Assembly: GCF_044324785.1 (NCBI RefSeq)
Contig: NZ_CP172127.1
Direction: 5' to 3' (one strand)
Source: Escherichia coli
Lineage (GTDB): Bacteria; Pseudomonadota; Gammaproteobacteria; Enterobacterales; Enterobacteriaceae
Length of the DNA stretch: 64,000 bases
Shown: one piece after another, positions 1 to 64,000 of the stretch
Position numbering within the stretch: position 1 is the stretch's first letter
Layout: every line of letters starts with the position of its first letter
The notes under the pieces: generated by a model
The model's input: only the letters and a program-made list of their open reading frames with translations
Told to the model about the DNA's origin: nothing
Database searches by the model: none
Program-made: the position numbers and the translations under genes

Positions 1-597
<597 letters not shown>

Positions 598-746
598 TTT
601 ACATCCCGGTAATGCAACAAAAGTTAGAGCTTTTAAACGCTGCTACTATACGCGCGCGATTGAGGTTTGGGAATGAGGGCAAGTTAAGGGAGCGTAAAAA
701 TTTATGGGCCTTAAGCGGCCCATAATTTTTTAAAGAGAATTCTGAT

Positions 747-1040
747 TTAAAAGAAGAAGAAAATCAGCCCGACAATGAGAACAATATCGGCAAGCAATGG
801 GCAAAAAATCCCTTGCCAAAGAACCTTCTGCGGACGAAAACCCACGCCGTGAATCACACCAGCACAGACGGCCCACATCAGCAATAAACCATGCCAGATT
901 TCCAGTTCACTGGTCTTCGCGGCGAAACGTGATGGGTCCCAAAACATACATCCTGCTAACAGAAGCGCCATCACGAAGGAAAGCGCCCGCAGGGGGCGCT
1001 TGTCCATTACCGCATACAAGGTTGCGATAATCTTACTCAT
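747..1040 (-). CDS. ybgE: Small inner-membrane protein YbgE (cyd operon)
   Basis: 97 aa hydrophobic ORF downstream of cydX; sequence and position as for E. coli YbgE. Confidence 0.9.
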   Translation of the reverse strand: MSKIIATLYAVMDKRPLRALSFVMALLLAGCMFWDPSRFAAKTSELEIWHGLLLMWAVCAGVIHGVGFRPQKVLWQGIFCPLLADIVLIVGLIFFFF

Positions 1041-1153
1041 CAGATGTCTTCTTGACCGGCTTTGCCTGATTCGACGTGCTCAAGCGCTAGCGCGGTGATT
1101 ACCCCAAACGAACAGGCAAGAAGCGTTCCCAGAATCCATGCGAAATACCACAT
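1040..1153 (-). CDS. cydX: Cytochrome bd-I accessory small subunit CydX (37 aa)
   Basis: Manual minus-strand translation gives MWYFAWILGTLLACSFGVITALALEHVESGKAGQEDI*; too short for the ORF track; lies between cydB and ybgE with a 1-nt overlap to the ybgE start. Confidence 0.85.
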   Translation of the reverse strand: MWYFAWILGTLLACSFGVITALALEHVESGKAGQEDI

Positions 1154-1167
1154 TTTTAGCTCCTTAC

Positions 1168-2307
1168 TTAGTACAGAGAGTGGGTGTTACGTTCAATATC
1201 TTCTTTGGTGATACGACCGAACATTTTCCAGTAACACCAGGCGGTGTAGAGCAGAATGATCGGTACCAGAACCACCGCAACCCAGGTCATGACGTTAAGT
1301 GTCAGCTGGCTGGAAGTTGCATCCCACATTGTCAGACTTGCGTTCATCATGGTGCTGGACGGCATCACAAACGGGAACATTGCAATACCGGCAGTCAGGA
1401 TGATGCAGGCCAGCGTCAGGGAGGAGAACACAAACGCCCACGCCGCTTTATCCATACGTGCAGTCAGAATGGTCAGCAGTGGCAGAACCACACCCAGTGC
1501 CGGAATAGCCCACAGAATCGGCGTGTTGTTGAAGTTCACCAACCATGCGCCAGCTTCACGAACCACTTCTTTATTCAACGGGTTAGAGGCTGCGTAATGG
1601 TCCATTGTCGATTTCACGACATAACCATCGATACCGTACATCACCCATACGCCAGCCAGTGCGAAGCAGACCAGTGTCACCAGTGCCGCCACCTGAGCCG
1701 TTGCACGGGTACGCAGGTGCAGTTCGCCCACGGTACGCATTTGCAGATAGGTTGCGCCCTGAGTAATGATCATCCCTACGCTCACCACGCCAGCCAGCAG
1801 GCCGAACGGGTTAAGCAGCTGGAAGAAGTTACCGGTGTAGTACAGACGCAGATATTCATCAACGTTGAACGGTACGCCCTGCAACAGGTTACCGAACGCC
1901 ACACCAATCACCAGCGGCGGAACGAAGCTACCAATGAAGATGCCCCAGTCCCACATGTTACGCCAGCGGGTTTCTTCAATCTTGGAGCGGTAGTCAAAAC
2001 CGACCGGACGGAAGAACAAAGACGCCAGCACGAGGATCATCGCCACATAGAAGCCGGAGAACGCAGCGGCATAGACCATCGGCCAGGCAGCAAAGAGTGC
2101 GCCGCCCGCGGTGATCAGCCAAACCTGGTTACCGTCCCAGTGTGGAGCAATGGAGTTAATCATAATTCGACGCTCGGTGTCGTTACGACCGAGGAAACGG
2201 GTGAGCATGCCCACCCCCATGTCGAAACCGTCAGTGACTGCAAAACCAATCAGCAGAACGCCAACCAGCAGCCACCAGATAAAACGCAATACTTCATAAT
2301 CGATCAT
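1168..2307 (-). CDS. cydB: Cytochrome bd-I ubiquinol oxidase subunit II
   Basis: 379 aa polytopic membrane ORF immediately downstream of cydA. Confidence 0.97.
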   Translation of the reverse strand: MIDYEVLRFIWWLLVGVLLIGFAVTDGFDMGVGMLTRFLGRNDTERRIMINSIAPHWDGNQVWLITAGGALFAAWPMVYAAAFSGFYVAMILVLASLFFRPVGFDYRSKIEETRWRNMWDWGIFIGSFVPPLVIGVAFGNLLQGVPFNVDEYLRLYYTGNFFQLLNPFGLLAGVVSVGMIITQGATYLQMRTVGELHLRTRATAQVAALVTLVCFALAGVWVMYGIDGYVVKSTMDHYAASNPLNKEVVREAGAWLVNFNNTPILWAIPALGVVLPLLTILTARMDKAAWAFVFSSLTLACIILTAGIAMFPFVMPSSTMMNASLTMWDATSSQLTLNVMTWVAVVLVPIILLYTAWCYWKMFGRITKEDIERNTHSLY

Positions 2308-2322
2308 TTGACGACTCCTGTC

Positions 2323-3891
2323 TTAGCGTGCCGGCTGAGTAGTCGTGGAAGACTGCTCAAAGTGATAGCGACCGGTTTTCAGGCTGCTTGGGCCGAGGCG
2401 TGCAAACTTGAACATTAAGAACAATTCTGCCACCAGGAACAGGGTATACAGGCCGCAAATCAGCACCATTGAGAAGATGAGGTCGCCTGCGGTCAGTGAC
2501 GAGTTCGCCACAGCTGTCGGCAGCACTTCACCGATAGCCCACGGTTGGCGGCCATATTCAGCCACAAACCAGCCCGCTTCTACAGCAATCCACGGCAGCG
2601 GAATACCGTACAGCGCGGCGCGCAGCAGCCATTTTTTCTCGCCAATGCGGTTGCGGATGACACTCCAGAAAGAGAGCGCGATGATTGCCAGCAGCAGGAA
2701 GCCACACGCCACCATGATACGGAACGCGAAGTACAGCGGCGCTACACGTGGAATGGAGTCTTTGGTTGCCTGTTGAATCTGCGCTTCAGTTGCATCCGCC
2801 ACGTTTGGCGTATAGCGTTTCAGCAGCAGACCGTAACCGAGGTCTTTCTTCATGCTATTGAACTGATCACGAACCGCCTGGTCGGTAGAACCAGAACGCA
2901 GTTGCTCGAGCAGAGAGTACGCCTTCATCCCGTTACGAATGCGTTCTTCATGCTGCACCATCAGTTCTTTCAGGCCGATAACTGGAGTATCCACGGAACG
3001 CGTTGCAATGATGCCCAGCGCGTAAGGGATCTGGATCGCAAATTTGTTCGTCTCCTCTTCCTGATCAGGAATGCCGAACAGAGTAAAGGCAGCAGGCGCA
3101 GGTTGCGTTTCCCACTCGGCTTCAATAGCAGCCAGTTTGGTTTTCTGCACGTCGCCCATTTCGTAGCCGGATTCATCACCCAGAACAATAACAGACAGAA
3201 CGGCAGCCATACCGAAGCTGGCAGCGATAGCAAAGGAGCGTTTAGCGAAGGCGAAGTCACGACCTTTCAGCATATACCATGCGCTGATACCGAGGATGAA
3301 CATCGCGCCAGTCACATAACCAGACGCTACAGTGTGAACGAATTTCACCTGAGCAACCGGGTTAAGCACCAGCTCGGAGAAGCTCACCATCTCCATACGC
3401 ATAGTTTCAAAGTTGAAATCGGATGCGATTGGGTTTTGCATCCAGCCGTTCGCAACCAGAATCCACAGTGCGGACAGGTTTGAACCGAGCGCCACCAGCC
3501 AGGTGACACACATATGCTGAACTTTACCCAGACGATCCCAACCGAAGAAGAACAGACCTACAAAGGTGGATTCGAGGAAGAAGGCCATCAGACCTTCGAT
3601 TGCCAGCGGCGCACCGAAGATATCCCCTACATAGTGGGAATAGTAAGACCAGTTAGTCCCGAACTGGAACTCCATGGTCAGACCGGTAGCCACACCCAGA
3701 GCGAAGTTGATACCAAACAACTTGCCCCAGAACTTGGTCATATCTTTATAAATCTGTTTGCCGGAAAGGACGTAGACCGTTTCCATAATGGCCAGCAGGA
3801 ACGCCATACCGAGCGTCAGTGGCACAAAAAGGAAGTGGTACATCGCGGTCAAGGCAAACTGTAAGCGCGACAGTTCGACTATATCTAACAT
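2323..3891 (-). CDS. cydA: Cytochrome bd-I ubiquinol oxidase subunit I
   Basis: ORF-track frame 2323-3894 (MMLDIVELS...); start placed at the second Met ([12 protein letters not shown]...) to give the 522 aa expected for CydA. Confidence 0.96.
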
Positions 3892-4228
3892 CATGACTCC
3901 TTGCTCATCGCATGAAGACTCCGAGAGTGAACCCCGTTAGAAAGGGTCACACGCATGCCCCAATACAAAATTATTTGCTCGCCTCTATCGTTGCCATTTC
4001 ATCAAAAGAGGAAAAGACAATGATAAAAAAGTTACAAATATGTTAATGAATAAACCAAATTGATCCCGTAATTATATTACGCCGCAAAATCCTTACAATA
4101 AACAGGTTTTTATTGAGCAAATTTGCATTTTTCGACAGTGATCAATTTATAGCGAAATTGTCACGACATCACCAATTTGATCTACGACAATTTATCGTGT
4201 TTTGCAGATTTTTTTCAAGAATTAAAAA

Positions 4229-4242
4229 TTGATTTATATCAA
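4229..4242 (-). promoter_or_regulatory. Perfect FNR-type box TTGAT-N4-ATCAA in the cydAB upstream regulatory region
   Basis: TTGATTTATATCAA read directly in the AT-rich region upstream of cydA; cydAB is a known FNR/ArcA-controlled operon. Confidence 0.5.
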
Positions 4243-4696
4243 AATCAGCCAAATATGTTAATTATGTATAAACCATAGATCATTGGTAATTTTATTGTTA
4301 ATTTATTGTGAAATATTTATGCAACACAATTATTACAATGAAAAAGTATAGATAAAAAACCAGTGTTTTATTTAACAGAACCGCCCTATCCACTTTTTAT
4401 AATACCAATTGATTAGAGTAGCCAATTTGTTGCTATTTTACATAACATATTTTTATCAAAGTTAATTGATTGTTGCCTTTATGAGCACCGACCGTAAGCC
4501 CGTTATGTTATTGTTTCATTAGTAATAATCACTTAAATGTATCGATAAAACAGGTATGACTTAGCGGGAGTGATTGTTTCTGAGTGAACAGAGGACACTT
4601 TCGCCTGATAAATGAAAAATGAGCGATTTTTGCAAGTTAGTTTTTCTATAGCCGAGTACGCTCAGCGCCTCGCTTGATTACAATGAGGTTGCTGCT

Positions 4697-5641
4697 ATGA
4701 GTCCTGATAATATCGGTTCGGCTGTCAATCGCTTCTTAGGTTGGCCATCTAATGATCCTCTAAAAACAGATAACGAATCAATGACATCACCCGTGACTGT
4801 GCAGGTAATAAAGATGATTGCCGCCATCCTTGACCCACATCGGATAGTCGTTGGAATCGATACACTTTATACAACGCAGCGCGAAACATTTACCTCAGAG
4901 AGTCAACAGCTCATTGAATCAGCATTGCAAACACTTCATGTGATGAATTTAAATAACCTGGAAACAAATCTCGATGAGGAAGGTCACTATCTGGCTTTTG
5001 GATATAACGTTGACACTCCTGACAGAATAACCGTTTCTGCTTATAATGAAAAAAAGCCTGGCTGCTATGGTCAATGTCTTTTAATACAGGATGACGAAAC
5101 AGACTTATTTAACCTGATAAAAGTTAAAATTTTTGAAACCAGGCATAATTATGTCGCTCAATTGATGAGCGATCCGGAATTTATGTTCAAATTTAGTTAT
5201 AGCGCTCAACAAAATAGATTAGAACCTCATCTTCTGGTTCCCACTTATTTCCCTCTAAAAACAAACGAACCGGTTACGCAAGAGGATGTACTGTTACTTT
5301 ATCGTTTCTTTAAAATGGATGGTGATTTTAATATATTAACATCAGATGAATACATGAGTATCATGACACCTCTGATGAAGTGTGAGCGCAGCATCCACGA
5401 CCACAACAGGTATGTGACGGGCAAAGATACCCTTCTTCTGGACTATCCTCCTTCTGGTAACCAGATATATTTCCATATTTTTCCTGACGAATCAGCAACA
5501 CTAGTCCTTTATTTTTCAAACAATGACATTGAATGTTTCGTCTTTGAAAGAGATATTCCGAGCCAGTATCGCTTTTTCAAAATGTTTACCAATCTGGCAC
5601 TGGTTATTGATCAGTTAACCGATGCCAATCAAATACTTTAA
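4697..5641 (+). CDS. Hypothetical protein, 314 aa, AT-rich, no recognisable domain
   Basis: Long ORF with GAGG upstream of the ATG; markedly AT-rich versus flanking core genes; no signal peptide, P-loop or other motif I recognise. Confidence 0.6.
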   Translation: MSPDNIGSAVNRFLGWPSNDPLKTDNESMTSPVTVQVIKMIAAILDPHRIVVGIDTLYTTQRETFTSESQQLIESALQTLHVMNLNNLETNLDEEGHYLAFGYNVDTPDRITVSAYNEKKPGCYGQCLLIQDDETDLFNLIKVKIFETRHNYVAQLMSDPEFMFKFSYSAQQNRLEPHLLVPTYFPLKTNEPVTQEDVLLLYRFFKMDGDFNILTSDEYMSIMTPLMKCERSIHDHNRYVTGKDTLLLDYPPSGNQIYFHIFPDESATLVLYFSNNDIECFVFERDIPSQYRFFKMFTNLALVIDQLTDANQIL

Positions 5642-5721
5642 TTTTTATATATTCCCTGTGGCAAATATTGCTAAACAATGCCCGGGGATTAATTTTTATT
5701 ACTCACGGAAAGATTTAAATA

Positions 5722-6144
5722 ATGATCCCATCTCAAATCTCTTTCAACACCCTTCCTGTCAATGCAACATACGCTTCAGAGACAACAGTTGACACACAAA
5801 AATTCTCTGACATCCTCTACTCAGCGGGGTGTTCCCTAAAGGATCTGGCTTATCTGAGCAGATGTCTGGCATCAATACATCCGACTATCGCCAAAAACAT
5901 TTATGAAACAGAAAATCTCAGCGATCAAAAATTACTGCATATTGATTGCCGTAGTACAAATGAAATCAAGATAAATATCTTTTTTGGTCAACAACGAGAA
6001 GGATTAATTGAAATTAATTCTGACACTGTCATTTTTCCGATATTGTCTTCATTAATTGACTCCGCCATTTCTAAATTTCAACACCAAATCCCCGTTAACG
6101 GTTCAGTAAATCCTGACCTATTGTATGAGGATTATACTGATTAA
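5722..6144 (+). CDS. Hypothetical protein, 140 aa, AT-rich, no recognisable domain
   Basis: ORF 80 bp downstream of 4697-5641 on the same strand with the same AT-rich composition; Ser/Thr-rich N-terminus (MIPSQISFNTLPVNATYASETTV...). Confidence 0.5.
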   Translation: MIPSQISFNTLPVNATYASETTVDTQKFSDILYSAGCSLKDLAYLSRCLASIHPTIAKNIYETENLSDQKLLHIDCRSTNEIKINIFFGQQREGLIEINSDTVIFPILSSLIDSAISKFQHQIPVNGSVNPDLLYEDYTD

Positions 6145-6691
6145 ATCCCTCCTGTCGCGAAAAATGGCCTGCGTTATTGCCAGACGTAATAAAACTTTTG
6201 ATTAACGTTACTCGTACTGGTAGCACCTTCATGTACTTTTCTTTTTTACGAAAAATCAAAAGAGCTAACAAAGGTCATAATTCGCATGAATCATTAATTA
6301 TTTGTTATTTTCAACATTATTTTTACATTAAGCAGAGATGAATTGCAGTGAAATTCGACTTAACTTTTATGAAATGCATTTACTCATGGCTAAAGCCACG
6401 TCACAAAAATGCAAATTAGAAGTTGATCACAATTATCTCAATACATCAAATCAAGTTAATTTTAAAAATTTAACATTCATGACATTAGTTGACATAACAC
6501 ACTGAATTAAAATGATAATTTGAAAACACACTTTAAACAATCATTTCCCGAAAGACATTTTGAAAATAGATCAATTGCAACATTACGGTCAGATAAAGAC
6601 ACTCCTGTGATATTAAACCTGTGCCGTTATGAGCGGCCATAAATACGACGTGTGTAACTTATTTTACTCTCTGTCTTACAAAGGATTACCC

Positions 6692-7141
6692 ATGAAGAAA
6701 GCAACACTTGTGATTGGCGTTATTGGCGCGGACTGCCATGCAGTAGGCAATAAAGTTCTGGACCGAGTTTTTAGCAACCATGACTTCAGAGTTATTAATC
6801 TGGGCGTAATGGTCAGCCAGGACGAATATATTGATGCTGCCATTGAAACTGGTGCTGACGCGATTGTCGTCTCCTCTATCTATGGGCATGGCGATATCGA
6901 TTGTCTGGGCATGCGCGAACGCTGCATCGAGCGTGGGCTGGGTAACATCCTGCTCTATGTGGGCGGTAACCTGGTGGTCGGAAAACATGACTTCGCTGAC
7001 GTGGAAACCAAGTTCAAAGAGATGGGATTTGATCGCGTCTTTTCCCCAAGTCATGACTTAGAAGATGTTTGTCAGCTGATGGCCCACGATATCAACCAAC
7101 GTCATGACGTTGATACTCGCATTCTTGAAGAGGCAATCTGA
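6692..7141 (+). CDS. glmS: Glutamate mutase (methylaspartate mutase) S subunit, B12-binding
   Basis: [24 protein letters not shown]... carries the cobalamin-binding DxHxxG-type motif and resembles clostridial GlmS/MutS; start at the internal Met with an AGGA RBS rather than the ORF-track start at 6629. Symbol follows clostridial nomenclature, not glucosamine-6-P synthase. Confidence 0.9.
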
Positions 7142-8529
7142 TGCAAATCGTCTCTGTCGATATTGGATCGACGTGGACCAAAGCAGCCCTCTTCACCCGG
7201 GAGGGGGACGCGTTAACGTTGGTTAACCACGTTCTGACCCCAACCACCACCCATCATCTGGCGAAGGGGTTTTTCTCCAGCCTGGACCAGGTGTTAAACG
7301 TAGATAATGCCCTCCCCCTGTTAAACAGTGGTGAGGTTGCATTGAAGTATTCCTCCTCTGCCAAAGGTGGGCTGGCGGTTGCCGCAATGGGATTGGTGCC
7401 TTCTATCACCCTGGAAACCGCGAAAGTAACCGCTCACTCTGCGGGGGCTAAAATTGCGCAATATTACGCCTACAAGCTGAACCGCCGTGATATCCAGGCA
7501 CTGGAAGAAACGCAGCCCGATATTCTCTTGTTCACCGGCGGCACCGACGGCGGAGAAGAAAGCTACGGCCTGAATAACGCCCGTGTGCTGGCAGAATCCA
7601 AACTCGACTGCGCCATTATTTATGCCGGAAACCGGGATATTCAGGACGAGGTGCAGGAGATCCTAGGGCATAAAGACCTGACCATCGTCGACAATGTTCT
7701 GCCCGATCTTGACCATCCGAACCCTTTAGCTGCACGCCAGGCTATCTGCGACATATTCCTTAAACGCATCGTTAAAGGGAAAGGGCTGGATGTCGTTGTT
7801 GATAAAACAGGCGAAGAACCAATGCCGACACCGTGGACAGTCTTTGAACTGGTTAAGGCAATCAGTAATGTCGATCACAGCTGGAAAGAGTTCATGCTGA
7901 TCGACATGGGTGGCGCAACCACCGATGTCTATTCCGCCTGTGCCAACACGCTCTCGCCCGACACCGTTTTACACGGCGTACCGGAACCCTTCGTGAAACG
8001 GACGGTGGAAGGCGATCTGGGAATGCGCGTCTCGGCAATGGTGGTTGGTGAAAGTGCGAAAGAGTTAGTCAATGTGAATTTTGCTCAGCAACCCGCACAG
8101 CTGGACGCTTTTTATCATTACCTCCGTCATCTAGTCGCTCATCCCGACTACTTACCCGCGAATGCAGAAGAAAAATATTTCGATACCGTCCTGGCCGGAC
8201 TGTGTGTGGGTTATGCCACCGAAAGACATGCGGGCACCAAAAAAGAGGTCTGCACCTGCGTCGGCAATGTCGATTTACAGATGGGACGTGACCTGACAAC
8301 CGTGCGTAAAGTCGTCGGATCCGGCGGATGGCTCTCGCGTGCCAGTCAGTTCGATATGCATCACTGGTTGAAATACCGCGAGTTAAACGACGACGGTAAA
8401 CGCATTCTCTTACCGACCGAATTTGAATATTACCGCGATTCCCGGGGGCTATTACCACTGCTGGCAAACGTCGCCAGAGTCGATCCACTGGCCGCCGCGC
8501 GCACCAGTATTCAATGCTTAACCCTATAA
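7141..8529 (+). CDS. glmL: Glutamate mutase-associated GlmL/MutL-type protein (actin-like ATPase family)
   Basis: 462 aa ORF between the S and E subunit genes, as in clostridial glmS-glmL-glmE; N-terminus [18 protein letters not shown] typical of the sugar-kinase/actin fold; ATGA overlap with glmS. Confidence 0.8.
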   Translation: MQIVSVDIGSTWTKAALFTREGDALTLVNHVLTPTTTHHLAKGFFSSLDQVLNVDNALPLLNSGEVALKYSSSAKGGLAVAAMGLVPSITLETAKVTAHSAGAKIAQYYAYKLNRRDIQALEETQPDILLFTGGTDGGEESYGLNNARVLAESKLDCAIIYAGNRDIQDEVQEILGHKDLTIVDNVLPDLDHPNPLAARQAICDIFLKRIVKGKGLDVVVDKTGEEPMPTPWTVFELVKAISNVDHSWKEFMLIDMGGATTDVYSACANTLSPDTVLHGVPEPFVKRTVEGDLGMRVSAMVVGESAKELVNVNFAQQPAQLDAFYHYLRHLVAHPDYLPANAEEKYFDTVLAGLCVGYATERHAGTKKEVCTCVGNVDLQMGRDLTTVRKVVGSGGWLSRASQFDMHHWLKYRELNDDGKRILLPTEFEYYRDSRGLLPLLANVARVDPLAAARTSIQCLTL

Positions 8530-8547
8530 CAATTAAGGCTGCAATCA

Positions 8548-9993
8548 ATGGAACTTCGAAATAAGAAATTAACCCATGACGAATTCATGACCGAGCGGCA
8601 ACAGGTACTGAAAACCTGGGAAACCGGCAAGGATGTTGAAAACTTTGAAGATGGCGTTAAATACCAACAAACCATTCCTGAGCATAAACGCTTCTCTCTT
8701 GCGCTGTTGAAAGCAGACAAGGAAGGTAAAACCCTTAGCCAACCGCGCGCAGGTGTGGCGCTGATGGACGAACACATCGAACTACTGAAAACACTACAAG
8801 AAGAGTGCGATCTGCTGCCGAGCACCATCGATGCATATACCCGTCTGAATCGGTACGAAGAAGCGGCTGTAGGGATTAAAAAATCCATCGAAGCCGGAAC
8901 CTCTAAACTGAACGGTTTACCGGTAGTTAACCACGGCGTCGCAGCTTGCCGTCGCCTCACCGAAACTTTGCAAAAACCGCTACAGATCCGCCACGGCACG
9001 CCAGATGCGCGTCTGCTGGCTGAAATCTCGATGGCCAGCGGCTTTACCAGTTATGAAGGCGGCGGCATTTCCTACAATATTCCGTATGCCAAGCGCGTAA
9101 CGCTGGAAAAATCGATCCGCGACTGGCAGTACTGCGACCGTTTAATGGGGATGTATGAAGAACACGGGATCCGCATCAACCGCGAACCGTTTGGCCCACT
9201 AACGGGTACGCTGATCCCGCCGTTTATCTCGCACTCTATCGCGATAATCGAAGGATTACTGGCGCTGGAACAGGGTGTGAAATCTATCACCGTTGGTTAT
9301 GGACAGGTCGGCAGCCTGACGCAGGATGTTGCGGCGATCCAGTCTCTGCGTGAACTTGCACATGAATACTTTCAGAGCTATGGCTATACCGACTATGAAT
9401 TAAGTACCGTGTTTCACCAGTGGATGGGCGGCTTTCCGGAAGACGAATCGAAAGCGTTCGCTATTATCTCCTGGGGCGCAGCCGTCGCGGGGATGTCTGG
9501 TGCCACCAAAGTCATCACCAAAAGTCCGCACGAAGCCTGGGGTATCCCGACTGCCGCTGCCAACATTCAGGGGCTGAAAGCCTCCCGCCAGATGCTCAAC
9601 ATGGTCAATGAGCAGAAATTCCCGCCGTGCCCTGCGGTTGAACTGGAAATTGAACTGATTAAGAGCGAGGTTCGCGCGGTACTGAATAAAGTGTTCGAAC
9701 TGGGTAATGGTGATATTGCGCGCGGTACGGTGCTGGCATTTGAAGCGGGCGTACTGGATGTGCCGTTTGCGCCAGCCGCCTGCAACGCGGGCAAAATTCT
9801 TCCGGTCCGTGACAACACCGGCGCAATACGCGTACTGGAAGCCGGAGCCGTTCCATTGCCAAAAGATATTCTCGACCTCCACCACGATTACGTTGCGGAA
9901 CGCGCACGCTTTGAAGGACGCCAACCGACATTCCAGATGGTTGTAGATGACATCAATGCTGTATCCCACAGTAAATTAATAGGAAGACCATAA
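8548..9993 (+). CDS. glmE: Glutamate mutase (methylaspartate mutase) E subunit
   Basis: 481 aa ORF, size and position of the catalytic E subunit; adjacent to the S subunit and methylaspartate ammonia-lyase. Confidence 0.9.
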   Translation: MELRNKKLTHDEFMTERQQVLKTWETGKDVENFEDGVKYQQTIPEHKRFSLALLKADKEGKTLSQPRAGVALMDEHIELLKTLQEECDLLPSTIDAYTRLNRYEEAAVGIKKSIEAGTSKLNGLPVVNHGVAACRRLTETLQKPLQIRHGTPDARLLAEISMASGFTSYEGGGISYNIPYAKRVTLEKSIRDWQYCDRLMGMYEEHGIRINREPFGPLTGTLIPPFISHSIAIIEGLLALEQGVKSITVGYGQVGSLTQDVAAIQSLRELAHEYFQSYGYTDYELSTVFHQWMGGFPEDESKAFAIISWGAAVAGMSGATKVITKSPHEAWGIPTAAANIQGLKASRQMLNMVNEQKFPPCPAVELEIELIKSEVRAVLNKVFELGNGDIARGTVLAFEAGVLDVPFAPAACNAGKILPVRDNTGAIRVLEAGAVPLPKDILDLHHDYVAERARFEGRQPTFQMVVDDINAVSHSKLIGRP

Positions 9994-11234
9994 TGAAAAT
10001 AAAACAGGCTCTGTTCACCGCTGGCTACTCCTCATTCTATTTCGATGACCAGCAGGCGATAAAAAACGGAGCGGGTCATGACGGCTTTTTTTATACCGGG
10101 GAGCCAGTAACACAGGGGTTTAACGCCGTACGTCAGGCCGGGGAGTGCGTATCGGTACAGTTGATTCTGGAAAACGGCGCGGTCGCTGTAGGTGACTGTG
10201 CTGCCGTACAGTATTCCGGGGCAGGTGGTCGCGATCCACTGTTCCTCGCAGAGCACTTTATTCCGTTCCTCAACGACCATATTAAGCCATTACTGGTAGG
10301 CCGCGATGTAGATGCTTTCCTGCCGAATGCCCGTTTCTTCGACAAATTGCGTATTGACGGCAACTTGCTACATACCGCCGTACGCTACGGATTATCACAG
10401 GCGCTGCTTGATGCTACCGCGCTGGCAACCGGCCGTCTGAAAACTGAAGTGGTCTGTGATGAATGGCAGTTGCCACGCGTGGCGGAATCCATTCCATTAT
10501 TTGGTCAGAGCGGGGACGATCGATATATCGCCGTCGATAAGATGATCCTTAAGGGCATCGACGTGCTGCCCCATGCACTGATTAATAACGTCGAAGAGAA
10601 ACTGGGCTTTAAAGGTGAAAAACTGCGCGAATATGTCCGCTGGCTGTCGGATCGTATTCTGAGCAAGCGCACCAGCGCACGCTACCACCCTACCCTGCAC
10701 ATCGATGTATACGGCACTATCGGTCTGATCTTCGATATGGATCCGCTTCGCTGTGCGCAATACATCGCCAGCCTGGAAAAAGAAGCGCAAGGCCTGCCGC
10801 TCTACATTGAAGGGCCGGTCGATGCCGGTAACAAGACCGATCAAATTCGCCTGCTGACCGCGATTACCAAAGAGCTGACGCGCCTCGGTTCCGGCGTGAA
10901 AATTGTGGCCGATGAATGGTGTAACACCTACCAGGATATTGTTGATTTCACTGATGCCGCCAGTTGCCACATGGTGCAAATCAAAACCCCGGATCTGGGC
11001 AGTATTCACAACATCGTCGATGCAGTTCTTTATTGCAACAGCCACAGCATGGAAGCGTACCAGGGCGGCACCTGCAATGAAACTGATGTCAGTGCCCGCA
11101 CCTGTGTCCACGTCGCCCTTGCCGCTCGCCCCATGCGTATGCTGGTAAAGCCAGGGATGGGCTTTGACGAAGGCCTCGATATCGTCTTCAACGAAATGAA
11201 TCGTACTATCGCGCTGTTGCAGGCTAAGGATTAA
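9993..11234 (+). CDS. mal: 3-Methylaspartate ammonia-lyase (beta-methylaspartase)
   Basis: 413 aa enolase-superfamily-like ORF, 1-nt overlap with the glmE stop; size and context match methylaspartate ammonia-lyase. Confidence 0.88.
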   Translation: MKIKQALFTAGYSSFYFDDQQAIKNGAGHDGFFYTGEPVTQGFNAVRQAGECVSVQLILENGAVAVGDCAAVQYSGAGGRDPLFLAEHFIPFLNDHIKPLLVGRDVDAFLPNARFFDKLRIDGNLLHTAVRYGLSQALLDATALATGRLKTEVVCDEWQLPRVAESIPLFGQSGDDRYIAVDKMILKGIDVLPHALINNVEEKLGFKGEKLREYVRWLSDRILSKRTSARYHPTLHIDVYGTIGLIFDMDPLRCAQYIASLEKEAQGLPLYIEGPVDAGNKTDQIRLLTAITKELTRLGSGVKIVADEWCNTYQDIVDFTDAASCHMVQIKTPDLGSIHNIVDAVLYCNSHSMEAYQGGTCNETDVSARTCVHVALAARPMRMLVKPGMGFDEGLDIVFNEMNRTIALLQAKD

Positions 11235-11237
11235 CAA

Positions 11238-12608
11238 ATGGCTCGTTCTTTTAAAGTCTTATCGCCAACGGCAATCCTCGGGTATGGATTCCCGGAAGAG
11301 AGCTTCCGCAAAGCGATGGCAGAATCGCCCGATCTGATCGCCGTTGATGCAGGCTCTTCCGATCCAGGCCCCCACTACCTCGGGGCGGGCAAACCGTTTA
11401 CCGATCGCGCAGGGGTCAAGCGCGATCTGCGCTATATGATCACCGCAGGCGTTCAAAATAATATACCGGTGGTGATCGGAACGGCCGGCGGTTCTGGTGC
11501 CGCTCCACACCTGGAGTGGTGCCGAGAAATAATTCATGAGATTGCCCGGGAAGAGCACCTCTCGTTCTCGATGGCGCTGATCCCAGCAGACGTTGACAAA
11601 GCCATCGTCCACCAGGCGCTGGATAACGGCAAAATCACGGCGCTGGATTTTGTCCCGCCGTTAACCCACGACGCGATTGACGAAAGTACGTATATCGTCG
11701 CGCAAATGGGCATCGAACCCTTCCAGCGGGCGCTGAAAGAAGGCGCGCAAGTGGTGCTGGGCGGGCGCGCTTACGACCCGGCCTGCTTTGCTGCGCTACC
11801 GATCATGCAAGGCTTTGATGAAGGTCTGGCGCTGCATTGCGGGAAAATCCTTGAATGCGCGGCAATCGCCGCAACGCCCGGCTCAGGCTCTGACTGTGCG
11901 ATGGGCATCATTGATGACAACGGCTTTACGCTGAAGACATTTAATCCGAAGCGTAAATTTACCGAAACGTCAGCAGCTGCACACACACTGTATGAGAAAT
12001 CCGATCCCTACTTCCTGCCAGGACCTGGCGGCGTGTTGAACCTGAAAGGCTGCACATTTAAAGCGGTCAATGACGGCGAAGTGTACGTCAGCGGTTCTAA
12101 GCATGAAGAAACGCCGTATGCCCTGAAACTGGAAGGTGCGCGACGGGTGGGCTTCCGCTGTCTGACCATCGCCGGAACGCGCGACCCGATCATGATCGCC
12201 GGGATCGATAAAATCATCGATGAAGTCAAAACCAGCGTTTCGCGTAACCTGTCGCTCGACGATGACAGCATTCGCATCAATTTCCACCTGTACGGCAAAA
12301 ACGGGGTGATGGGCGACCATGAACCGATGCAAACTGCCGGGCATGAGCTGGGGATTGTCCTAGATGTAGTTGCACCGACCCAGGAAATTGCCAACAGCGT
12401 TTGCTCGCTGGTGCGCTCTACTATGCTGCACTACGGCTATGAAAACCGCATCGCTACCGCAGGCAACCTGGCGTTCCCGTTCTCCCCTTCTGATATCCAG
12501 GGCGGGCCAGTATACGAATTTTCCATATATCACCTGATTGAAGCCAACGACGCTCTGCGTTTTGATTTCCATATTGAACAGGTGACGCCAGAAGGAGTTC
12601 AGGCATGA
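11238..12608 (+). CDS. Uncharacterised protein, 456 aa (possibly AtuA/DUF1446-like)
   Basis: ORF 4 bp downstream of mal, same strand and GC content as the cluster; family assignment is from memory of architecture only. Confidence 0.7.
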   Translation: MARSFKVLSPTAILGYGFPEESFRKAMAESPDLIAVDAGSSDPGPHYLGAGKPFTDRAGVKRDLRYMITAGVQNNIPVVIGTAGGSGAAPHLEWCREIIHEIAREEHLSFSMALIPADVDKAIVHQALDNGKITALDFVPPLTHDAIDESTYIVAQMGIEPFQRALKEGAQVVLGGRAYDPACFAALPIMQGFDEGLALHCGKILECAAIAATPGSGSDCAMGIIDDNGFTLKTFNPKRKFTETSAAAHTLYEKSDPYFLPGPGGVLNLKGCTFKAVNDGEVYVSGSKHEETPYALKLEGARRVGFRCLTIAGTRDPIMIAGIDKIIDEVKTSVSRNLSLDDDSIRINFHLYGKNGVMGDHEPMQTAGHELGIVLDVVAPTQEIANSVCSLVRSTMLHYGYENRIATAGNLAFPFSPSDIQGGPVYEFSIYHLIEANDALRFDFHIEQVTPEGVQA

Positions 12609-12922
12609 AACAGTCAATTGTCTCACTGGCGCAAGTCATTCGTTCGAAAAATGCCGGACCTTACGAACTGGTTTTAGATATTTTATTTAAAACCAAAGAA
12701 AACTATGAGCGAGTTAAATCATCAGGGCAATTAACCCCAGAACTGATTGCGCGCTTATATCATGTTGAACCTGACTTTATTCACCGTATTGTCTGGTTTG
12801 ATCCTTCTAACGCAGTAAAAATCGTCATGCCACGAGATATTATCTCCGGGAATGTAGGTGACAATGATGTCTATGGTGCACAGCAACATGCACCTTTATT
12901 AAATATGAGTTTCGATTTGTAA
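12605..12922 (+). CDS. Uncharacterised small protein, 105 aa (possibly DUF4387-like partner)
   Basis: ORF overlapping the previous stop by 4 nt (translational coupling). Confidence 0.6.
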   Translation: MKQSIVSLAQVIRSKNAGPYELVLDILFKTKENYERVKSSGQLTPELIARLYHVEPDFIHRIVWFDPSNAVKIVMPRDIISGNVGDNDVYGAQQHAPLLNMSFDL

Positions 12923-13000
12923 AAATCCGAACATTTTTAGCCAACTGACATCCCGTCACTTATTGCAGTTCAACACTTCAGCTATTTGTAAGGTTGTAAT

Positions 13001-13040
13001 AGCAGGTAGATGCCTGAATCTCTATTCGGGCATCTACTTC
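13001..13040 (+). other. Stem-loop (GTAGATGCC...GGCATCTAC) between the enzyme genes and the symporter gene
   Basis: 9-bp perfect inverted repeat read directly, followed by a pyrimidine-rich stretch; possible internal terminator or attenuator. Confidence 0.3.
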
Positions 13041-13082
13041 TCCTGATTCTGATTTATCGCCGTGCACCTGATGGAGGAAAAA

Positions 13083-14363
13083 ATGAAGAAAATAAGTTTA
13101 ACCACGATGATTCTTTTGGCGCTGGTACTTGGAATGATTATCGGCGTAGTGCTCAATAACACTGCTTCACCGGAAACCGCAAAACTCTATGCGCAAGAAA
13201 TATCGATATTCACGACGATTTTCTTACGACTGATAAAAATGATTATCGCTCCGTTAGTGGTCTCTACCCTGGTGGTAGGTATAGCTAAAATGGGCGATGC
13301 CAAAGCCCTTGGTCGTATTTTTTCTAAAACACTCTTTTTATTTATTTGCGCCTCATTGCTGTCAATTGCCTTAGGCTTGATAACAGTAAATTTCTTCATG
13401 CCAGGCACAGGAATTAATTTTGTTGCACACGGAGCCGAAACCACCGGAGTGGTCGCGTCAGAACCCTTTACGCTAAAAGTATTTATTTCGCATGCTTTCC
13501 CCACCAGCATTGTCGATGCCATGGCGCACAATGAAATTTTGCAAATCGTGGTGTTCTCAATTTTCCTCGGCTGTAGCCTGACGGCGATTGGCGAGAAAGG
13601 CAGCGCCATCGTTCACGCCTTAGATTCGCTGGCACATGCCATGTTAAAGCTCACTGGCTACGTCATGCTCTTCGCTCCCCTGACCGTATTCGCTGCTATT
13701 TCAGCATTGATTGCTGAACGAGGACTGGCAGTTATGGTGAGCGCCGGGATCTTTATGGGTGAATTTTATTTCACCATGTTATTACTTTGGGTGCTGCTTA
13801 TCGGTCTGGCCATCGTTTATGTCGGCCCCTGCATCAGACGCCTGACCCGCGCCCTTTCGGAACCCGCCCTGCTGGCATTTACCACATCCAGTTCTGAAGC
13901 GGCTTTTCCGGGAACGCTTGAAAAACTGGAGCAATTTGGCGTTTCCCCCAAAATTGCCAGCTTTGTCTTACCCATTGGCTACTCATTTAATCTCGTTGGA
14001 TCAATGGCCTACTGCTCCTTCGCCACAGTTTTCATCGCCCAGGCCTGCAATATCCATTTATCCATCGGTGAGCAAATCACCATGCTGTTGATCCTGATGT
14101 TGACCTCGAAAGGAATGGCTGGCGTACCACGCGCCTCAATGGTGGTTATCGCCGCCACGCTCAACCAGTTCAATATTCCGGAAGCGGGGCTGATCTTGCT
14201 GATGGGCGTTGATCCGTTCCTTGATATGGGGCGTTCCGCGACAAACGTCATGAGCAACGCAATGGGCGCTGCGATGGTGAGTCGGTGGGAAGGCGAACAT
14301 TTCGGCGAGGGCTGTCGGGGTAAAGCATTAAAACCCAATGAATCGAACGTTGCTCTGCCCTGA
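13083..14363 (+). CDS. Dicarboxylate/amino acid:cation symporter (DAACS, GltP-like); likely glutamate uptake
   Basis: About 426 aa polytopic membrane protein; start placed at the ATG preceded by GGAGG (ORF track starts at 13062). Confidence 0.85.
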   Translation: MKKISLTTMILLALVLGMIIGVVLNNTASPETAKLYAQEISIFTTIFLRLIKMIIAPLVVSTLVVGIAKMGDAKALGRIFSKTLFLFICASLLSIALGLITVNFFMPGTGINFVAHGAETTGVVASEPFTLKVFISHAFPTSIVDAMAHNEILQIVVFSIFLGCSLTAIGEKGSAIVHALDSLAHAMLKLTGYVMLFAPLTVFAAISALIAERGLAVMVSAGIFMGEFYFTMLLLWVLLIGLAIVYVGPCIRRLTRALSEPALLAFTTSSSEAAFPGTLEKLEQFGVSPKIASFVLPIGYSFNLVGSMAYCSFATVFIAQACNIHLSIGEQITMLLILMLTSKGMAGVPRASMVVIAATLNQFNIPEAGLILLMGVDPFLDMGRSATNVMSNAMGAAMVSRWEGEHFGEGCRGKALKPNESNVALP

Positions 14364-14470
14364 GGGGGATCTTAAGCAATCAGAAGCCAATGACTACGCA
14401 TTTTTATAAGCCGGATCATGAAGTTAGACGGCAATTAAGTAACACTAACGTTTAAGGTGAAAAGTGAAAT

Positions 14471-16123
14471 ATGTCCAAACCATTTATCTGGCAAGAACCG
14501 TTTCTACAAAATAAAGACGGTACAGAATATACATTAATTAGCGATCAACATATTACAGTAACGGAATTAGACGGCGAAGAAGTGATAAAAATCGCTCCTG
14601 AAGCATTAACGCTGCTTGCCCGGCAGGCATTTTATGAAGCCTCTTTTTTCTTACGTTCCGCTCATTTGCAACAGGTCGCCAGCATTCTTAACGATCCGCA
14701 GGCCAGTAGTAATGATAAATACGTTGCGTTGCAGTTATTACGTAATGCTGAAGTCTCAGCAAAAGGGGTATTACCCAACTGTCAGGATACCGGCACCGCA
14801 ACTATTGTTGCCAGTAAAGGGCAACAGATATGGACCGGAGGTAACGACGCCGAAGCCTTAAGCAAAGGCATTTACACCACTTTTCAGGAAAATAATCTGC
14901 GCTTTTCACAAAATGCGCCACTGGATATGTATACCGAAGTCAATACGCAAACCAATCTACCGGCGCAGATTGATATCAGCGCCGTCGCTGGTGATGAGTA
15001 CCATTTTCTCTGTATTAATAAAGGGGGCGGCTCTGCCAATAAAGCCGCGCTTTATCAGGAAACAAAATCCCTATTGCAACCAGAAAAACTGACCGCATTT
15101 TTAATCGAAAAAATGAAATCGCTGGGCACCGCTGCCTGCCCGCCTTACCACATCGCCTTTGTCGTCGGAGGGCTTTCAGCCGATCAAACCTTAAAAGTTG
15201 CCAAGCTGGCCTCAACGAAATATTACGACAATTTGCCCACCAGCGGAAACGCGCAGGGACAAGCATTCCGTGATATTGAGTTGGAAAAAGCGTTGCTCAA
15301 CGCCAGTCAGCAATTTGGTATTGGTGCGCAATTTGGGGGTAAATATTTCGCTCATGATATTCGCGTCATTCGTCTGCCGCGTCACGGTGGCTCTTGCCCG
15401 ATAGCTATGGCGCTCTCCTGTTCTGCCGATCGCAATATCAAAGCAAAAATTAACAAGCACGGTATCTGGCTGGAAAAACTCGTACACAATCCGGGGCAAT
15501 ATATTCCAGCCTCACTGCGGGAAGAAAATCACCCGCAACATGTACAGCTGGATCTAAACCGTCCGTTGCGTGACGTGATGCAGGATCTCGCCAGATTACC
15601 GGTAGGCACCCGCGTGTCGTTAAATGGTCCCATCGTAGTGGCGCGCGATATCGCCCACGCCAAAATAAAAGCGCGGCTGGATAGCGGCGAACCGATGCCG
15701 GATTACCTGAAGCATCATATTGTCTATTACGCTGGCCCGGCGAAAACACCTGAGAACATGGCCTGCGGTTCACTGGGTCCAACCACGGGTGGACGAATGG
15801 ACGGTTATGTCGATACCTTCCAGGCGGTTGGCGGCAGTCTGGTGATGTTATCGAAAGGTAACCGCAGCCAGCAGGTCACCGATGCCTGTCACAAACATGG
15901 CGGCTTCAATCTGGGAAGTATTGGCGGTGCAGCAGCGTTACTGGCGCAAGAATATGTCAAAAGTCTGCGTTGCCTGGAATACCCGGAGCTGGGTATGGAA
16001 GCGGTGTGGATGATGGAAGTGGAAAATCTGCCCGCATTCATCCTGGTAGATGATAAAGGCAATAATTTCTTTAGTCAGTTTGAGCAGCAACACCGCTGCG
16101 CCAGTTGCCCTGCGGGACATTAA
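14471..16123 (+). CDS. Class I (Fe-S) fumarate hydratase paralogue; candidate mesaconase
   Basis: 550 aa ORF co-linear with the FumA/FumB family ([11 protein letters not shown]..., GSCP and CxxC motifs); located inside the methylaspartate cluster. Confidence 0.9.
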
Positions 16124-16132
16124 GGAAAATGA

Positions 16133-16735
16133 ATGGAAGCGCGAATTTCAACTGAACGGCATGTGCAGCGCCAGCAGAAATTGAAGGAACAGGTCGATAC
16201 GCGCGTCGCGGCGGCGATAGAGAAAAAAGGGATCTTGATTGTTTTCACCGGCAACGGCAAAGGGAAATCCACTGCCGCGTTTGGTACTGTGACGCGCGCG
16301 GTGGGTCATGGCAAAACGGTGGGGGTTGCGCAGTACATCAAGGGGCAATGGGACAACGGCGAATACAACCTTCTCCAGCCGCTGGGGGTTGAGTTTCATA
16401 TTATGGGAACCGGTTTTACCTGGGAGACACAGAACCGGCAAGCGGATATCGACGCGGCGAAAGAGGTCTGGTCGGAAAGCAAACGGATGCTGGCTGACAA
16501 GCGTTACGACTTAGTGGTGCTTGATGAGCTGACCTATATGCTGGCTTACCATTATCTGGACACCGAAGAAGTGATCGCTTCTCTGCAAAACCGCCCGGCA
16601 CAACAAAGTGTCATTGTCACCGGACGCGGTTGCCACAGTCAGATATTAAAAATGGCGGATACGGTCAGCGAAATCCGCCCCGTCAAACATGCTTTTGATA
16701 ACGGCATTCAGGCGCAGCCGGGTATCGACTGGTAA
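16133..16735 (+). CDS. Corrinoid (cob(I)alamin) adenosyltransferase, BtuR/CobA family
   Basis: 200 aa ORF with P-loop VFTGNGKGKSTAAFG; strongly resembles BtuR; would supply adenosylcobalamin to glutamate mutase. Confidence 0.9.
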   Translation: MEARISTERHVQRQQKLKEQVDTRVAAAIEKKGILIVFTGNGKGKSTAAFGTVTRAVGHGKTVGVAQYIKGQWDNGEYNLLQPLGVEFHIMGTGFTWETQNRQADIDAAKEVWSESKRMLADKRYDLVVLDELTYMLAYHYLDTEEVIASLQNRPAQQSVIVTGRGCHSQILKMADTVSEIRPVKHAFDNGIQAQPGIDW

Positions 16736-16738
16736 TAA

Positions 16739-16765
16739 CTGCGCCTGGCATCCCGCCAGGCGCAG
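16739..16765. terminator. Bidirectional stem-loop between convergent adenosyltransferase and LysR genes
   Basis: CTGCGCCTGGCATCCCGCCAGGCGCAG palindrome read directly. Confidence 0.5.
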
Positions 16766-16768
16766 GTT

Positions 16769-17674
16769 TTACATCTCCTGCGGTACGACCGATTTCGCCA
16801 GCAACCATTCACGAAATTGCTGCAAGTGCGGCGAGTCAGACTTCTCTTCCTGCCACGTCATAATAAAACGATTACCGGTACGAATAGGCACATCACAGGG
16901 AATCACCATATCGCCACTATCCAAATCATGTTGAATAGCGAACCGTGGTAACAGCGCCACGCCGAGATTAGAGCGCACGGCGGCAATCAGCATTGAAAGC
17001 AAATCGAAACGTGGTCCGTTGTTGACCAGCGGACTGCTAACGCCAGATAAGGCAAACCACTCTTCCCAGCCAGTAATACGGGTACTTTGATGCAGAAGTG
17101 GTAACTCTGTAAGCAGTTCTGCCACTGACAGTTTTTGATCGGACATTGCAAGCAAACTGCCGCTGCATACCGGCAAAATCTCTTCTTCAAAGAGATATTC
17201 TACTTCCGCCCAGGGCGCGCAAAAATTTTCGCGCATAATGACAGCATCGTACTCCCGATTAAGAAAATCGCCGTTATTAGCTAAAGAGTGAATATTAACA
17301 ATAATATCGGGATGTAACTTTGTGAATTCATGTAAATTTGGGATTAACCAGTGGGTACTAAACGTAGGATTCACGGCAAGTTCAATAACCTGAACCGTAG
17401 GCTGCCAGGTCATAATGGTATTGGTATCGCGTTCCAGCTTATTTAATGTTTCTTTTACTATCCCCAGGTAATACTTCCCTGCATCATTAAGAAAAATACG
17501 TTTTTTAGAGTGTGAAAATAACGGAGTATGTAAAAATTCCTCCAGCGCACTCACTTGTCTGAATACTGCACTTTGGGTTAACGCTAACTCCTCTGCCGCT
17601 CTGGTATAACTTTCATGACGTGCGACGACCTCAAAAGTCACCAGCAGTTCCGTTTTAGGTATTTTCCCTCGCAT
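16769..17674 (-). CDS. LysR-family transcriptional regulator
   Basis: 301 aa ORF with N-terminal HTH (...YTRAAEELALTQSAVFRQVSALE...) and LTTR-type C-terminal domain. Confidence 0.9.
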   Translation of the reverse strand: MRGKIPKTELLVTFEVVARHESYTRAAEELALTQSAVFRQVSALEEFLHTPLFSHSKKRIFLNDAGKYYLGIVKETLNKLERDTNTIMTWQPTVQVIELAVNPTFSTHWLIPNLHEFTKLHPDIIVNIHSLANNGDFLNREYDAVIMRENFCAPWAEVEYLFEEEILPVCSGSLLAMSDQKLSVAELLTELPLLHQSTRITGWEEWFALSGVSSPLVNNGPRFDLLSMLIAAVRSNLGVALLPRFAIQHDLDSGDMVIPCDVPIRTGNRFIMTWQEEKSDSPHLQQFREWLLAKSVVPQEM

Positions 17675-17943
17675 AATGCCGTCCCTTAAAAATAGTTTAA
17701 ACCATCAAAAATACATTACTTATTACGAAGTAATGGTAACCAAAGCAGCAATAAATAATTTATAAGAATCATGATTGACATTTATAACCCAGTAAGCCTG
17801 GCGTGACAAATATCTTAATCAGATAATAATAATCCGAAAAGCACAGCGCCTTTCGAATTATCCGGAATCACATTAAGTGAAAATTATTAAATTGATATCA
17901 TTTATCATATCTGTGGATATTATGATAAACAATCAACAAAGAT

Positions 17944-18187
17944 TTTATTTTTGATTTATAGCATATCCCTCTAAGAATTTTTGCGATGCTGCAATATCCG
18001 GGGTAAAGACCCGATCCTGGCTGACAAATGGCACGACTTGACGATAAGCGGTGAACATCGCTTTTGTTGATTTACTTAACGCTACGGTCAAACGCTGGGA
18101 AGCCAGTGCATCAGGTAACGATTCGAAATTCGCCGTCGTTCTTATTCGTGGCTTGCGGTCGGTTGCGGCAATCCACAGTGGCTGTGG
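17944..18187 (-). pseudogene. Possible 3' gene remnant (about 80 codons open, no convincing start)
   Basis: Manual minus-strand translation: ...PLWIAATDRKPRIRTTANFESLPDALASQRLTVALSKSTKAMFTAYRQVVPFVSQDRVFTPDIAASQKFLEGYAINQK*; only an internal ATG; sits at the island/sucD boundary. Confidence 0.25.
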
Positions 18188-18236
18188 TCATGCAGTCAAG
18201 CCAGCGGTCAGATTTCGACCGTGGTTAACGTTTAAG

Positions 18237-18339
18237 GCATAAAAAAGGCCATCATACGATGGCCAACCATGTCGAAACCGACAGCCCTTCGCCATTCCTG
18301 TAGAGGGAAGCGGCGAGGGCTATTTCTTATTACAGATAT
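18237..18339 (-). ncRNA. sdhX: sucD 3'UTR-derived sRNA SdhX (RybD) with intrinsic terminator
   Basis: Directly after the sucD stop on the minus strand; ends in hairpin GGCCATCGTATGATGGCC plus T-tract (18241-18264); identity with SdhX is from memory of the K-12 3'UTR. Confidence 0.4.
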
Positions 18340-19209
18340 TTATTTCAGAACAGTTTTCAGTGCTTCACCGATATCCGCCAGGCTGCGAACGGTTTTCACG
18401 CCTGCGGCTTCCAGAGCAGCGAATTTCTCATCCGCAGTCCCTTTACCACCGGCAATGATGGCACCTGCGTGACCCATACGTTTGCCTTTCGGCGCAGTCA
18501 CACCAGCGATGTAACCCACAACTGGCTTGGTAACGTGCTCTTTGATGTACGCAGCCGCTTCTTCTTCAGCGCTACCGCCGATCTCACCGATCATCACGAT
18601 CGCTTCGGTCTGCGGATCTTTTTCGAACATTTCGAGGATGTCGATAAAGTTAGAGCCAGGGATCGGGTCGCCGCCGATACCAACACAGGTCGACTGACCG
18701 AAACCGTAATCCGTGGTCTGTTTAACCGCTTCATAGGTCAGTGTACCGGAACGGGAAACGATACCCACTTTACCCGGTTTGTGAATGTGACCAGGCTGGA
18801 TACCGATTTTGCATTCACCCGGAGTGATAACGCCTGGGCAGTTCGGGCCGATCATGCGAACGCCCGCTTCATCCAGTTTCACCTTCACGGTCAGCATATC
18901 CAGCGTCGGGATGCCTTCAGTGATGGTGATAATCAGTTTGATGCCTGCATCGATAGCTTCCAGAATGGAGTCTTTGCAGAACGGTGCTGGTACGTAGATA
19001 ACAGAAGCGGTAGCGCCAGTAGCAGCAACAGCTTCACGCACGGTGTTGAACACCGGCAGGCCGAGGTGGGTAGTACCGCCTTTACCTGGGGTTACGCCGC
19101 CAACCATTTTGGTGCCGTATGCAATGGCCTGTTCAGAGTGGAAAGTCCCCTGGCTACCGGTAAAGCCCTGGCAGATAACCTTGGTGTTTTTATCAATTAA
19201 AATGGACAT
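18340..19209 (-). CDS. sucD: Succinyl-CoA synthetase alpha subunit
   Basis: 289 aa ORF ([33 protein letters not shown]...). Confidence 0.97.
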
Positions 19210-20375
19210 TATTTCCCCTCCACTGCGGCAACAACCTGCTGAGCTGCATCCGTCAGACCTTTTGCTGCAATAATATTCAGGCCGCTGTCAGCCAGTTTCT
19301 TCGCGCCGAGTTCGGCGTTGTTACCTTCCAGACGTACCACGACCGGTACGTTAACACCCACTTCCGCTACCGCGCCGATGATACCGTCAGCGATCAGGTC
19401 GCAACGAACGATACCGCCGAAAATGTTAACCAGAACGGCTTTCACTTTGTCGTCAGAGAGGATGATTTTGAACGCTTCGGTTACACGTTCTTTGGTTGCG
19501 CCGCCGCCAACGTCCAGGAAGTTAGCTGGTTCGCCGCCGTGCAGTTTAACGATGTCCATGGTGCCCATCGCCAGACCTGCGCCGTTAACCATACAACCGA
19601 TGTTACCGTCCAGCGCAACGTAGTTCAGTTCCCACTGTGCAGCCTGTGCTTCACGCGGATCTTCCTGCGACTGGTCACGCATTTCGCGCAGATCAGGCTG
19701 GCGGAACAGTGCGTTGCCGTCAGCGCCCAGTTTGCCGTCGAGGCAAATCAGATCGCCCTGTTTGGTGATGACCAGCGGGTTGATTTCGATCAGCGCCAGG
19801 TCGCGCTCCAGGAAAATGGTCGCCAGGCCCATGAAGATTTTGGTGAACTGCTGAACCAGTTTACCTTCCAGACCCAGTTTGAACGCCAGCTCGCGTCCCT
19901 GATATGGCATCGGGCCAGTCAGCGGATCAAGCGCAACTTTGTGGATCAGGTGCGGAGTTTCTTCCGCCACTTTTTCGATTTCCACGCCGCCTTCGGTGGA
20001 GGCCATAAAGACCACACGACGGGAACTACGGTCTACAACGGCACCGAGATACAGCTCTTTAGCGATATCGGTCGCTGCTTCAACCAGAATCTGGTTAACC
20101 GGTTGGCCATTGGCATCTGTTTGATACGTTACCAGACGCTTGCCCAGCCAGTTTTCTGCAAAAGCACGGATGTCTTCTTTGCTGTTTACAACTTTCACAC
20201 CGCCCGCTTTACCGCGGCCACCAGCGTGAACCTGACATTTCACTACCCACGGACCGGCACCGATTTTTGAAGCGGCTTCTTCTGCTTCGCGCGGAGTAGT
20301 ACAGGCATAACCCACCGGTGCTGGTAAGCCATAGCGGGCAAAAAGTTGTTTTGCCTGATATTCATGTAAGTTCAT
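19209..20375 (-). CDS. sucC: Succinyl-CoA synthetase beta subunit
   Basis: 388 aa ORF ([18 protein letters not shown]...), 1-nt overlap with the sucD start. Confidence 0.97.
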
Positions 20376-20468
20376 GTGTTCTGTCCATCCTTCAGTAATC
20401 GTTATCTTTTAAACCGTAGACCGACACCCTATCCACGTCGGTCTACAGTGCAGGTGAAGCTTAAACTA

Positions 20469-21686
20469 CTAAACGTCCAGCAGCAGACGCGTCGGATCTT
20501 CCAGCAACTCTTTGATCGTTACCAGGAAGCCCACGGATTCGCGACCATCGATCAGACGGTGATCGTAGGACAGCGCCAGGTACATCATCGGCAGGATCTC
20601 AACCTGGCCATTCACTGCCATCGGACGATCTTTGATAGCGTGCATACCCAGAATTGCGCTCTGCGGCGGGTTGATGATCGGCGTAGACATCAGGGAACCG
20701 AACACACCACCGTTGGTGATGGTGAAGTTACCACCGGTCAGATCTTCAACCGTCAGCTTGCCGTCACGGCCTTTGACTGCCAGCTCTTTGATTTTCTTCT
20801 CGATGTCTGCCATGCCGAGGGTATCGACATCACGCAGTACCGGCGTCACCAGGCCGCGCGGCGTAGAAACCGCCATGCTGACGTCGAAATAGTTGTGGTA
20901 AACCACATCATCGCCGTCGATAGACGCGTTCACTTCCGGGTAACGTTTCAGGGCTTCAACCACCGCTTTCACGTAGAAGGACATAAAGCCCAGACGAATA
21001 CCGTGACGTTTTTCAAACGCTTCACCGTACTGCTTACGCAGATCCATAATCGGCTTCATGTTGACTTCGTTGAACGTGGTCAGCATGGCGGTGGAGTTTT
21101 TCGCTTCCAGCAGACGCTCTGCCACACGCTTACGCAGGCGAGTCATCGGCACACGTTTTTCGCTACGTGCAGCCAGAGCCGGTTGCGCCGCCGGAGCCGC
21201 AGCTGCCGGAGCAGACTCTTTCGCCGGAGCTTTCGCCAGATGTTTTTCCACATCTTCACGAGTCAGACGACCACCCACACCGGTACCTTTAATGGCGCTG
21301 GCGTCGAGGTTATGTTCAGCCAGCAGGCGACGGATCGCCGGGCTTAACGCATCGTTGTTTTGCTCTTCCAGAGACGCCTGCTGGCGTTGCGCCGGAGTGG
21401 ACGCTTTCTCTTCAGATTTGGCGCTGGTTTCTTTACCCGCGCTGTTGCCTTCACGCAGGCGACCAAGGATCTGACGAGACGTTACGGTTGTACCTTCATC
21501 TTCCAGAACCGCATCCAGAATGCCGTCTGCTGATGCCGGTACTTCCAGTACCACTTTGTCAGTTTCGATTTCTACCAGCACTTCATCACGTACGACTGCG
21601 TCGCCGGGTTTTTTATGCCAGGTTGCGACGGTGGCATCGGCTACGGATTCAGGCAGGTCAGGGACCAGAATATCTACGCTACTCAT
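20469..21686 (-). CDS. sucB: 2-Oxoglutarate dehydrogenase E2 (dihydrolipoyl succinyltransferase)
   Basis: 405 aa ORF with lipoyl domain and Ala/Pro-rich linker. Confidence 0.97.
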
Positions 21687-21700
21687 TGTGTATCCTTTAT

Positions 21701-24502
21701 TTATTCGACGTTCAGCGCGTCATTAACCAGATCTTGTTGCTGTTTCTGGTGAACGGACATATACCCTACCGCCGGAGAGGCGGAGGCCGGGCGGCCTGCA
21801 TAACGCAGAGAAGCCCCAAACGGAATCACTTCACGGAAATGATGCTGGCTGCAGTACCATGCGCCCTGGTTGAGCGGTTCTTCCTGGCACCAGACAAAAT
21901 CCTTGACGTGAGCAAACTGCTGCAACACTTCCTGCATCGCTTTATGCGGGAACGGGTAGAGTTGCTCGATACGCACAATGGCGACATCGTGTTGATTGTT
22001 CTTACGGCGTTGTTCCAACAGGTCGTAATAAACCTTACCAGAACACATCACTACGCGCTTCACGCCCTTCGGATCAAGCTCGTCGATTTCACCGATGGCT
22101 GGCAGGAAGGTGCCGTTCGCCAGTTCTTCGAGGCTGGAAACCGCCAGCGGATGACGCAGCAGGGATTTCGGCGACATCACGACCAGCGGACGACGCATCC
22201 CGCGCAGCGCCTGACGACGCAGCATGTGGTAAACCTGTGCCGGGGTAGACGGTACGCACACCTGCATGTTTTGCTCAGCGCAAAGTTGCAGATAACGTTC
22301 CAGACGCGCGGAGGAGTGCTCCGGCCCCTGCCCTTCGTAACCGTGCGGCAGCAACATCACCAGACCACACATCCGGCCCCATTTCTGTTCGCCAGAGGAG
22401 ATGAACTGGTCGATAACCACCTGAGCACCGTTGGCGAAGTCACCGAATTGCGCTTCCCAGATGGTCAGGGTGCGTGGTTCTGCGGTGGCATAACCGTATT
22501 CAAACGCCAGCACTGCTTCTTCAGACAGTACGGAGTCCCAGACACGGAACGCGCCCTGGCCGTTATGGATGTGTTGCAGCGGCGTGTAAGTGGAACCGTT
22601 AGACTGGTTGTGGATCACCGCGTGGCGGTGGAAGAAGGTACCGCGACCGGAGTCTTCACCCGACAGGCGAACCGGAATGCCTTCGTCAACCAGCGTGGCG
22701 TAAGCGAGGTTTTCCGCGCCGCCCCAGTCGAACAGTTTCTCACCGGCTGCCATTGCCTGGCGATCGCCATAAATCTTGGCAACGCGAGACTGCATTTCAA
22801 CTGCTTCCGGCACCGTGCTGATGCGTTTAGCCAGTTCCTGCAGGCGCTTCATCTCAACTTTGTTCGGGTACTCTTCGTCCCATTCGTGGTTGAGGTACGG
22901 TGACCAGGTGAAAGAGTGCATGTTCATCGGACGCCACTCTGCTACCACGCAATCGCCAGCATCCAGCGCATCGCGGTACAGGTTAACCATCTCGGTGGCA
23001 TCTTCCAGCGTCGCGACTTTTTCCTGCTCCAGCTTGTCAGCGTAGATTTTGCGCGGCGTCGGATGTTTTTTGATTTTCTGATACATCAGCGGCTGGGTTG
23101 CGCTCGGCTCGTCGGCTTCGTTATGGCCATGACGGCGGTAGCACACCAGGTCGATGAAGACATCACGTTTAAAGGTGTTACGGAAATCGAGCGCCAGACG
23201 GGTCACAAAGGCAACGGCTTCCGGATCGTCCGCGTTAACGTGGAAAATCGGGGCCTGAACCATCTTACCGATATCAGTACAGTACGGCGTAGAACGGGCA
23301 TCCAGCGGATTAGAGGTGGTGAAGCCAACCTGGTTGTTGATAACGATACGTACCGTACCGCCAACTTCATAACCACGCGCTTTCGACATGTTCAGAGTTT
23401 CCTGAACCACGCCCTGCCCGGTCACTGCGGCGTCACCATGAATGGTGATTGGCAGCACTTTGTTGCTGCTCGGCTCATCAAGTCTGTCCAGACGGGCACG
23501 AACAGAACCGATAACTACCGGGCTTACAATCTCAAGGTGAGACGGGTTAAACGCCAGCGCCAGGTGCACCAGGCCGCCATCGGTCTGGAAGTCAGACGAG
23601 AAGCCCATATGGTATTTCACGTCGCCTGTGCCGAGGTGTTCTTTATGTTTACCGGCAAACTCGTCGAACAAGTCTTGCGGTTTTTTACCCAGCACGTTCA
23701 CCAACACGTTCAGACGACCACGGTGCGCCATTCCGAGAACCACTTCGCGGGTGCCGCTGTTGCCAGCGTGGCGGATCATCTCTTTAAGCATCGGGATTAA
23801 CGCGTCACCGCCTTCCAGCGAGAAGCGTTTTGCGCCAGGGAATTTTGCGCCGAGGTAACGTTCAAGGCCTTCAGCGGCGGTCAGTTCGCTTAAGAAGCGT
23901 TTTTTCTCTTCGCTATTGAAAGTCGCGCGACCAGACTCGATACGCTGTTGGATCCAGCGTTTTTCTTCGGTGCTGGTGATGTGCATATACTCGGCACCAA
24001 TCGGGCCGCAGTAGGTTTGCTTGAGTGCTTCCAGCAGTTCGCCGAGTTTCATGGTTTCTTTGCCGCTGGCAAATGAACCGACGTTGAAGGTCTCCTGGAA
24101 GTCTGCTTCGGTCAGATCGTGGAAAGACGGATCCAGATCGGCCACTTTATCTTGCTGCCACAGTCCCAGCGGATCGAGATTCGCATGCTGGTGACCACGG
24201 AAGCGGTATGCGTTAATGAGCTGCAGGACTTTAACCTGCTTCACATTGGTGTCAGGGTCGGAGATCGTTGAAGAGTAACGTGAAGCGTCTTTCGCCAGGC
24301 GGCGGAAATATTCACGCGTTTGAGAGTGGAATTGATCCGGTTTGACTCCCGTACCAGGTAACTGCTGGAACGTCGAACGCCAGTTAGCGTCAACCGAGTC
24401 AGGATCGGTTAAGAAGTCTTCATAGAGCTGTTCTATCCAGCTCTGGTTTGCGCCAGAGAGGTAAGAAGAGTCCAACCAGGCTTTCAAAGCGCTGTTCTGC
24501 AT
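21701..24502 (-). CDS. sucA: 2-Oxoglutarate dehydrogenase E1 component
   Basis: 933 aa ORF. Confidence 0.97.
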
Positions 24503-24702
24503 CGTGATCCCTTAAGCATCTTTTTTATGCTTACTTCGCCGTGGATACTACCACGCACAGTGATGTGCGTGCCGGGGTTCACTTGCGAGCTCTTGTCTAC
24601 GTAGTGGCTCGCGAAGGAACCTTTAAAAACTGTCTTAGTGTCAGGGGCAGTTTTTAAAGATTTCCTGAATAGCCGGGGGATTTCCCCGGCATCAACATTT
24701 AA
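24503..24702 (-). other. sdhB-sucA intergenic region with nested palindromes
   Basis: Inverted repeats read directly: CACGCACAGTGATGTGCGTG, GGTTCACTTGCGAGC/GCTCGCGAAGGAACC, TTTAAAAACTG/CAGTTTTTAAA, CCGGGGGATTTCCCCGG. Confidence 0.3.
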
Positions 24703-25419
24703 TTACGCATTACGTTGCAACAACATCGACTTGATATGGCCGATGGCGCGCGTCGGGTTCAGCCCCTTCGGACATACACTGACGCAGTTCATGATGCTGT
24801 GACAGCGGAATACGCTGAATGCATCGCTCAAACCGTCGAGGCGGCTGTCAGTCTCGGTATCACGGCTATCGATCAGGAAACGATATGCCGCTAACAAGCC
24901 TGCCGGGCCGATAAACTTATCGGGATTCCACCAGAAAGACGGACAAGAGGTTGAACAACATGCGCAGAGAATACATTCATACAGCCCGTCGAGTTTTTCG
25001 CGCTGCTCTGGCATCTGTAAATGCTCGCGAGCTGGCGGATTTTGTCCATTATTCAACAGGTAAGGCTTAATTTTCTCATATTGCGCATAGAATTGTCCCA
25101 TGTCTACCACCAAATCGCGGATCACCGGTAAACCTGGCAGCGGGCGAATCACAATCTTCTTGCCCGGCTGGTTGAGTGCCGAAATCGGGGTAATACAGGC
25201 CAGACCATTCTTGCCGTTCATGTTCAGACCGTCGGAACCGCACACACCTTCACGGCAGGAGCGACGGAACGACAGGCTGGGATCTTTCTCTTTCAGCTGG
25301 ATAAGCGCATCCAGCAGCATCATGTCACGACCTTCTTCCGCTTCCAGGGTGTAATCCTGCATACGCGGAGCATCATCAACATCCGGGTTATAGCGATAAA
25401 TTGAAAACTCGAGTCTCAT
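24703..25419 (-). CDS. sdhB: Succinate dehydrogenase iron-sulfur subunit
   Basis: 238 aa ORF with Cys clusters. Confidence 0.97.
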   Translation of the reverse strand: MRLEFSIYRYNPDVDDAPRMQDYTLEAEEGRDMMLLDALIQLKEKDPSLSFRRSCREGVCGSDGLNMNGKNGLACITPISALNQPGKKIVIRPLPGLPVIRDLVVDMGQFYAQYEKIKPYLLNNGQNPPAREHLQMPEQREKLDGLYECILCACCSTSCPSFWWNPDKFIGPAGLLAAYRFLIDSRDTETDSRLDGLSDAFSVFRCHSIMNCVSVCPKGLNPTRAIGHIKSMLLQRNA

Positions 25420-25434
25420 TTTCCTGTCTCCGCA

Positions 25435-27201
25435 TTAGTAAGTACGAATCTTCGGCGGGAATGCCGGGCGCAGTTTCGGTTCCATGTTGACGCTTCGGCG
25501 CGTCATGGATTCCGACTCTGGCAGATACAGGGAGTGGCACAGCCAGTTTTCATCATCACGATCCGGGAAGTCGAAGCGGCTATGCGCGCCACGGCTTTCG
25601 GTACGGAAGTTGGCAGAAACAGCCGTTGCATACGCCGTTTCCATCAGGTTATCCAGTTCCAGGCACTCAACGCGCTGGGTGTTGAACTCGCTGGAAGTGT
25701 CATCCAGACGGGCATTTTTCAGACGCTCGCGGATCACTTTCAACTGCTCAAGCCCTTTCGCCATCGCATCACCTTCACGGAAGACCGAGAAGTTATGCTG
25801 CATACATTCTTGCAGCGCTTTACGGATCGCCACCGGATCTTCACCGTTACGGTTGTTGTTCCAGCGGTTCAGACGATCCAGAGACGCTTCTACATCAGAC
25901 TCGCTGGCATCGCGCAGTGCGCCCTGCTCGGCGATAGACTCTTGCAGATGCAGACCTGCCGCACGACCAAATACTACCAGGTCCAGCAGCGAGTTGCCGC
26001 CCAGACGGTTAGCACCGTGTACCGATACGCAGGCAATTTCACCTACCGCGAACAGCCCCGGAACCACCACATCTTCGCCTTTCTCATTCACAGTCAGCGC
26101 CTGACCGGTCACTTTGGTCGGAATACCGCCCATCATGTAGTGACAGGTTGGGATAACCGGAATCGGCTCTTTCACCGGATCGACGTGAGCGAAGGTACGG
26201 GAGAGTTCCAGGATACCCGGCAGACGGGATTCGAGAACTTCTTTACCCAGATGGTCAAGTTTCAGTTTTGCGTGTGGCCCCCACGGACCATCACAGCCGC
26301 GACCTTCACGGATTTCGATCATGATGGAACGCGCCACCACGTCACGGCCCGCCAGGTCTTTGGCGTTCGGCGCATAACGCTCCATAAAGCGTTCGCCATG
26401 TTTGTTCAGCAGATAACCGCCTTCACCACGGCAACCTTCGGTGACCAGTACGCCCGCACCTGCAATGCCGGTCGGGTGGAACTGCCACATTTCCATATCC
26501 TGTACTGGTACGCCTGCACGGATAGCCATGCCGACGCCGTCGCCAGTGTTAATGTGGGCGTTGGTGGTGGACTGATAAATACGCCCTGCCCCGCCAGTCG
26601 CCAGCACGGTAGCGCGGGCTTTGAAATAAACCACTTCACCAGTTTCGATGCACAGTGCGGTACAACCGACCACCGCGCCATCGGCGTTTTTCACCAGATC
26701 CAGCGCATACCATTCGGAGAAAATAGTGGTGTGGTTTTTCAGGTTCTGCTGATAAAGGGTGTGCAACAGTGCGTGACCGGTACGGTCAGCTGCCGCCGCA
26801 GTGCGTGCCGCCTGCTCGCCGCCGAAGTTTTTCGACTGACCGCCAAACGGACGTTGATAGATACGACCATCATCAAGACGCGAGAACGGGAGGCCCATGT
26901 GTTCCAGTTCCAGAATCGCTTCCGGCCCGGTTTTACACATATATTCAATCGCGTCCTGGTCACCGATATAGTCCGAACCTTTTACGGTGTCGTACATATG
27001 CCATTCCCAGTTATCTTCATGGGTATTACCCAGCGCAACGGTAATACCACCTTGCGCAGAAACGGTATGGGAACGGGTCGGGAAGACTTTAGAGAGCAGC
27101 GCACAGGTCTGACCGCTCTGGGAAATTTGCAGCGCCGCGCGCATACCTGCGCCACCGGCACCAATCACAACTGCATCAAATTCTCTGACTGGCAATTTCA
27201 T
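25435..27201 (-). CDS. sdhA: Succinate dehydrogenase flavoprotein subunit
   Basis: Start placed at [19 protein letters not shown] (588 aa); the ORF track extends 4 codons further upstream. Confidence 0.96.
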
Positions 27202-27548
27202 CACACACCCCACACCACAACGAATCCATAAATCACGTAAACCACCAGAGCAACGACAATCACCAGTTGCAGCATCAGGCGCAAGGCCAGCGGTTTAACG
27301 TAGTCGGTCAACACCTGCCACATGCCGATCCAGGCATGGATCAAGATAGAAAACAGCGCCAGCAGGGTGAACACTTTGGTGAACGCAGAGGCGAAGAAAC
27401 CGATCCAGACTTCATATGTCAGCTCGCCACTGGTAGCGAAAAAACCGACCATATAAATGATGTAGAGCGTCAGGACGATAGCGGTAGCGCGAACGAGGAT
27501 AAAATCATGTACGCCATTGCGTCCTAATGCGGAGGCGTTGCTTACCAT
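27201..27548 (-). CDS. sdhD: Succinate dehydrogenase membrane anchor subunit
   Basis: 115 aa hydrophobic ORF; stop overlaps the sdhA start. Confidence 0.95.
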
Positions 27549-27931
27549 ACGAGGACTCCTGCGAGAAGTGAAAGCACGACAGTAATAACAAAGGAGATTT
27601 TGGCGGAGCGTTTACCCGCTTCGAATGTTTCTTCCAGATAGCCAAAATCCATCATCATGTGGCGAATACCTACGACGACGTGATACGCCAGAGCGGTAAG
27701 GATGCCCCACATGATAAATTTGACGAAGAAGCTGCCCATAATCGCAGAAGCTTGCTCGAAACCTTCAGGGGAAGAGAGGCTGGTACCCAGAAGCCACAGC
27801 AGGATGCCCACTGCAACAAAGGTGATCACACCGGAAACGCGATGGAGAATGGACGCTATCGCCGTGATGGGGAACCGGATGGTCTGTAGGTCCAGATTAA
27901 CAGGTCTTTGTTTTTTCACATTTCTTATCAT
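27542..27931 (-). CDS. sdhC: Succinate dehydrogenase cytochrome b556 subunit
   Basis: Start at [15 protein letters not shown] (129 aa); the ORF track extends 5 codons further upstream. Confidence 0.93.
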
Positions 27932-28638
27932 GAATAACGCCCACATGCTGTTCTTATTATTCCCTGGGGACTACGGGCACAGAGGTTAACTTTCTGTTAC
28001 CTGGAGACGTCGGGATTTCCTTCCTCCGGTCTGCTTGCGGGTCAGACAGCGTCCTTTCTATAACTGCGCGTCATGCAAAACACTGCTTCCAGATGCGAAA
28101 ACGACACGTTACAACGCTGGGTGGCTCGGGATTGCAGGGTGTTCCGGAGACCTGGCGGCAGTATAGGCTGTTCACAAAATCATTACAATTAACCTACATA
28201 TAGTTTGTCGGGTTTTATCCTGAACAGTGATCCAGGTCACGATAACAACATTTATTTAATTTTTAATCATCTAATTTGACAATCATTCAACAAAGTTGTT
28301 ACAAACATTACCAGGAAAAGCATATAATGCGTAAAAGTTATGAAGTCGGTATTTCACCTAAGATTAACTTATGTAACAGTGTGGAAGTATTGACCAATTC
28401 ATTCGGGACAGTTATTAGTGGTAGACAAGTTTAATAATTCGGATTGCTAAGTACTTGATTCGCCATTTATTCGTCATCAATGGATCCTTTACCTGCAAGC
28501 GCCCAGAGCTCTGTACCCAGGTTTCCTCTCTTTCGCAGAGCGGCGAGCCAAATAACAAACGGGTAAAGCCAGGTTGATGTGCGAAGGCAAATTTAAGTTC
28601 CGGCAGTCTTACGCAATAAGGCGCTAAGGAGACCTTAA
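27932..28638. promoter_or_regulatory. Divergent gltA / sdhCDAB promoter-regulatory region
   Basis: About 700 bp non-coding spacer between divergently transcribed gltA and sdhC; individual binding sites not mapped here. Confidence 0.6.
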
Positions 28639-29922
28639 ATGGCTGATACAAAAGCAAAACTCACCCTCAACGGGGACACAGCTGTTGAACTGGATGTGCT
28701 GAAAGGCACGCTGGGTCAAGATGTTATTGATATCCGTACTCTCGGTTCAAAAGGTGTGTTCACCTTTGACCCAGGCTTCACTTCAACCGCATCCTGCGAA
28801 TCTAAAATTACTTTTATTGATGGTGATGAAGGTATTTTGCTGCACCGCGGTTTCCCGATCGATCAGCTGGCGACCGATTCTAACTACCTGGAAGTTTGTT
28901 ACATCCTGCTGAATGGTGAAAAACCAACTCAGGAACAGTATGACGAATTTAAAACTACGGTGACCCGTCATACCATGATCCACGAGCAGATTACCCGTCT
29001 GTTCCATGCTTTCCGTCGCGACTCGCATCCAATGGCAGTCATGTGTGGTATTACCGGCGCGCTGGCGGCGTTCTATCACGACTCGCTGGATGTTAACAAT
29101 CCTCGTCATCGTGAAATTGCCGCGTTCCGCCTGCTGTCGAAAATGCCGACCATGGCCGCGATGTGTTACAAGTATTCCATTGGTCAGCCATTTGTTTACC
29201 CGCGCAACGATCTCTCCTACGCCGGTAACTTCCTGAATATGATGTTCTCCACGCCGTGCGAACCGTATGAAGTTAATCCGATTCTGGAACGTGCTATGGA
29301 CCGTATTCTGATCCTGCACGCTGACCATGAACAGAACGCCTCCACCTCCACCGTGCGTACCGCTGGCTCTTCGGGGGCGAACCCGTTTGCCTGTATCGCA
29401 GCTGGTATTGCTTCACTGTGGGGACCTGCGCACGGTGGTGCTAACGAAGCGGCGCTGAAAATGCTGGAAGAAATCAGCTCCGTTAAACACATTCCGGAAT
29501 TTGTTCGTCGTGCGAAAGACAAAAATGACTCTTTCCGCCTGATGGGCTTCGGTCACCGCGTGTACAAAAATTACGACCCGCGCGCCACCGTAATGCGTGA
29601 AACCTGCCATGAAGTTCTGAAAGAGCTGGGCACCAAAGATGACCTGCTGGAAGTGGCTATGGAGCTGGAAAACATCGCGCTGAACGACCCGTACTTTATC
29701 GAGAAGAAACTCTACCCGAACGTCGATTTCTACTCTGGTATCATCCTGAAAGCGATGGGTATTCCGTCTTCTATGTTCACCGTGATCTTCGCTATGGCAC
29801 GTACCGTTGGCTGGATCGCCCACTGGAGCGAAATGCACAGTGACGGTATGAAGATTGCCCGTCCGCGTCAACTGTATACAGGATATGAAAAACGCGACTT
29901 TAAAAGCGATATCAAGCGTTAA
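28639..29922 (+). CDS. gltA: Citrate synthase
   Basis: 427 aa ORF ([36 protein letters not shown]...). Confidence 0.98.
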
Positions 29923-29951
29923 TGGTTGATTGCTAAGCCGTTTACTTTCCG

Positions 29952-29982
29952 GACCCGCCTTTAATAGAGCGGGTTCTTTTTT
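29952..29982 (+). terminator. Putative intrinsic terminator downstream of gltA
   Basis: GACCCGC-loop-GCGGGT followed by a T-tract. Confidence 0.5.
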
Positions 29983-30311
29983 ATATGGCTGAACATAATA
30001 AATTGTAAAAATTAAACCAGATGCAAATACCCATTAATAAGGTGAAAAAATGTGACAAGTCACATACTGAGCAGAATGATAAGTTTATTTTTATACTTTC
30101 CTGCCGGTAGCATTGTTAACCCAATGAAAATTATGCATATCCATCCCACCCCATCTTTCATCTCATTAAACAATAAATTTATGCACTCAATTATTCCATT
30201 CTTTATATAACAAGCTTTTTAATATTGTTAAATAAAACCAAATACATTCAACTGTCAGTTAATATATTCTTGCCACGCAACACTCTATCTCATTATTTAA
30301 AGGACTCAGTT

Positions 30312-30878
30312 ATGTTTAAAGGACAAAAAACATTGGCCGCACTGGCCATATCTCTGCTATTCACAGCACCTGTTTATGCGGCTGATGAAGGATCCGGTGA
30401 AATTCACTTTAAAGGTGAAGTTATTGAAGCACCGTGTGAAATACATCAGGATGATATTGATAAAGAGGTTGAACTCGGTCAGGTGACCACCAGCCATATT
30501 AATCAGTCGCATCACAGCGATGCCGTTGCTGTCGACCTGCGCTTAGTCAACTGCGATCTGGAAAACTCCAACAACGGTTCCGGCGGCAAGATTTCTAAAG
30601 TTGCAGTCACCTTTGAAAGCTCAGCGAAAACCACCGGCGCAGATCCGATTCTCAACAACACCAGCACGGGTGAAGCGACCGGTGTCGGCGTGCGTTTAAT
30701 GAATAAAGATCAAAGCAATATCGTTTTAGGCACCGCTACTCCAGATATCGACCTGGCACCAACCTCCAGCGAACAAACGTTAAATTTCTTTGCGTGGATG
30801 GAACAAATTGATCAGGCTACGCCCGTAACACCAGGCGCAGTTACGGCTAATGCGACCTACGTACTGGATTATAAATAA
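30312..30878 (+). CDS. ybgD: Fimbrial major subunit (cryptic chaperone-usher fimbriae)
   Basis: 188 aa with signal peptide MFKGQKTLAALAISLLFTAPVYA; start at the internal Met of the ORF-track frame; first gene of the operon. Confidence 0.9.
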   Translation: MFKGQKTLAALAISLLFTAPVYAADEGSGEIHFKGEVIEAPCEIHQDDIDKEVELGQVTTSHINQSHHSDAVAVDLRLVNCDLENSNNGSGGKISKVAVTFESSAKTTGADPILNNTSTGEATGVGVRLMNKDQSNIVLGTATPDIDLAPTSSEQTLNFFAWMEQIDQATPVTPGAVTANATYVLDYK

Positions 30879-30928
30879 GTATCACTTTGGCGGCGTCATC
30901 GCCGCCTTTCTTCAAATATTTATCAGGT

Positions 30929-33388
30929 ATGGACACCGTGAATATTTATCGACTCTCTTTTATATCCTGCCTGGTCATGGCGATACCTTCCGCATTGGCG
31001 GTCGAATTCAACCTGAATGTCCTCGATAAATCGATGCGAGATCGCATTGATATTTCATTATTAAAGGAAAAAGGGGGCATTGCTCCCGGTGAATATTTTG
31101 TTAGCGTTGCAGTAAATAACAACCAAATCAGTAACGGACAAAAAATTGACTGGAAAAAGAACGGTGACCAAACCATTCCATGCATCAATGATTCACTGGT
31201 CGATAAATTTGGTTTAAAACCAGATATCCGTCAGTCCTTGCCACAGATAGATCGGTGTATTGATTTCAGTTCCCGACCTGAAATGCTCTTCAATTTCGAT
31301 CAAGCCAATCAGCAACTGAATATTAGTATTCCGCAAGCCTGGCTGGCGTGGCACTCAGAAAACTGGGCTCCCCCCTCTACATGGAAAGAAGGTGTTGCCG
31401 GTGTCCTGATGGATTACAACTTGTTTGCCAGCAGCTACCGCCCACAGGACGGCAGCAGCAGCACTAATCTGAATGCCTACGGTACCGCCGGAATTAACGC
31501 CGGGGCATGGCGCTTACGCAGTGATTACCAGCTTAATAAGACTGATAGCGAAGATAACCATGACCAGTCAGGCGGAATATCGCGCACCTATCTTTTTCGT
31601 CCATTACCGCAATTAGGCTCTAAGTTAACCCTCGGCGAAACCGATTTCAGTTCCAATATTTTCGATGGTTTTTCTTATACCGGCGCGGCACTGGCGAGTG
31701 ACGATCGAATGTTACCGTGGGAGCTGCGTGGCTACGCCCCACAAATTAGCGGTATTGCACAGACCAATGCCACGGTGACGATCAGTCAATCAGGCCGCGT
31801 CATTTACCAGAAAAAAGTCCCGCCAGGCCCGTTTATTATTGATGACCTCAATCAGTCTGTTCAGGGCACGCTGGATGTCAAAGTGACGGAAGAAGATGGT
31901 CGGGTGAACAATTTCCAGGTTTCGGCAGCATCGACACCCTTCCTTACGCGCCAGGGGCAGGTTCGCTATAAATTGACCGCGGGTCAGCCACGGCCCTCCA
32001 TGTCACATCAAACTGAAAATGAAACCTTTTTTAGCAATGAAGTTTCCTGGGGGATGCTGTCAAATACCTCACTGTACGGCGGCCTGCTGATTTCGGGTGA
32101 CGACTACCATTCTGCCGCAATGGGTATCGGGCAAAATATGCTCTGGCTTGGTGCATTGTCGTTTGATGTCACCTGGGCCAGTAGTCAGTTTGATACTCAG
32201 CAGGACGAGCGGGGCTTAAGTTACCGCTTTAATTACAGCAAACAAGTGGATGCCACTAACAGCACGATTTCGCTCGCCGCTTATCGCTTTTCAGATCGTC
32301 ATTTTCACAGCTACGCCAACTATCTGGATCACAAATACAACGACAACGATGCGCAGGACGAAAAACAGACGATCAGCTTATCCGTGGGGCAACCGATTAC
32401 CCCACTGAACCTCAATCTGTACGCCAACCTGCTGCATCAAACCTGGTGGAATGCAGACGCCTCCACGACCGCCAACATCACGGCGGGTTTTAATGTTGAT
32501 ATTGGTAACTGGAGAGATATCTCGATCTCGACGTCATTCAATACAACCCATTACGAAGATAAAGATCGCGACAATCAGATTTACCTGTCGATTTCGCTCC
32601 CCTTCGGTAACGGGGGGCGGGTCGGTTATGACATGCAAAACAGTAATCACAGCACCACGCACCGCATGTCGTGGAATGATACGTTAGATGAACGTAATAG
32701 CTGGGGCATGTCTACCGGACTGCAATCCGACCGTCCGGATAATGGAGCCCAGGTGAGCGGTAACTATCAGCACCTGAGTTCAGCGGGTGAGTGGGATATT
32801 TCTGGTACCTATGCCGCCAATGATTACAGTTCCGTCAGCAGCAGCTGGAGCGGTTCTTTCACGGCAACTCAATATGGTGCGGCGTTCCATCGTCGCAGCT
32901 CCACCAATGAACCACGTCTGATGGTCAGTACCGATGGCGTGGCAGATATTCCGGTTCAGGGCAATCTCGACTACACCAACCATTTTGGCATTGCGGTGGT
33001 GCCGTTGATTTCCAGTTACCAGCCTTCCACCGTGGCGGTGAACATGAATGACTTACCCGACGGCGTAACAGTGGCAGAAAACGTTATCAAAGAAACGTGG
33101 ATAGAAGGCGCGATAGGTTACAAATCACTGGCTTCCCGTTCCGGTAAAGACGTTAACGTCATCATACGCAACGCCAGCGGTCAGTACCCTCCCCTCGGTG
33201 CGGATATCCGCCAGGATGACAGCGGCATTAGCGTGGGTATGGTTGGCGAGGAAGGACATGCCTGGTTAAGCGGAGTCGCTGAAAATCAACAATTTACCGT
33301 GGTCTGGGGTGATAGCCAGCATTGCTCGATCCATCTCCCTGAACATATGGAAGACACCGCAAATCGCCTGATTTTACCTTGTCATTAA
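30929..33388 (+). CDS. ybgQ: Fimbrial outer-membrane usher
   Basis: About 819 aa usher-sized ORF; start placed at MDTVNIYRLSF... Confidence 0.9.
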   Translation: MDTVNIYRLSFISCLVMAIPSALAVEFNLNVLDKSMRDRIDISLLKEKGGIAPGEYFVSVAVNNNQISNGQKIDWKKNGDQTIPCINDSLVDKFGLKPDIRQSLPQIDRCIDFSSRPEMLFNFDQANQQLNISIPQAWLAWHSENWAPPSTWKEGVAGVLMDYNLFASSYRPQDGSSSTNLNAYGTAGINAGAWRLRSDYQLNKTDSEDNHDQSGGISRTYLFRPLPQLGSKLTLGETDFSSNIFDGFSYTGAALASDDRMLPWELRGYAPQISGIAQTNATVTISQSGRVIYQKKVPPGPFIIDDLNQSVQGTLDVKVTEEDGRVNNFQVSAASTPFLTRQGQVRYKLTAGQPRPSMSHQTENETFFSNEVSWGMLSNTSLYGGLLISGDDYHSAAMGIGQNMLWLGALSFDVTWASSQFDTQQDERGLSYRFNYSKQVDATNSTISLAAYRFSDRHFHSYANYLDHKYNDNDAQDEKQTISLSVGQPITPLNLNLYANLLHQTWWNADASTTANITAGFNVDIGNWRDISISTSFNTTHYEDKDRDNQIYLSISLPFGNGGRVGYDMQNSNHSTTHRMSWNDTLDERNSWGMSTGLQSDRPDNGAQVSGNYQHLSSAGEWDISGTYAANDYSSVSSSWSGSFTATQYGAAFHRRSSTNEPRLMVSTDGVADIPVQGNLDYTNHFGIAVVPLISSYQPSTVAVNMNDLPDGVTVAENVIKETWIEGAIGYKSLASRSGKDVNVIIRNASGQYPPLGADIRQDDSGISVGMVGEEGHAWLSGVAENQQFTVVWGDSQHCSIHLPEHMEDTANRLILPCH

Positions 33389-33402
33389 TTAAGGAAATGA
33401 AA

Positions 33403-34134
33403 ATGACATTTATGAAAGGACTACCCCTTTTGTTGTTGGTTGCCAGTCTGTGCAGCCACGCTGCACTACAACCCGATCGCACTCGTATTGTGTTTAACGC
33501 TAATGATAAAGCCACCAGCCTGCGAGTGGATAATCGTAGCGATAAACTCCCCTACCTCGCTTATTCCTGGCTCGAAAATGAAAAAGGGGAGAAAAGCGAT
33601 GATCTTCTGGTTGCCCTGCCACCGATACAACGTCTGGAACCGAAAGCAACAACGCAGGTACGGATAGTAAAGCAAGCCTCGACCACAAAATTACCGGGCG
33701 ATCGCGAAACGCTATTTTTCTACAATATGCGTGAAATTCCTCCCGCCCCGGAAAAAAATAGCGACCATGCCGTTCTGCAAGTCGCTATCCAGAGTCGTAT
33801 CAAGGTGTTCTGGAGACCGTCCGCGTTACGCAAGAAAGCAGGAGAAAAAGTCGAGCTACAGTTACAAGTCAGCCAGCAGGGCAATCAACTTAACTTAAAA
33901 AACCCGACCGGCTATTACCTGACAATCGCCTACCTGGGCCGAAATGAACAAGGCGTTCTCCCCGGCTTCAAAACCGTGATGGTTGCGCCTTTTAGTACGA
34001 TCAACACAAACACCGGAAGTTATAGCGGCAGGCAGTTTTATCTCGGTTATATGGATGATTACGGCGCGTTACGCATGACGACGCTCAATTGCAACGGACA
34101 TTGCCGTTTACAAGCAGTGGAGGCGAAGAAATGA
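33403..34134 (+). CDS. ybgP: Fimbrial periplasmic chaperone
   Basis: About 243 aa with signal peptide; start at the ATG preceded by AAGGA (ORF-track frame opens at a TTG at 33379). Confidence 0.88.
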
Positions 34135-35192
34135 GTGCTGGCAAGGGAGTGTTGCTCGTCATCTGTCTGGTATTTCTGCCGTTGAAGTCTGCGCTTGCCC
34201 TGAACTGCTACTTTGGTTCATCCGGTGGTTCGGTAGAAAAATCAGAAGTGATTCAACCTTTTGCTGTACCAGGCAATGCCAAACCCGGCGATAAGATTTG
34301 GGAATCTGACGATATTAAAATTCCCGTCTATTGTGACAACAATACCAACGGCAACTTTGAAAGTGAGCATGTCTACGCCTGGGTAAACCCCTACCCGGGG
34401 GTGCAGGATCGCTATTATCAACTCGGCGTAACTTACAATGGCGTTGATTATGACGCCAACCAGGGAAAAAGCCGCATCGACACTAACCAGTGTATCGACA
34501 GTAAGAACATTGACATTTATACCCCTGAGCAGATCATCGCGATGGGATGGCAGAACAAAATTTGCTCGGGCGATCCCGCTAATATTCATATGTCGCGTAC
34601 CTTTCTCGCTCGCATGCGGTTATACGTCAAAATACGAGAAATGCCTCCGCATGATTATCAAAGTACGCTTAGCGACTATATCGTCGTGCAATTTGATGGT
34701 GCCGGTAGCGTTAACGAAGACCCTACCGCCCAAAACCTGAAATACCATATTACTGGTCTGGAAAACATTCGTGTACTGGATTGCAGCGTCAATTTTTCTA
34801 TTTCACCAGAAACACAGGTGATTGATTTTGGTAAATTTAACCTGCTGGATATTCGCCGCCACACAATGTCGAAAACATTCAGTATTAAGACGACAAAATC
34901 ACAAAATGACCAGTGCACCGACGGATTTAAGGTCAGCTCTTCGTTTTATACCGAAGAAACATTGATTGAAGAGGATAAAGCACTGCTGATTGGTAATGGA
35001 CTGAAGCTCCGTTTGCTGGATGAAAATTCTTCACCCTATACTTTCAACAAATACAGCGAATATGCTGATTTCACCAGCGATATGTTGATCTACGAAAAAA
35101 CCTATACGGCTGAACTTTCGTCCATTCCAGGTACCCCCATCGAGGCTGGCCCCTTCGATACAGTGGTGCTTTTTAAGATTAACTATAACTGA
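34131..35192 (+). CDS. ybgO: Fimbrial adhesin-like subunit
   Basis: 353 aa; ATGA overlap with the ybgP stop; signal peptide [23 protein letters not shown]. Confidence 0.88.
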
Positions 35193-35343
35193 TTTGCCAT
35201 GGTGCCCTTTGCAGCCGGAAAGAGCATCTCTTTCAGAAAATTGCTGATTTTCCCCTTTTCCTTGATTGCTGTTATTTTTTCCTGGCCCGGCTTTCTTTAT
35301 GCTGTATCGATACACCAAAGAGAAAATAATGAGGGAGCGAAGG

Positions 35344-36390
35344 ATGCCAGTTTTGCAGTGGGGAATGTTATGTGTGCTATCACTTCTCCTTTCTATTGGT
35401 TTCCTCGCGGTACATCTCCCGGCGGCACTATTACTTGGGCCGATGATCGCCGGGATCATCTTTAGTATGCGCGGAATTACTCTGCAACTTCCTCGCTCCG
35501 CTTTTCTCGCCGCCCAGGCCATTCTTGGCTGCATGATTGCGCAAAACCTCACTGGTTCGATTCTCACCACGTTGGCCGCCAACTGGCCGATAGTGTTAGC
35601 CATTTTACTGGTGACGCTGCTTTCCAGCGCCATCGTGGGTTGGTTATTGGTGCGCTATAGCTCACTGCCTGGAAATACCGGTGCCTGGGGTTCTTCTCCT
35701 GGCGGCGCGGCGGCAATGGTCGCTATGGCGCAAGATTACGGCGCAGATATTCGCCTGGTGGCGTTTATGCAATATCTGCGAGTGCTGTTCGTCGCGGGGG
35801 CGGCTGTTCTGGTCACCCGCATGATGCTGGGCGATAACGCTGAAGCGGTTAACCAGCAGATCGTCTGGTTCCCGCCAGTGAGCATTAATCTCCTGCTTAC
35901 GATTTTGCTCGCGGTCGTTGCCGGTACGGCGGGATGCTTGCTACGTCTTCCTTCCGGCACAATGCTCATCCCGATGCTGGCGGGCGCAGTGCTCCAGTCT
36001 GGTCAGCTCATCACGATTGAACTCCCGGAATGGCTGCTGGCGATGGCGTATATGGCAATTGGCTGGAGGATTGGTCTTGGTTTCGATAAGCAAATCTTAC
36101 TGCGAGCATTGCGCCCACTGCCACAAATCTTGCTGTCGATTTTTGCTCTGCTGGCTATTTGTGCAGGTATGGCGTGGGGGCTGACCCGGTTTATGCATAT
36201 TGATTTTATGACCGCCTACCTCGCCACCAGTCCCGGCGGGCTTGATACCGTGGCGGTCATCGCCGCAGGGAGCAATGCCGATATGGCGCTTATTATGGCG
36301 ATGCAAACCCTGCGCCTGTTCAGTATTTTGCTGACGGGGCCAGCCATTGCGCGGTTTATTTCAACCTATGCGCCGAAGCGGTCGGCCTAG
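35344..36390 (+). CDS. abrB: AbrB-family putative membrane transporter/regulator
   Basis: 348 aa polytopic ORF starting [16 protein letters not shown]; AGG then ATG at 35344; the ORF-track frame extends upstream to 35266. Confidence 0.9.
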
Positions 36391-37178
36391 TGCTGGCAGC
36401 CTGGACACCAGTAAAACGGGCGCGAGGACAGCGTAGTTTTCTCAATGATGCCGCCACAGCGTTCGCACGGTTCGCCATCACGATGAAAAACCTTAAAGCG
36501 AAACAGCGCCCCATGATATTTGTTTTCATCCACCTGCCCCCGCGTAGCGTAAGAAAGTCGCGGAATATCCAGTAACGCGTGTGCGAGTGCATCCAGTTGC
36601 GCCGCATTGAGATCTTTCGCTTTATGATTTCCGGTTAACCCCACCTGCCAGAGGATCTCCACCCGCAAATAATTGCCAAGTCCTGCCAGAAACGCCTGAT
36701 CGAGCAGTAATCCAGCAAACTGACGGTTACGAAAGCGCGGCGACAATAATCGTTCCTTTACCACCTCCGGCGTCAGATTCGGATCCAGCACATCGGGGCC
36801 GACTCGTTGTAAAAACGGATGCGTGGTCAGTTGTTCCGGGGTCAACATCTCAATATCCGAGGCGCTATAAAGCAGAATGGTTTTGTCAGCCGTTTGCAGT
36901 TTTACCCGCAATACTCGCGTGGTCTGCGGCTCTTCGCCGGTATCAACCACGCGCCAGACGCCGTAAAGCTGATTATGGCTGTAGAGCGTTAAACCGTTGG
37001 AAAAATGAGTTAACAACGCCTTACCTCGCGTTTCCACATGGGTAACGTGTTGACCGATAAGTTGTGATTGATAAGGTTCTAACTGCGGGAAGGCAAACCA
37101 GACATCAGTTAGTGGTTTGCCTTTGATCGCCGCCTCCAGGTTATCCGCTGCACGGCGGATCTCCGGGCCTTCAGGCAT
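36387..37178 (-). CDS. nei: Endonuclease VIII (DNA glycosylase/AP lyase)
   Basis: 263 aa starting [26 protein letters not shown] (Fpg/Nei N-terminal Pro) with C-terminal zinc finger CxxCxn...CPGCQ. Confidence 0.97.
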
Positions 37179-37213
37179 GGTGATATCCTTTTTTCATTCT
37201 TTATTAAGCGGGG

Positions 37214-37948
37214 TTATGCTGCGACAACAATCCCCTTTTCGGCAAATGTAAAGCGTAGTCGGCGGGCGAATGCCAGTGCGTGTTCTCCATCGCCATGCAG
37301 GCAGACCGTTTGCGCCGTGACCGTTGCCCATTCGCCGTTGATACTTTTGACTCTGCCGTGTTGCACCATCTCCAACGTTTGCGCCAGCGCCTGTTCTTCG
37401 TCTTCAATCAGCGCTCCTGGCTGGCTTCGCGGCACCAGCGAGCCGTCAGCCTGATAACCGCGATCGGCGAACACTTCCTCGCGCGTTGTCAGGCCATATT
37501 GCTTGCCTGCACGAATCAGCTCGCTTCCCGCCAGCCCGACGAGAATCAATGCCGGATCGCAAGCGTATACCGCTCTGGCGATAGCGTCTGCCAGTTGTGC
37601 CTCTTTCGCCGCCTGGTTGTATAACATGCCGTGCGGTTTGACATGACGCATTACGCCGCCTTGCGCACGGGCAATCGCTGCCAGCGCGCCAATTTGATAC
37701 AGCGTCTGGGCGTAAACGGTTTCTGGCGGCAGCTGCATGGCGCTGCGACCAAAATTTTCCCTGTCGGGAAAACTCGGGTGAGCGCCAATCGCGACACCAT
37801 TTTTTATTGCTTCACGCACGCAAGCCTGCATGGTTTGCGCATTGCCTGCATGAAATCCACAAGCAATATTGGCAGAGGAAACCAGCGTTAATAGCTCTGC
37901 GTCGCTGGCGCAGCCTTCGCCCAGATCGGCGTTCAGGTCAATTTTCAT
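37214..37948 (-). CDS. pxpA: 5-Oxoprolinase subunit A (LamB/YcsF family)
   Basis: 244 aa ([20 protein letters not shown]...). Confidence 0.95.
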
Positions 37949-38870
37949 TGTGCAGCCGCCACGCTAATTGTTCGAAATAACGTTGCTGATCTTGCCGTGC
38001 TTTCAGTGCCTCTTCCAGTGAACACTGGACAAAATGAATCGGCTGACCGAGCGGAATTTGCGCCAGATGGTACATATCAGCCTCAATGATACAGGCAATA
38101 CGCGGATAACCACCGGTGGTCTGTGCGTCGTTCATCAATACAATCGGCTGGCCGTTATGCGGTACCTGCACCACACCCGGCAACAAACCGTGAGATAACA
38201 GTTCGCGATCGGTGGTACGTTTTAAAATTTGCCCCTGTAAGCGATAGCCCATTCGGTTACTTTGCGAGCTAAGCTGCCAGGGCGAACGCCAGAATGCATC
38301 CTGTGAGGCGCGATCGAACTCATGATATTCCGGCCCCGGCAAGGCGCGAATGCGGTTGCCCCACAGCAACTGTTTAACGCCCTGCGCTTCCATAAAATCA
38401 CGCTTCGCTTTGCCAATCGGGAGTCGGTCACCATCCTTCAGTAAACGGCCTTCCAGCCCGCCAATCCCCACTTTGAGATCGGTGCTGCATGACCCCATTA
38501 CCGGCGGAACATCAATACCACCCGCGACCGCCAGATAACTGCGCATCCCGTGCTGCGGGCGTTTAAGCGTTAAACGCTGGCCTGCTTTCATCGGCAATCG
38601 CCAGCCGGTCCAGACGGCGTTATCATCCAACCGCGCTTCGCAACCGGCCCCCGTCAGAGCAAACCACCCATCAGTTTCGAACTCAACCGTTAACTGACCG
38701 AGCGTGATCTCCAGCGCGGGGGCATTGGCGTCATTACCCACCAGTAGGTTAGCAATGCGTAACGCGGGCATATCCAGTGCGCCGCAGTGGCTGATACCCG
38801 ACTGGCGAAAACCGTGACGACCGCCATCCTGCACAGTGGTATACATGCCCGCACGAATAATCTTCAGCAT
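37938..38870 (-). CDS. pxpC: 5-Oxoprolinase subunit C
   Basis: 310 aa ORF overlapping pxpA and pxpB. Confidence 0.93.
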
Positions 38871-39520
38871 ACTCCCTCCTTCTGCGGTACAAAGCGCACG
38901 CTGTCTCCCGGACGTAATAAGATGGGTTCGTCACGCGCCGGATCAAACAGGCTGAGTGAGGTATGACCAATCAACTGCCAGCCACCCGGCGTTGCCAGCG
39001 GATAAACACCAGTCTGCGGCCCGCCGATCCCGACAGAACCTGCCGGAACGAGCAAGCGCGGTTCAGCGCGCCGTGGCGTGTGTAGTTGTTCCGGCAAACT
39101 CCCGAGATACGGGAAACCCGGCTGAAAGCCCAAAAACCAGACCACATATTCCACGGAGGAGTGCAGTTCAACGACCTGTTTTTCGCTCAACCCACAATGC
39201 GCCGCGACCACCGCCAAATCCGGTCCGCCTGCGCCACCGTAAACCACCGGAATTTCAATAAAACGAGACTCCGGCTCCAGCGCCTCACTCTCCTCCCACC
39301 AGCGTTGCAAACGCTCTATGGCATCCAGTGCCAGCGACTCAGGATTACGTAAAATCACCGTGATATTGTTCATGCCGGGAATGGCTTCAACCACATTCGG
39401 CATATCCACCAGACGCTGCGCCAGTCGCCAGATCCGTTTCTGGCTAGCCAGCGTCACCGGCGGTTCCAGCTCCAGCACTACCGCCGTTTCACCTATCAGA
39501 TAACAACGCGCTCGTTGCAC
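38864..39520 (-). CDS. pxpB: 5-Oxoprolinase subunit B
   Basis: 218 aa ORF. Confidence 0.93.
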
Positions 39521-39542
39521 TTTCGATCCCTCTGATTATTCG

Positions 39543-40286
39543 TTATGCAGGATTAGGAATATCAATAAAGGTCACATCAAGATCGGTATTTTCATTCAGC
39601 CACTCGCTCAATGCGCGAATACCACCGCGTTCAGTGGCATGGTGACCCGCAGCATAAAAATGCAATCCCTGCTCGCGGGCTGAATGAATGGTCTGTTCTG
39701 AAACTTCGCCAGTAATAAAAGCATCCACGCCAAAACGCGCGGCGCTATCGATAAAACTTTGCCCGCCGCCCGTGCACCAGGCAACGCGCTGGACCACCTC
39801 AGGTCCGGTATCGCCACACCATAACGGCTTACGTCCCAGACGCGCTTCAATCCAGGAGGCTAGTTCCAGTCCCGGCACAGGCATGGTCAGTTCGCCCCAC
39901 GGCACCAACGGCTCAATTTCGCCCATGACCGTGATCCCCAGTAACGCCGCCAGCTGTGCGTTATTGCCCAGCTCAGGATGTGCGTCAAGCGGCAAATGCC
40001 AGCCATACAGGTTGATATCATTTGCCAGCAACGTTTTTAAACGGTTACGCTTCATGCCGCGAATGACCGGAGATTCGCCTTTCCAGAAGTAGCCATGATG
40101 CACAATGACCGCATCCGCGCCCAGACGCACTGCCTCATCGAGCAAAGCCTGGCTGGCAGTGACACCGGTAACAATTTTTTGCACCGTCTCTTTGCCTTCC
40201 ACCTGCAAACCATTCGGCGCGTAATCACTAATCGCCGCGCTGTTCAGTTTTTCGTTAATCAGTTGTTCCAGTTCGGTGTTTTTCAT
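39543..40286 (-). CDS. ybgI: Nif3-family metal-binding protein
   Basis: 247 aa (MKNTELEQLINEKLNSAAISDYAPNGLQVEG...). Confidence 0.95.
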   Translation of the reverse strand: MKNTELEQLINEKLNSAAISDYAPNGLQVEGKETVQKIVTGVTASQALLDEAVRLGADAVIVHHGYFWKGESPVIRGMKRNRLKTLLANDINLYGWHLPLDAHPELGNNAQLAALLGITVMGEIEPLVPWGELTMPVPGLELASWIEARLGRKPLWCGDTGPEVVQRVAWCTGGGQSFIDSAARFGVDAFITGEVSEQTIHSAREQGLHFYAAGHHATERGGIRALSEWLNENTDLDVTFIDIPNPA

Positions 40287-40373
40287 CTTCGCGCCTTCCG
40301 TATTCTGATAGCTACACCGTTAACATAGCGTTACCTCGCCTGTTCGTCGATAGCCAATCTTTTGACATATTAA

Positions 40374-42038
<1,665 letters not shown>

Positions 42039-42053
42039 CAGGCCAGCACCGAT

Positions 42054-42086
42054 GCCTGATAAAACGCTCGCTGCGTTTTATCAGGC
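42054..42086. terminator. REP-like hairpin between convergent dtpD and phr
   Basis: GCCTGATAAAACGC...GCGTTTTATCAGGC perfect inverted repeat overlapping the phr stop. Confidence 0.5.
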
Positions 42087-43499
42087 TCCTTTCCTCGCTT
42101 CTTCGTACGCTGCCAGCGTTCGCAGCCTTGCCTCTTTGTGATCGACTATCGGTTGCGGATAATCCAGCGTCACACCTGCTTTCTCAGCCCACTTCCACGG
42201 CTCATGCACTGCTTTCCCCGGTACATTGCGCAACTCTGGTAGCCACCGGCGGATAAACTCGCCTTCGCGGTCAAATTTCTCGCCCTGGGTTGTCGGGTTA
42301 AAAATACGAAAATACGGCGCTGCATCGGTTCCGGTTGAAGCGGCCCACTGCCAGCCACCGTTATTGGCTGCCAAATCACCATCAATCAGCTGCGACATGA
42401 AATATCGCTCGCCTTCGCGCCAGTCGATCAATAAATCTTTCACCAAAAAACTGGCTGTAATCATCCGTAGCCGGTTATGCATCCAGCCAGTGCTGTTAAG
42501 CTGACGCATGGCAGCATCAACAATCGGGTATCCCGTTTTACCTTCTTGCCAGGCTTTAAAATGGGCGGGATTGCGCTGCCACTGCACACGATCCGTCCAG
42601 ACAATAAACGGACGATGTTTACACAGCGAAGGATAATACGTCATCAAATGGCGGTAGAACTCGCGCCAGATCAACTCATTAAGCCAGACACTACCGGCCC
42701 CATCTTCCAGCGCCTGCGGCTGTTCCGCCAACAGGCGATGCAGACACTGGCGAGGCGATAACCCGCCCGTTGCCAGGCTGGCGGACAAACGGCTGGTGCC
42801 TTCTACCGCAGGGAAATCTCGCTGTTGCTCGTACTCCCCTGCTCCGCTCTGGCAAAACTGGCGTAATTGCGCAATCGCCGCTTTCTCTTCCACCGGGAAA
42901 TGCGCAGTATCGAAAGGCTGACGAGGATAATTCAGCGTAATGGATGGCGCGGGAGCTATCGATCCGCTACTACGTACTTTTGGCGCAGCGACGCACTCCG
43001 GCATCCCTTCTCGCAGCCGTTTCAGCCAGGCGTTTTTAAATGGCGTAAAGACTTTGTACATCTCATGATTGCCAGTCATCACCGCCCCCGGCGGCAGGAT
43101 CACGCTGTCATCAAATCCTTCACACACCACGTTACGCAGCGCCCTCTCAGCCTGCACATCCCGCGCCCGCTCATTCACCTCATACTGATAGTTATAAAAC
43201 AGATGAGTAACGCGGTTTTCCGCGCACACCTGCTTAACTATTTCGACGCTGGCGGCAAAGTCATCCACTTCATGAAACAGCAAAGGAATGCCTTTTTCCG
43301 CCAGCGCGATTTGTAGCCCGTTCAGTTGAGCATTGATAAATTCAGCCTGACGCGGCGACATATTATGCGCCGCCCACTGGCGTGGTGTAGCGATATACAA
43401 CGCCAGCACACGTGCAGACGAATTGCGGCAGGCGGCAGCCAGTGCGAAATTATCGTGCAGACGTAAATCCTGGCGAAACCAGACCAGATGGGTAGTCAT
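42081..43499 (-). CDS. phr: Deoxyribodipyrimidine photolyase
   Basis: 472 aa (MTTHLVWFRQDLRLHDNFALAAA...), photolyase signature. Confidence 0.97.
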   Translation of the reverse strand: MTTHLVWFRQDLRLHDNFALAAACRNSSARVLALYIATPRQWAAHNMSPRQAEFINAQLNGLQIALAEKGIPLLFHEVDDFAASVEIVKQVCAENRVTHLFYNYQYEVNERARDVQAERALRNVVCEGFDDSVILPPGAVMTGNHEMYKVFTPFKNAWLKRLREGMPECVAAPKVRSSGSIAPAPSITLNYPRQPFDTAHFPVEEKAAIAQLRQFCQSGAGEYEQQRDFPAVEGTSRLSASLATGGLSPRQCLHRLLAEQPQALEDGAGSVWLNELIWREFYRHLMTYYPSLCKHRPFIVWTDRVQWQRNPAHFKAWQEGKTGYPIVDAAMRQLNSTGWMHNRLRMITASFLVKDLLIDWREGERYFMSQLIDGDLAANNGGWQWAASTGTDAAPYFRIFNPTTQGEKFDREGEFIRRWLPELRNVPGKAVHEPWKWAEKAGVTLDYPQPIVDHKEARLRTLAAYEEARKGA

Positions 43500-44005
43500 A
43501 AAACTCCTGAATGGCGCAAGTTAATCACACGCGGCCAAAGTTCGAAATAACGCTGCCCTGAAAGCCAGGCGTCAGGATAAAGCGCCATATAGTGTTTGAT
43601 ACGCATCAGCAGCGCAAGAAGCGGTTGCTCGCCTCGGCGATAACTGTCGATAAGCGCCGCCAGCTGCTGGCGTTCTGTGGAATCAATATGCGGGCGAAAA
43701 TAACCCTGAACGTGCATCAAAACGTTGGTGTGGTCACGTCGGTTGGCGGGGTGAGAAAGCAAAACAATTACGCGTTGGCGGTACTGGTTGTAATAGTCAT
43801 CCAGATTTTGCCACTGGTGAATATCAGCCACGAACGGGCCAAGTTTGCGGTATTCCGGCTGGGAATGAGCCAGAAAGACGAGTTTATAGCGGCTGTGATA
43901 ATCGAGAAGCGCCCCGCGCGTTAAGCCATGTTCTTTCAGTCGATGTAACTCATGAAGGGCGAAGATACGGATTAGGGTGCTGTCATCAAATCGTTGCTGA
44001 TTCAT
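43496..44005 (-). CDS. ybgA: DUF1722 protein YbgA
   Basis: 169 aa starting MNQQRFDDSTLIRIF with upstream GGAG; ATGA overlap with phr; the ORF track extends 37 codons upstream. Confidence 0.9.
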   Translation of the reverse strand: MNQQRFDDSTLIRIFALHELHRLKEHGLTRGALLDYHSRYKLVFLAHSQPEYRKLGPFVADIHQWQNLDDYYNQYRQRVIVLLSHPANRRDHTNVLMHVQGYFRPHIDSTERQQLAALIDSYRRGEQPLLALLMRIKHYMALYPDAWLSGQRYFELWPRVINLRHSGVL

Positions 44006-44289
44006 TACTGCTCCTGAGATATTAACAGGAGTAAGTGTAGACGATGGTAAATGAATTTTGTGGGGCAGAGTTTTTGCGGGGAAGTATTTTGTTGGTAAAA
44101 ATATTATCAACTTCATCTGAGCGAGAATTATTCTACTATTTTCCGAGCTGCATTCATTTTTTGTATTTTTTATTTTTAGAAAATAACAGTTCTCAAAGCT
44201 TAATCACCTCACTATTAATTGTATTTCAAACCAATAATCGCACTCCATTTTCTCTTTTTAAAAAATATAAACACTGTTAAAACAAATAT

Positions 44290-44664
44290 TTATTTCGTTA
44301 TCTTAAATGCTATTTCTACATCACTCGTCCTTATAATCAAATTATTCTTATTCATAGCTATTTTTGCAGGTTTAAAATAGCGGCTTTCACCAAAGTCAGC
44401 CATAAAAATTAGACTACAAGTTCTCCCAGCCTTTGCACATGAGAAAAACCACCCATCAACTCTATTTATTCCTGAACCTTTAACACCATAATAAATCAGA
44501 ATTTCTGGGTATTGTTCATCCTTCACGTTTTCATATTTTTGGTATTTAATTGAAAACCAAGAGTCTATACTGCCAACATCTTCAAAAAATATTGGAGCTG
44601 ATGTTTCCGCATGAACATATGCAGAAAATGCTAACAAAATGGCAATACTTAGTTTGGTAAACAT
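44290..44664 (-). CDS. Predicted secreted immunity protein for the orphan Rhs C-terminal toxin
   Basis: AT-rich ORF directly downstream of and overlapping the orphan toxin; N-terminal signal peptide [22 protein letters not shown]; start ambiguous (GTG at 44676 or ATG at 44664). Confidence 0.6.
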
Positions 44665-45452
44665 ATCGTTCCACACTTTTCAGGATAATCTATTGGGGGG
44701 AGGGGATCTTTTCCTCTAAATCTAATTGCACCCACGCCTTGTTTGTCAGACCATTCGCCATTTGCATCCTGACGATACCAGTGATAATCCCCACCCATTC
44801 CTATAAAATTGTGAGGACGAATAAACAATTGAGCTTTATGGTAACCAGATGGACAACTCCCATTATCTAAATCCTTGGCACCATCATTTTTTGACGCTTC
44901 AAAAATACTACTACAAGTGAGTTTAGAAAACTCTTTTCCAGATAATTCTCCAGGTTGTAATCCTCCGCCGCCAAAAATCCTACTCCCAGGATTTCCATAC
45001 CTATTTAGAGCATATGAATAGCAATTATTTACGGCAAGATAATACGCATCTGAATTTAGTTCTCGATTGAATACTGGAGCAGGTTTATCAATTAAGCCCA
45101 GCGGATCAATAGAATAGGTTGGATGTATGGAAGCATATACATACTGATTCCACCCGCCTTCCAGCCCAATCGGATCCTGAGTGATATACCGCCCCTGCAG
45201 CGGGTCATAATAGCGGTGGCGGTTGTAATACAGGCCGGACTCCTCATCATACTGCTGCCCCGGCAGACGGATAAGCTGCTGCAGGTGCTGCGGGTTCTCT
45301 TCATTCAGCAGGTTGCCCCATTCATCATATTCTGCGCACCATTCTGTTGCCCCGTCAGGGCTGATAAGCGTCAGCGGCAGGCCGCGATAGTCGCAGTGGT
45401 AGAGGTGGATTATTCGCAGTGATCTATATGCCAACGTCATCTTATTTTTCAT
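44649..45452 (-). CDS. Orphan Rhs C-terminal fragment: end of Rhs core plus a distinct toxin domain
   Basis: 267 aa; N-terminal 120 aa nearly identical to the end of the rhsC core ([12 protein letters not shown]...[17 protein letters not shown]); C-terminal ~147 aa unique; own ATG with GGAG. Confidence 0.8.
45161..45410 (-). repeat. Rhs core-end repeat, orphan copy (~93% identical to 46481-46730)
   Basis: Direct DNA repeat found by aligning the two stretches; offset exactly 1320 bp. Confidence 0.85.
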
Positions 45453-45504
45453 CTACTCCAACGAGTAGACAAGTTTTTTATTAAACCATTTATACCTTTT
45501 ACGA

Positions 45505-46008
45505 TTAAATTTTCTTATGTAATAGAGGTGAATAATCTTCCCAAAAATCCATACAAGCTTTACTTGCATAAAAGAATCCAGCGTCTGATTCATAAGACAT
45601 AAACTGTGCAATAATAGATAGTTGTATATCTGAAAAATTAAAAACAAAATTCAAAAAATCATCGTGATCCCGATACTCAGGACATAAATATTGTTGAATA
45701 AAATCGGATTCAAAAACCCAAAAATCATTCTTATTAAACAACGAGGCATAAATATACAGAGGGATGTAATAGCAGAATACTTTCTCAGGGAGGAATGTAA
45801 TTCCTAACTCTAAAGCATAAGAGTCATCCTTTATTTTAAAATTGTTGGCTATTTCATTCCATTGTTTCTTTTGGAAAAAATTATATACAATATCCAGTTC
45901 CTCCAGCCCTGTAATATCATTTGAAATATGAGGTAATGGCTGGCATGGGAAATGAATCATAAGTTCATCATAGACTGCACTCTCGTTAGAGAAAATTATT
46001 TTTTTCAT
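45505..46008 (-). CDS. Predicted cytoplasmic immunity protein for the rhsC C-terminal toxin
   Basis: AT-rich 167 aa ORF whose ATG (46006-46008) overlaps the rhsC TGA stop (46005-46007) in an ATGA arrangement; no signal peptide. Confidence 0.65.
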
Positions 46009-49000
46009 TTTATTAAGCCACTGCAATCAGCTGCTGTTTTATATGCTTTATTCTCTTCTTCCATATGGGCCTTATCTCCACCACCAAAGCACTGATTATT
46101 AATCTGCTTTCTGACCGAAGCGCACGCCAAATTTATCTCGTACCGTCTCAATATTTCTTTTCTCAGCATCTGAGGAGCGCAAGCTCTAGACTGGTTACAT
46201 AATCTGTTTTTTTCATTTTGTAAGTCACTCAGGTTCTGGGGACTACAGTTACCACCAGGATTTACACCTGACTTATGTTCATCTGTTAATTTGTCGGCTT
46301 CTGGATTAACTTTACGGCCATATTGATCTCTGCGTTGTTGCCCACTTTGGATAACACCACCTGATGAAAACAAACCGCAACTCATCAGTGCTACAACACC
46401 AAGAATTAACGGATTTAACCCTTGTGGGTCTATCTCTGAGATCGGATTTAACGGATACTGATAAAAATTCCATCCCCCCTTCAGTCCAATCGGATCCTGA
46501 GTGATATACCGCCCCTTCAGCGGGTCATAATAGCGGTGGCGGTTGTAATACAGGCCGGACTCCTCATCATACTGCTGACCCGGCAGGCGGATGAGCTGCT
46601 GCAGCTGGTGCGGGTTCTCTTCATTCAGCAGGTTGCCCCATTCATCGTATTCTGCGCACCATTCTGTTGCCCCTTCCGTGCTGACAAGCGCCAGCGGCAG
46701 GCCGCGATGGTCGCAGTGGTACAGGTGGATTTTTCGCGCCGGCGTGTACACCGGGTCCATCTGGTTTTGTATCTGCTCCACCGTCAGGCCGCACGATGCC
46801 AGCCAGCGGCGGCTTTCCTCACTCACCCGGTCAGCCAGGATTTCACTTTCCAGCCGGTCGAGCATCTGCACCAGCACCGGCGGGAACACCACACTGCCAC
46901 CGTCTTCACCGCCGGACTGCTGAAGCGCATCCGCCAGGCTGCGGCGCTGCGTTTTCGCCAGCTCACCGGTGGCGGTTTCGACCCTGATGAGTGGCGTGAA
47001 GCTCCCCGGCTGATAAACCGTCTGGATGCGGGTTCTGTCGTTCTGTATCGTGGTCAGCCGGTCGCCGTCCCAGCCGTACCAGGTCACTTCCGGTTTCCGT
47101 GACAGCGACATCCAGCCCGTCAGGTCCCGTTCACGCCGCCACACCCGTTTTGCCACCCTGCGGCCCAGCGGGTCGTAAAGATAGCGACTTTCGACCAGCG
47201 GCTCTGCATATTGTGTCCGCGTGTAGTGCACCAGCCGGTGCCGGCTGTCGTAATGGTACTGGTGAGTCCGCTCATCATCCGTGCGGATAACCCCTTCCGG
47301 GATGAGGTCGGTTTTCTCTGTCAGCCTGCCGTGACGGTCATACCGGTAAAGATAGTGCGCGTCACGGGCGATACGGTTATCCGGCCACATGCTGAGGGTG
47401 CTGTCCGGGTGCAGCTCCGGGTCGGGCAGGCGGTTGCCTGCCGGGTCCGTGGCATACGGGATGCGGATATCAAGGTTCGCTGCCGTGGTGTGGACGCCGG
47501 TCAGCCTGCCGGTGTCGCTGTAGCTGTAACTCCGGGTCTGGCGCGGGCTGCTGATGCGGATGAGTTCGCCGTTGTCGTTCCAGGTGTAATCGCGGTCATA
47601 CTGCAGGCTGTTCAGGTGCTGGCTCTGTAACTGCCCGGCAGAGGTATAAGCGGTGGTGAGTTCATAACGGCCGAAGCTGCGCAGCGTTTCCCGGTGCAGG
47701 CGGTCGCGGGTATACTCCACCAGCGGTGTGTCGCCGAGTTTCATGCCTGCCAGCCAGCCGCTGCCGTAAGTCAGCCATTCCACGGCGGGCAGGCTGTCCG
47801 GTATACAGCGGTTCGCCAGCCCCTGCGCGTTGTACGCATGTCTGGTTTCATGCTGCCAGAGCAGTGCTTCCGTCTGCGGGTGATGCACCGTCTGGCGCTC
47901 ACCGGTCAGGCGGCCTTTCTCATCATACCCGTAATGCACCGTCACCCGGTGGCCTTCGCTGAGATGGCTGATGCCTGTCAGCCAGCCGCGTTCGTCATAC
48001 TGCCACTGCTCTGCAGGTTCACCCTTCACGGTACGCTGCGTGATGCGGTCTGCTTCGTCATAGTGCCAGTGGGTGACCAGCCCCTCATCCTCGCTGCGGA
48101 TAAGTTTGCCGGTCAGGTCGTGGTGATAACGCTGTGTACGGCCGTCAAAGCCGGTTTCCTGTATCAGCCGGTCGAGTACATCGTAACGGAAGGTGGTGTG
48201 GCTGCCGTTTTCACTGGTCAGGCGGATGACCCGTCCGGCAGCATCGTATTCCATACTGCGCGTCAGACCGCCCTGCGTGGTACGGATGGCCTTTCCCCAC
48301 GCATCGTACTGTGTCCCGTTTCTGCTGCCGTCCGGGGCAATGACGGCGGTCAGGTCACCGGCGGCGTTGTATTCATACCGCGTTTCATGGCCCTGCATGT
48401 CTTTCACCGCAATTAACTGTCCACGGCTGTCGTATGCGCGGTACTGGCTCAGGCCTTCCTCGCGGTGCACCGCCGTCACCTGACCAAAACGGTCATGGTC
48501 ATAACGGGTTACATAACCGGAACAGTCAGTGACGGTCAGCAACTGACCGTAACGGCTCCATGTCATGGTTTTCCGGCTGCCGGTGGCATCTTCCGTTGCG
48601 CAGGGTAAGTCACTGTGTGGATTATCATAACGGTAGCGGGTGATATCGCCGTTGTGTGCGGTTTCCTGAATCAGACGGCCGGATTCATCATATTCCCGGC
48701 GCAACTCCAGCCCGTCAGTCCCGGTGGCTGACGTTAACTGGTTGTGGTGGTTATAGTAAAACGCCGATGCCCTGCCATCCGGTGTGGTGATGCGCGTGAT
48801 GAGTCCCGTCACCACATCCGGGCTGTACTCAGTCGTCCGGCCTGCGGCATCCGTCTGTGCCTTAAGCCTGCCCACCGCGTCAAACTGACTCTGCGTGACG
48901 CTGCCGTCCGCGTGTTCCTTTTTCACCACCCGCTTCAGCCCGCCTTCGCCCTGCGTGTGCAGGACTTCACGGCGGTCCAGGCTGTCGGTGATGGTGATGT

Positions 49001-50156
49001 GGTCTTTCTCATACTGATACGTGTAGCTTAAGCCTGCCGGGTTTAGCTGTTCTGTCACCCGCCCGTCACTGTCGTAACGGTAACGGATTTCCGGCCGGCC
49101 CGTGTGACGGTGCGCCACCATCCGGCCCCGGTATTTATCATCGTAAGTAAAGCTGCGCACCTGTGTGCCGCTGCGGTCATACACCGCCGCCAGTTCGCCG
49201 CGTGGCGTCCAGCCATAGCGTACCAGCGGCGCGGCTGGCAGGTTGTCCGGATATTCCGGGTCGTGCGTCAGCCACACGGCAGACAGACGGATGCCGTTGT
49301 CCCGGCCATATTCGGTGTAACCCGGCAGGGTATCAGGAAAAGCGGACGGTTCCGCCCCGCCGGAAATGGCCTGCTGCCGGGCCTCTTCTGCCCGCAACGC
49401 CTGCGTGGTCAGTACCAGCCGGAAGTGACGCCCGGCACCATCCGTCACGCCGGTGATTTCGCCGCTGAATTCGCCGCCAGCCTCACGGTGGAACGTCTGT
49501 GTGCGCCCGAAGCGGTCCACCAGCCCGGTCAGTACCCGGTACGGCGGCAGTGGCGCAGGCAGCACCTCATCCGCCTCCGGCACCCGCTCACACCAGCCGA
49601 GTACCCACCACGGCCCCTGCGGACTGTTCGTCGCCAGATAACGATGCGGACTCAGGCGAAGCTCTTCCGGCAGCGCCTGCCAGAGTGCGGCCAGCCGGTG
49701 ACCTTCATCCAGTTTCGCCACGCCGCCGCGCACCAGCCAGAGTGACTCGCTGCGGCTGTAACCGTCCTCACCGGGAAACAGGTGCTCAAAATACAGGCTT
49801 CTGCCGCCGTTATCACTGAGTATCAGTGTGTTATCGCGCAGCTGTAAGCGGATATCCGCAGGCATTTTCCAGCCGGGGCCGAGGCTCCCCACCGGCGCGG
49901 GCGTTTTTGTCCGGTAACTGCTGTAGGTGCGGGAGAGGATGAACGGCAGCGGGCCGGGCAGGGCAAGGTCGGTTTCTCCGGGAAGGACCTTCGCACCGAG
50001 CAGCGGATTGACCGGATGGCCGGACGTCACCCCGCCGGGGCACACCGAACAGGCCACGCCGGTGGGGGCACCAATACGTACCCCGGCTGAACCCTGAACA
50101 ATGCTACCGCCATACTGCGTCATGTCGCCCTGACGCGCCGCCGGTTTTCCGCTCAT
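46005..50156 (-). CDS. rhsC: Rhs family polymorphic toxin (rhsC-like): YD-repeat core plus 136 aa C-terminal toxin domain
   Basis: 1383 aa; N-terminus [29 protein letters not shown]; YD/RHS repeats; core ends at ...DPQGL; GC-rich core versus AT-rich tip; position next to ybfA as for K-12 rhsC. Confidence 0.93.
46481..46730 (-). repeat. Rhs core-end repeat, full-length rhsC copy
   Basis: Partner of 45161-45410. Confidence 0.85.
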
Positions 50157-50343
50157 CTGCTCATCCTTGTTTTATCGGGTTATTTGTCTGCTGACAGGCG
50201 AAACCCTACAGATTTATAAGAAAGCCTTAAGTGAGATATCCGTCAGATAGAAACAATTAGGAAAATATTTATATATGTTTCATGAATATATGTTTCGATT
50301 GGTATAACGGTGTCTAAATATTCCTCTGAACATCTTCCTGATA

Positions 50344-50378
50344 CAAAAAAACCGCCAGCGTTTCCGCTGGCGGTTTTC
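50344..50378 (-). terminator. Intrinsic terminator downstream of ybfA
   Basis: AAAAAAACCGCCAGCG-loop-CGCTGGCGGTTTTC; stem plus T-tract on the minus strand directly after the ybfA stop. Confidence 0.6.
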
Positions 50379-50399
50379 AATGTATTCAGAACTCAGCAA

Positions 50400-50606
50400 T
50401 CAGTAAAAATCACCAGTTGCCTTTTCTGCCTGATCCATCCACACCGGTTTCTCGCTGGTTTTCGACCAGACGCGGTGCAGGTAGCTGTAAAAGCGGGCGC
50501 GGTCTTTCCAGAAAAGCATGAAAGGCAGCGCCAGAACGCCCGCTGCAACCGCATAAGTACGGCGTAAAAAGATAAGCCATGCAGGATATTCTCTGTAGAG
50601 TTCCAT
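50400..50606 (-). CDS. ybfA: Small protein YbfA (DUF2517)
   Basis: 68 aa ([68 protein letters not shown]). Confidence 0.9.
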
Positions 50607-50820
50607 ACTTTTCTCCCCCTTTTGTATCTACCCGGTGAGGTGAATGGCACCGGAAAAATGAATTTGTTTATCTGATGAAAATAGTACCGCCTTTTGTGTA
50701 ATTTTACTACTCATCCGACCACTTATTTTTGCTTATTGATGGTTTATTTACATTCACCGTGTAATTAAGTTACACAAAAGTTAAATTAATACTAACCATC
50801 AGTTAAATCATGGCTTTTGC

Positions 50821-50850
50821 CATTTTTATACTTTTTTTACATCCCGCCCG
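50821..50850 (+). promoter_or_regulatory. KdpE binding site / kdpFABC promoter
   Basis: CATTTTTATACTTTTTTTACATCCCGCCCG about 75 bp upstream of kdpF; matches the KdpE-protected T-rich box as I recall it. Confidence 0.55.
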
Positions 50851-50923
50851 AAGATTTTTGCGAAATCTTTGCAGCCAGAATTCTACCCTTCCGGTATCAC
50901 TTTTAGGCCACTGGAGGTGCACT

Positions 50924-51013
50924 GTGAGTGCAGGCGTGATAGCCGGCGTGTTGCTGGTGTTTTTATTACTGGGTTATCTGGTTTATGCCCTGATCAATGC
51001 GGAGGCGTTCTGA
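50924..51013 (+). CDS. kdpF: Kdp ATPase small subunit KdpF (29 aa)
   Basis: GTG start after GGAGG; translation (M)[28 protein letters not shown]; stop overlaps the kdpA ATG. Confidence 0.85.
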
Positions 51014-52686
51014 TGGCTGCGCAAGGGTTCTTACTGATTGCCACGTTTTTACTGGTGTTAATGGTGCTGGCACGTCCTTTAGGCAGCGGGCTGGCGCGGC
51101 TGATTAATGACATACCTCTTCCCGGTACAGCGGGTGTTGAACGCGTACTTTTTCGTTTACCTGGCGTCTCTGACAGTGAGATGAACTGGAAGCAGTATCT
51201 CTGTGCCATTCTCGGCCTGAACATGCTGGGGCTGGCGGTGCTGTTTTTTATGTTGCTCGGTCAGCACTATCTGCCGCTTAATCCACAGCAGTTGCCGGGG
51301 CTGTCGTGGGATCTGGCGCTGAATACTGCCGTCAGCTTTGTCACCAATACCAACTGGCAATCTTACAGCGGTGAAACCACGTTGAGCTATTTCAGCCAGA
51401 TGGCGGGCTTAACGGTGCAAAACTTTCTTTCTGCCGCCAGCGGGATTGCGGTGATTTTTGCCCTCATCCGTGCGTTTACCCGCCAGAGCATGAGCACACT
51501 CGGGAATGCCTGGGTCGATCTGTTACGCATCACGTTATGGGTGCTAGTCCCTGTGGCGTTGTTGATCGCACTGTTTTTTATTCAACAAGGTGCACTGCAA
51601 AACTTTCTGCCCTATCAGGCGGTGAATACCGTTGAAGGAGCGCAACAGCTGTTACCCATGGGTCCGGTGGCTTCTCAGGAAGCGATCAAGATGCTCGGTA
51701 CTAACGGCGGTGGCTTCTTTAATGCCAACTCGTCGCATCCGTTTGAAAACCCAACCGCACTGACCAACTTCGTGCAGATGCTGGCGATCTTCTTGATCCC
51801 AACAGCGCTGTGCTTTGCCTTTGGTGAAGTGGCAGGCGATCGCCGCCAGGGGCGCATGTTGCTGTGGGCGATGTCAGTGATTTTTGTCATCTGCGTAGGC
51901 GTGGTGATGTGGGCAGAAGTTCAGGGTAATCCTCATCTGCTGGCACTGGGTGCGGACAGCAGCATCAATATGGAAGGTAAAGAGAGCCGTTTCGGCGTGT
52001 TGGTCAGTAGCCTGTTTGCGGTCGTGACTACGGCGGCGTCCTGTGGCGCGGTGATTGCGATGCATGATTCGTTTACCGCTCTCGGCGGCATGGTGCCGAT
52101 GTGGCTGATGCAAATTGGTGAAGTGGTGTTCGGCGGTGTCGGTTCTGGTCTTTACGGCATGATGCTGTTTGTCCTGCTGGCGGTGTTTATTGCCGGGCTG
52201 ATGATTGGTCGTACGCCGGAATATCTGGGTAAAAAAATCGACGTACGCGAGATGAAACTGACCGCACTGGCGATTCTGGTCACCCCGACGCTAGTGCTGA
52301 TGGGCGCGGCGCTGGCAATGATGACCGACGCCGGACGTAGCGCCATGCTCAACCCGGGCCCGCATGGTTTTAGCGAAGTGCTGTACGCCGTGTCGTCCGC
52401 CGCTAACAACAACGGCAGCGCCTTTGCCGGATTAAGCGCCAACTCCCCATTCTGGAACTGTTTGCTGGCGTTCTGCATGTTTGTTGGTCGCTTCGGGGTG
52501 ATTATTCCGGTGATGGCAATTGCTGGTTCGCTGGTGAGTAAAAAGAGCCAACCCGCCAGCTCCGGCACACTGCCTACGCACGGCCCGCTGTTTGTTGGCC
52601 TGTTAATCGGCACCGTGTTGCTGGTTGGCGCACTGACCTTTATCCCTGCCCTGGCGCTTGGTCCGGTGGCGGAATATCTCTCCTGA
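51013..52686 (+). CDS. kdpA: K+-transporting ATPase subunit A
   Basis: 557 aa starting [24 protein letters not shown]. Confidence 0.96.
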
Positions 52687-52708
52687 TGATATTGAGTGAG
52701 CACTGAAT

Positions 52709-54757
52709 ATGAGTCGTAAACAACTGGCGCTATTCGAACCAACACTTGTCGTTCAGGCGCTGAAAGAAGCGGTGAAAAAATTAAACCCGCAGGCGCAATG
52801 GCGCAATCCGGTGATGTTTATCGTCTGGATCGGCAGTCTGTTAACCACCTTTATTAGCATCGCGATGGCAAGCGGTGCGATGCCTGGCAATGCGCTGTTT
52901 AGCGCGGCAATTAGCGGCTGGCTGTGGGTCACCGTACTGTTCGCTAATTTCGCCGAGGCGCTGGCAGAAGGCCGCAGTAAAGCGCAGGCCAACAGTCTGA
53001 AAGGGGTGAAAAAAACTGCCTTTGCCCGCAAGCTTCGTGAGCCGAAATATGGCGCTGCGGCAGACAAAGTTCCTGCCGATCAACTGCGTAAAGGCGATAT
53101 CGTACTGGTGGAAGCTGGCGATATTATCCCCTGCGATGGTGAAGTCATTGAAGGGGGCGCATCGGTCGATGAAAGCGCCATCACCGGGGAATCGGCACCG
53201 GTGATCCGTGAATCCGGCGGCGATTTTGCCTCCGTCACTGGCGGCACGCGTATTCTTTCTGACTGGCTGGTGATTGAGTGTAGCGTTAACCCCGGCGAGA
53301 CATTTCTGGATCGGATGATCGCGATGGTGGAAGGCGCACAGCGACGTAAAACGCCGAACGAGATTGCCCTGACCATCCTGCTGATTGCCCTGACTATCGT
53401 CTTTTTACTGGCAACCGCCACGCTGTGGCCGTTTTCCGCGTGGGGCGGTAATGCAGTCAGCGTAACGGTACTGGTGGCGCTGCTGGTCTGTCTGATCCCA
53501 ACCACTATTGGCGGCCTGTTGTCAGCGATCGGCGTCGCCGGGATGAGCCGGATGCTGGGCGCGAATGTGATTGCCACCAGCGGACGTGCAGTTGAAGCGG
53601 CGGGTGACGTTGACGTCCTGCTACTGGATAAAACCGGCACCATCACACTCGGTAACCGTCAGGCGTCGGAGTTTATCCCCGCGCAAGGCGTGGATGAAAA
53701 AACGCTGGCTGACGCCGCACAACTGGCTTCGCTGGCTGATGAAACGCCAGAAGGCCGCAGTATTGTGATCCTCGCCAAGCAGCGTTTTAACCTGCGCGAG
53801 CGCGATGTGCAGTCGCTCCATGCCACCTTTGTACCGTTTACTGCGCAAAGCCGGATGAGCGGGATCAACATCGACAACCGCATGATCCGTAAAGGTTCTG
53901 TCGATGCCATTCGCCGCCATGTTGAGGCTAACGGTGGTCACTTCCCTGCCGATGTTGATCAAAAAGTCGATCAGGTTGCGCGTCAGGGAGCCACGCCGCT
54001 GGTGGTGGTGGAAGGTTCCCGCGTGCTGGGCGTTATTGCGCTGAAAGATATCGTTAAAGGCGGTATTAAAGAGCGCTTCGCCCAACTGCGCAAAATGGGC
54101 ATTAAAACGGTGATGATTACCGGCGATAACCGTCTGACTGCCGCTGCGATTGCTGCGGAAGCGGGCGTCGATGATTTCCTCGCTGAAGCGACACCGGAGG
54201 CCAAGCTGGCACTGATCCGTCAGTATCAGGCGGAAGGCCGTTTGGTGGCGATGACCGGCGACGGCACCAACGATGCTCCGGCGCTGGCGCAGGCAGATGT
54301 CGCGGTGGCGATGAACTCCGGTACTCAGGCGGCGAAAGAAGCGGGCAATATGGTGGATCTCGACTCTAACCCGACCAAGTTGATCGAGGTGGTACATATT
54401 GGCAAACAGATGCTGATGACCCGTGGCTCGCTGACCACCTTCAGCATTGCCAACGATGTGGCGAAATACTTCGCCATTATTCCGGCGGCGTTCGCGGCAA
54501 CGTATCCGCAGTTAAATGCGCTGAACATCATGCGCCTGCATTCGCCCGACTCCGCCATTCTCAGTGCGGTCATTTTCAACGCCTTGATTATCGTCTTTTT
54601 GATTCCCCTGGCGTTAAAAGGCGTGAGTTATAAACCGCTTACCGCTTCTGCCATGTTGCGCCGTAACTTATGGATTTACGGTCTGGGTGGGCTGCTGGTG
54701 CCATTTATTGGTATCAAAGTCATTGATTTACTGCTGACCGTTTGCGGTCTGGTGTGA
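52709..54757 (+). CDS. kdpB: K+-transporting P-type ATPase subunit B
   Basis: 682 aa with P-type ATPase motifs ([17 protein letters not shown]). Confidence 0.97.
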
Positions 54758-54765
54758 GGTTTACC

Positions 54766-55338
54766 ATGCGTGGATTACGTCCGGCATTATCGACATTTAT
54801 CTTTCTGTTATTGATTACTGGCGGCGTTTACCCGCTGCTGACCACCGCGCTGGGGCAATGGTGGTTTCCCTGGCAGGCCAACGGTTCGTTGATCCGTGAA
54901 GGTGATACGGTGCGCGGTTCGGCATTAATCGGGCAGAATTTTTCCGGCAACGGCTATTTTCATGGTCGCCCGTCGGCAACGGCAGAAATGCCCTATAATC
55001 CACAGGCTTCTGGCGGGAGCAATCTGGCGGTCAGTAACCCTGAGCTGGATAAACTAATAGCCGCACGCGTTGCTGCATTACGGGCCGCTAACCCGGATGC
55101 CAGCGCGAACGTTCCGGTTGAACTGGTGACGGCATCGGCAAGCGGGCTGGACAATAACATCACCCAGCAAGCGGCGGCCTGGCAGATCCCACGCGTGGCG
55201 AAAGCGCGTAATCTCAGCGTTGAACAGCTCACGCAACTGATCGCAAAATACAGCCAACAACCGCTGGTGAAATATATCGGCCAGCCGGTCGTCAACATTG
55301 TCGAACTCAATCTGGCGCTGGATAAGCTTGATGAATAA
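54766..55338 (+). CDS. kdpC: K+-transporting ATPase subunit C
   Basis: 190 aa starting [20 protein letters not shown]. Confidence 0.95.
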
Positions 55339-58015
55339 CGAACCCTTACGTCCCGACCCCGATCGTCTGCTGGAACAAACTGCCGCGCCGCATCGGGGGA
55401 AGCTGAAAGTTTTCTTCGGTGCCTGTGCGGGCGTCGGGAAGACCTGGGCGATGCTGGCAGAGGCCCAGCGACTGCGGGCGCAAGGGCTGGATATTGTGGT
55501 TGGCGTGGTTGAAACCCACGGGCGGAAAGATACCGCCGCAATGCTGGAAGGGCTGGCTGTTCTGCCGCCCAAACGCCAGGCGTACCGTGGGCGGCATATC
55601 AGCGAGTTTGATCTCGATGCCGCCCTCGCCCGCCGTCCGGCGCTGATCTTAATGGACGAACTGGCGCACAGTAATGCGCCAGGTTCTCGTCATCCTAAAC
55701 GCTGGCAGGACATCGAAGAGCTGCTGGAAGCAGGCATTGATGTTTTCACAACCGTCAACGTTCAGCATCTGGAAAGTCTGAATGATGTGGTCAGCGGCGT
55801 CACCGGAATTCAGGTACGGGAAACCGTGCCCGATCCTTTTTTCGATGCCGCCGACGACGTGGTGCTGGTGGACTTGCCCCCGGACGATCTGCGTCAAAGG
55901 CTGAAAGAAGGTAAAGTCTATATTGCCGGGCAGGCGGAACGCGCCATTGAACATTTTTTTCGCAAAGGCAATCTGATCGCCCTGCGCGAACTGGCACTGC
56001 GCCGTACTGCCGATCGCGTAGATGAGCAAATGCGCGCCTGGCGGGGGCATCCTGGCGAAGAGAAAGTCTGGCACACGCGCGACGCGATCCTTTTATGCAT
56101 CGGGCATAACACCGGCAGCGAAAAACTGGTCCGCGCGGCGGCGCGGCTGGCGTCACGGCTGGGTAGCGTCTGGCACGCGGTGTATGTTGAAACCCCTGCC
56201 CTGCACCGCTTACCGGAGAAAAAACGTCGGGCAATTCTCAGCGCCTTACGTCTGGCGCAGGAGCTGGGCGCGGAGACGGCAACACTTTCTGATCCAGCGG
56301 AAGAGAAAGCGGTAGTGCGTTATGCGCGTGAACATAATCTCGGCAAGATTATTCTCGGTCGCCCGGCCTCGCGCCGCTGGTGGCGTCGGGAAACGTTTGC
56401 TGACCGACTGGCGCGCATCGCCCCCGATCTCGATCAGGTGCTGGTCGCGCTTGATGAACCACCCGCCCGCACGATTAACAACGCGCCGGATAGCCGCTCT
56501 TTTAAAGACAAGTGGCGGGTACAGATTCAGGGATGCGTGGTTGCCGCCGCGTTATGCGCCGTTATCACCTTAATTGCCATGCAGTGGCTGATGGCGTTTG
56601 ATGCCGCCAACCTGGTGATGCTGTATCTGCTGGGCGTGGTGGTGGTGGCGCTATTTTATGGACGCTGGCCTTCGGTGGTTGCCACCGTCATTAATGTGGT
56701 GAGTTTCGATCTCTTTTTTATCGCCCCACGCGGCACGCTCGCCGTCTCTGATGTGCAATATCTGCTGACCTTCGCGGTGATGTTAACCGTCGGGCTGGTG
56801 ATCGGGAACCTTACTGCTGGCGTGCGTTATCAGGCGCGGGTAGCCCGTTACCGCGAGCAACGCACACGGCACTTATATGAAATGTCGAAAGCTCTGGCTG
56901 TGGGCCGCAGTCCGCAGGACATCGCCGCCACCAGCGAACAATTTATTGCCTCCACGTTTCATGCCCGCAGTCAGGTGTTGTTGCCCGATGACAACGGTAA
57001 ATTGCAGCCGTTAACACATCCGCAAGGAATGACGCCGTGGGACGATGCCATCGCGCAGTGGAGTTTTGATAAAGGCCTGCCTGCGGGCGCGGGCACCGAC
57101 ACGTTACCCGGTGTACCGTACCAGATTTTGCCGCTAAAAAGCGGCGAGAAAACCTACGGGCTGGTGGTGGTGGAACCGGGGAATCTGCGCCAGTTGATGA
57201 TCCCGGAACAGCAACGCCTGCTGGAGACGTTTACGCTGTTAGTCGCCAATGCGCTTGAGCGGCTGACACTGACCGCCAGCGAAGAACAGGCGCGGATGGC
57301 AAGCGAACGAGAACAGATCCGCAACGCCCTGCTGGCGGCGCTTTCGCATGATTTACGCACGCCGCTTACGGTGCTGTTCGGACAGGCAGAAATCTTAACG
57401 CTCGATCTGGCAAGCGAAGGATCGCCGCACGCCCGCCAGGCCAGCGAGATTCGTCAGCATGTGCTGAACACGACCCGACTGGTGAATAATCTACTGGATA
57501 TGGCGCGAATTCAGTCCGGCGGCTTTAATTTGAAGAAAGAGTGGTTAACGCTGGAAGAAGTGGTCGGCAGCGCGCTGCAAATGCTGGAACCGGGTTTATC
57601 GTCGCCCATCAATCTTTCTCTGCCAGAACCGCTGACCTTAATCCACGTTGACGGGCCACTCTTTGAACGGGTGCTGATTAATCTGCTGGAGAACGCGGTG
57701 AAATACGCGGGTGCACAGGCCGAAATTGGTATCGATGCCCACGTTGAGGGCGAAAATCTACAACTGGATGTCTGGGATAACGGCCCCGGTCTTCCGCCAG
57801 GCCAGGAGCAGACGATATTTGATAAGTTTGCTCGCGGGAATAAAGAGTCGGCGGTGCCGGGTGTCGGGCTTGGGCTGGCAATTTGTCGGGCGATTGTGGA
57901 TGTACACGGTGGCACCATTACCGCGTTCAACCGACCGGAAGGTGGTGCCTGTTTTCGTGTTACACTTCCCCAGCAAACTGCCCCTGAACTTGAAGAATTT
58001 CATGAGGATATGTGA
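55331..58015 (+). CDS. kdpD: Sensor histidine kinase KdpD
   Basis: 894 aa starting [38 protein letters not shown]; C-terminal HisKA/HATPase (H-box LSHDLRTPL). Confidence 0.96.
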
Positions 58016-58689
58016 CAAACGTTCTGATTGTTGAAGATGAACAGGCTATTCGTCGCTTTCTGCGCACGGCGCTGGAGGGCGACGGTATGCGCGTCTTTGA
58101 GGCCGAAACGCTGCAACGCGGCTTGCTGGAAGCGGCAACCCGTAAGCCAGATTTGATTATTCTCGATCTCGGCCTGCCCGATGGTGATGGGATTGAGTTT
58201 ATCCGCGACCTGCGCCAGTGGAGCGCGGTGCCGGTGATTGTGCTTTCCGCACGTAGCGAAGAGAGCGACAAAATCGCCGCGCTGGATGCCGGAGCGGATG
58301 ATTACCTGAGTAAGCCATTTGGTATTGGCGAATTGCAGGCCCGCCTGCGCGTCGCTTTACGCCGCCACTCTGCCACCACCGCGCCCGATCCGATGGTGAA
58401 ATTTTCCGATGTTACCGTCGATTTAGCAGCTCGTGTGATCCATCGGGGCGAGGAAGAGGTGCATCTCACCCCGATTGAGTTCCGCCTGCTGGCAGTGTTG
58501 CTTAATAATGCGGGAAAAGTGCTCACCCAGCGCCAGCTCCTTAACCAGGTGTGGGGGCCAAACGCGGTCGAACACAGTCATTATTTGCGTATTTATATGG
58601 GGCATCTGCGACAAAAACTGGAGCAAGATCCCGCCCGCCCCCGCCATTTTATTACTGAAACCGGTATTGGGTATCGGTTTATGCTTTAG
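58012..58689 (+). CDS. kdpE: Response regulator KdpE (OmpR family)
   Basis: 225 aa; ATGA overlap with kdpD. Confidence 0.96.
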   Translation: MTNVLIVEDEQAIRRFLRTALEGDGMRVFEAETLQRGLLEAATRKPDLIILDLGLPDGDGIEFIRDLRQWSAVPVIVLSARSEESDKIAALDAGADDYLSKPFGIGELQARLRVALRRHSATTAPDPMVKFSDVTVDLAARVIHRGEEEVHLTPIEFRLLAVLLNNAGKVLTQRQLLNQVWGPNAVEHSHYLRIYMGHLRQKLEQDPARPRHFITETGIGYRFML

Positions 58690-58699
58690 GGTCTGAATT

Positions 58700-58797
<98 letters not shown>

Positions 58798-58807
58798 AGT
58801 CATAAGT

Positions 58808-58840
58808 AAAAAAGGGCGATCTTCCGACCGCCCTTTTTCT
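58808..58840. terminator. Bidirectional intrinsic terminator between convergent kdpE and pgm
   Basis: AAAAAGGGCGATCTTCCGACCGCCCTTTTTCTT; stem with A-tract and T-tract on either side. Confidence 0.65.
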
Positions 58841-58852
58841 TATTAAATGTGT

Positions 58853-60493
58853 TTACGCGTTTTTCAGAACTTCGCTAACAATCTCAACCGCTTCTTTCTC
58901 AATCTGCTTGCGATGTTCTTCCCCGAGGAAGCTTTCGCAATAAATCTTGTACGCGTCTTCCGTGCCTGACGGACGCGCGGCGAACCAGCCGTTGTCAGTC
59001 ATCACTTTCAGACCGCCAATAGAAGCACCGTTGCCCGGAGCAGCAGTCAGGCGTGCGGTGATCGGGTCACCTGCCAGGGTGCTGGCGCTCACCATTTCCG
59101 GAGACAGCTTAGACAGCGCCGCTTTTTGTGCGGAAGTCGCAGCTGCCTGCAAACGGTTGTAGCTCGGCGCACCAAAGCGTTTTGCCAGTTCGTTGTAGTG
59201 TTCCTGCGGGTTCTTACCGGTGACAGCGGTGATTTCCGCCGCCAGCAGACACATAATGATGCCGTCTTTATCGGTGGACCACGGCGTGCCGTCGAAACGC
59301 AGGAAGGAAGCCCCTGCGCTCTCTTCACCGCCAAAGCCGAAGCTGCCGTCGAACAGACCATCAACAAACCATTTGAAACCTACCGGTACTTCTACCAGCT
59401 TACGGCCCAAATCATTGACCACACGGTCGATCATCGCAGATGAAACCAGCGTTTTACCGACAGCAACATCTTTGCCCCACTGCGGACGATGCTGGAACAG
59501 GTAGTTGATCGCCACCGCCAGGTAGTGGTTCGGATTCATCAAACCTGCCGGAGTGACGATACCGTGACGGTCATAATCCGGGTCGTTAGCAAACGCCAGA
59601 TCGAACTTATCACGCAGTGCCAGCAAGCCCGCCATCGCACACTCGGAGGAGCAGTCCATACGGATCGCGCCGTCTTTATCGAGGTGCATAAAGCGGAAGG
59701 TTTGATCGACCTGATCGTTAACGATGGTCAGGTTGAGATTGTAATACTCGCCAATGCGCTTCCAGTATTCGATACCGGAACCACCCAGCGGATCAACGCC
59801 CAGCGTCAGGCCCGCTTTCTGAATCGCCGCCATATCAACGATATCGGCCAGACCTTCCACAAACGGCTGCACCAGATCCTGCTCTTTCACATGACCGGAT
59901 GCCATCGCTTCGTCGAGGGCGATACGCTTCACGCCTTTCAGGCCATCAGCCATCAGTGCGTTGGCCCTGTCTTCCACCACTTTAGTGACGTTGGTATCAG
60001 CCGGGCCACCATTTGGCGGATTGTACTTGATACCACCATCTTCCGGCGGGTTATGAGACGGTGTAATCACGATACCGTCTGCCAGCGGGCCACCTTTTTT
60101 ATTGTGAACCAGGATGGCATTGGAAACGGCAGGCGTCGGGGTGAAGCCATTGTTTTCCTGCACAATGACATCAACGCCATTCGCTGCCAGCACTTCCAGT
60201 ACGGAAATGAACGCAGGCTCGGACAGAGCGTGAGTATCTTTACCCACATAGCAAGGGCCAGTGATGCCGTTTTTCGCACGTTCTTCAGCAATTGCCTGAG
60301 CGATCGCCAGAATGTGCGGCTCGTTAAAGCTGTGGCGCGCTGCACTACCACGGTGACCGGAAGTACCGAATTTCACCGCGTGCTCCGCATTCCCTGCTTC
60401 TGGTTTCAGTACATAATATTGCGCCGTCAGTTGGGCGACGTTAATCAAATCACTCTGTTGTGCAGGTTGGCCTGCACGATTGTGGATTGCCAT
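58853..60493 (-). CDS. pgm: Phosphoglucomutase
   Basis: 546 aa starting [22 protein letters not shown]; active-site TASHNP-like motif ([10 protein letters not shown]); ORF track extends 17 codons upstream. Confidence 0.96.
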
Positions 60494-60518
60494 TGCTTTG
60501 TCCTTTGTCTGCAACGTT

Positions 60519-61064
60519 TTAGATAGTTCCGCAAACCTTCTCAATCAATTCCGCCGGGAATTGCATCGACTGCATGATGTGTTCGATCATGCTGCATTTA
60601 CGGCCGGTGTTGGTGTTGGTGATCACCCAATATGGCGTGCCTGGCACATGTTTCGGCTTGGTCTGATTACCATTTTTCAGCAGCGTTTGTTCATCTGCCG
60701 CAAAGTAAACGCGTGTACGACCGTGCAACGATTCCGTGGCCTCGGCAAACGCCTGGGCGTCAAGAGAATATAGTGTAGACAACAGCAGCATGAAGCGATT
60801 GACCGCTCGCTTTTGCTCTGCGTATTCATCCGAAAGCAAAAGTTCACGCATTGCGCGAACCTTGTCTTTAATCGTTTTGACCGGCTTCGCTTCGACGATA
60901 GCAGGTGACGCAACGCGAACCTCTTTCGTCACCGGAGCAGCAGGCTGTGATGCGGCGGAAAATTTCAACATACGCCGTAAAATGTCGGATGCGCTCTCGC
61001 CGATATGCTTAGTGTGGCTGGCAATATAGCTGTAGAGTTCATCATCAACTTCAATCGTTTTCAT
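60519..61064 (-). CDS. seqA: Negative modulator of replication initiation SeqA
   Basis: 181 aa starting [32 protein letters not shown]; ORF track extends 45 codons upstream. Confidence 0.96.
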
Positions 61065-61248
61065 CTTAATCCAGTGCAGTGTCTTAGCTGAATACAAGTC
61101 GCCAGGAGTATATGAATAAATCCCGGCAGCGGATAGCGTCAAGCCTGGCTTGCAGAAAAACTCGGAATAAACCTTATTTGTTGCAGCCCTGTGGCACAAT
61201 GGTCAACATAATACCCTAACCCGACAACGCGAAAAAAAGAACTTTGCC

Positions 61249-62013
61249 ATGAAATTGAATATCCGCGCGCAAACTGCACAAAACCAGCACAATAATTCTC
61301 CCATCGTTCTTGTCCATGGTCTGTTTGGTAGCCTCGACAACCTTGGCGTACTGGCTCGCGATCTGGTAAACGATCACAATATCATCCAGGTTGATATGCG
61401 TAACCACGGTCTTTCACCGAGAGATCCGGTAATGAATTACCCGGCGATGGCGCAGGATCTTGTTGATACCCTGGATGCACTGCAGATCGATAAAGCAACA
61501 TTTATCGGTCACTCCATGGGCGGTAAAGCGGTAATGGCACTTACTGCACTGGCCCCCGATCGCATCGATAAACTGGTGGCGATCGATATCGCACCGGTCG
61601 ACTATCACGTACGCCGGCATGATGAGATTTTCGCGGCCATCAACGCAGTCAGTGAATCGGACGCACAAACTCGCCAGCAAGCAGCAGCAATAATGCGCCA
61701 GCATCTTAATGAAGAAGGGGTGATTCAGTTTCTGCTGAAATCTTTTGTTGACGGGGAGTGGCGCTTTAACGTGCCGGTATTGTGGGATCAGTATCCGCAT
61801 ATTGTGGGGTGGGAGAAAATCCCGGCATGGGATCACCCTGCCCTGTTTATCCCTGGCGGCAATTCTCCATATGTTAGCGAGCAGTACCGTGATGATTTAC
61901 TGGCACAATTTCCACAGGCACGGGCGCATGTGATTGCAGGCGCAGGTCACTGGGTCCATGCTGAAAAACCGGATGCGGTATTACGCGCTATCCGTCGCTA
62001 TCTCAATGATTAA
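61249..62013 (+). CDS. ybfF: Alpha/beta-hydrolase esterase YbfF
   Basis: 254 aa; GHSMGG nucleophile elbow. Confidence 0.95.
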   Translation: MKLNIRAQTAQNQHNNSPIVLVHGLFGSLDNLGVLARDLVNDHNIIQVDMRNHGLSPRDPVMNYPAMAQDLVDTLDALQIDKATFIGHSMGGKAVMALTALAPDRIDKLVAIDIAPVDYHVRRHDEIFAAINAVSESDAQTRQQAAAIMRQHLNEEGVIQFLLKSFVDGEWRFNVPVLWDQYPHIVGWEKIPAWDHPALFIPGGNSPYVSEQYRDDLLAQFPQARAHVIAGAGHWVHAEKPDAVLRAIRRYLND

Positions 62014-62152
62014 CGCAACTGATTAAAAACCCAGCGTCCGCGTCGCTTTCCGCGCGTGGGCGTTGGCGTGACTCATCGCGCTGATGTATTATGGCGCGCT
62101 ATCCATCCGGGCAGAGGCCTGGCTGATTGTTTCCCCCGAAGTCACCAAGATC

Positions 62153-62446
62153 ATGGCCAAAGAACAAACGGACCGTACGACATTAGATCTGTTCGCGCAC
62201 GAGCGTCGACCGGGACGACCGAAAACTAATCCGCTTTCGCGCGATGAACAGCTGCGTATTAATAAACGCAACCAGCTAAAACGCGACAAAGTACGTGGCC
62301 TTAAGCGTGTCGAACTGAAGCTGAACGCGGAAGCTGTCGAGGCGCTAAACGAGCTGGCGGAATCGCGCAATATGAGCCGTAGCGAACTGATCGAAGAGAT
62401 GTTAATGCAGCAACTGGCGGCGCTGCGTAGTCAGGGCATCGTTTAA
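62153..62446 (+). CDS. ybfE: CopG/RHH-family DNA-binding protein YbfE
   Basis: 97 aa starting [28 protein letters not shown]; ORF track extends 23 codons upstream. Confidence 0.85.
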
Positions 62447-62585
62447 ATTTCCACTTTCATGTAGCACAGTGTGCAGTCCTGCTCGTTTGCTGATTCCGCA
62501 AGACTGCCTGTTCTGCTATGATTGCCTTTATCCGTGGGCAATTTTCCACCCCCATTTCAATAAGTTTCAAGAGGTTATTTCACTC

Positions 62586-63116
62586 ATGGCTATCACTGGC
62601 ATCTTTTTCGGCAGCGACACCGGTAATACCGAAAATATCGCAAAAATGATTCAAAAACAGCTTGGTAAAGACGTTGCCGATGTCCATGACATTGCAAAAA
62701 GCAGCAAAGAAGATCTGGAAGCATATGACATTCTGCTGCTGGGCATCCCAACCTGGTATTACGGCGAAGCGCAGTGTGACTGGGATGACTTCTTCCCGAC
62801 TCTCGAAGAGATTGATTTCAATGGCAAACTGGTTGCGCTGTTTGGTTGTGGTGACCAGGAAGATTACGCTGAATACTTCTGTGACGCATTGGGCACCATC
62901 CGCGACATCATTGAACCGCGCGGTGCAACCATTGTTGGTCACTGGCCAACTGCGGGCTATCATTTCGAAGCATCAAAAGGTCTGGCAGATGACGACCACT
63001 TTGTCGGTCTGGCTATCGACGAAGACCGTCAGCCGGAACTGACCGCTGAACGTGTAGAAAAATGGGTTAAACAGATTTCTGAAGAGTTGCATCTCGACGA
63101 AATTCTCAATGCCTGA
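62586..63116 (+). CDS. fldA: Flavodoxin 1
   Basis: 176 aa starting [23 protein letters not shown] (FMN-binding loop). Confidence 0.97.
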
Positions 63117-63321
63117 TGTGATGCGGCGTAGACTCATGTCTACGCCGTATTAATAGATAATGCCAATCAAAATAATTGCTACAAATTTGTAACTTTTGCT
63201 GTTGTACCTGTACAATGTCCCGGTGTTCAAGTGGCCTTGCCGTTGTAAATGTAAGCAGTGCCACGTTTTTATTAACAATATTTGCCAGGGACTTGTGGTT
63301 TTCATTTAGGCGTGGCAATTC

Positions 63322-63340
63322 TATAATGATACGCATTATC
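63322..63340 (+). promoter_or_regulatory. Fur box at the uof-fur promoter (fur autoregulation)
   Basis: TATAATGATACGCATTATC, about 16/19 match to GATAATGATAATCATTATC, overlapping the uof start. Confidence 0.7.
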
Positions 63341-63412
63341 TCAAGAGCAAATTCTGTCACTTCTCCTAATGAAGTGAACCGCTTAGTAACAGGACAGATT
63401 CCGCATGACTGA
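63326..63412 (+). CDS. uof: fur leader peptide Uof (28 aa)
   Basis: MIRIISRANSVTSPNEVNRLVTGQIPHD*; stop overlaps the fur start. Confidence 0.8.
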   Translation: MIRIISRANSVTSPNEVNRLVTGQIPHD

Positions 63413-63851
63413 TAACAATACCGCCCTAAAGAAAGCTGGCCTGAAAGTAACGCTTCCTCGTTTAAAAATCCTGGAAGTTCTTCAGGAGCCGGACAACCAT
63501 CACGTCAGTGCGGAAGATTTATACAAACGTCTGATCGATATGGGTGAAGAAATTGGTCTGGCTACGGTATATCGCGTACTGAACCAGTTTGACGACGCTG
63601 GTATCGTCACCCGCCACAATTTTGAAGGCGGTAAATCCGTATTTGAACTGACACAGCAACATCACCACGATCACCTGATCTGCCTCGACTGCGGCAAGGT
63701 TATCGAATTTAGTGATGATTCCATCGAAGCGCGTCAGCGTGAAATTGCCGCAAAACATGGCATTCGCCTGACTAACCACAGTCTCTATCTTTACGGTCAC
63801 TGTGCCGAAGGCGATTGCCGCGAAGATGAGCACGCGCACGAAGGCAAATAA
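63405..63851 (+). CDS. fur: Ferric uptake regulator
   Basis: 148 aa starting MTDNNTALKKAGLKVTLPRLKILEVLQEP; HHDH and CxxC metal sites. Confidence 0.98.
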   Translation: MTDNNTALKKAGLKVTLPRLKILEVLQEPDNHHVSAEDLYKRLIDMGEEIGLATVYRVLNQFDDAGIVTRHNFEGGKSVFELTQQHHHDHLICLDCGKVIEFSDDSIEARQREIAAKHGIRLTNHSLYLYGHCAEGDCREDEHAHEGK

Positions 63852-63866
63852 GCCAGCCGGAACGAG

Positions 63867-63894
63867 AAAAGCCAACCTGCGGGTTGGCTTTTTT
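63867..63894 (+). terminator. fur intrinsic terminator
   Basis: AAAAGCCAACC-loop-GGTTGGCTTTTTT. Confidence 0.7.
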
Positions 63895-63934
63895 ATACAC
63901 GGGAAATAAGAAAAGCGAGAGTTACAGCTCTCAC

Positions 63935-64000
63935 TTATTTGTTATTACTGCGAATTTCCTGCCAGACCTTATCACAATCGGCTTTCACCGCCTGATCATT
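63935..64000 (-). CDS. chiQ: 3' end of chiQ-like lipoprotein gene (continues beyond window end)
   Basis: Minus-strand translation ...NDQAVKADCDKVWQEIRSNNK*; K-12 places chiQ next to fur, convergent. Confidence 0.5.
   Translation of the reverse strand, partial: NDQAVKADCDKVWQEIRSNNK

Follow-up and report, generated by a model that had tools for sequence, protein, structure and literature searches.

We found that two adjacent genes in the window (a 64 000-nt stretch of the Escherichia coli contig NZ_CP172127.1), fumD and cobO, belong to an accessory island in which a class I fumarase paralogue would act as a mesaconase and a CobA/BtuR-type adenosyltransferase would serve the same methylaspartate pathway. 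We consider this explanation as a whole highly probable. Its basis is the identities of the genes, their conserved catalytic residues and their synteny, together with the kinetics published for the 98%-identical enzyme of E. coli O157:H7. The initial annotation had arrived at essentially this interpretation, which our analysis supports; it re-derives a published result, as both the fumD mesaconase and the presence of CobA in the cluster have been known since 2015 (PMC4682846). The features discussed in the following are:

4310–18238, no strand assigned: the island, approximate extent of ~14 kb, from K-12 junction alignments
6692–7141, plus strand: glmS, B12-binding subunit S of methylaspartate (glutamate) mutase (NF002612 and TIGR01501 equivalogs, far above cut-off)
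7141–8529, plus strand: glmL, mutase accessory/reactivating protein (NF040745 equivalog, 510.6 bits, cut-off 475; TIGR01319)
8548–9993, plus strand: glmE, methylaspartate mutase subunit E (TIGR01503 equivalog, 865 bits, cut-off 390)
9993–11234, plus strand: mal, 3-methylaspartate ammonia-lyase (TIGR01502 equivalog, 545 bits, cut-off 286)
11238–12608, plus strand: cmlA, AtuA/DUF1446 family, citramalate lyase subunit CmlA as named in the PDB (9ERQ/9EVF chain A, full length, 973 bits)
12605–12922, plus strand: cmlB, DUF4387, citramalate lyase subunit CmlB as named in the PDB (9ERQ chain B, 193.5 bits)
13083–14363, plus strand: predicted dicarboxylate/amino acid:cation symporter of the SDF family, GltP/DctA-related but under both cut-offs (the longest ORF begins at 13062 with GTG)
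14471–16123, plus strand: fumD, ORF of 550 aa with ATG start, class I ([4Fe-4S]) fumarate hydratase paralogue, predicted promiscuous mesaconase/fumarase
16133–16735, plus strand: cobO, ORF of 200 aa with ATG start, cobO/cobA-type ATP:co(I)rrinoid adenosyltransferase, second BtuR paralogue
16739–16765, no strand assigned: G+C-rich hairpin from the terminator scan, 11-bp stem with nine G-C pairs, between the convergent cobO and LysR genes
16769–17674, minus strand: LysR-type regulator, GcvA-like, under every curated cut-off, convergent with cobO

The 550-residue protein is a class I fumarase of the FumD clade

The initial annotation had placed a 550-residue fumarase with a BtuR-like adenosyltransferase immediately downstream at 14471–16735, and both ORFs are present as listed above, with family matches far beyond chance (E = 0 and 1e-88). 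The larger protein aligns end to end with FumA and FumB of K-12 (68% and 67% identity), with one 1-residue indel near the N terminus and a difference of two to three residues at the C terminus, which bears out the earlier description of the three proteins as co-linear. Against the NCBIfam equivalog NF011921 it scored 1273.9 bits (cut-off 1060) with residues 1–550 covered, whereas it stayed under the cut-offs of the FumA model NF011919 (924 bits, cut-off 1105) and the FumB model NF011920 (917 bits, cut-off 1094). The C-terminal domain model TIGR00723 was passed with 181.1 bits (cut-off 145.15); the N-terminal model TIGR00722 fell slightly short with 98.9 bits (cut-off 100.65). An N-terminal (Fumerase/TtdA-like) and a C-terminal (Fumerase_C/TtdB-like) domain are fused in a single chain of ~550 aa, and homologues carry both PF05681 and PF05683.

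As a structural reference for class I we used the fumarase of Leishmania major (LmFH, PDB 5L2R), a eukaryotic enzyme with an N-terminal extension, which aligned to FumD residues 18–536 with 59% identity (E = 3.8e-209). The cysteine ligands of the [4Fe-4S] cluster, LmFH Cys133/252/346, are conserved as C104, C223 and C317. The catalytic and substrate-binding residues Gln134, Asp135, Arg173, Gly216, His334, Arg421, Thr467, Thr468, Arg471 and Lys491 of LmFH are all kept, as Q105, D106, R144, G187, H305, R392, T438, T439, R442 and K462, while two alanines of LmFH are replaced in FumD, Ala490 by Ser and Ala469 by Gly. Judged by these comparisons of sequence, the protein belongs over its full length to the class I (Fe-S) fumarate hydratases and is a member of the FumD clade, apart from FumA and FumB. 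The two K-12 enzymes share with FumD the single-chain N+C architecture of ~550 aa, the three Cys ligands and the same catalytic Thr/Asp/His/Arg set, but they belong to the core genome, whereas FumD is encoded in an accessory island. The initial designation as the third class I paralogue cannot be derived from the window alone, which contains neither fumA nor fumB; it is in line with the published account, where fumD is the third class I fumarase gene of O157:H7 and its fourth fumarase gene overall (PMC4682846).

Comparison with the characterized enzyme of E. coli O157:H7

The gene was named fumD by Kronen and Berg (2015), who purified the O157:H7 enzyme ECs0757 (PMC4682846). The Sakai locus tags ECs0751, ECs0753 and ECs0754 are given in the literature for sucA, sucC and sucD, and from ECs0754 (sucD) the tags run to ECs0768 (cydA), so that ECs0757 falls at the position of fumD. 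It is the same gene as that in the window and occupies the same place in the chromosome, within the same cluster. The window protein shares 537 of its 550 residues (98%) with its O157:H7 counterpart at the fumD position, and none of the 13 differences affects a catalytic or cluster residue. Four of these substitutions, E261A, E338V, A355P and A453V, appear to be derived in the lineage of the window; the position of E338V is invariant in 63 other FumD orthologues as well as in FumA and FumB.

For the O157:H7 enzyme, the reported kcat/Km is 2x10^6 with mesaconate versus 7.5x10^5 with fumarate, and its oxygen-labile activity was restored by Fe2+ plus thiol (PMC4682846). From this 98%-identical enzyme we infer that the window allele would hydrate mesaconate as well. 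FumA and FumB have the opposite substrate preference to FumD as measured from O157:H7; they also hydrate mesaconate, with efficiencies that are 4% and 19%, respectively, of those on fumarate (PMC4682846). The premise of the initial annotation that class I fumarases act on mesaconate is thus correct; since FumA and FumB do so too, FumD is not strictly required for this step. The proposal of a specialised mesaconase can be kept in part: mesaconate is indeed favoured by the O157:H7 enzyme, but the specialisation is relative, with a preference of only 2–3-fold and a high fumarase Vmax of 671 U/mg (PMC4682846).

Such a high retained activity on fumarate, the location of fumD directly beside the sdh-suc TCA operon and the conservation of every fumarase catalytic residue would also suit a redundant third class I fumarase for TCA or anaerobic fumarate metabolism, whose place in the island is incidental. 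However, the order of the two efficiencies is the reverse of that in FumA and FumB, fumD always accompanies glmSLE-mal, related fumarase genes of Hafnia and Yersinia adjoin glm/mal and cobO, and FumD forms a separate NCBIfam equivalog. We regard simple redundancy as very improbable and retain the mesaconase reading. The clostridial mesaconase MesAB catalyzes the same reaction and is likewise clustered with glutamate mutase and methylaspartase, but it is a heterodimer of separate alpha and beta subunits that branches elsewhere in the class I tree, and several independent origins of mesaconases have been concluded (PMC4682846).

Candidate positions for substrate preference

A strict scan for specificity-determining positions between the FumD and FumA/B groups, split by identity, returned zero matches. 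A relaxed scan gave clade-specific substitutions of FumD relative to FumA/FumB at W7, L66, S200, V243, A312, G379, I417, C432, S461, N480 and M514, which are to be read as candidates only; S461 adjoins the substrate-binding K462. The split by identity classed the Hafnia and Yersinia fumarases as FumA/B-like, an assignment we rejected because these genes adjoin glm, mal and cobO.

Two further positions were considered as a possible ‘methyl pocket’: N103, just before Cys104, which is Thr/Ser in FumA, FumB and LmFH, and G440, beside the catalytic Thr438/439, which is Ala in the same three enzymes. This idea was rejected as well. Class I fumarases of Providencia that have no glm/mal/cobO neighbours also carry N and G, and one LysR–fumarase–cobO module has a fumarase with T and A, so that no clean link exists between these residues and the genomic context. 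Five metagenome proteins (P0074, P0076, P0082, P0084 and P0085) combine a part with FumA-type residues and a part with FumD-type residues and are probable assembly chimeras.

The island carries a complete set of methylaspartate pathway genes

The island replaces mngR-mngA-mngB of K-12 and is bordered by the region upstream of cydA on one side and by the sucD/sdhX terminator on the other. Both fumD and cobO fall within this non-K-12 segment, as had been assumed initially. The genes glmS, glmL, glmE and mal are located 3–8 kb upstream of fumD on the same strand, in the order known from O157:H7. The set for the methylaspartate pathway is complete, comprising mutase subunits S and E, the reactivase, methylaspartase, mesaconase and a citramalate lyase, the latter by its PDB name and a preprint. 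The lyase assignment is based on near-identity to the 9ERQ chains, the name given by the depositors and the one preprint, in which CmlAB was employed as citramalate lyase (bioRxiv 10.64898/2026.01.16.699985); a literature search returned no primary paper on CmlAB. Clostridial clusters, in contrast, contain a citrate-lyase-like CitDEF citramalate lyase (PMC4682846), to which CmlAB is unrelated. GltP, FumD, CobA (cob(I)alamin adenosyltransferase) and an LTTR are placed within the cluster in the legend of Fig. 5 of PMC4682846, GltP being the label given there to the SDF symporter. Two low-GC hypothetical proteins at the edge of the island had no NCBIfam, PADLOC or PDB match.

For the island genes compared with O157:H7 we determined dN/dS values of 0–0.065 in 9 of 10 cases. 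fumD had the highest value of the island, 0.21 in this single pairwise comparison, with 14 non-synonymous and 19 synonymous changes versus 14 and 114 in the other island genes (Fisher p = 1e-4), while cobO showed no amino-acid change. The significantly higher non-synonymous share of fumD is one of three observations that would fit active proteins encoded by an island that is silent or decaying in E. coli and leaves the fumD–cobO pair without a current role. The second is that laboratory work on E. coli has never detected expression of the cluster, strain ATCC 700728 showing no expression, no methylaspartase activity and no glutamate-dependent growth under any condition tried (PMC4682846), and the third that a literature search with the Sakai locus tags of the island genes returned nothing beyond the FumD paper. 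However, all island ORFs are intact in the window, and 1117 of the 5426 complete E. coli genomes (~21%) retain the whole 14-kb island with 95–99% identity; for O157:H7 the cluster was reported in 90.6% of strains (PMC4682846). The low dN/dS of nine genes and the unchanged CobO protein indicate purifying selection, and the exact fumD allele of the window was found on 207 E. coli contigs. A silent or decaying island seems unlikely to us, and a pathway that E. coli may use physiologically remains the preferred reading.

The island adenosyltransferase

cobO starts 9 nt downstream of fumD and has its own AAGGA Shine–Dalgarno sequence. Its product passed the cobA model TIGR00708 (246.6 bits, cut-off 167.75) and NF004637 (295.6 bits, cut-off 185), is 67% identical to K-12 BtuR over 196 residues and matches S. 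enterica CobA (1G5R) over residues 6–200 (E = 2.5e-88). The initial annotation of a second BtuR-like adenosyltransferase immediately downstream is therefore accurate, and the copy is a ‘second’ one because nearly all complete E. coli genomes (5422 of 5426) have btuR itself. In a five-sequence alignment the P-loop (G40-NGKGKST-47) and F95/W97 were invariant, the latter being what we take to be the equivalents of the Phe91/Trp93 pair that displaces the lower ligand in S. enterica CobA. Compared with S. enterica CobA and E. coli BtuR, CobO thus matches over the full length and keeps both motifs, but it has four extra N-terminal residues and lies directly after fumD in an accessory island, not at the yciK-btuR locus. 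On alignment and profile evidence CobO belongs to the ATP:co(I)rrinoid adenosyltransferases of the CobA/BtuR type; a literature search returned no assay of the island copy. The further suggestion that the island makes its own adenosylcobalamin is overstated. Because E. coli is, to our knowledge, devoid of de novo corrin synthesis, the step predicted for this gene is only the final adenosylation of an imported corrinoid.

CobO might be a generic BtuR duplicate with no link to glutamate mutase, the housekeeping BtuR supplying adenosylcobalamin (AdoCbl) equally well. The degree of identity to BtuR and the shared catalytic motifs agree with this, and so does the version of the island in Pseudescherichia vulneris, which is present without cobO; together with the near-universal btuR this means that a dedicated role of CobO is not necessary. 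Against a generic duplicate, cobO is conserved directly after the cluster fumarase in E. coli, Hafnia, Yersinia and one further genome, the LysR–fumarase–cobO trio recurring in the latter three beside glm/mal and cob genes, and the CobO proteins of the window and O157:H7 are 100% identical although synonymous divergence amounts to 3%. Moreover, other AdoCbl pathways bring their own adenosyltransferases, PduO and EutT. The logic is alike, an AdoCbl-dependent catabolic cluster having its own adenosyltransferase beside the housekeeping CobA, but PduO and EutT are generally known to belong to families unrelated to CobA, whereas the extra copy of the island is itself of the CobA type. A generic duplicate is a serious possibility, though we lean against it and favour an adenosyltransferase that would act for the mutase. 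A more far-reaching model would treat LysR–fumarase–cobO as a conserved unit with CobO dedicated to glutamate mutase (e.g. through a direct hand-off of AdoCbl to GlmS in which BtuR could not replace it) and FumD as the fastest-evolving enzyme of the island, being tuned or relaxed between fumarate and mesaconate with S461-type residues as determinants; this we rate as quite unlikely.

Orthologous LysR regulators (65–71% identity) lie beside the fumarase gene in Yersinia intermedia and P. vulneris. A promoter scan found fewer sigma-70-like sites than in shuffled sequence and none in the 107-nt gap between gltP and fumD, so the operon structure is one that we infer, in which fumD and cobO are probably co-transcribed. 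The hairpin at 16739–16765, by its match to the consensus, probably acts as a two-way terminator. Rfam searches of positions 3800–18400 (E <= 1) revealed no cobalamin riboswitch and no other RNA family.

Proposed pathway and implications

In the proposed pathway, GlmS and GlmE, together with the GlmL reactivase and adenosylcobalamin, would convert glutamate to 3-methylaspartate, from which Mal would release mesaconate and NH3. FumD, as the oxygen-sensitive third enzyme, would hydrate mesaconate to (S)-citramalate somewhat better than fumarate to malate, and CmlAB, the AtuA/DUF4387 pair, would split citramalate into pyruvate and acetate. CobO would turn imported cob(I)alamin into adenosylcobalamin for glutamate mutase. 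Since it is probably co-transcribed and would supply the cofactor of the mutase, activation of the cofactor would be co-expressed with its only client in the island.

For fumD and cobO themselves these findings add little that is new, as fumD was named and its product purified and kinetically characterized in 2015, and the cluster figure of that study already included the adenosyltransferase. That the AtuA/DUF4387 pair has apparently been identified as CmlAB, which is the result of others and not a discovery from the window, closes the gap left by the 2015 paper, namely the fate of citramalate, and thereby makes the physiological question directly testable. With the island present in about a fifth of the complete E. 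coli genomes, this bears on the B12-dependent use of glutamate, converted to pyruvate and acetate, in the gut.

The fumD-cobO locus encodes a class I fumarase and an adenosyltransferase

Both open reading frames (ORFs) that the initial annotation had placed at this locus were found exactly where it put them, in the following arrangement:

14471-16123, plus strand: fumD ORF of 550 aa, ATG start
16133-16735, plus strand: cobO ORF of 200 aa, ATG start
16739-16765: G+C-rich hairpin with an 11-bp stem between cobO and the convergent LysR gene (terminator scan, sequence)
16769-17674: LysR gene, convergent with cobO

The gap between fumD and cobO measures 9 nt, and the junction sequence contains an AAGGA Shine-Dalgarno motif ahead of the cobO start. 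Its sequence marks the 550-aa product as a class I fumarate hydratase of full length. It scored 1273.9 bits against the NCBIfam equivalog NF011921 (cut-off 1060), whereas its scores for the FumA model (924 bits, cut-off 1105) and for NF011920 (917 bits, cut-off 1094) were too low to pass. The proposed co-linearity with FumA and FumB held, with identities of 68% and 67%, respectively, to the K-12 proteins, and residues 18-536 align to the Leishmania major fumarate hydratase (LmFH, PDB 5L2R) at 59% identity (E = 3.8e-209). All three [4Fe-4S] cluster cysteines (C104, C223 and C317) are kept, as are all listed LmFH catalytic and substrate-binding residues (Q105, D106, R144, G187, H305, R392, T438, T439, R442 and K462). 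The protein encoded at the same position in O157:H7 is identical at 537 of 550 residues, and none of the 13 differences falls on an active-site residue.

FumD was named by Kronen and Berg (2015, PMC4682846), who purified the O157:H7 enzyme ECs0757. The Sakai tag order (sucD = ECs0754, cydA = ECs0768) places ECs0757 three genes past sucD, at the position of fumD. The published kcat/Km values are 2x10^6 M-1 s-1 for mesaconate and 7.5x10^5 M-1 s-1 for fumarate, whereas the mesaconate efficiency relative to fumarate is only 4% for FumA and only 19% for FumB; a published attempt to detect expression of the cluster failed (PMC4682846). As the 550-aa protein corresponds to this enzyme, whose kinetics favour mesaconate, its earlier reading as a mesaconase is supported, and our finding of fumD and the cluster is a rediscovery of published work.

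Specificity residues and selection on fumD

Candidate determinants of substrate specificity are the residues found only in the E. coli-type FumD clade, for example S461 beside K462. G440 and N103, neighbours of catalytic residues, were rejected as mesaconase markers because they did not track genomic context. In the metagenome class I fumarases P0074, P0076, P0082, P0084 and P0085, FumA-type and FumD-type residues occur in different parts of the same chain; paralogues have probably been joined during assembly, and such chimeric sequences can mislead analyses of clade-specific residues.

Selection was evaluated gene by gene in a single pairwise comparison of the window with O157:H7. For fumD (window 14471-16123 vs 13172-14824 of the O157:H7 locus) we observed 14 non-synonymous and 19 synonymous differences (dN/dS 0.21), while nine other island genes had dN/dS values of 0-0.065 and a pooled 14 non-synonymous to 114 synonymous differences (Fisher p = 1e-4 vs fumD). 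The fumD changes arose in both lineages; E338V in the window allele alters a site at which 63 other FumD orthologues, FumA and FumB do not vary. The higher dN/dS may reflect relaxed constraint, which is possible because FumA and FumB are also able to hydrate mesaconate.

The adenosyltransferase and relatives of the island

From its matches, the 200-aa protein is classed as a CobA/BtuR-type ATP:co(I)rrinoid adenosyltransferase: it lies above the cut-offs of TIGR00708 and NF004637, matches S. enterica CobA (1G5R) with E = 2.5e-88 and has both the P-loop and the F95/W97 Phe/Trp pair intact. No residue separates it from the O157:H7 copy (100% identity), and it shares 67% identity with K-12 BtuR. 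As 5422 of 5426 complete E. coli genomes have btuR, the island gene is a second copy, as the initial annotation had stated. E. coli is not known to build the corrin ring itself, so this enzyme could only activate imported cobalamin. The Fig. 5 legend of PMC4682846 lists GltP, FumD, CobA (cob(I)alamin adenosyltransferase) and LTTR; our literature search found no published assay of the island adenosyltransferase.

A LysR-fumarase-cobO trio adjoins glm/mal and/or cobalamin genes in three loci:

L008 (Hafnia), 8915-12255
L009 (Yersinia intermedia), 8676-12259
L011 (one further genome), 6554-10205

Orthologous LysR proteins (65-71% identity) occur with the fumarase gene in Y. intermedia and in Pseudescherichia vulneris. 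In P. vulneris, too, the island lies between cydA and sucD, with fumD and LysR present but cobO absent. The suggested pairing of fumarase and adenosyltransferase is thus conserved but not obligatory.

Chromosomal setting and spread

The window is E. coli chromosome, with the following landmarks:

1168-3894, minus strand: cydBA
18340-27946, minus strand: sucDCBA-sdhBADC
28639: gltA

Junction alignments revealed that ~4310-18238 is absent from K-12 and takes the place of mngR-mngA-mngB; the right end (~18238) abuts the sucD terminator/SdhX sRNA region, and the sequence is K-12-identical from there onward. At the left edge, in a stretch of 35-37% G+C, lie two ORFs, 4697-5641 (314 aa) and 5722-6144 (140 aa), which the O157:H7 annotation gives as hypothetical only; sequence searches of NCBIfam, PADLOC and the PDB matched neither. 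The 2.6-kb fumD-cobO stretch was found in 1121 and the entire 14-kb island in 1117 of the 5426 complete genomes, in both cases at 95-99% identity and nearly always on the chromosome. Even in the suc/sdh region (19000-29000) the closest of these genomes is ~99.1-99.2% identical at most, so the source lineage has no close representative among complete RefSeq genomes. Since 207 E. coli contigs on record encode exactly this FumD protein, the lineage is nevertheless a natural one. Elsewhere, within 42000-52000, G+C jumps from 0.37 (44-46 kb) to 0.62 (48-50 kb) at an Rhs element (RHS core protein, ISAs1-family transposase ybfD) adjoining kdpA and phrB, and a like arrangement spans at least 80% of this region in only 457 genomes.

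The island and the fate of citramalate

GlmS, GlmL, GlmE and methylaspartate ammonia-lyase gave equivalog-level matches, and the SDF-family transporter fell under both the GltP and the DctA cut-offs. Two genes 3' of mal match, over their full length, chains of 9ERQ/9EVF:

11238-12608: AtuA/DUF1446 gene, matching the chain named citramalate lyase CmlA (973 bits)
12605-12922: DUF4387 gene, matching the chain named citramalate lyase CmlB (193 bits)

In RefSeq and NCBIfam these genes are still labelled 'AtuA family' and 'DUF4387' or have no family; the role of both proteins was unknown in 2015 (PMC4682846). A 2026 preprint (bioRxiv 10.64898/2026.01.16.699985) uses Raoultella planticola cmlAB, a gift of the Berg laboratory, for the direct conversion of citramalate to pyruvate and acetate. 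The CmlA/CmlB pair appears to be the citramalate-cleaving step missing from the 2015 FumD paper (PMC4682846). Together, the PDB matches and the use of cmlAB in the preprint mean that the island seems to carry the genes for every step that takes glutamate to pyruvate, acetate and ammonia; if so, the fate of citramalate, left open in 2015 (PMC4682846), would be answered.

Follow-up and report, generated by a model that had tools for sequence, protein, structure and literature searches.

The window, a stretch of 64,000 nucleotides of an Escherichia coli chromosome, contains a 665-bp interval (17675–18339) between a LysR-family gene and sucD. The left neighbour (16769–17674, minus strand) encodes an intact LysR-family regulator of 301 aa with the Pfam domains HTH_1 and LysR_substrate, and its DNA is 98.3% identical to the LysR gene of genomes in which the island described below carries an intact hut module. 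The right neighbour is the core gene sucD (18340–19209, minus strand, stop codon 18340–18342), beside which sucC and sucB are likewise located on the minus strand. Further left, beyond the LysR gene (minus strand), the plus strand encodes cobO and a class I fumarase. The gap between cobO and LysR is 33 bp in the window, and in E. coli PCN033 it holds an IS200C transposase gene (locus L001, 4458–4916), which is absent from the window. The GC percentage is 45 in the LysR gene and 51 in the whole window.

The LysR gene is part of an island which fills the interval between cydA and sucD, i.e. the slot of mngRAB, in the order glmS-glmL-glmE-mal-AtuA-DUF4387-symporter-fumD-cobO plus LysR. A glutamate-fermentation (methylaspartate) cluster with FumD, CobA and a LysR-type regulator (LTTR), the latter drawn within the cluster, has been described in E. 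coli O157:H7 (Kronen & Berg 2015, PMC4682846). The LysR gene of the window encodes the LTTR of this cluster.

Directly after the sucD stop codon, the SdhX sRNA or sucD 3′UTR (18241–18339, minus strand) ends at a Rho-independent terminator and U-run. The seed UUCGACAUGGU is located at 18266–18276, the stem-loop, with a G+C-rich stem of 7 bp, at 18247–18264, and the U-run at 18241–18246. Both the seed (core CGACAU) and the terminator are as published (PMC6393394). The 99 nt are 100% identical to those of E. coli HS, and the region has a folding energy of −42.1 kcal/mol (z = −4.98). The hairpin that a preceding sequence-only reading of this DNA had placed below the sucD stop is present and intact. 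An Rfam scan of positions 16500–19500 gave no SdhX match at E ≤ 1 (Rfam 15 may hold no SdhX model); the assignment to SdhX is therefore based on the published seed and terminator and on the identity to a K-12-type strain.

Left of SdhX, the minus strand stays open over 80 sense codons (17945–18187, stop 17945–17947), ending in QKFLEGYAINQK*. The same frame had been pointed out earlier as one of about 80 codons with no plausible start; it exists as described, its exact left end being 17945 and not 17944. The frame is closed upstream by an in-frame TGA (18188–18190), and there is no ATG or GTG ahead of an internal TTG at 18091. The TGA is polymorphic, reading TGG in DG342-2 (L003), and therefore an 84-aa ORF is called by PGAP in some genomes and none in others. 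This 'hypothetical protein' starts from a TTG further upstream (window-equivalent 17945–18199) and is found in few strains; most genomes with the same sequence are without any annotation in the interval 17675–18339. An open run of at least 80 codons was obtained in 955 of 2000 first-order Markov simulations (~48%; six frames, 665 bp, matched composition), so openness alone is not beyond chance, and it is homology which makes the frame real. A Pfam search of the 80-aa translation gave no match, the fragment being too short. In a protein-database search with the frame, the only hits were equivalent remnants, some named 'histidine ammonia-lyase' and others 'hypothetical protein'; full-length histidine ammonia-lyases (HALs) were missing from this search, presumably owing to its word prefilter.

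Sensitive blastn of 17700–18145 against E. coli genomes produced matches in 142 genomes at ~86% identity, in two pieces, to the 3′ part of an annotated HAL/PAL/TAL gene. According to megablast, the full-length HAL gene is present in 145 of the 5426 complete E. coli genomes, in the same slot. The intact slot has a 10.3-kb module between LysR and sucD, e.g. in WP5-S18-ESBL-08 (loci L006, L008), with HAL, hutG, hutI, HutD/Ves, an NCS1 'cytosine' permease and hutU, all of them minus-strand genes, and beyond these RtcB, which is encoded on the plus strand and convergent with sucD. Between hutU and RtcB the intact islands have an unannotated gap of 770 bp (L008 8994–9762); an Rfam scan of this gap together with RtcB returned no match at E ≤ 1.

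Local blastn of the window against L008 resolved four collinear blocks. The first (window 16700–18082, L008 7–1389) comprises LysR, a 270-bp spacer and HAL codons 511–556; the second (18078–18138, L008 1733–1793) HAL codons 378–397; the third (18142–18198, L008 10887–10943) RtcB codons 376–394; and the fourth, from window 18201 and L008 11119 onward, RtcB codons 452–465 with the stop codon at 18240–18242, SdhX and sucD.

The minus-strand frame thus consists of 64 HAL-derived codons and 16 codons (18142–18187) antisense to an RtcB piece. Its 3′ end (17945–18082, minus strand; L008 1252–1389) corresponds to codons 511–556 and the stop codon (17945–17947) of the hutH-like ammonia-lyase gene, with 41 of 46 residues identical to the intact HAL protein in tblastn (E = 8e-25). 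The suggestion that the frame represents the 3′ end of a truncated gene, possibly an island-borne one, was accordingly well founded, the gene being this HAL/PAL/TAL-family lyase. Codons 378–397 follow at 18078–18138 on the minus strand (L008 1733–1793; blastn identity 86.9%, E = 5e-16; tblastn 18/20 identical, E = 8e-8), in frame with the HAL 3′ end after a deletion of 348 bp (116 codons). Codons 314–316 (RTT) lie at 18133–18141 on the minus strand, at what is called below the primary junction, and overlap the sole surviving copy of the repeat CGCCGTCG (18131–18138). In total, ~69 of the 556 HAL codons are left in the window. The intact 556-aa HAL protein of a neighbour genome matches PF00221 (E = 4e-123). 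A complete HAL/PAL/TAL catalytic domain spans ~470 residues, and its N-terminal half forms the MIO cofactor. The remnant shows homology to the PF00221 family, with both a complete catalytic domain and a start codon absent, and is not a functional member of it.

Two pieces of an RtcB-family gene were identified on the plus strand; the sequence-only reading had overlooked this second remnant, to which the first 16 codons of the frame are antisense. Codons 376–394 (YSWLAVGCGNPQWLWSCS...) are at 18142–18198, with 91% identity to L008 10887–10943 (E = 1e-17) and 98% to Escherichia sp. E1V33; in tblastn the match extends over codons 376–398 (18/23 identical, E = 3e-13), the DNA match covering codons 376–394. 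The left edge of this piece is the primary junction (TTCT/TATTCGTGG). Codons 452–465 (PAVRFRPWLTFKA) and the stop codon TAA (18240–18242) are at 18201–18242, 97–98% identical to the intact-island genomes, with 13 of 15 residues identical over codons 451–465 in tblastn. The pieces are in different frames (+1 and +2) and are parted by a 173-bp deletion at a CCAGCGG-type repeat. The intact RtcB-family protein (465 aa) matches PF01139 (E = 1e-95); homology to this family is retained in the remnant, and a complete single-frame domain is absent (codons 1–375 and ~399–450 missing). The 16 codons antisense to RtcB are open by chance. An explanation of the whole frame as the antisense of an RtcB pseudogene was also considered and dropped, since the weak alignment to the left of 18142 (33%) proved spurious and sensitive blastn assigned that part to HAL.

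The 270 bp between HAL and LysR (17675–17944, GC 28.9%) are gap-free and collinear with L008 982–1251 at 86.7% identity. The AT-richness of the first ~270 bp after LysR had been observed correctly; these base pairs do not belong to the scar as had been supposed, because the same HAL–LysR spacer is found in intact islands. The spacer predates the deletions and presumably contains the LysR promoter; a promoter scan found no strict sigma-70 consensus on its minus strand. Two haplotypes of the spacer exist, ~12% apart, the divergence of LysR itself being 1–2%. In the scar-bearing strain CUVET19-1396 (L009), the spacer is a mosaic that changes haplotype at about window position 17830, a sign of recombination within it.

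On these grounds, the sequence at 17945–18242 is almost certainly a non-functional composite deletion scar, derived from loss of the hut-rtcB module within the island. The island ancestor carried the hut module and RtcB between LysR and sucD, as the four collinear blocks show. A primary deletion of ~8.9 kb (8903 bp) then joined HAL codon 314 to RtcB codon 376, and three more small deletions (186, 348 and 173 bp), among which we infer the order, wore down the stumps. The lengths are accounted for: the four deletions (8903 + 186 + 348 + 173 bp) equal the difference between the 10,276 bp of L008 and the 665 bp of the window to within 1 bp. The total loss amounts to ~9.6 kb, and 298 bp of gene debris are left.

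Direct repeats of 5–8 bp, with one copy kept, were found at the edges of three of the four deletions. The 186-bp deletion took place between two 8-bp CGCCGTCG repeats and in frame, collapsing HAL codons ~317–377, and the window now reads ...RIRTTANFESLP...; the 348-bp deletion has an AACGC overlap at 18078–18082, and the 173-bp deletion the CCAGCGG-type repeat. The primary 8.9-kb junction has an overlap of at most 1 nt and falls short of microhomology. The repeats at the other three junctions point, most likely, to replication slippage or to illegitimate recombination between short repeats. The lengths of both HAL-stump deletions are divisible by three, which has kept the HAL frame open; it runs on for 16 codons through the RtcB antisense. 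The same is true of every secondary deletion known in HAL stumps, i.e. the 348-bp and 186-bp deletions of the window and that of 270 bp in E1V33, at a chance P of ~0.04 for the three; in-phase microhomology in coding DNA, and not selection, may be behind this.

Related genomes were found in different states of the same slot. Escherichia sp. E1V33 (L014) has the same primary junction string (CGCCGTCGTTCTTATTCGTGGCTTGCGGTC...), reading ...CGCCGTCGTTCT/TATTCGTGGCTTGCGGTC..., and keeps HAL codons 314–441 and 528–556. It holds both copies of CGCCGTCG, 186 bp apart, where the window has one copy and lacks the intervening 186 bp, as is typical of a deletion between direct repeats; the HAL stump of E1V33 has lost 270 bp in a deletion of its own. 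E1V33 thus represents an intermediate stage of the scar. In Escherichia whittamii (L015) the slot bears a scar that arose independently, composed of HAL codons 453–556, a fragment of hutU (168–215) and RtcB codons 435–465. In E. coli MMC-J-0078, an extra 900-bp deletion truncates LysR (L007 3975–4035; window 17178–18080 gone), and in E. coli LD67-1 the HAL gene is frameshifted and split into two CDS in an otherwise intact hut island (L019 10501–12170), which is another, earlier decay stage. The states of these four genomes indicate that the hut-rtcB module has decayed repeatedly. The right edge of the MMC-J-0078 deletion is at most 3 nt from the 348-bp junction of the window (18078–18082), and this breakpoint is located 15 nt downstream of a plus-strand hairpin (18046–18063); the region of 18078–18082 could be a local breakpoint hotspot.

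The whole 665-bp interval was present as a single collinear piece, with at least 95% identity, in 835 of the 5426 complete E. coli genomes (~15%), including O157:H7, O145:H28 and PCN033. Compared with each of the intact E. coli alleles, and likewise with E1V33 and E. whittamii, the spacer and HAL fragments reach only 86–88% identity, and many of their substitutions occur in the window haplotype alone; on either side, LysR and sucD are 98–99% identical to those of hut-intact E. coli. Among the complete E. coli genomes and GTDB species representatives, no intact allele closer than ~88% to the HAL and spacer of the scar was found, and the intact islands sampled therefore do not include the immediate parent allele. 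The scar haplotype stems either from an unsampled lineage or from fast evolution or drift, the identification of the fragments being unaffected. A locus from a MAG labelled Citrobacter sp. HRGM_Genome_0066 (L010) encodes a HAL protein 100% identical to the one in E. coli L008, and it aligns to the window in the same pieces and at the same identities as L008 does; this contig is probably E. coli-derived and mis-binned or mislabelled.

According to the sequence-only reading, the debris is probably the scar of the exchange of mngRAB for the island, the frame being the end of mngR or of a gene at the island edge. The island does occupy the cydA–sucD slot of mngRAB, and the remnant lies less than 300 bp from the island/core junction. 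However, tblastn of the MngR protein of HS against 17675–18339 returned nothing at E ≤ 10, and mngR is on the other strand in K-12-type genomes. Nor does the frame itself mark the island/core boundary, as had been assumed: the true junction is the foot of the SdhX terminator (18241/18242), and K-12-type homology begins only at ~18233–18242. Four states of the slot converge rightwards from the A-run at 18241/18242, i.e. mngRAB (HS), a TPR gene (N39), the intact hut-rtcB module (CDE6306, L008) and the scar. Where the module is intact, the stop codon of RtcB directly adjoins the A-run of the terminator (the complement of the U-tail), exactly as in the window. As this junction is base-for-base the same in genomes with an intact hut-rtcB module, the joint is clean and the debris stems from later deletions inside the island, not from the island-versus-mngRAB exchange, which is a very improbable source.

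The slot is filled by mngRAB in about 3,870 of the 5,426 genomes. Genomes with mngR number 3,884, those with the TPR gene 1,113, with the scar 835 and with intact HAL 145, which adds up to more than 5,426; the TPR gene must hence co-occur with another state and is not a strict alternative. At the foot of the SdhX terminator, a fixed joint, the core genome adjoins one of at least four alternative cargos.

Recruitment of the frame from the debris as a functional small gene, i.e. as the 84-aa ORF in strains that lack the TGA at 18188–18190, is equally hard to credit and has only a slight probability. PGAP annotates it in several genomes and copies are found in protein databases, and both HAL-stump deletions are in frame, like the independent one of E1V33. 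Against this, the frame is closed off by the TGA in the window and lacks an ATG or GTG start, only a TTG being usable by PGAP; the product has no Pfam domain, and the frame sits just downstream of a strong terminator. Part of it has been lost in MMC-J-0078, the patchworks of E1V33 and E. whittamii differ, and three in-frame deletions out of three reach only P ~0.04 and could be explained by microhomology that falls in phase within coding DNA. That the frame is an ORF arisen by chance in ordinary intergenic or promoter sequence has a practically negligible probability: such runs did arise in 48% of the composition-matched simulations and 17675–17944 is indeed just spacer upstream of LysR, but this reading is refuted for 17945–18141, 64 codons out of 80 being homologous to HAL (E = 8e-25 and 8e-8) and the adjoining plus-strand DNA to RtcB (E = 3e-13); the 16 antisense codons (18142–18187) are the only part to which it applies.

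The deletion scar of the hut-rtcB module accounts for the unannotated 665-bp gap and the sporadic 'hypothetical protein' in ~835 complete E. coli genomes, and ORF calls at the scar (WP_001309348.1 and its relatives) should be handled as pseudogene fragments. The scar itself probably does nothing and matters little for biology at large; the functional neighbours, namely SdhX with its terminator, the HAL–LysR spacer, LysR and the methylaspartate glutamate-fermentation cluster, are untouched. The strain would have lost the histidine-to-glutamate feeder pathway and RtcB.

The intact-island HAL (L008 1252–2922) has a signal-peptide-like N-terminus (MKGLIRRVTVTVVLWSVCSIAMAKS), and similar N-termini are present in HAL relatives of Sutterella sp. 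and Turicimonas muris (56–57% identity) and of Serratia (43%) (L011, L013, L012 and L016, each around position 10001). The best NCBIfam match of the lyase is histidine ammonia-lyase, with 277 bits against the hutH equivalog cut-off of 539. It may belong to a family of exported HAL-like enzymes.

The intact island couples hut (histidine to glutamate) with the methylaspartate cluster (glutamate to mesaconate to citramalate), the half retained at 1–17674 of the window, and a pairing of hut with glutamate fermentation has been discussed for other gut bacteria. E. coli is usually treated as not metabolising histidine, i.e. as textbook-negative. The coupling of the two suggests possible histidine catabolism in a minority of E. 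coli, an ability which the lineage of the window and others like it would have lost. Tentatively, and with rather less than even confidence, the intact island may be regarded as one histidine-fermentation unit in ~3% of E. coli (145/5426), perhaps with an exported HAL-like lyase and RtcB, of which the window lineage would be a natural hut-minus derivative. Expression of the in-frame patchwork ORF itself is much less likely. If the former is true, E. coli would be polymorphic for the histidine trait, and the scar lineages (~15%, including O157:H7) would be hut-minus. A hut module coupled to a glutamate-fermentation cluster and lost repeatedly in Escherichia may matter for histidine metabolism in the gut and for imidazole propionate. 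A literature search for hut beside sucD in E. coli, or for the scar, found no description.

The hut clusters of Enterobacteriaceae comprise hutUH, hutIG and hutC in Klebsiella and Salmonella. The intact island likewise encodes hutU, hutI, hutG, HutD/Ves and an ammonia-lyase; it differs in having no gene for the HutC repressor, in a lyase that scores far under the hutH cut-off and has a signal-peptide-like N-terminus, in the extra NCS1 permease and RtcB, and in its fusion to the methylaspartate cluster. In comparison, the window holds debris only. The cluster of Kronen & Berg 2015 (PMC4682846) is the same island as that carrying the scar; histidine is unmentioned in their text, and the hut-rtcB module and its relic are hence not described there. 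With SdhX (RybD) of sdhCDAB-sucABCD, the window agrees in position, seed, terminator and U-tail; no difference was detected, and the scar is without effect on it.

The scar is an ordinary pseudogene or deletion relic, fragments of which are already included in public protein sets. As in the microhomology deletion scars of bacteria, its fragments are collinear with intact orthologues, repeats of 5–8 bp are found at three of four junctions, and stepwise erosion is seen in relatives. Nothing essential differs from the usual scars of this type; mildly unusual are the stumps of two convergent genes mimicking one open frame, and a primary junction that is common to the window and a non-coli Escherichia.

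Follow-up and report, generated by a model that had tools for sequence, protein, structure and literature searches.

Within the 64-kb stretch of Escherichia coli DNA analysed here (the window), open reading frame calls placed sucA at 21701-24502 and sdhB at 24703-25419, both on the minus strand, with a 200-bp spacer between them (24503-24702); apart from the strand, this is the layout that the initial annotation of this DNA had described. The spacer is transcribed from the minus strand, right to left in window coordinates; in the RNA sense it is bounded on its 5' side by the sdhB stop codon TAA (24703..24705, minus strand) and is followed by the sucA start codon ATG (24500..24502, minus strand). 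The sdhCDAB-sucABCD genes are reported to give rise to a 10-kb read-through transcript (PMC9731577, PMC5371410, PMC4161252, PMC6393394), and two of these papers place a terminator inside the operon, along with a secondary promoter (PMC4161252, PMC6393394). Read-through of the internal terminator in K-12 is partial (PMC4161252). In the window, a scan of 24300-24900 for intrinsic terminators returned 0 sites, and a consensus scan of the same interval found no sigma-70-like promoter on either strand.

A repeat search found six pairs of inverted repeats at the spacer region. When the spacer was folded in the RNA sense, its minimum free energy (MFE) was -70.7 kcal/mol (z = -5.4); 200 dinucleotide shuffles averaged -47.5 ± 4.3 kcal/mol, and not one of them (0/200) was as stable. 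The complementary strand was also stable, to a similar extent (z = -6.1), because palindromes fold equally well on both strands; the assignment of strand therefore rests on gene orientation and on the literature. Five clear local hairpins (H1, H2, H3, H4 and H6) were present in the fold, together with a long-range helix (P1) and one weak, non-conserved hairpin that overlaps the GlnZ site and lies between H4 and H6 in RNA order. Repeat pairs I2, I4 and I6 correspond to the local hairpins H2, H3 and H4, and folding supplied two more hairpins of 7 bp. The spacer had been said to hold at least four inverted repeats, and this count is confirmed. It had also been said that the palindromes are nested, which applies to P1, since this helix encloses H4 and H6, but not to the other hairpins, which lie mostly side by side. 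The imperfect long-range repeats I1 and I3 were rejected as structural elements: both are absent from the MFE structure, and I3 needs H1, a feature of this allele that is missing in K-12-type alleles.

The first element in RNA order is H1 (GCCGGGG-AAAUC-CCCCGGC; 24672..24690, minus strand), a GC-rich hairpin of 7 bp and 19 nt located 12 nt past the sdhB stop. It is followed by H2 (GGAAAUCUUUAAAAACUG / CAGUUUUUAAAGGUUCC; 24616..24665, minus strand), an AU-rich stem of 17-18 bp with one bulge and a 15-nt loop, to which the fold adds two further weak pairs; H2 excepted, the longest helix in this allele does not exceed 8 bp. H3 (CGCGAGC...GCUCGC; 24585..24613, minus strand) and the 8-bp H4 (CACGCACA-UCAC-UGUGCGUG; 24552..24571, minus strand) flank the 5' strand of P1 (GUGAACCC; 24575..24582, minus strand), whose predicted partner in both the MFE structure and the RNAalifold consensus is GGGAUCAC (24504..24511, minus strand). 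This 3' strand overlaps the Shine-Dalgarno region AAGGGA. Between H4 and the start codon, RNAduplex placed the GlnZ target core UCCACGGCGA at 24536..24545 on the minus strand (-43 to -34 from the ATG), and H6 (UAAGCAU-AAAAAAG-AUGCUUA; 24513..24533, minus strand), with its A-rich loop, overlaps the purine-rich tract GAAGUAAGCAUAAAAAAGA (24519-24537).

Comparison with K-12, which had been proposed as a check, gave a divided answer. The spacer of K-12 MG1655 is 300 nt long, against 200 nt in the window. From H2 to the sucA ATG the alignment was identical over 165 nt, but where the window spacer begins with 35 nt that carry H1, K-12 has a 135-nt BIME made up of three REPs; the proposal had overlooked the REPs of the K-12 spacer, and what it turned up was a polymorphism instead of identity. 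The K-12 sdhB-sucA region (Cunningham & Guest 1998, as cited in PMC9731577 and PMC5371410) is thus the same locus, with the BIME there and H1 here. The REP consensus (GCCGGATGCGGCG..CGCCTTATCCGGCCTAC) was not found in the window spacer, where the K-12 BIME aligned with unrelated sequence, and blastn-short gave no match in 24503-24702 to the BIME of K-12 or to two REP units. The sole BIME/REP match to the K-12 units in the 64-kb window was a BIME at 58699-58797, whose two REP units are 96-97% identical to REP2 and REP3 of the K-12 sdhB-sucA BIME. ERIC/IRU elements are imperfect palindromes of ~127 bp with a conserved core, represented here by the ERIC1R/ERIC2 primer sequences. This core had no match at up to 8 mismatches in 22 positions in the window or in the K-12 spacer; spacers of other genera matched it with 1-5 mismatches. 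For the window allele, the hairpins are therefore distinct from canonical REP units, as had been maintained, and the identity to a known IRU or REP element that had been named as grounds for refutation was not found, because the spacer contains neither REP nor ERIC/IRU sequence. In addition, cmscan of all 4,227 families of Rfam 15 at E <= 10 returned two matches at chance level only, mir-4889, with 16.1 bits against a gathering threshold of 90, and DUF3800-XI, with 11.4 bits against one of 37.8; E exceeded 4 for either. The enterobacterial sucA leader is without an Rfam entry. Rfam does hold the motifs sucA (RF01070) and sucA-II, which lie upstream of sucA in other proteobacteria; these are likewise structured RNAs directly upstream of sucA, to which the spacer has no significant match.

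The REP-free form of the spacer is common. A 400-nt query centred on the spacer matched many complete E. coli genomes at 100% identity, ATCC 8739 among them, and a 66-nt probe across H1 had matches in 1,760 of 5,426 complete E. coli genomes (32%). In these 1,760 genomes the H1 segment occupied a median of one place per genome, beside sdhB among the matches listed, and it has one copy in the 64-kb window; the segment is thus not dispersed as a REP or BIME is. The sdhB-sucA junction itself has a median of one site per E. coli genome in the collection; of its 5,434 matches, one belongs to a plasmid record, and up to 4 copies were seen in a few genomes. Further E. coli alleles carry four or six REPs in spacers of 349, 361 and 455 nt. 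In E. coli SK0832 (NZ_AP046542.1; locus L005, 960-2308), a transposase gene of the IS3-family element IS1397 lies between sdhB and sucA in a spacer of 1,796 nt. IS1397 targets REP/BIME sequences, and its insertion in SK0832 would fit a BIME-bearing allele. The window spacer is in these respects largely ordinary, namely the hairpin-rich spacer of the tricarboxylic acid operon already studied in K-12, present here as a common REP-free allele. What is new is modest and comparative: the REP-free allele is common, and the leader that it shares with K-12 is conserved across the family.

The conservation was examined by searching the first 150 residues of SucA against species-representative genomes, which gave 80 loci in Enterobacteriaceae, 78 of them with definable spacer boundaries. 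Spacer length across these 78 loci ranged from 198 to 660 nt, with a floor of ~200 nt. Apart from the window, 79 spacers were sampled, and a pattern search located the core with the 5' arm of H2 in 78 of them (77 of the 78 loci, and K-12); in the one exception, L084, the arm was recognisably diverged. Covariation was measured in a MAFFT alignment of 32 distinct cores of up to 180 nt, with slid partners and shuffled columns as controls. The RNAalifold consensus of the 32 cores recovered H2, H3, P1, H4 and H6. At the pairs of the structure, 97.3% of cells were paired, compared with 25-47% when partners were slid by 1-3 columns, and 12 of 40 pairs had changed on both sides, compared with 2-5 when slid; none of 500 column shuffles reached any of the observed measures. 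One pair of H3 was AU in 11 sequences, GU in 11 and GC in 10, another was GC in 25 and AU in 5, and in H4, whose loop ranged from 3 to 13 nt, five of the six counted pairs showed changes on both sides. P1 and H6 were near-invariant across the 32 cores (in H6 the stems were invariant and the loops variable) and H2 almost so, with a few compensatory changes in its upper stem that came almost entirely from the two most divergent sequences. Covariation is therefore silent on P1 and H6 and hardly tests H2. Taken together, the 165-nt core is a conserved structured RNA with compensatory changes, mainly in H3 and H4. The near-invariance of H2 across the family shows that this hairpin matters; it does not tell what cuts or binds it.

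The loop of H2 is free in length, from ~5 to more than 125 nt, with the stems kept. An insert of ~125 nt occupies the loop in Klebsiella, Raoultella, Lelliottia, Kosakonia and others; it contains the ERIC core, and in E. coli genomes its sequence recurs at several intergenic places (median 4 per genome). In locus L044 the insert lies at ~1254-1380, and with such ERIC-like inserts (also in L022, L010, L062 and L007) H2 becomes a very long imperfect helix. In some Citrobacter (L061, L007) there is a second ERIC-like insertion point, between the GlnZ site and H6. ERIC/IRU elements thus occur at the orthologous locus in the H2 loop or before H6, and are found in neither the window nor K-12. The spacer of Salmonella Typhimurium is 523 nt long, with the GlnZ site at -166 (PMC9731577), which suggests an insertion similar to the ERIC inserts. 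One locus of the sample, L056 (CACSKA010000002.1), was titled 'Chryseobacterium sp. 18061' and carried an enterobacterial sdhB-sucA locus with a typical core and a SucA N-terminus 89% identical; this assembly is probably mislabelled or contaminated.

The segment directly after the sdhB stop is also structured in all spacers sampled, here by sequences that differ. Its first 70 nt reached -16 kcal/mol or lower in 78 of 78 spacers (K-12 and 77 other genomes), with z < -2 in 70 of the same 78. The hairpins at this position are mutually unrelated in sequence and of three sorts: REPs, a repeat of the CCCTCTCCC/GGGAGAGGG type, and unique GC hairpins. Since different sequences repeatedly fill the same position with a stable stem-loop, the stem-loop after the sdhB stop is best explained by selection for structure itself, and the selected structure would be a 3'-exonuclease barrier or a pause/termination element of the sdhCDAB message. 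The H1 of the window belongs to a small group of homologous hairpins (CCGGGGAA..CCCCGG), whose other members come from Citrobacter amalonaticus, C. sedlakii, two Citrobacter sp. and Salmonella enterica subsp. arizonae; this distribution suggests that H1 represents the older state in this clade and that the BIME alleles are derived. H1 resembles REP/BIME 3' stabilisers and attenuators in being a stable GC-rich stem-loop at the same place, within ~12 nt of the stop; unlike them, it is a single-copy hairpin of 19 nt without the REP consensus and is not a member of that family. By analogy, H1 plausibly works as BIMEs do. An element GAGGGGAGCG..TTCCCCTCACCCTAACCCTCTCCC..GGGAGAGGGG recurs at the H1 position, in the first ~65 nt after the sdhB stop, in Enterobacter, Leclercia, Kluyvera and Lelliottia (L010, L011, L013, L015, L018, L019, L027, L028, L035, L037, L053 and others). 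Both this element and the CCCTCTCCC/GGGAGAGGG-type repeat presumably resemble boxC.

Processing of the region by RNase III has been reported for K-12. In one study the sdhB-sucA region is given three sites for RNase III, which lie upstream of the GlnZ site, and in an rnc mutant SucA changes and SucB does not (PMC9731577). A second study counts sucA as a textbook RNase III site, with pnp cited alongside as a classic, and its ratio of rnc to wild-type reads has a strong peak at K-12 position 758515, inside the spacer (PMC5371410). Our fold of the K-12 spacer contained a helix of ~30 bp between REP1 and REP2, a REP3 hairpin, and H2 with 18 bp. In K-12 coordinates the REP1/REP2 helix spans 758409-758485, and H2 spans 758542-758593. 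Position 758515 falls in the loop of REP3, between the REP1/REP2 helix and H2, and for this reason the sites may lie partly or wholly in the BIME; on the folding model, the BIME, H2 or both could harbour the published sites. In the case of the BIME alone, the window allele would be without them. A typical RNase III substrate is about two helical turns long, ~20 bp or more. With its 17-18 bp and a bulge, H2 is borderline, at the short end of this range, and in the REP-free allele it is, as modelled, a candidate RNase III substrate. It shares with the RNase III hairpins of the rpsO-pnp leader type the position of a long hairpin in an operon-internal spacer. When those hairpins are cut, the downstream cistron changes in stability or expression; the helix of H2 is shorter, and H2 is a candidate site.

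At the other end of the leader, sequence comparison and published experiments meet. GlnZ, an Hfq-dependent sRNA derived from a 3' UTR, represses sucA by pairing in the leader (PMC9731577), and this pairing has been tested experimentally in K-12 (PMC9731577; bioRxiv 10.1101/2022.04.01.486790). When K-12 GlnZ was paired with the spacer by RNAduplex, its UUGCCGUGGA was complementary to UCCACGGCGA, and neither this site nor H6 nor the ribosome-binding site of the window differs in sequence from K-12. GlnZ no longer represses SucA in a delta-rnc strain (bioRxiv 10.1101/2022.04.01.486790). A purine-rich region of 15 nt near the translation initiation region (TIR) is reported to be needed both for translation and for repression by GlnZ (PMC9731577). 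The overlap of P1 with the Shine-Dalgarno region further leads us to infer from the folding model that P1 partly sequesters the sucA ribosome-binding site.

The initial annotation had read the structures as a processing or protection element in the spacer of co-transcribed sdh-suc genes. The K-12 literature, together with the identity of the 165 nt, supports this reading; what it missed are the GlnZ target and the ribosome-binding site, predicted to be partly sequestered, so that control of translation has to be added to it. We think it probable that the spacer is an intercistronic leader RNA for processing, stability and translation control, present here as a REP-free allele. In such a leader, H1 would mark or protect the 3' end of sdhCDAB as a barrier to 3'-exonucleases, and possibly as a weak terminator; the BIME of K-12, at the position of H1, would do the same job. 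H2 would most likely be the site at which a double-strand-specific nuclease (RNase III) parts the sdh and suc halves, and H3 and H4, both conserved, would give structure to the sucA 5' leader that results. The last ~45 nt would then present the single-stranded GlnZ target, the A-rich H6 and the ribosome-binding site, and P1, by partly sequestering the latter, would set and regulate translation of sucA.

Several other functions might account for the palindromes. They could be copies or remnants of dispersed REP/BIME or ERIC/IRU elements with no role specific to this locus, and such elements do enter this very spacer: it carries 3-6 REPs in K-12 and other E. coli, IS1397 in one case, and ERIC-like inserts in other genera. 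In 24503-24702, however, the searches with BIME/REP units and with the ERIC core came back empty, the H1 segment and the whole spacer are single-copy (median one place per E. coli genome), and H2 to H6 are conserved orthologously at one locus; we regard this origin as very improbable. Termination or attenuation between sdhB and sucA could also be the main function, with H1 as the internal terminator, through which the two halves could behave like separate operons. This proposal is compatible with the leader reading, and it draws on the partial read-through of the internal terminator in K-12 (PMC4161252) and on the strong hairpin after the sdhB stop in every sampled species. At H1 itself a stem is present, but a U-tract is absent (CUAUUCAGG comes next) and the terminator scan was negative; moreover, the K-12 observation concerns a BIME allele, and the 165 nt downstream would be left unexplained. 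As the main function, termination seems to us rather unlikely.

The inverted repeats could instead act as DNA, as sites for dimeric regulators or for IHF, or as parts of the internal suc promoter, Psuc. Cunningham and Guest are said to have found in 1998 that Psuc is repressed by IHF, and the half-sites of a palindromic operator would co-vary as well. Two papers also report that a promoter lies inside the operon, between sdhB and sucA (PMC6393394, PMC4161252). Against this, the promoter scan of 24300-24900 was negative on both strands, and the spacing of the H2 arms (~5 to more than 125 nt) and the variable loops of H3 and H4 are incompatible with a protein site of fixed geometry. At many positions a G-U pair has also taken the place of G-C or A-U; the H3 pair at columns 76/102, for one, has 11 GU cells, and such a replacement keeps RNA pairing and not DNA symmetry. 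Because the H2 loop varies in length while the stems are kept, and because G-U substitutions are frequent, RNA pairing is favoured over a DNA site of fixed spacing, and we consider action as DNA unlikely; an internal promoter may nonetheless overlap the hairpins. A last candidate is an upstream peptide encoded by the leader. An open reading frame of 32 aa with a GTG start does exist at 24484-24582 on the minus strand, where it spans the leader and runs out of frame into the start of sucA. It was rejected as coding: a comparison of 30 species showed the frame interrupted in most by stop codons or shifted by indels whose length is not divisible by three, and no ribosome-binding site is evident, which leaves the peptide almost no credibility.

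Under the reading of the spacer as a leader RNA, what is at stake is its control over how much succinate dehydrogenase is made relative to 2-oxoglutarate dehydrogenase from a single 10-kb transcript, and its place as the entry point of nitrogen-status control through GlnZ; the known picture is not overturned. The K-12 spacer is not the sole form in E. coli and is probably not the ancestral one, and what RNase III experiments have shown for K-12 may not hold for strains with the REP-free allele, should the BIME contain the cleavage sites. A wider proposal is possible, although we hold it with more doubt than belief: the 165-nt core from H2 to the ATG might be a cis-regulatory leader throughout Enterobacteriaceae, with H2 as the ancestral processing site, and REP-free alleles might differ measurably from BIME alleles (3-6 REPs) in RNase III processing, in the stability of the sdhCDAB 3' end and in sdh/suc stoichiometry, as natural variation produced by MITE turnover at three insertion points.

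Within E. coli the leader itself also varies. In B2-type E. coli, H3 is swapped for GCGGAC...GUCCGC and the H4 loop is extended from 4 to 12 nt with the stem kept. Two leader morphs can thus be told apart when loci L003 and L004 are set against 24552-24613 of the window: CGCGAGC..GCUCGC, as in the window and K-12, and GCGGAC..GUCCGC with the 12-nt H4 loop. The second probably accounts for most of the ~1,117 E. coli genomes in the 90-95% identity band. The window morph is common to Yokenella, Pseudocitrobacter and Trabulsiella, and the second morph is common to E. albertii, Salmonella arizonae, Citrobacter and Klebsiella; since both also occur in other genera, this distribution suggests an old polymorphism or recombination at the locus.

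Follow-up and report, generated by a model that had tools for sequence, protein, structure and literature searches.

The rhsC locus of an Escherichia coli genome in a probable two-tip state, with a displaced tip of predicted papain fold

Displaced Rhs tips and the layout of the rhsC locus

Displaced Rhs tips have been on record since 2009 (C-terminal displacement model, Jackson et al. 2009, PMC2935791), with orphan rhs-CT/rhsI modules reported by Poole et al. 2011 (PMC3150448), and evidence that they function came in 2011 and 2014. In these models the dissociated tip lies 3' of rhs, can be recognised from a GC peak and a conserved stretch of core end, and is found attached to the full-length gene in other strains; the locus described here, part of a 64-kb stretch of E. 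coli contig NZ_CP172127.1 (the window), shares all of these traits and does not differ in kind. Salmonella Typhimurium LT2 likewise carries a full-length rhs (rhs-main) followed by an orphan tip (rhs-CT-orphan) and its immunity gene (PMC3967940), and recombination between the main and orphan copies joins the orphan tip onto the shell (Koskiniemi et al. 2014, PMC3967940). The near-identical core-end repeat spans 522 bp at 95% identity in LT2 (PMC3967940) and 271 bp at 93% in the window. However, the LT2 event was observed experimentally and its locus adjoins the SPI-6 T6SS, whereas the event in the window is read from natural alleles and lacks nearby T6SS genes, and the toxins of the two loci differ.

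Closer still is the rhsC element of E. coli K-12 (rhsC-ybfB-ybfO-ybfC, then H-repeat/ISAs1 remnants), which occupies the same ybfA-ybgA site and has the same succession of full-length rhs, small gene, orphan core-end fragment and small gene, with cores that are 95.9% identical. The preliminary description of this DNA had proposed that the window differs from K-12, and this applies to the tips and partner genes but not to the layout: both tips and both partners are unrelated, tblastn gave no match to CT1, CT2 or imm2 in the K-12 rhsC locus, and, unlike in K-12, no H-repeat element separates the orphan module from ybgA. K-12 YbfC has a signal-peptide-like start and YbfB is hydrophobic, indicating that non-cytoplasmic partners are not unusual at the rhsC locus. 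As displaced tips are thus already known, also at K-12 rhsC, the architecture itself adds little; the locus is a typical representative of a familiar kind of bacterial weapon, and the less ordinary point is the family of its second tip.

All features of the locus (Table 1) lie on the minus strand between ybfA/kdp and ybgA/phr, in the order of a 1383-aa rhs, a gene overlapping it in ATGA, a copy of the core-end repeat, an orphan ORF of 267 aa and another small gene. GC content is highest in the core (62%), lower in the tips (39-41%) and lowest in the small genes (30-33%). The length of the Rhs protein and its 136-aa tip past DPQGL, the ATGA overlap, the direct repeat of about 93% and the small gene 3' of the orphan had all been noted in the preliminary description and were recovered here as described.

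Table 1 Features of the rhsC locus in the window
Feature	Coordinates	Strand	Remarks
Rhs ORF	50156..46005	-	1383 aa
rhsC core: DUF6531 N-terminal domain, YD-repeat shell, Rhs-associated core domain	46416..50156	-	NCBIfam, Pfam
Core-end repeat, main copy, 271 nt	46467..46737	-	crossover window 46518-46577
DPQGL boundary	46416-46430	-	residues 1243-1247
Tip 1 (CT1), 136 aa: linker + Ntox16 domain	46005..46415	-	Pfam PF15523
imm1, 167 aa, candidate cytoplasmic immunity protein for tip 1	45505..46008	-	start overlaps rhs stop (ATGA)
Spacer, 87 nt, AT-rich	45418..45504	-	last ~60 nt a degenerate in-frame core remnant
Core-end repeat, orphan copy, 271 nt	45147..45417	-	crossover window 45198-45257
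Orphan ORF, 267 aa	45452..44649	-	DPLGL at residues 116-120, then 147-aa tip
Orphan ORF 5' part: retained core-end fragment, RHS domain	45093..45452	-	DPLGL at 45093-45107
Tip 2 (CT2), 147 aa, predicted papain-fold Cys/His hydrolase domain	44649..45092	-
imm2, 124 aa, candidate exported (periplasmic) immunity protein for tip 2	44290..44664	-	16-nt overlap with orphan stop

Judged by its profile matches, the large protein is a Rhs/YD-repeat polymorphic-toxin shell of the RHS_core family: NCBIfam RHS_core scores 2628 bits (cutoff 2000) over residues 1-1247, accompanied by YD_repeat_2x (8.8e-37), Rhs_assc_core (residues 1170-1247) and Pfam DUF6531 (1.9e-18, residues 46-123). This curated shell match is followed by DPxGL, a tip of different base composition and a coupled downstream partner gene, i.e., the hallmarks of Rhs polymorphic toxins. 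The N-terminus matches PAAR_motif marginally (E=0.13, residues 2-20 only), no T6SS genes were found within the 64-kb window, and the literature is uncertain on the T6SS link of the RhsA/B/C clade (PMC7216683). By analogy with established Rhs biology, the shell would enclose the tip and self-cleave at DPxGL, and the tip it bears would reach neighbouring cells, with a type VI secretion spike as the probable carrier.

The orphan, in turn, combines a shell-less core-end fragment of 325 nt (Pfam RHS, PF03527, 3.3e-12, residues 15-51 of the ORF) with its own partner gene, and the same tip sits on full-length rhs elsewhere, as is typical of orphan rhs-CT/rhsI modules. Taking these features together, we consider it highly likely that this is a rhsC polymorphic-toxin locus in a two-tip state, with an Ntox16 tip attached and a DUF6714 gene 3' of it, and with a predicted papain-fold tip and an exported-protein gene displaced.

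Since rhs genes form a multi-copy family, a duplicated core end with a second tip could in principle be produced by mis-assembly, and the region does mis-assemble: three short-read contigs (L013, L015 and L017) omit the core between identical breakpoints, 46507 and 50016, and join other rhs flanks. We rejected these three as genuine rhsA/rhsB-rhsC rearrangements, as identical breakpoints at the edges of a multi-copy core point to repeat collapse instead. For the two-tip arrangement itself such an origin is extremely improbable. Two independent chromosome-scale assemblies (L014 and L016) reproduce the entire gene order of the window, L016 at 99.9% identity across 14.8 kb, and the spacer-to-orphan junction recurs in ca. 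240 complete genomes and in contig L011. On this comparison of assemblies, the arrangement is not an artefact. Across the dtpD-ybgA span, the best match among complete E. coli genomes does not exceed 97.4% identity.

Alleles of the locus and recombination at the core-end repeat

Comparing tips across strains, we found that strain 1190 and 39 other complete genomes carry tip 2 and imm2 at this locus on a single full-length rhsC, at 100% (tip 2) and 99.7% (imm2) identity to the window. A displaced tip attached to the full-length gene elsewhere is what the displaced-tip model predicts, and the displaced-tip reading given in the preliminary description is thereby supported. The window and strain 1190 differ by exactly one 1320-bp block, a unit comprising spacer, core end, tip 1 and imm1. 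At the informative sites of the repeat, the single-tip allele is main-type at 14/14 upstream positions and orphan-type at all downstream ones; this single switch point means that one reciprocal crossover, placed by the alignment in a 60-bp identical stretch of the repeat, suffices to link the two-tip and single-tip states. A third state occurs in ca. 240 complete E. coli genomes, in which the two-tip locus is also present but ISAs1 interrupts the orphan at the equivalent of 44872, so that it ends after ~73 of the 147 tip residues; these genomes have also lost imm2. What is added to earlier work is, thus, a natural three-state series at one locus (single tip, intact two-tip, and insertion-element-truncated two-tip) and a crossover narrowed down to 60 bp, so that for E. 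coli the recombination model takes concrete form.

The direction of the change is harder to read. We dropped strain 1190 as a simple ancestor of the window because the orphan core end bears variants of its own, 14 in number, that are absent from every full-length rhs in complete E. coli genomes, and the orphan-type core end at ≥99% identity is confined to 239 genomes, each time as a truncated orphan. At somewhat short of even chances, the strain 1190-type allele is derived, i.e., the main and orphan repeats recombined, with loss of tip 1 and imm1, and tip 2 was joined to the shell again. The switch pattern is exactly as such a deletion would give, the event has been seen experimentally in Salmonella (PMC3967940), and within E. 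coli the orphan-type core-end variants occur only in the orphan position. In addition, a degenerate core remnant lies upstream of the orphan repeat (29/63 identities, a value reached by 1 of 20000 shuffles), and this, coupled with the orphan-only variants, suggests that the tip-2 module has a history separate from the resident core. However, integration of a 1320-bp tip-1 circle through the same 60-bp window, as modelled in PMC2935791, would yield an identical pattern, with the orphan-type variants coming from the incoming unit.

The cassettes move horizontally, as they are 99.7-100% identical between lineages whose flanks are 95-98% identical (flanking genes differing by 2-5%). Tip 1 is 99.8% identical to the tip of strain GN02461, where the spacer is 100% identical.

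Two tips and their candidate immunity proteins

Domain searches on both tips identified tip 1 as Ntox16 and gave no Pfam or NCBIfam match for tip 2. The PF15523 match in tip 1 is nearly complete (E=1e-12, model positions 2-84 of 85), its DKAH motif fits the [DNE]xxH definition of the family (PMC3482391), and the AF2 model is helical, a four-helix domain (pLDDT 79) preceded by disordered residues 1-26. That N-terminal part corresponds to a hydrophobic, variable linker of 22-26 aa with a hydropathy peak at residues 1-22, and the tip has a GC content of 41%. The start of imm1 at 46008 falls within the ATGA overlap with the rhs stop (AAAATGAAAAAA), and from this overlap we regard tip 1 and imm1 as translationally coupled. 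Pfam DUF6714 (PF20461) matches imm1 partially (E=3.9e-5, model positions 65-159 of 161), and a hydropathy scan found no hydrophobic segment in it, in keeping with a protein that would guard the producer in the cytoplasm. A word-indexed search with CT1 returned close relatives only. An orphan in Rahnella sikkimica (CP019062.1, L018) pairs an Ntox16 tip, 63% identical to ours, with a DUF6714 protein (a precomputed match) that lies 3' of the tip, overlaps it by 4 nt and is 48% identical to imm1. In Rahnella this module is an orphan 3' of a different full-length Rhs, whereas in the window it is the attached tip. Ntox16 thus gains a candidate immunity family, DUF6714.

For tip 2, Pfam gave no match even at E≤10, and searches of NCBIfam, Pfam, PADLOC and PDB sequences with CT2 and imm2, as single sequences and as a 40-member profile, returned nothing; when 40 family members were compared with Pfam, one (1/40) gave a match, a weak one to DUF7689. 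A beta-glucosidase match (E=0.017) in these searches was dismissed as short and compositional. Word-indexed searches with CT2 and imm2 retrieved close relatives only, and distant CT2 relatives were reached only by exhaustive HMMER search. The family comprises 825 cluster representatives, usually C-terminal on Rhs/YD-repeat and other carrier proteins. Residues N23, C24, C80, H104 and R107 are invariant, and the fold is confidently predicted to be papain-like; in this prediction Cys24 stands at the start of a helix and His104 lies within a strand. Its structural neighbours include T6SS peptidoglycan amidase effectors; by sequence profile, CT2 did not fall among the NlpC/P60-CHAP peptidoglycan hydrolases (including Tae). 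We also considered and rejected a toxin of the Cpe1 type, i.e., C39 papain-like proteases (PMC12136450), as the combination of a C39 (ComA/LahT-like) fold with cytoplasmic immunity was not found.

The partner, imm2, has no Pfam match; it starts with an N-terminal hydropathy peak and a predicted 19-residue signal peptide, followed by E. Distant CT2 relatives (L010, L006 and L004) are followed by homologous partners, which begin with an export signal and share an invariant GSG motif, and the partners of CT2-type tips are exported in 4/6 of the loci examined and membrane proteins in a fifth. Given this export signal, tip 2 probably acts in the cell envelope; its substrate most likely lies there too, with peptidoglycan as the leading candidate. 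The conserved pairs of non-catalytic cysteines (C60/C80 and C141/C145) suggest disulfides that would form outside the cytoplasm. The T6SS Tae/Tai systems (Tse1, Tae3; also TseH) similarly set a small papain-fold Cys/His enzyme against an exported neutraliser, the properties of tip 2 and imm2 being predicted ones. It is possible, though less likely than not, that tip 2 represents an uncharacterised, widespread toxin family, a disulfide-stabilised papain-fold Cys/His hydrolase that would act in the envelope of the target and be countered by an exported, co-evolving immunity protein bearing a GSG motif. If so, tip 2 would stand beside the Tae/Tai amidase pairs as a fifth-type analogue in the form of a Rhs tip, and the 'domesticated amidase effectors' of eukaryotes would have a parallel in its structural relatives from molluscs, corals, rotifers and algae ('insoluble matrix shell protein 1'). 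Both tips are putative toxins, with imm1 and imm2 as their putative immunity proteins. As a large family without an assigned function, tip 2 and its exported partner are a target for biochemistry, as is the Ntox16/DUF6714 pair.

The orphan module: reserve, relic or antitoxin pair

The preliminary description credited the orphan with its own start codon. An ATG is indeed present, the first after an in-frame TAG (45453-45455) in the degenerate core remnant, and its use as a start is putative. A 7-bp hairpin (45452-45469) spans a GGAG and this ATG but is weak, marginally more stable than shuffled sequence (z = -1.9), and promoter and terminator signals were at or below chance in our scan. In its present form the orphan tip would not be delivered; recombination at the repeat could re-attach it to the shell, and a periplasmic imm2 could shield the cell from strains whose full-length RhsC carries tip 2.

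That the module is a decaying, functionless relic, its frames intact only through recent origin, would agree with the upstream stop, the absence of promoter signal above chance, the hairpin over the candidate ribosome-binding site, and the ca. 240 genomes in which the orphan is truncated by ISAs1 and imm2 is lost. We nevertheless think it unlikely, since tip 2 and imm2 of the window are intact and virtually identical to the copies on full-length genes, 82 contigs contain the exact orphan ORF and 452 the exact imm2, and, with 40 complete genomes deploying tip 2 on full-length RhsC, imm2 would protect immediately.

Alternatively, the module might be expressed internally as a toxin-antitoxin pair that tunes the growth of the producer, as reported for Salmonella rhs, where tips and immunity genes are expressed from promoters within the conserved core end (PMC7043789); the promoter is also reported to precede Rhs toxins of E. 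coli and Shigella (PMC7043789), and the orphan retains both a core-end fragment and an ATG-initiated ORF. This is less probable still, as imm2 is predicted to be exported and a hydropathy scan found no signal peptide in the orphan ORF, which would leave toxin and antidote in separate compartments, and the cysteine pairs of tip 2 also speak against action in the cytoplasm. A displaced tip with a putatively protective partner is the reading we retain, and the coexistence of a truncated class lacking imm2 with 40 genomes that deploy tip 2 predicts a hierarchy of who kills whom.

Anatomy and genomic support of the rhsC locus

Bounded by ybfA and kdpFABC at one end and by ybgA, phr and dtpD at the other, the locus is the E. 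coli rhsC site. The Rhs protein with its tip beyond DPQGL, the ATGA overlap coupling the next gene to the rhs stop, and a core-end direct repeat of ca. 250 bp and ca. 93% identity, all noted in the preliminary description, were borne out, all on the minus strand (see table), the repeat measuring 271 nt. The second small gene described after the truncated Rhs C-terminus is also present, and of the truncated C-terminus itself the open reading frame stands, while the start codon ascribed to it may be a chance occurrence (see below). GC content differs along the locus (core 62%, tips 39-41%, small genes 30-33%). Counted from its first ATG, the adjacent ybgA frame (43496-44116) has 206 open codons against the 169 aa of the reference annotation, a difference probably due just to an in-frame ATG upstream.

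Features of the rhsC locus and stretches compared between genomes
Feature	Coordinates	Strand	Length	Remarks
rhsC large ORF	50156..46005	minus	1383 aa	
DPQGL	residues 1243-1247 of the Rhs ORF			followed by the 136-aa C-terminal tip (tip 1)
imm1	starts 46008	minus	167 aa	ATG overlaps rhs TGA as ATGA
Direct repeat, main copy (core end)	46467-46737		271 nt	93% identity to the orphan copy
Direct repeat, orphan copy	45147-45417		271 nt	
Orphan ORF	45452..44649	minus	267 aa	contains the second repeat copy; a DPLGL of its own precedes the 147-aa tip (tip 2)
imm2	44664..44290	minus	124 aa	16-nt overlap with the orphan ORF stop
phr/ybgA, compared stretch	42081-44116			
Tip 2/imm2 cassette, compared stretch	44290-45092			

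Among the 5,426 complete E. coli genomes in RefSeq the intact two-tip arrangement was not seen; the top coverage was 88% of a 6.3-kb query. Another assembly (L011, GCA_044158945.1) is 100% identical to 37649-45436 of the window, spacer-to-orphan junction included, and two chromosome-scale assemblies (L014 and L016) share its gene order from ybfA to ybgA, the latter at 99.9% identity across 14.8 kb. Exact matches to the orphan ORF, in a 263-aa form, occur in 82 public contigs, and exact matches to imm2 in 452. Three public short-read contigs (L013, L015 and L017) all break at the same two points and lack 46508-50015, i.e., the multi-copy rhs core; two of them fuse the tip-1 end to nikR or to the selAB-yibF flank, the K-12 neighbourhoods of rhsB and rhsA. 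Repeat collapse during assembly is the most likely cause, a genuine rhs-rhs rearrangement being less probable.

Allelic states and exchange of tip cassettes

Three allelic states of the site were recognised. In the first, a single full-length rhsC ends in tip 2 and is followed by imm2 and ybgA (40 complete genomes, strain 1190 among them), an arrangement that supports the earlier reading of the orphan as a displaced tip. The second is the intact two-tip state of the window, L014 and L016. In the third (ca. 240 complete genomes, e.g., GN02461), rhsC-tip 1 and imm1 precede an orphan cut by an ISAs1/ybfD pseudogene at the equivalent of position 44872, leaving ca. 73 of 147 tip residues and no imm2, and such strains should be sensitive to those deploying tip 2. 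In GN02461 the region concerned lies at 3089-4610 of L001, and the junction of spacer and orphan carries a 23-nt tandem duplication.

The window differs from strain 1190 by a single 1320-bp block. Fourteen sites in the upstream part of the repeat separate the main from the orphan copy, and strain 1190 is of main type at all 14 and of orphan type at every site farther downstream, so that the sole switch falls within 60 bp over which the two copies are identical (main 46518-46577, orphan 45198-45257). Owing to this single switch point, the first two states are interconvertible by one reciprocal crossover in either direction, the unit integrated or excised being composed of spacer (87 nt), core end, tip 1 and imm1. 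The two-tip state could have arisen by insertion of a circular tip cassette, as modelled previously (PMC2935791), and the single-tip state by a deletion fusing the orphan to the shell, as seen in Salmonella (PMC3967940); each is the mirror image of the other, and the switch pattern, identical in both, is equally compatible with either.

Strain 1190 matches the window in tip 2 (100% identity) and imm2 (99.7%), and GN02461 does so in tip 1 (99.8%), imm1 (100%) and the spacer (100%), whereas the neighbouring phr and ybgA reach only 95-97% identity to their nearest counterparts among complete E. coli genomes. Such near-identical cassettes beside more divergent flanks argue that the cassettes are mobile. 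Across dtpD-ybgA, identity stays at or below 97.4% in all complete E. coli genomes, and the lineage of the window appears thinly sampled among complete RefSeq genomes.

The core-end variants of the orphan recur at ≥99% identity in only 239 complete genomes, in the orphan position every time, and the ca. 60 nt upstream of the repeat retain weak in-frame homology to the core (29/63 identities, matched by 1 of 20000 shuffles), with a TAG standing at a core CAG. Together, the orphan-only variants and this degenerate upstream homology suggest a separate history for the fragment. Its start codon may be fortuitous, since the first ATG aligns with an ATA codon in the core. A hairpin with a 7-bp stem (45452-45469; TCTACTC-GTTG-GAGTAGA on the coding strand) spans the orphan GGAG and first ATG and would impede the start of translation. 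In plus-strand orientation it resembles a terminator followed by a T-run, and its stability barely exceeds that of shuffled sequence (z = -1.9).

Tips and their partner genes

Imm1, the partner of the Ntox16 tip 1, is free of hydrophobic segments and matches DUF6714 (E=3.9e-5). Rahnella sikkimica pairs the same two families: the gene for an Ntox16 tip (63% identity to tip 1) overlaps by 4 nt the next gene, which encodes a DUF6714 protein (48% identity to imm1), and this module occupies the orphan position after a different Rhs. Given that a 2012 survey listed Ntox16 without an immunity family (PMC3482391), DUF6714 is a reasonable candidate for that role. The first 22 residues of tip 1, right after DPQGL (46350-46415, minus strand), are hydrophobic (Kyte-Doolittle 2.3), variable in sequence with hydrophobicity kept in most relatives, and disordered in the AlphaFold model; this stretch before Ntox16 may serve in membrane interaction or translocation.

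Tip 2, a predicted papain-fold Cys/His hydrolase, had no sequence match in Pfam, NCBIfam, PADLOC or PDB. An exhaustive search with it gave 825 cluster representatives (E<=0.001), in which the domain is nearly always C-terminal; the carriers differ in length, and RHS/YD repeats are present in many of them. Imm2 begins with a typical predicted Sec signal (19 residues, then E). Partner genes 3' of distant tip-2 relatives were inspected at five metagenomic loci: at three of them (L010, L006 and L004) the partners are small, mutually homologous proteins that share an invariant GSG motif and begin with an export signal or anchor, whereas L008 encodes a GSG partner without a signal and L003 a four-helix membrane protein rather than a GSG-motif one. 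The partner export signals and the conserved cysteine pairs of tip 2 indicate a probable site of action outside the cytoplasm, with peptidoglycan the leading candidate substrate. The orphan is unlikely to be a toxin-antitoxin pair, as the predicted export signal lies on the imm2 partner only and is absent from the toxin ORF.

On L003 (1-7977 of the metagenome contig Ga0620986_00559), a full-length Rhs and its Imm44 partner precede an array of at least four orphan Rhs fragments with differing tips, including the tip-2 family, GH-E and Tox-HDC, each followed by a small gene. Relatives of the tip-2 model in AFDB50 (TM about 0.7, 21-31% identity) include proteins of molluscs, corals, sea anemones, rotifers, a green alga and an amoeba, and several of them carry the annotation 'insoluble matrix shell protein 1'. 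A bacterial toxin fold that was shared anciently or passed on horizontally may account for this.

Proposed mechanism and known rhs systems

To the anatomy, allele series, crossover window, family assignments, predicted fold and predicted export signals documented here, the mechanism we propose adds steps taken from established Rhs biology. The shell would enclose the tip, cleave itself at DPxGL and be delivered upon contact; imm1 would shield the producer and imm2 guard against strains armed with tip 2, and recombination at the repeat would re-arm the shell. The delivery route is the weakest step, as the 64-kb window holds no T6SS genes, the PAAR match in the Rhs protein is marginal and the literature is unsure about the spike carrying the RhsA/B/C clade (PMC7216683). 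Work in Salmonella presents the core end as a possible source of internal promoters (PMC7043789), and by analogy the retained core end could provide one for the orphan.

Dissociated tips, their recombination origin and their role as a toxin/immunity reserve are already published (PMC2935791, PMC3150448, PMC3967940); the preliminary description was correct and well read, of an architecture already known. The main value for follow-up lies in the uncharacterised tip-2/imm2 family and, second, in the Ntox16/DUF6714 pairing. K-12 has this layout at this site too, with unrelated cargo, in agreement with the difference from K-12 noted at the outset. There, YbfB (L012, the K-12 locus, 6777-7103) is strongly hydrophobic along its whole length and YbfC (8651-9220) has a signal-peptide-like start (MKRVLFFLLMIFVSFGVIADC, possibly a lipobox), which suggests that non-cytoplasmic partner proteins are recurrent at the rhsC locus.

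Follow-up and report, generated by a model that had tools for sequence, protein, structure and literature searches.

An orphan Rhs cassette beside rhsC of Escherichia coli with a predicted papain-fold toxin domain and a signal peptide-bearing putative immunity protein

Organization of the Orphan rhs Cassette

We analysed an orphan rhs cassette in a stretch of 64,000 nucleotides of E. coli DNA, called the window throughout, in which pxpABC-ybgI-dtpD-phrB-ybgA, the cassette, rhsC and ybfA-kdp follow one another, that is, in the rhsC region of E. coli and Shigella (Table 1). The full-length rhsC and the immunity gene of its tip lie directly upstream of the orphan and on the same strand. The product of that immunity gene is named hypothetical protein in related strains and is probably the source of a DUF6714 match in the pooled Pfam scan.

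Table 1. Features of the orphan rhs cassette and the adjoining rhsC locus, in window positions
Feature	Position	Strand	Evidence
Orphan rhs ORF, 267 aa	44649..45452	-	ORF list; RHS_core, TIGR03696 and Pfam RHS matches
Rhs core remnant, residues 1-120, ends DPLGL	45093..45452	-	Similarity to main rhsC residues 1129-1247
Toxin domain, 147 aa, predicted papain-fold Cys-His hydrolase	44652..45092	-	
Cognate immunity gene (putative), 124 aa	44290..44664	-	ORF list; orthologues in Acidovorax and Variovorax, 3' of homologous toxins
Sec signal peptide of the immunity protein, residues 1-19	44608..44664	-	Sequence reading; hydrophobicity and -3/-1 rule script
Full-length rhsC, 1383 aa, Ntox16 tip	46005..50156	-	RHS_core; Ntox16 PF15523 7.7e-13
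Immunity gene of the main RhsC tip, 173 aa, without signal peptide	45505..46026	-	

The orphan ORF contained neither a PAAR domain nor a YD-repeat shell. Its residues 1-120 matched NCBIfam RHS_core (1.5e-57, model positions 1143-1261), TIGR03696 (9.8e-24) and Pfam RHS (3.3e-12), and this remnant shared an arm with the 3' core of the main rhsC, at 93% DNA identity over 272 nt and 76% protein identity. These matches and the shared arm bear out the original prediction of an orphan Rhs toxin module, and all the features that it had placed at 44290-45452 were found there on the minus strand. The boundary motif of Rhs proteins, PxxxxDPxGL, behind which the toxic tip is freed, ends here in DPLGL at orphan residues 116-120. 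The G+C content was 0.39 in the toxin region and 0.62 in the rhsC core.

The ATG that starts the immunity ORF, at 44664, overlaps the last codons and the stop of the toxin gene by 16 nt, which suggests that the two genes are translationally coupled. The mechanical ORF list gave a GTG-initiated ORF of 128 aa at 44290..44676, whose start is probably wrong, and RefSeq uses the ATG at 44664 in strain 1190. Scanning the cassette for promoters and terminators returned no convincing site, and promoter-like sites were fewer than in shuffled sequence.

Conserved Residues and Predicted Fold of the Toxin Domain

The original prediction had likened NNCYSYALN and DYHWYRQD to the Cys and His positions of papain-like or CHAP-type amidases. 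The former makes up orphan residues 142-150, with the Cys codon at 45021..45023 (domain Cys24), and the latter residues 222-229, with the His codon at 44781..44783 (domain His104). The pairing was not due to chance: among 131 domains from a whole-database HMM search, C24 and H104 were 100% conserved, as were P47 and K117, while N23, G48, D70, Y27, S115, Y136, R107, W114 and D102 were conserved in 95-99% and the residues flanking Cys24 and His104 in 72-99%. Position 116 was His in 81% of these domains and is Asp in the E. coli toxin.

In the Pfam, NCBIfam and PHROGs searches only the Rhs core of the orphan ORF was matched, with no match to the toxin domain, and PDB sequence searches with the single toxin sequence and with the family profile yielded none or chance-level matches. 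Specifically, the Pfam profiles of NlpC/P60 (PF00877) and CHAP (PF05257) did not match the query, nor did NlpC/P60 match among sets of 42 and 147 relatives. Alignment of the toxin family to a MepS-orthologue profile with hhalign gave a non-significant probability of 0.7%, the profile being shallow, with homologues all at least 79% identical to MepS. The earlier statement that the domain could be placed in no named family from sequence alone thus still stands.

An AlphaFold (AF2) model of the toxin domain, built on a 42-sequence alignment, reached pLDDT 88 and pTM 0.83. In this model C24 opens the helix 24-29, H104 lies in the strand 102-108 and residue 116 in the next strand, 114-117, and the order of the elements is the non-permuted order of papain, NlpC/P60 and CHAP enzymes. 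Fold searches with the model listed mostly papain-fold enzymes, including CHAP endolysins, MepS and other NlpC/P60 proteins, staphopains, the PCAT1 C39 domain, Josephin, USP deubiquitinases (DUBs), Tae3, Tse1, TseH and AvrPphB, and the proteases and DUBs scored equal to the cell-wall amidases. On the model, the toxin domain would belong to the papain-like fold class, outside the named families, Tox-PL3, which has no Pfam model, having been compared by description only. Cys24, at the N-terminus of its helix, would act as nucleophile and His104, on the second core strand, as general base, with Asp116 in the next strand. The spacing of 12 residues from His104 to position 116 is what we take to be that of NlpC/P60 enzymes.

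The Putative Immunity Protein

The immunity protein begins with a canonical signal peptide by the n/h/c-region and -3/-1 rules (sequence reading and script), in which the n-region MFTK is followed by the h-region, V-H-A at positions -3 to -1 and ETS after the cleavage site. In its AF2 model, residues 1-22 were unstructured, and the remainder formed one helix followed by seven strands (pLDDT ~80). The protein had no match in Pfam, NCBIfam or PHROGs. The exact protein was found on 452 contigs of E. coli, Shigella boydii and S. dysenteriae, always under the name hypothetical.

A homologue search by word index returned only five toxin and seven immunity relatives, and the family was revealed by the exhaustive HMM search. 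The signal peptide, together with a Cys-x6-7-Cys pair, was kept in the orthologues encoded 3' of homologous toxins in Acidovorax and Variovorax. A second group of exported immunity proteins occurred in Pseudoxanthomonas, Bacteroidota and Sphingomonadales. Comparison of the E. coli-type group with it by hhalign gave E = 0.003 and a probability of 9.6%, so that the two are not demonstrably related at the level of sequence profiles.

Size, Spread and Architecture of the Toxin Family

The family to which the toxin domain belongs is immense. An exhaustive profile search against 1.84 billion representative proteins retrieved, counted as representative clusters, 3,495 relatives at E <= 1e-3, of which 1,756 also passed E <= 1e-10. 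In 125 of 153 retrieved relatives the domain ended within 15 residues of the C-terminus. Some full-length relatives carried RHS repeats, PAAR or PAAR-like domains, and others had their own signal peptide or lipobox together with LamG, bulb-lectin (B-lectin), Ig-like, dockerin, trypsin, thioredoxin or Peptidase_M23 domains. A genome scan found 135 relatives, and the best 80 of these 135 loci came from Proteobacteria, Bacteroidota, Acidobacteriota, Firmicutes, Verrucomicrobiota and Asgard archaea.

With Foldseek, 103 AFDB50 models were matched at E <= 1e-3. None of them is functionally annotated, and they included proteins of Methanothrix, a giant-virus metagenome, green algae, corals, sea anemones, rotifers and Acrasis, together with "Insoluble matrix shell protein 1" of a bivalve (UniProt P86982). 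The Pfam family DUF7689 (PF24738) matched 2 of 42 and 3 of 147 relatives at E <= 1e-3 (9 and 13 at E <= 0.1), and did not match the E. coli toxin domain even at E <= 10. By sequence, DUF7689 is probably a sister family of the toxin domain. The literature yielded nothing for the motif, for accessions or for DUF7689, and searches on "insoluble matrix shell protein" returned IMSP5 and IMSP6 or the name only.

A wider reading is possible but rather doubtful, namely that this Rhs tip is the entry to a vast superfamily of papain-fold hydrolases with disulfide bonds, comprising over 3,000 representative clusters, that extends from bacterial toxins to eukaryotes and has its own inhibitor families. Its members would comprise polymorphic toxins, secreted lectin-fused bacterial proteins, proteins of archaea and giant viruses, and secreted proteins of eukaryotes (bivalve, coral, green algae and amoebae), and its inhibitors would be the exported immunity protein of the E. 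coli type and a widespread "SGRPNP...LGYRGF" domain. The size and eukaryotic reach of the family did not figure in the original prediction, and neither did the presence of the same toxin on the main RhsC of other strains.

Compartment of Toxin Action

The toxin is likely a cysteine hydrolase that acts outside the cytoplasmic membrane, in the periplasm or envelope, since the signal peptide of the immunity protein is kept, the partners are exported, the cysteines covary and members of the family are often secreted. Periplasmic action had been proposed from the signal peptide of the E. coli immunity protein; it gains support from the orthologues in Acidovorax and Variovorax, from the partners across the family, most of which are exported, and from the cysteine pairs.

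Of the downstream partners that could be scored at the best 80 of the 135 loci, an automatic classifier put 48 of 72 into the signal-peptide, lipoprotein or membrane-anchored class; the classifier is lenient and flagged 37% of the flanking ORFs as well (binomial p = 3e-7, uncorrected for phylogeny). Manual reading gave exported partners in about 46 of the 80 loci, and these included Gram-positive lipoproteins, one of them with a BamE-like domain. Among the eukaryotic relatives, the one that has a name, insoluble matrix shell protein 1, belongs to an extracellular matrix.

Four non-catalytic cysteines of the toxin domain were gained or lost as pairs. In the 131 domains, Cys60 and Cys140 occurred together in 101, were missing together from 23 and disagreed in 7, and the corresponding numbers for Cys80 and Cys144 were 99, 26 and 6. 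This covariation implies, at the sequence level, two disulfides (Cys60-Cys140 and Cys80-Cys144), which would hold the fold together and need an oxidising compartment. In addition, 88 of the 131 domains had an odd number of cysteines, consistent with a single free catalytic thiol.

Two observations are counter-indications to this site of action. In 19 of the best 80 loci, from alpha-proteobacteria and Asgard archaea, neither the partner nor the hydrolase had a signal peptide; these partners formed a conserved "..FSGRPNPxW...LGYRGF" (SGRPNP) family, whose domain also preceded the hydrolase as an N-terminal fusion in the alpha-proteobacterial loci. SGRPNP partners with a signal peptide occurred in Lysobacter, Rugamonas, Duganella, Corallococcus and others. 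Furthermore, a metagenome toxin with 54% identity had a polytopic (multi-pass) membrane protein as its 3' neighbour in place of a soluble protein of the periplasm, which would fit a membrane-associated substrate.

Distribution of the Cassette and Its Proposed Role

The toxin-immunity segment was present in 40 of 5,426 complete E. coli genomes, at 98.6% DNA identity. In those of the 40 that were examined, the pair formed the tip of a full-length RhsC, and one of the 40 had an internally deleted rhsC pseudogene. The main RhsC of strain 1190 (WP_001605137.1) carried a toxin domain 100% identical to that of the window, with an immunity protein that differed at one residue. The arrangement of the window, an Ntox16-tipped RhsC with its immunity gene and an intact orphan, was found in no complete genome of the collection. 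In the nearest relatives (99.6-99.8% identical) the orphan was truncated at about window position 44872, where it adjoined an ISAs1 pseudogene, and in 337 of the 5,426 genomes the cassette was down to the 132 nt at the 3' end of the immunity gene, between ISAs1/ybfD and ybgA.

[quoted passage not shown] Mounted on the tip of a full-length PAAR-Rhs protein, the toxin would be fired by the T6SS into a neighbouring cell, released after the DPxGL boundary motif and active in the periplasm, where it would most likely cut an amide or peptide bond in the stem peptides of peptidoglycan, like the Tae, CHAP and NlpC/P60 enzymes. The 124-aa partner, exported by Sec, would block the incoming toxin there. 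No T6SS genes were found in the 64-kb window.

Without PAAR and Rhs shell, the orphan is not deliverable, and if it were translated, the product would have no export signal and, on the proposed mechanism, no substrate. The toxin would thus be a silent reserve at this locus because the orphan has no delivery scaffold. Recombination via the 93%-identical core arm could mount it on RhsC, in place of the Ntox16 tip. The immunity gene would be the part that matters now, protecting the cell against kin that deploy the same toxin. The identity of the toxin domain to the RhsC tip of other E. coli argues for such a combination of a reserve toxin and a working immunity gene. A papain-fold periplasmic toxin with an exported immunity protein, held as a reserve cassette at rhsC, is our best explanation overall, and we regard its prospects of being right as evenly balanced.

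Candidate Substrates and Alternative Explanations

Degradation of the cell wall by the toxin, as the original prediction had it, is plausible, and peptidoglycan is our best guess at the substrate, a tentative one that we hold somewhat short of an even chance. It is favoured by the fold neighbours, by one relative in which a signal peptide, Peptidase_M23 and a toxin-type domain are fused, and by one lineage of relatives that lies directly upstream of FtsW/RodA (Pfam 3.5e-109). A firm call is held back by the membrane-protein partner of the metagenome toxin, by the equal scores of proteases and DUBs, and by the Pfam scan of 147 full-length relatives, in which LysM, SH3b or PG-binding modules occurred in none. 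The toxin might instead act in the periplasm on a periplasmic or outer-membrane protein, as a cysteine protease, deamidase or transglutaminase; lipoproteins, cell-wall synthases and the components of Bam or Lpt are examples of such targets. The evidence for extracytoplasmic action would fit this equally well, staphopain, PCAT1 C39, USP, Josephin and AvrPphB match the cell-wall amidases in fold-search score, the relatives have no peptidoglycan-binding modules, and homologues occur in eukaryotes and archaea. We nevertheless judge it unlikely, as it comes with no candidate substrate, the cell wall is favoured by the M23 fusion and by the lineage next to FtsW/RodA, and the His104-to-116 spacing is presumably NlpC/P60-like. 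Hydrolysis of lipid or acyl groups at the periplasmic face of the membrane, as by Tox-Act1, TseH and LRAT-type NlpC/P60 enzymes, with the acyl chains of phospholipids, lipoproteins or lipid-linked precursors as targets, is quite unlikely: the known lipid-acting NlpC/P60 enzymes have His before Cys (PMC12994826), whereas here Cys24 comes before His104, and the immunity proteins of E. coli, Acidovorax and Variovorax are small, soluble and exported.

The compartment and the very function of the cassette can also be read otherwise. A decaying remnant without present function would account for the absent delivery domain, for the ISAs1 truncations and 132-nt scars in many E. coli and for a simple promoter scan that found nothing convincing. 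It is improbable all the same, considering that both ORFs are intact, that all catalytic and structural residues are kept, and that the toxin is identical to, and the immunity protein one residue away from, the version deployed on the main RhsC elsewhere. Most improbable of all is a cytoplasmic site of action, as for the papain-like effector Cpe1; the exported neighbour would then not be the immunity protein of the toxin or would neutralise the toxin in transit. The tips of Rhs scaffolds usually act in the cytoplasm, and a periplasm-acting tip is unusual by this measure (PMC12994826); the 19 loci in which hydrolase and partner both have no signal peptide point the same way. Against cytoplasmic action, however, stand the translational coupling suggested for the gene pair, a signal peptide kept across genera, the covarying cysteine pairs, which indicate disulfides that do not form in the cytoplasm, and the exported partners in Gram-positive lineages as well.

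Comparison With Known Systems

The known systems closest to the cassette include the Tae1-4/Tai1-4 pairs, in which papain-like or NlpC/P60-type peptidoglycan amidases (Tse1, Tae3 and Tae4) are matched by exported immunity proteins, as is predicted here. The toxin differs from the Tae families in several respects: it has no sequence-profile match to them, and its likeness is at the level of fold; it is fused to an Rhs scaffold, whereas Tae proteins are stand-alone cargo of Hcp or VgrG; and it has two predicted disulfides and conserved motifs of its own, with an activity that is predicted. The CHAP and NlpC/P60 cell-wall hydrolases, such as phage endolysins and MepS, were compared as well, and their profiles were unmatched.

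Tox-Act1 and TseH are permuted NlpC/P60 phospholipase effectors that are toxic in the periplasm (PMC12994826); they are likewise papain-like, and a close relative of the toxin also has a membrane-protein partner. We ruled out an identity of the Tox-Act1/TseH type because those enzymes are circularly permuted, with His preceding Cys, and the toxin domain is not. The toxin motif was absent from the supplementary files of the Tox-Act1 paper (PMC12994826). Tox-PL1, Tox-PL2 and Tox-PL3 are also papain-like toxin domains, carried at the C-terminus of polymorphic-toxin scaffolds that include Rhs (PMC3482391). The signature of Tox-PL1, "NC...H" (NC-H-DxQ), resembles the NNC...H found here, and Tox-PL3 is listed with C, [DE]H, [DE] and R (PMC3482391). 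No member of the family matched Pfam Tox-PL1 (PF15644) or Tox-PL-2 (PF15643) at E <= 0.1, and only "NC" was common to the toxin family and Tox-PL1.

For DUF7689 and insoluble matrix shell protein 1, the Foldseek matches in AFDB had E ~1e-8, TM 0.65-0.75 and 27-31% identity, and in a few members of the toxin family DUF7689 aligned over the CP.GYHK...DYHWYRQD...WSHK core. The orphan rhs modules of Salmonella and E. coli (e.g., PMC7043789) likewise consist of a core remnant, an alternative tip and an immunity gene 3' of a full-length rhs, with a recombination arm. A toxin-antitoxin-like role, as proposed for orphan rhs in Salmonella, is unlikely here.

Implications

Precedents are known for polymorphic Rhs toxins, for orphan cassettes and for papain-fold T6SS effectors that work in the periplasm. 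The novelty lies in the family of the toxin domain: it is very large and extends to eukaryotes, but it has neither a Pfam model of its own nor a solved structure, and none of its members is characterised. Once an activity is defined, thousands of proteins now called "hypothetical" could be annotated, and a family of shell-matrix and cnidarian proteins known only from proteomics would gain a meaning. Should a distinct envelope-directed activity prove true, the copies in eukaryotes could be one more instance, next to the Dae amidases, of toxins taken over for defence against bacteria. E. coli offers a ready genetic system, with the same toxin-immunity pair both as a deployed RhsC tip and as an orphan, which allows direct tests of activity, compartment, substrate and disulfide formation in the target cell. 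In addition, the rhsC locus shows the turnover of a cassette in the form of an intact orphan, an orphan truncated by ISAs1 and a 132-nt immunity scar.

Degradation of the Orphan Cassette in Other E. coli

The orphan cassette, comprising the orphan toxin with its 147-aa predicted papain-fold domain (the hydrolase domain) and the adjacent immunity gene, was found in several states of decay. Only the last 132 nt of the immunity gene, without annotation and flanked by ybgA and an ISAs1/ybfD pseudogene, are retained in E. coli APEC O78 and in 336 other complete genomes, and this scar shows that in many lineages the cassette formerly stood as the terminal orphan at rhsC. In the genomes most similar to the window (99.6-99.8% identity), such as E. 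coli EC2257, the orphan toxin is broken off after approximately 193 codons, the immunity gene is gone, and an ISAs1 family pseudogene adjoins the break in the toxin. Nothing further than the properties tabulated below was identified in the interval between ybgA and the immunity gene.

The full-length RhsC carries an Ntox16 tip of its own, followed by a partner gene. The DUF6714 match obtained in the bundled Pfam scan (5.8e-5) probably derives from this partner.

Coordinates and partner classes of the features discussed
Feature	Location	Strand	Remarks
Interval from ybgA to the immunity gene	window 44044-44289		AT-rich; short mechanical ORFs only
Immunity-gene remnant, E. coli APEC O78	L085 2501-2632		Equivalent to window 44290-44421
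Truncated orphan toxin, E. coli EC2257	L083 2464-3048		Equivalent to window about 44872-45452
Ntox16 tip of full-length RhsC	window 46005-46412	-	Last 136 aa; Pfam PF15523, 7.7e-13
Partner gene of the RhsC tip	window 45505-46026	-	173 aa; downstream; no signal peptide
Partner gene downstream of P0033	L002 4962-5426		154-aa multi-pass membrane protein, not the soluble exported type
SGRPNP-domain partners without signal peptide	L014, L024, L031, L035, L037, L047, L049-L051, L054, L056, L060, L063, L065, L071, L079, L081, L082
SGRPNP-domain partners with signal peptide	L022, L026, L032, L044, L045, L048, L059, L072, L074-L078

Partner Genes of the Toxin Relatives

Partner genes of the toxin relatives were diverse. 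P0033, the toxin on metagenome contig L002, shares 54% identity with the E. coli domain, and its membrane partner begins with MF(T/A)KL, as do the E. coli-type partner proteins, because the partner gene overlaps the conserved end of the toxin (...ICLPN*). At six loci (L005, L008, L020, L034, L066, and L068) in Pseudoxanthomonas, Saprospiraceae, Bacteroidales and Sphingomonadales, the toxin is followed by exported immunity proteins of a second family; these proteins, 134-209 aa in length, carry a signal peptide or are lipoproteins and have the core 'D..SG...Y.[YF]......W.L' in common, and they did not significantly resemble the immunity protein of the E. coli type (hhalign probability 9.6%).

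Outside Rhs contexts, the commonest neighbor of the hydrolase among the 80 best loci, out of 135 relatives found, was a conserved domain of approximately 110 aa marked by two motifs, '[FY]SGRPNPxW' and 'LGYRGF', which in alpha-proteobacteria is also joined to the N-terminus of the hydrolase. A Pfam scan of representatives of this SGRPNP domain returned no match. It may constitute a dedicated inhibitor or pro-domain of the hydrolase.

Possible Cell-Wall Contexts and Distant Homologs of the Hydrolase Domain

On three Bacilli-type MAG contigs (L039, L041, and L042), the hydrolase domain is internal to a protein of approximately 730 aa, with about 100 aa after it, and the next gene, which lies 94 nt downstream, encodes a peptidoglycan polymerase of the FtsW/RodA family (PF01098, 3.5e-109), an arrangement that may represent a housekeeping cell-wall context. 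Fusions were also observed: the domain is C-terminal in P0103 (838 aa, metagenome), which contains a signal peptide, Ig-like repeats and Peptidase_M23, and P0146 (328 aa) bears a thioredoxin (WCGHC) at its N-terminus.

The AFDB50 search with the toxin model also revealed eukaryotic and viral matches (TM 0.65-0.75, identity 27-31%), which may reflect horizontal spread of the bacterial toxin domain. They comprised the bivalve 'Insoluble matrix shell protein 1' (P86982), Dreissena, rotifers, sea anemones and the corals Acropora, Pocillopora and Stylophora, together with the green algae Tetradesmus and Raphidocelis, Acrasis, and a giant-virus metagenome protein.
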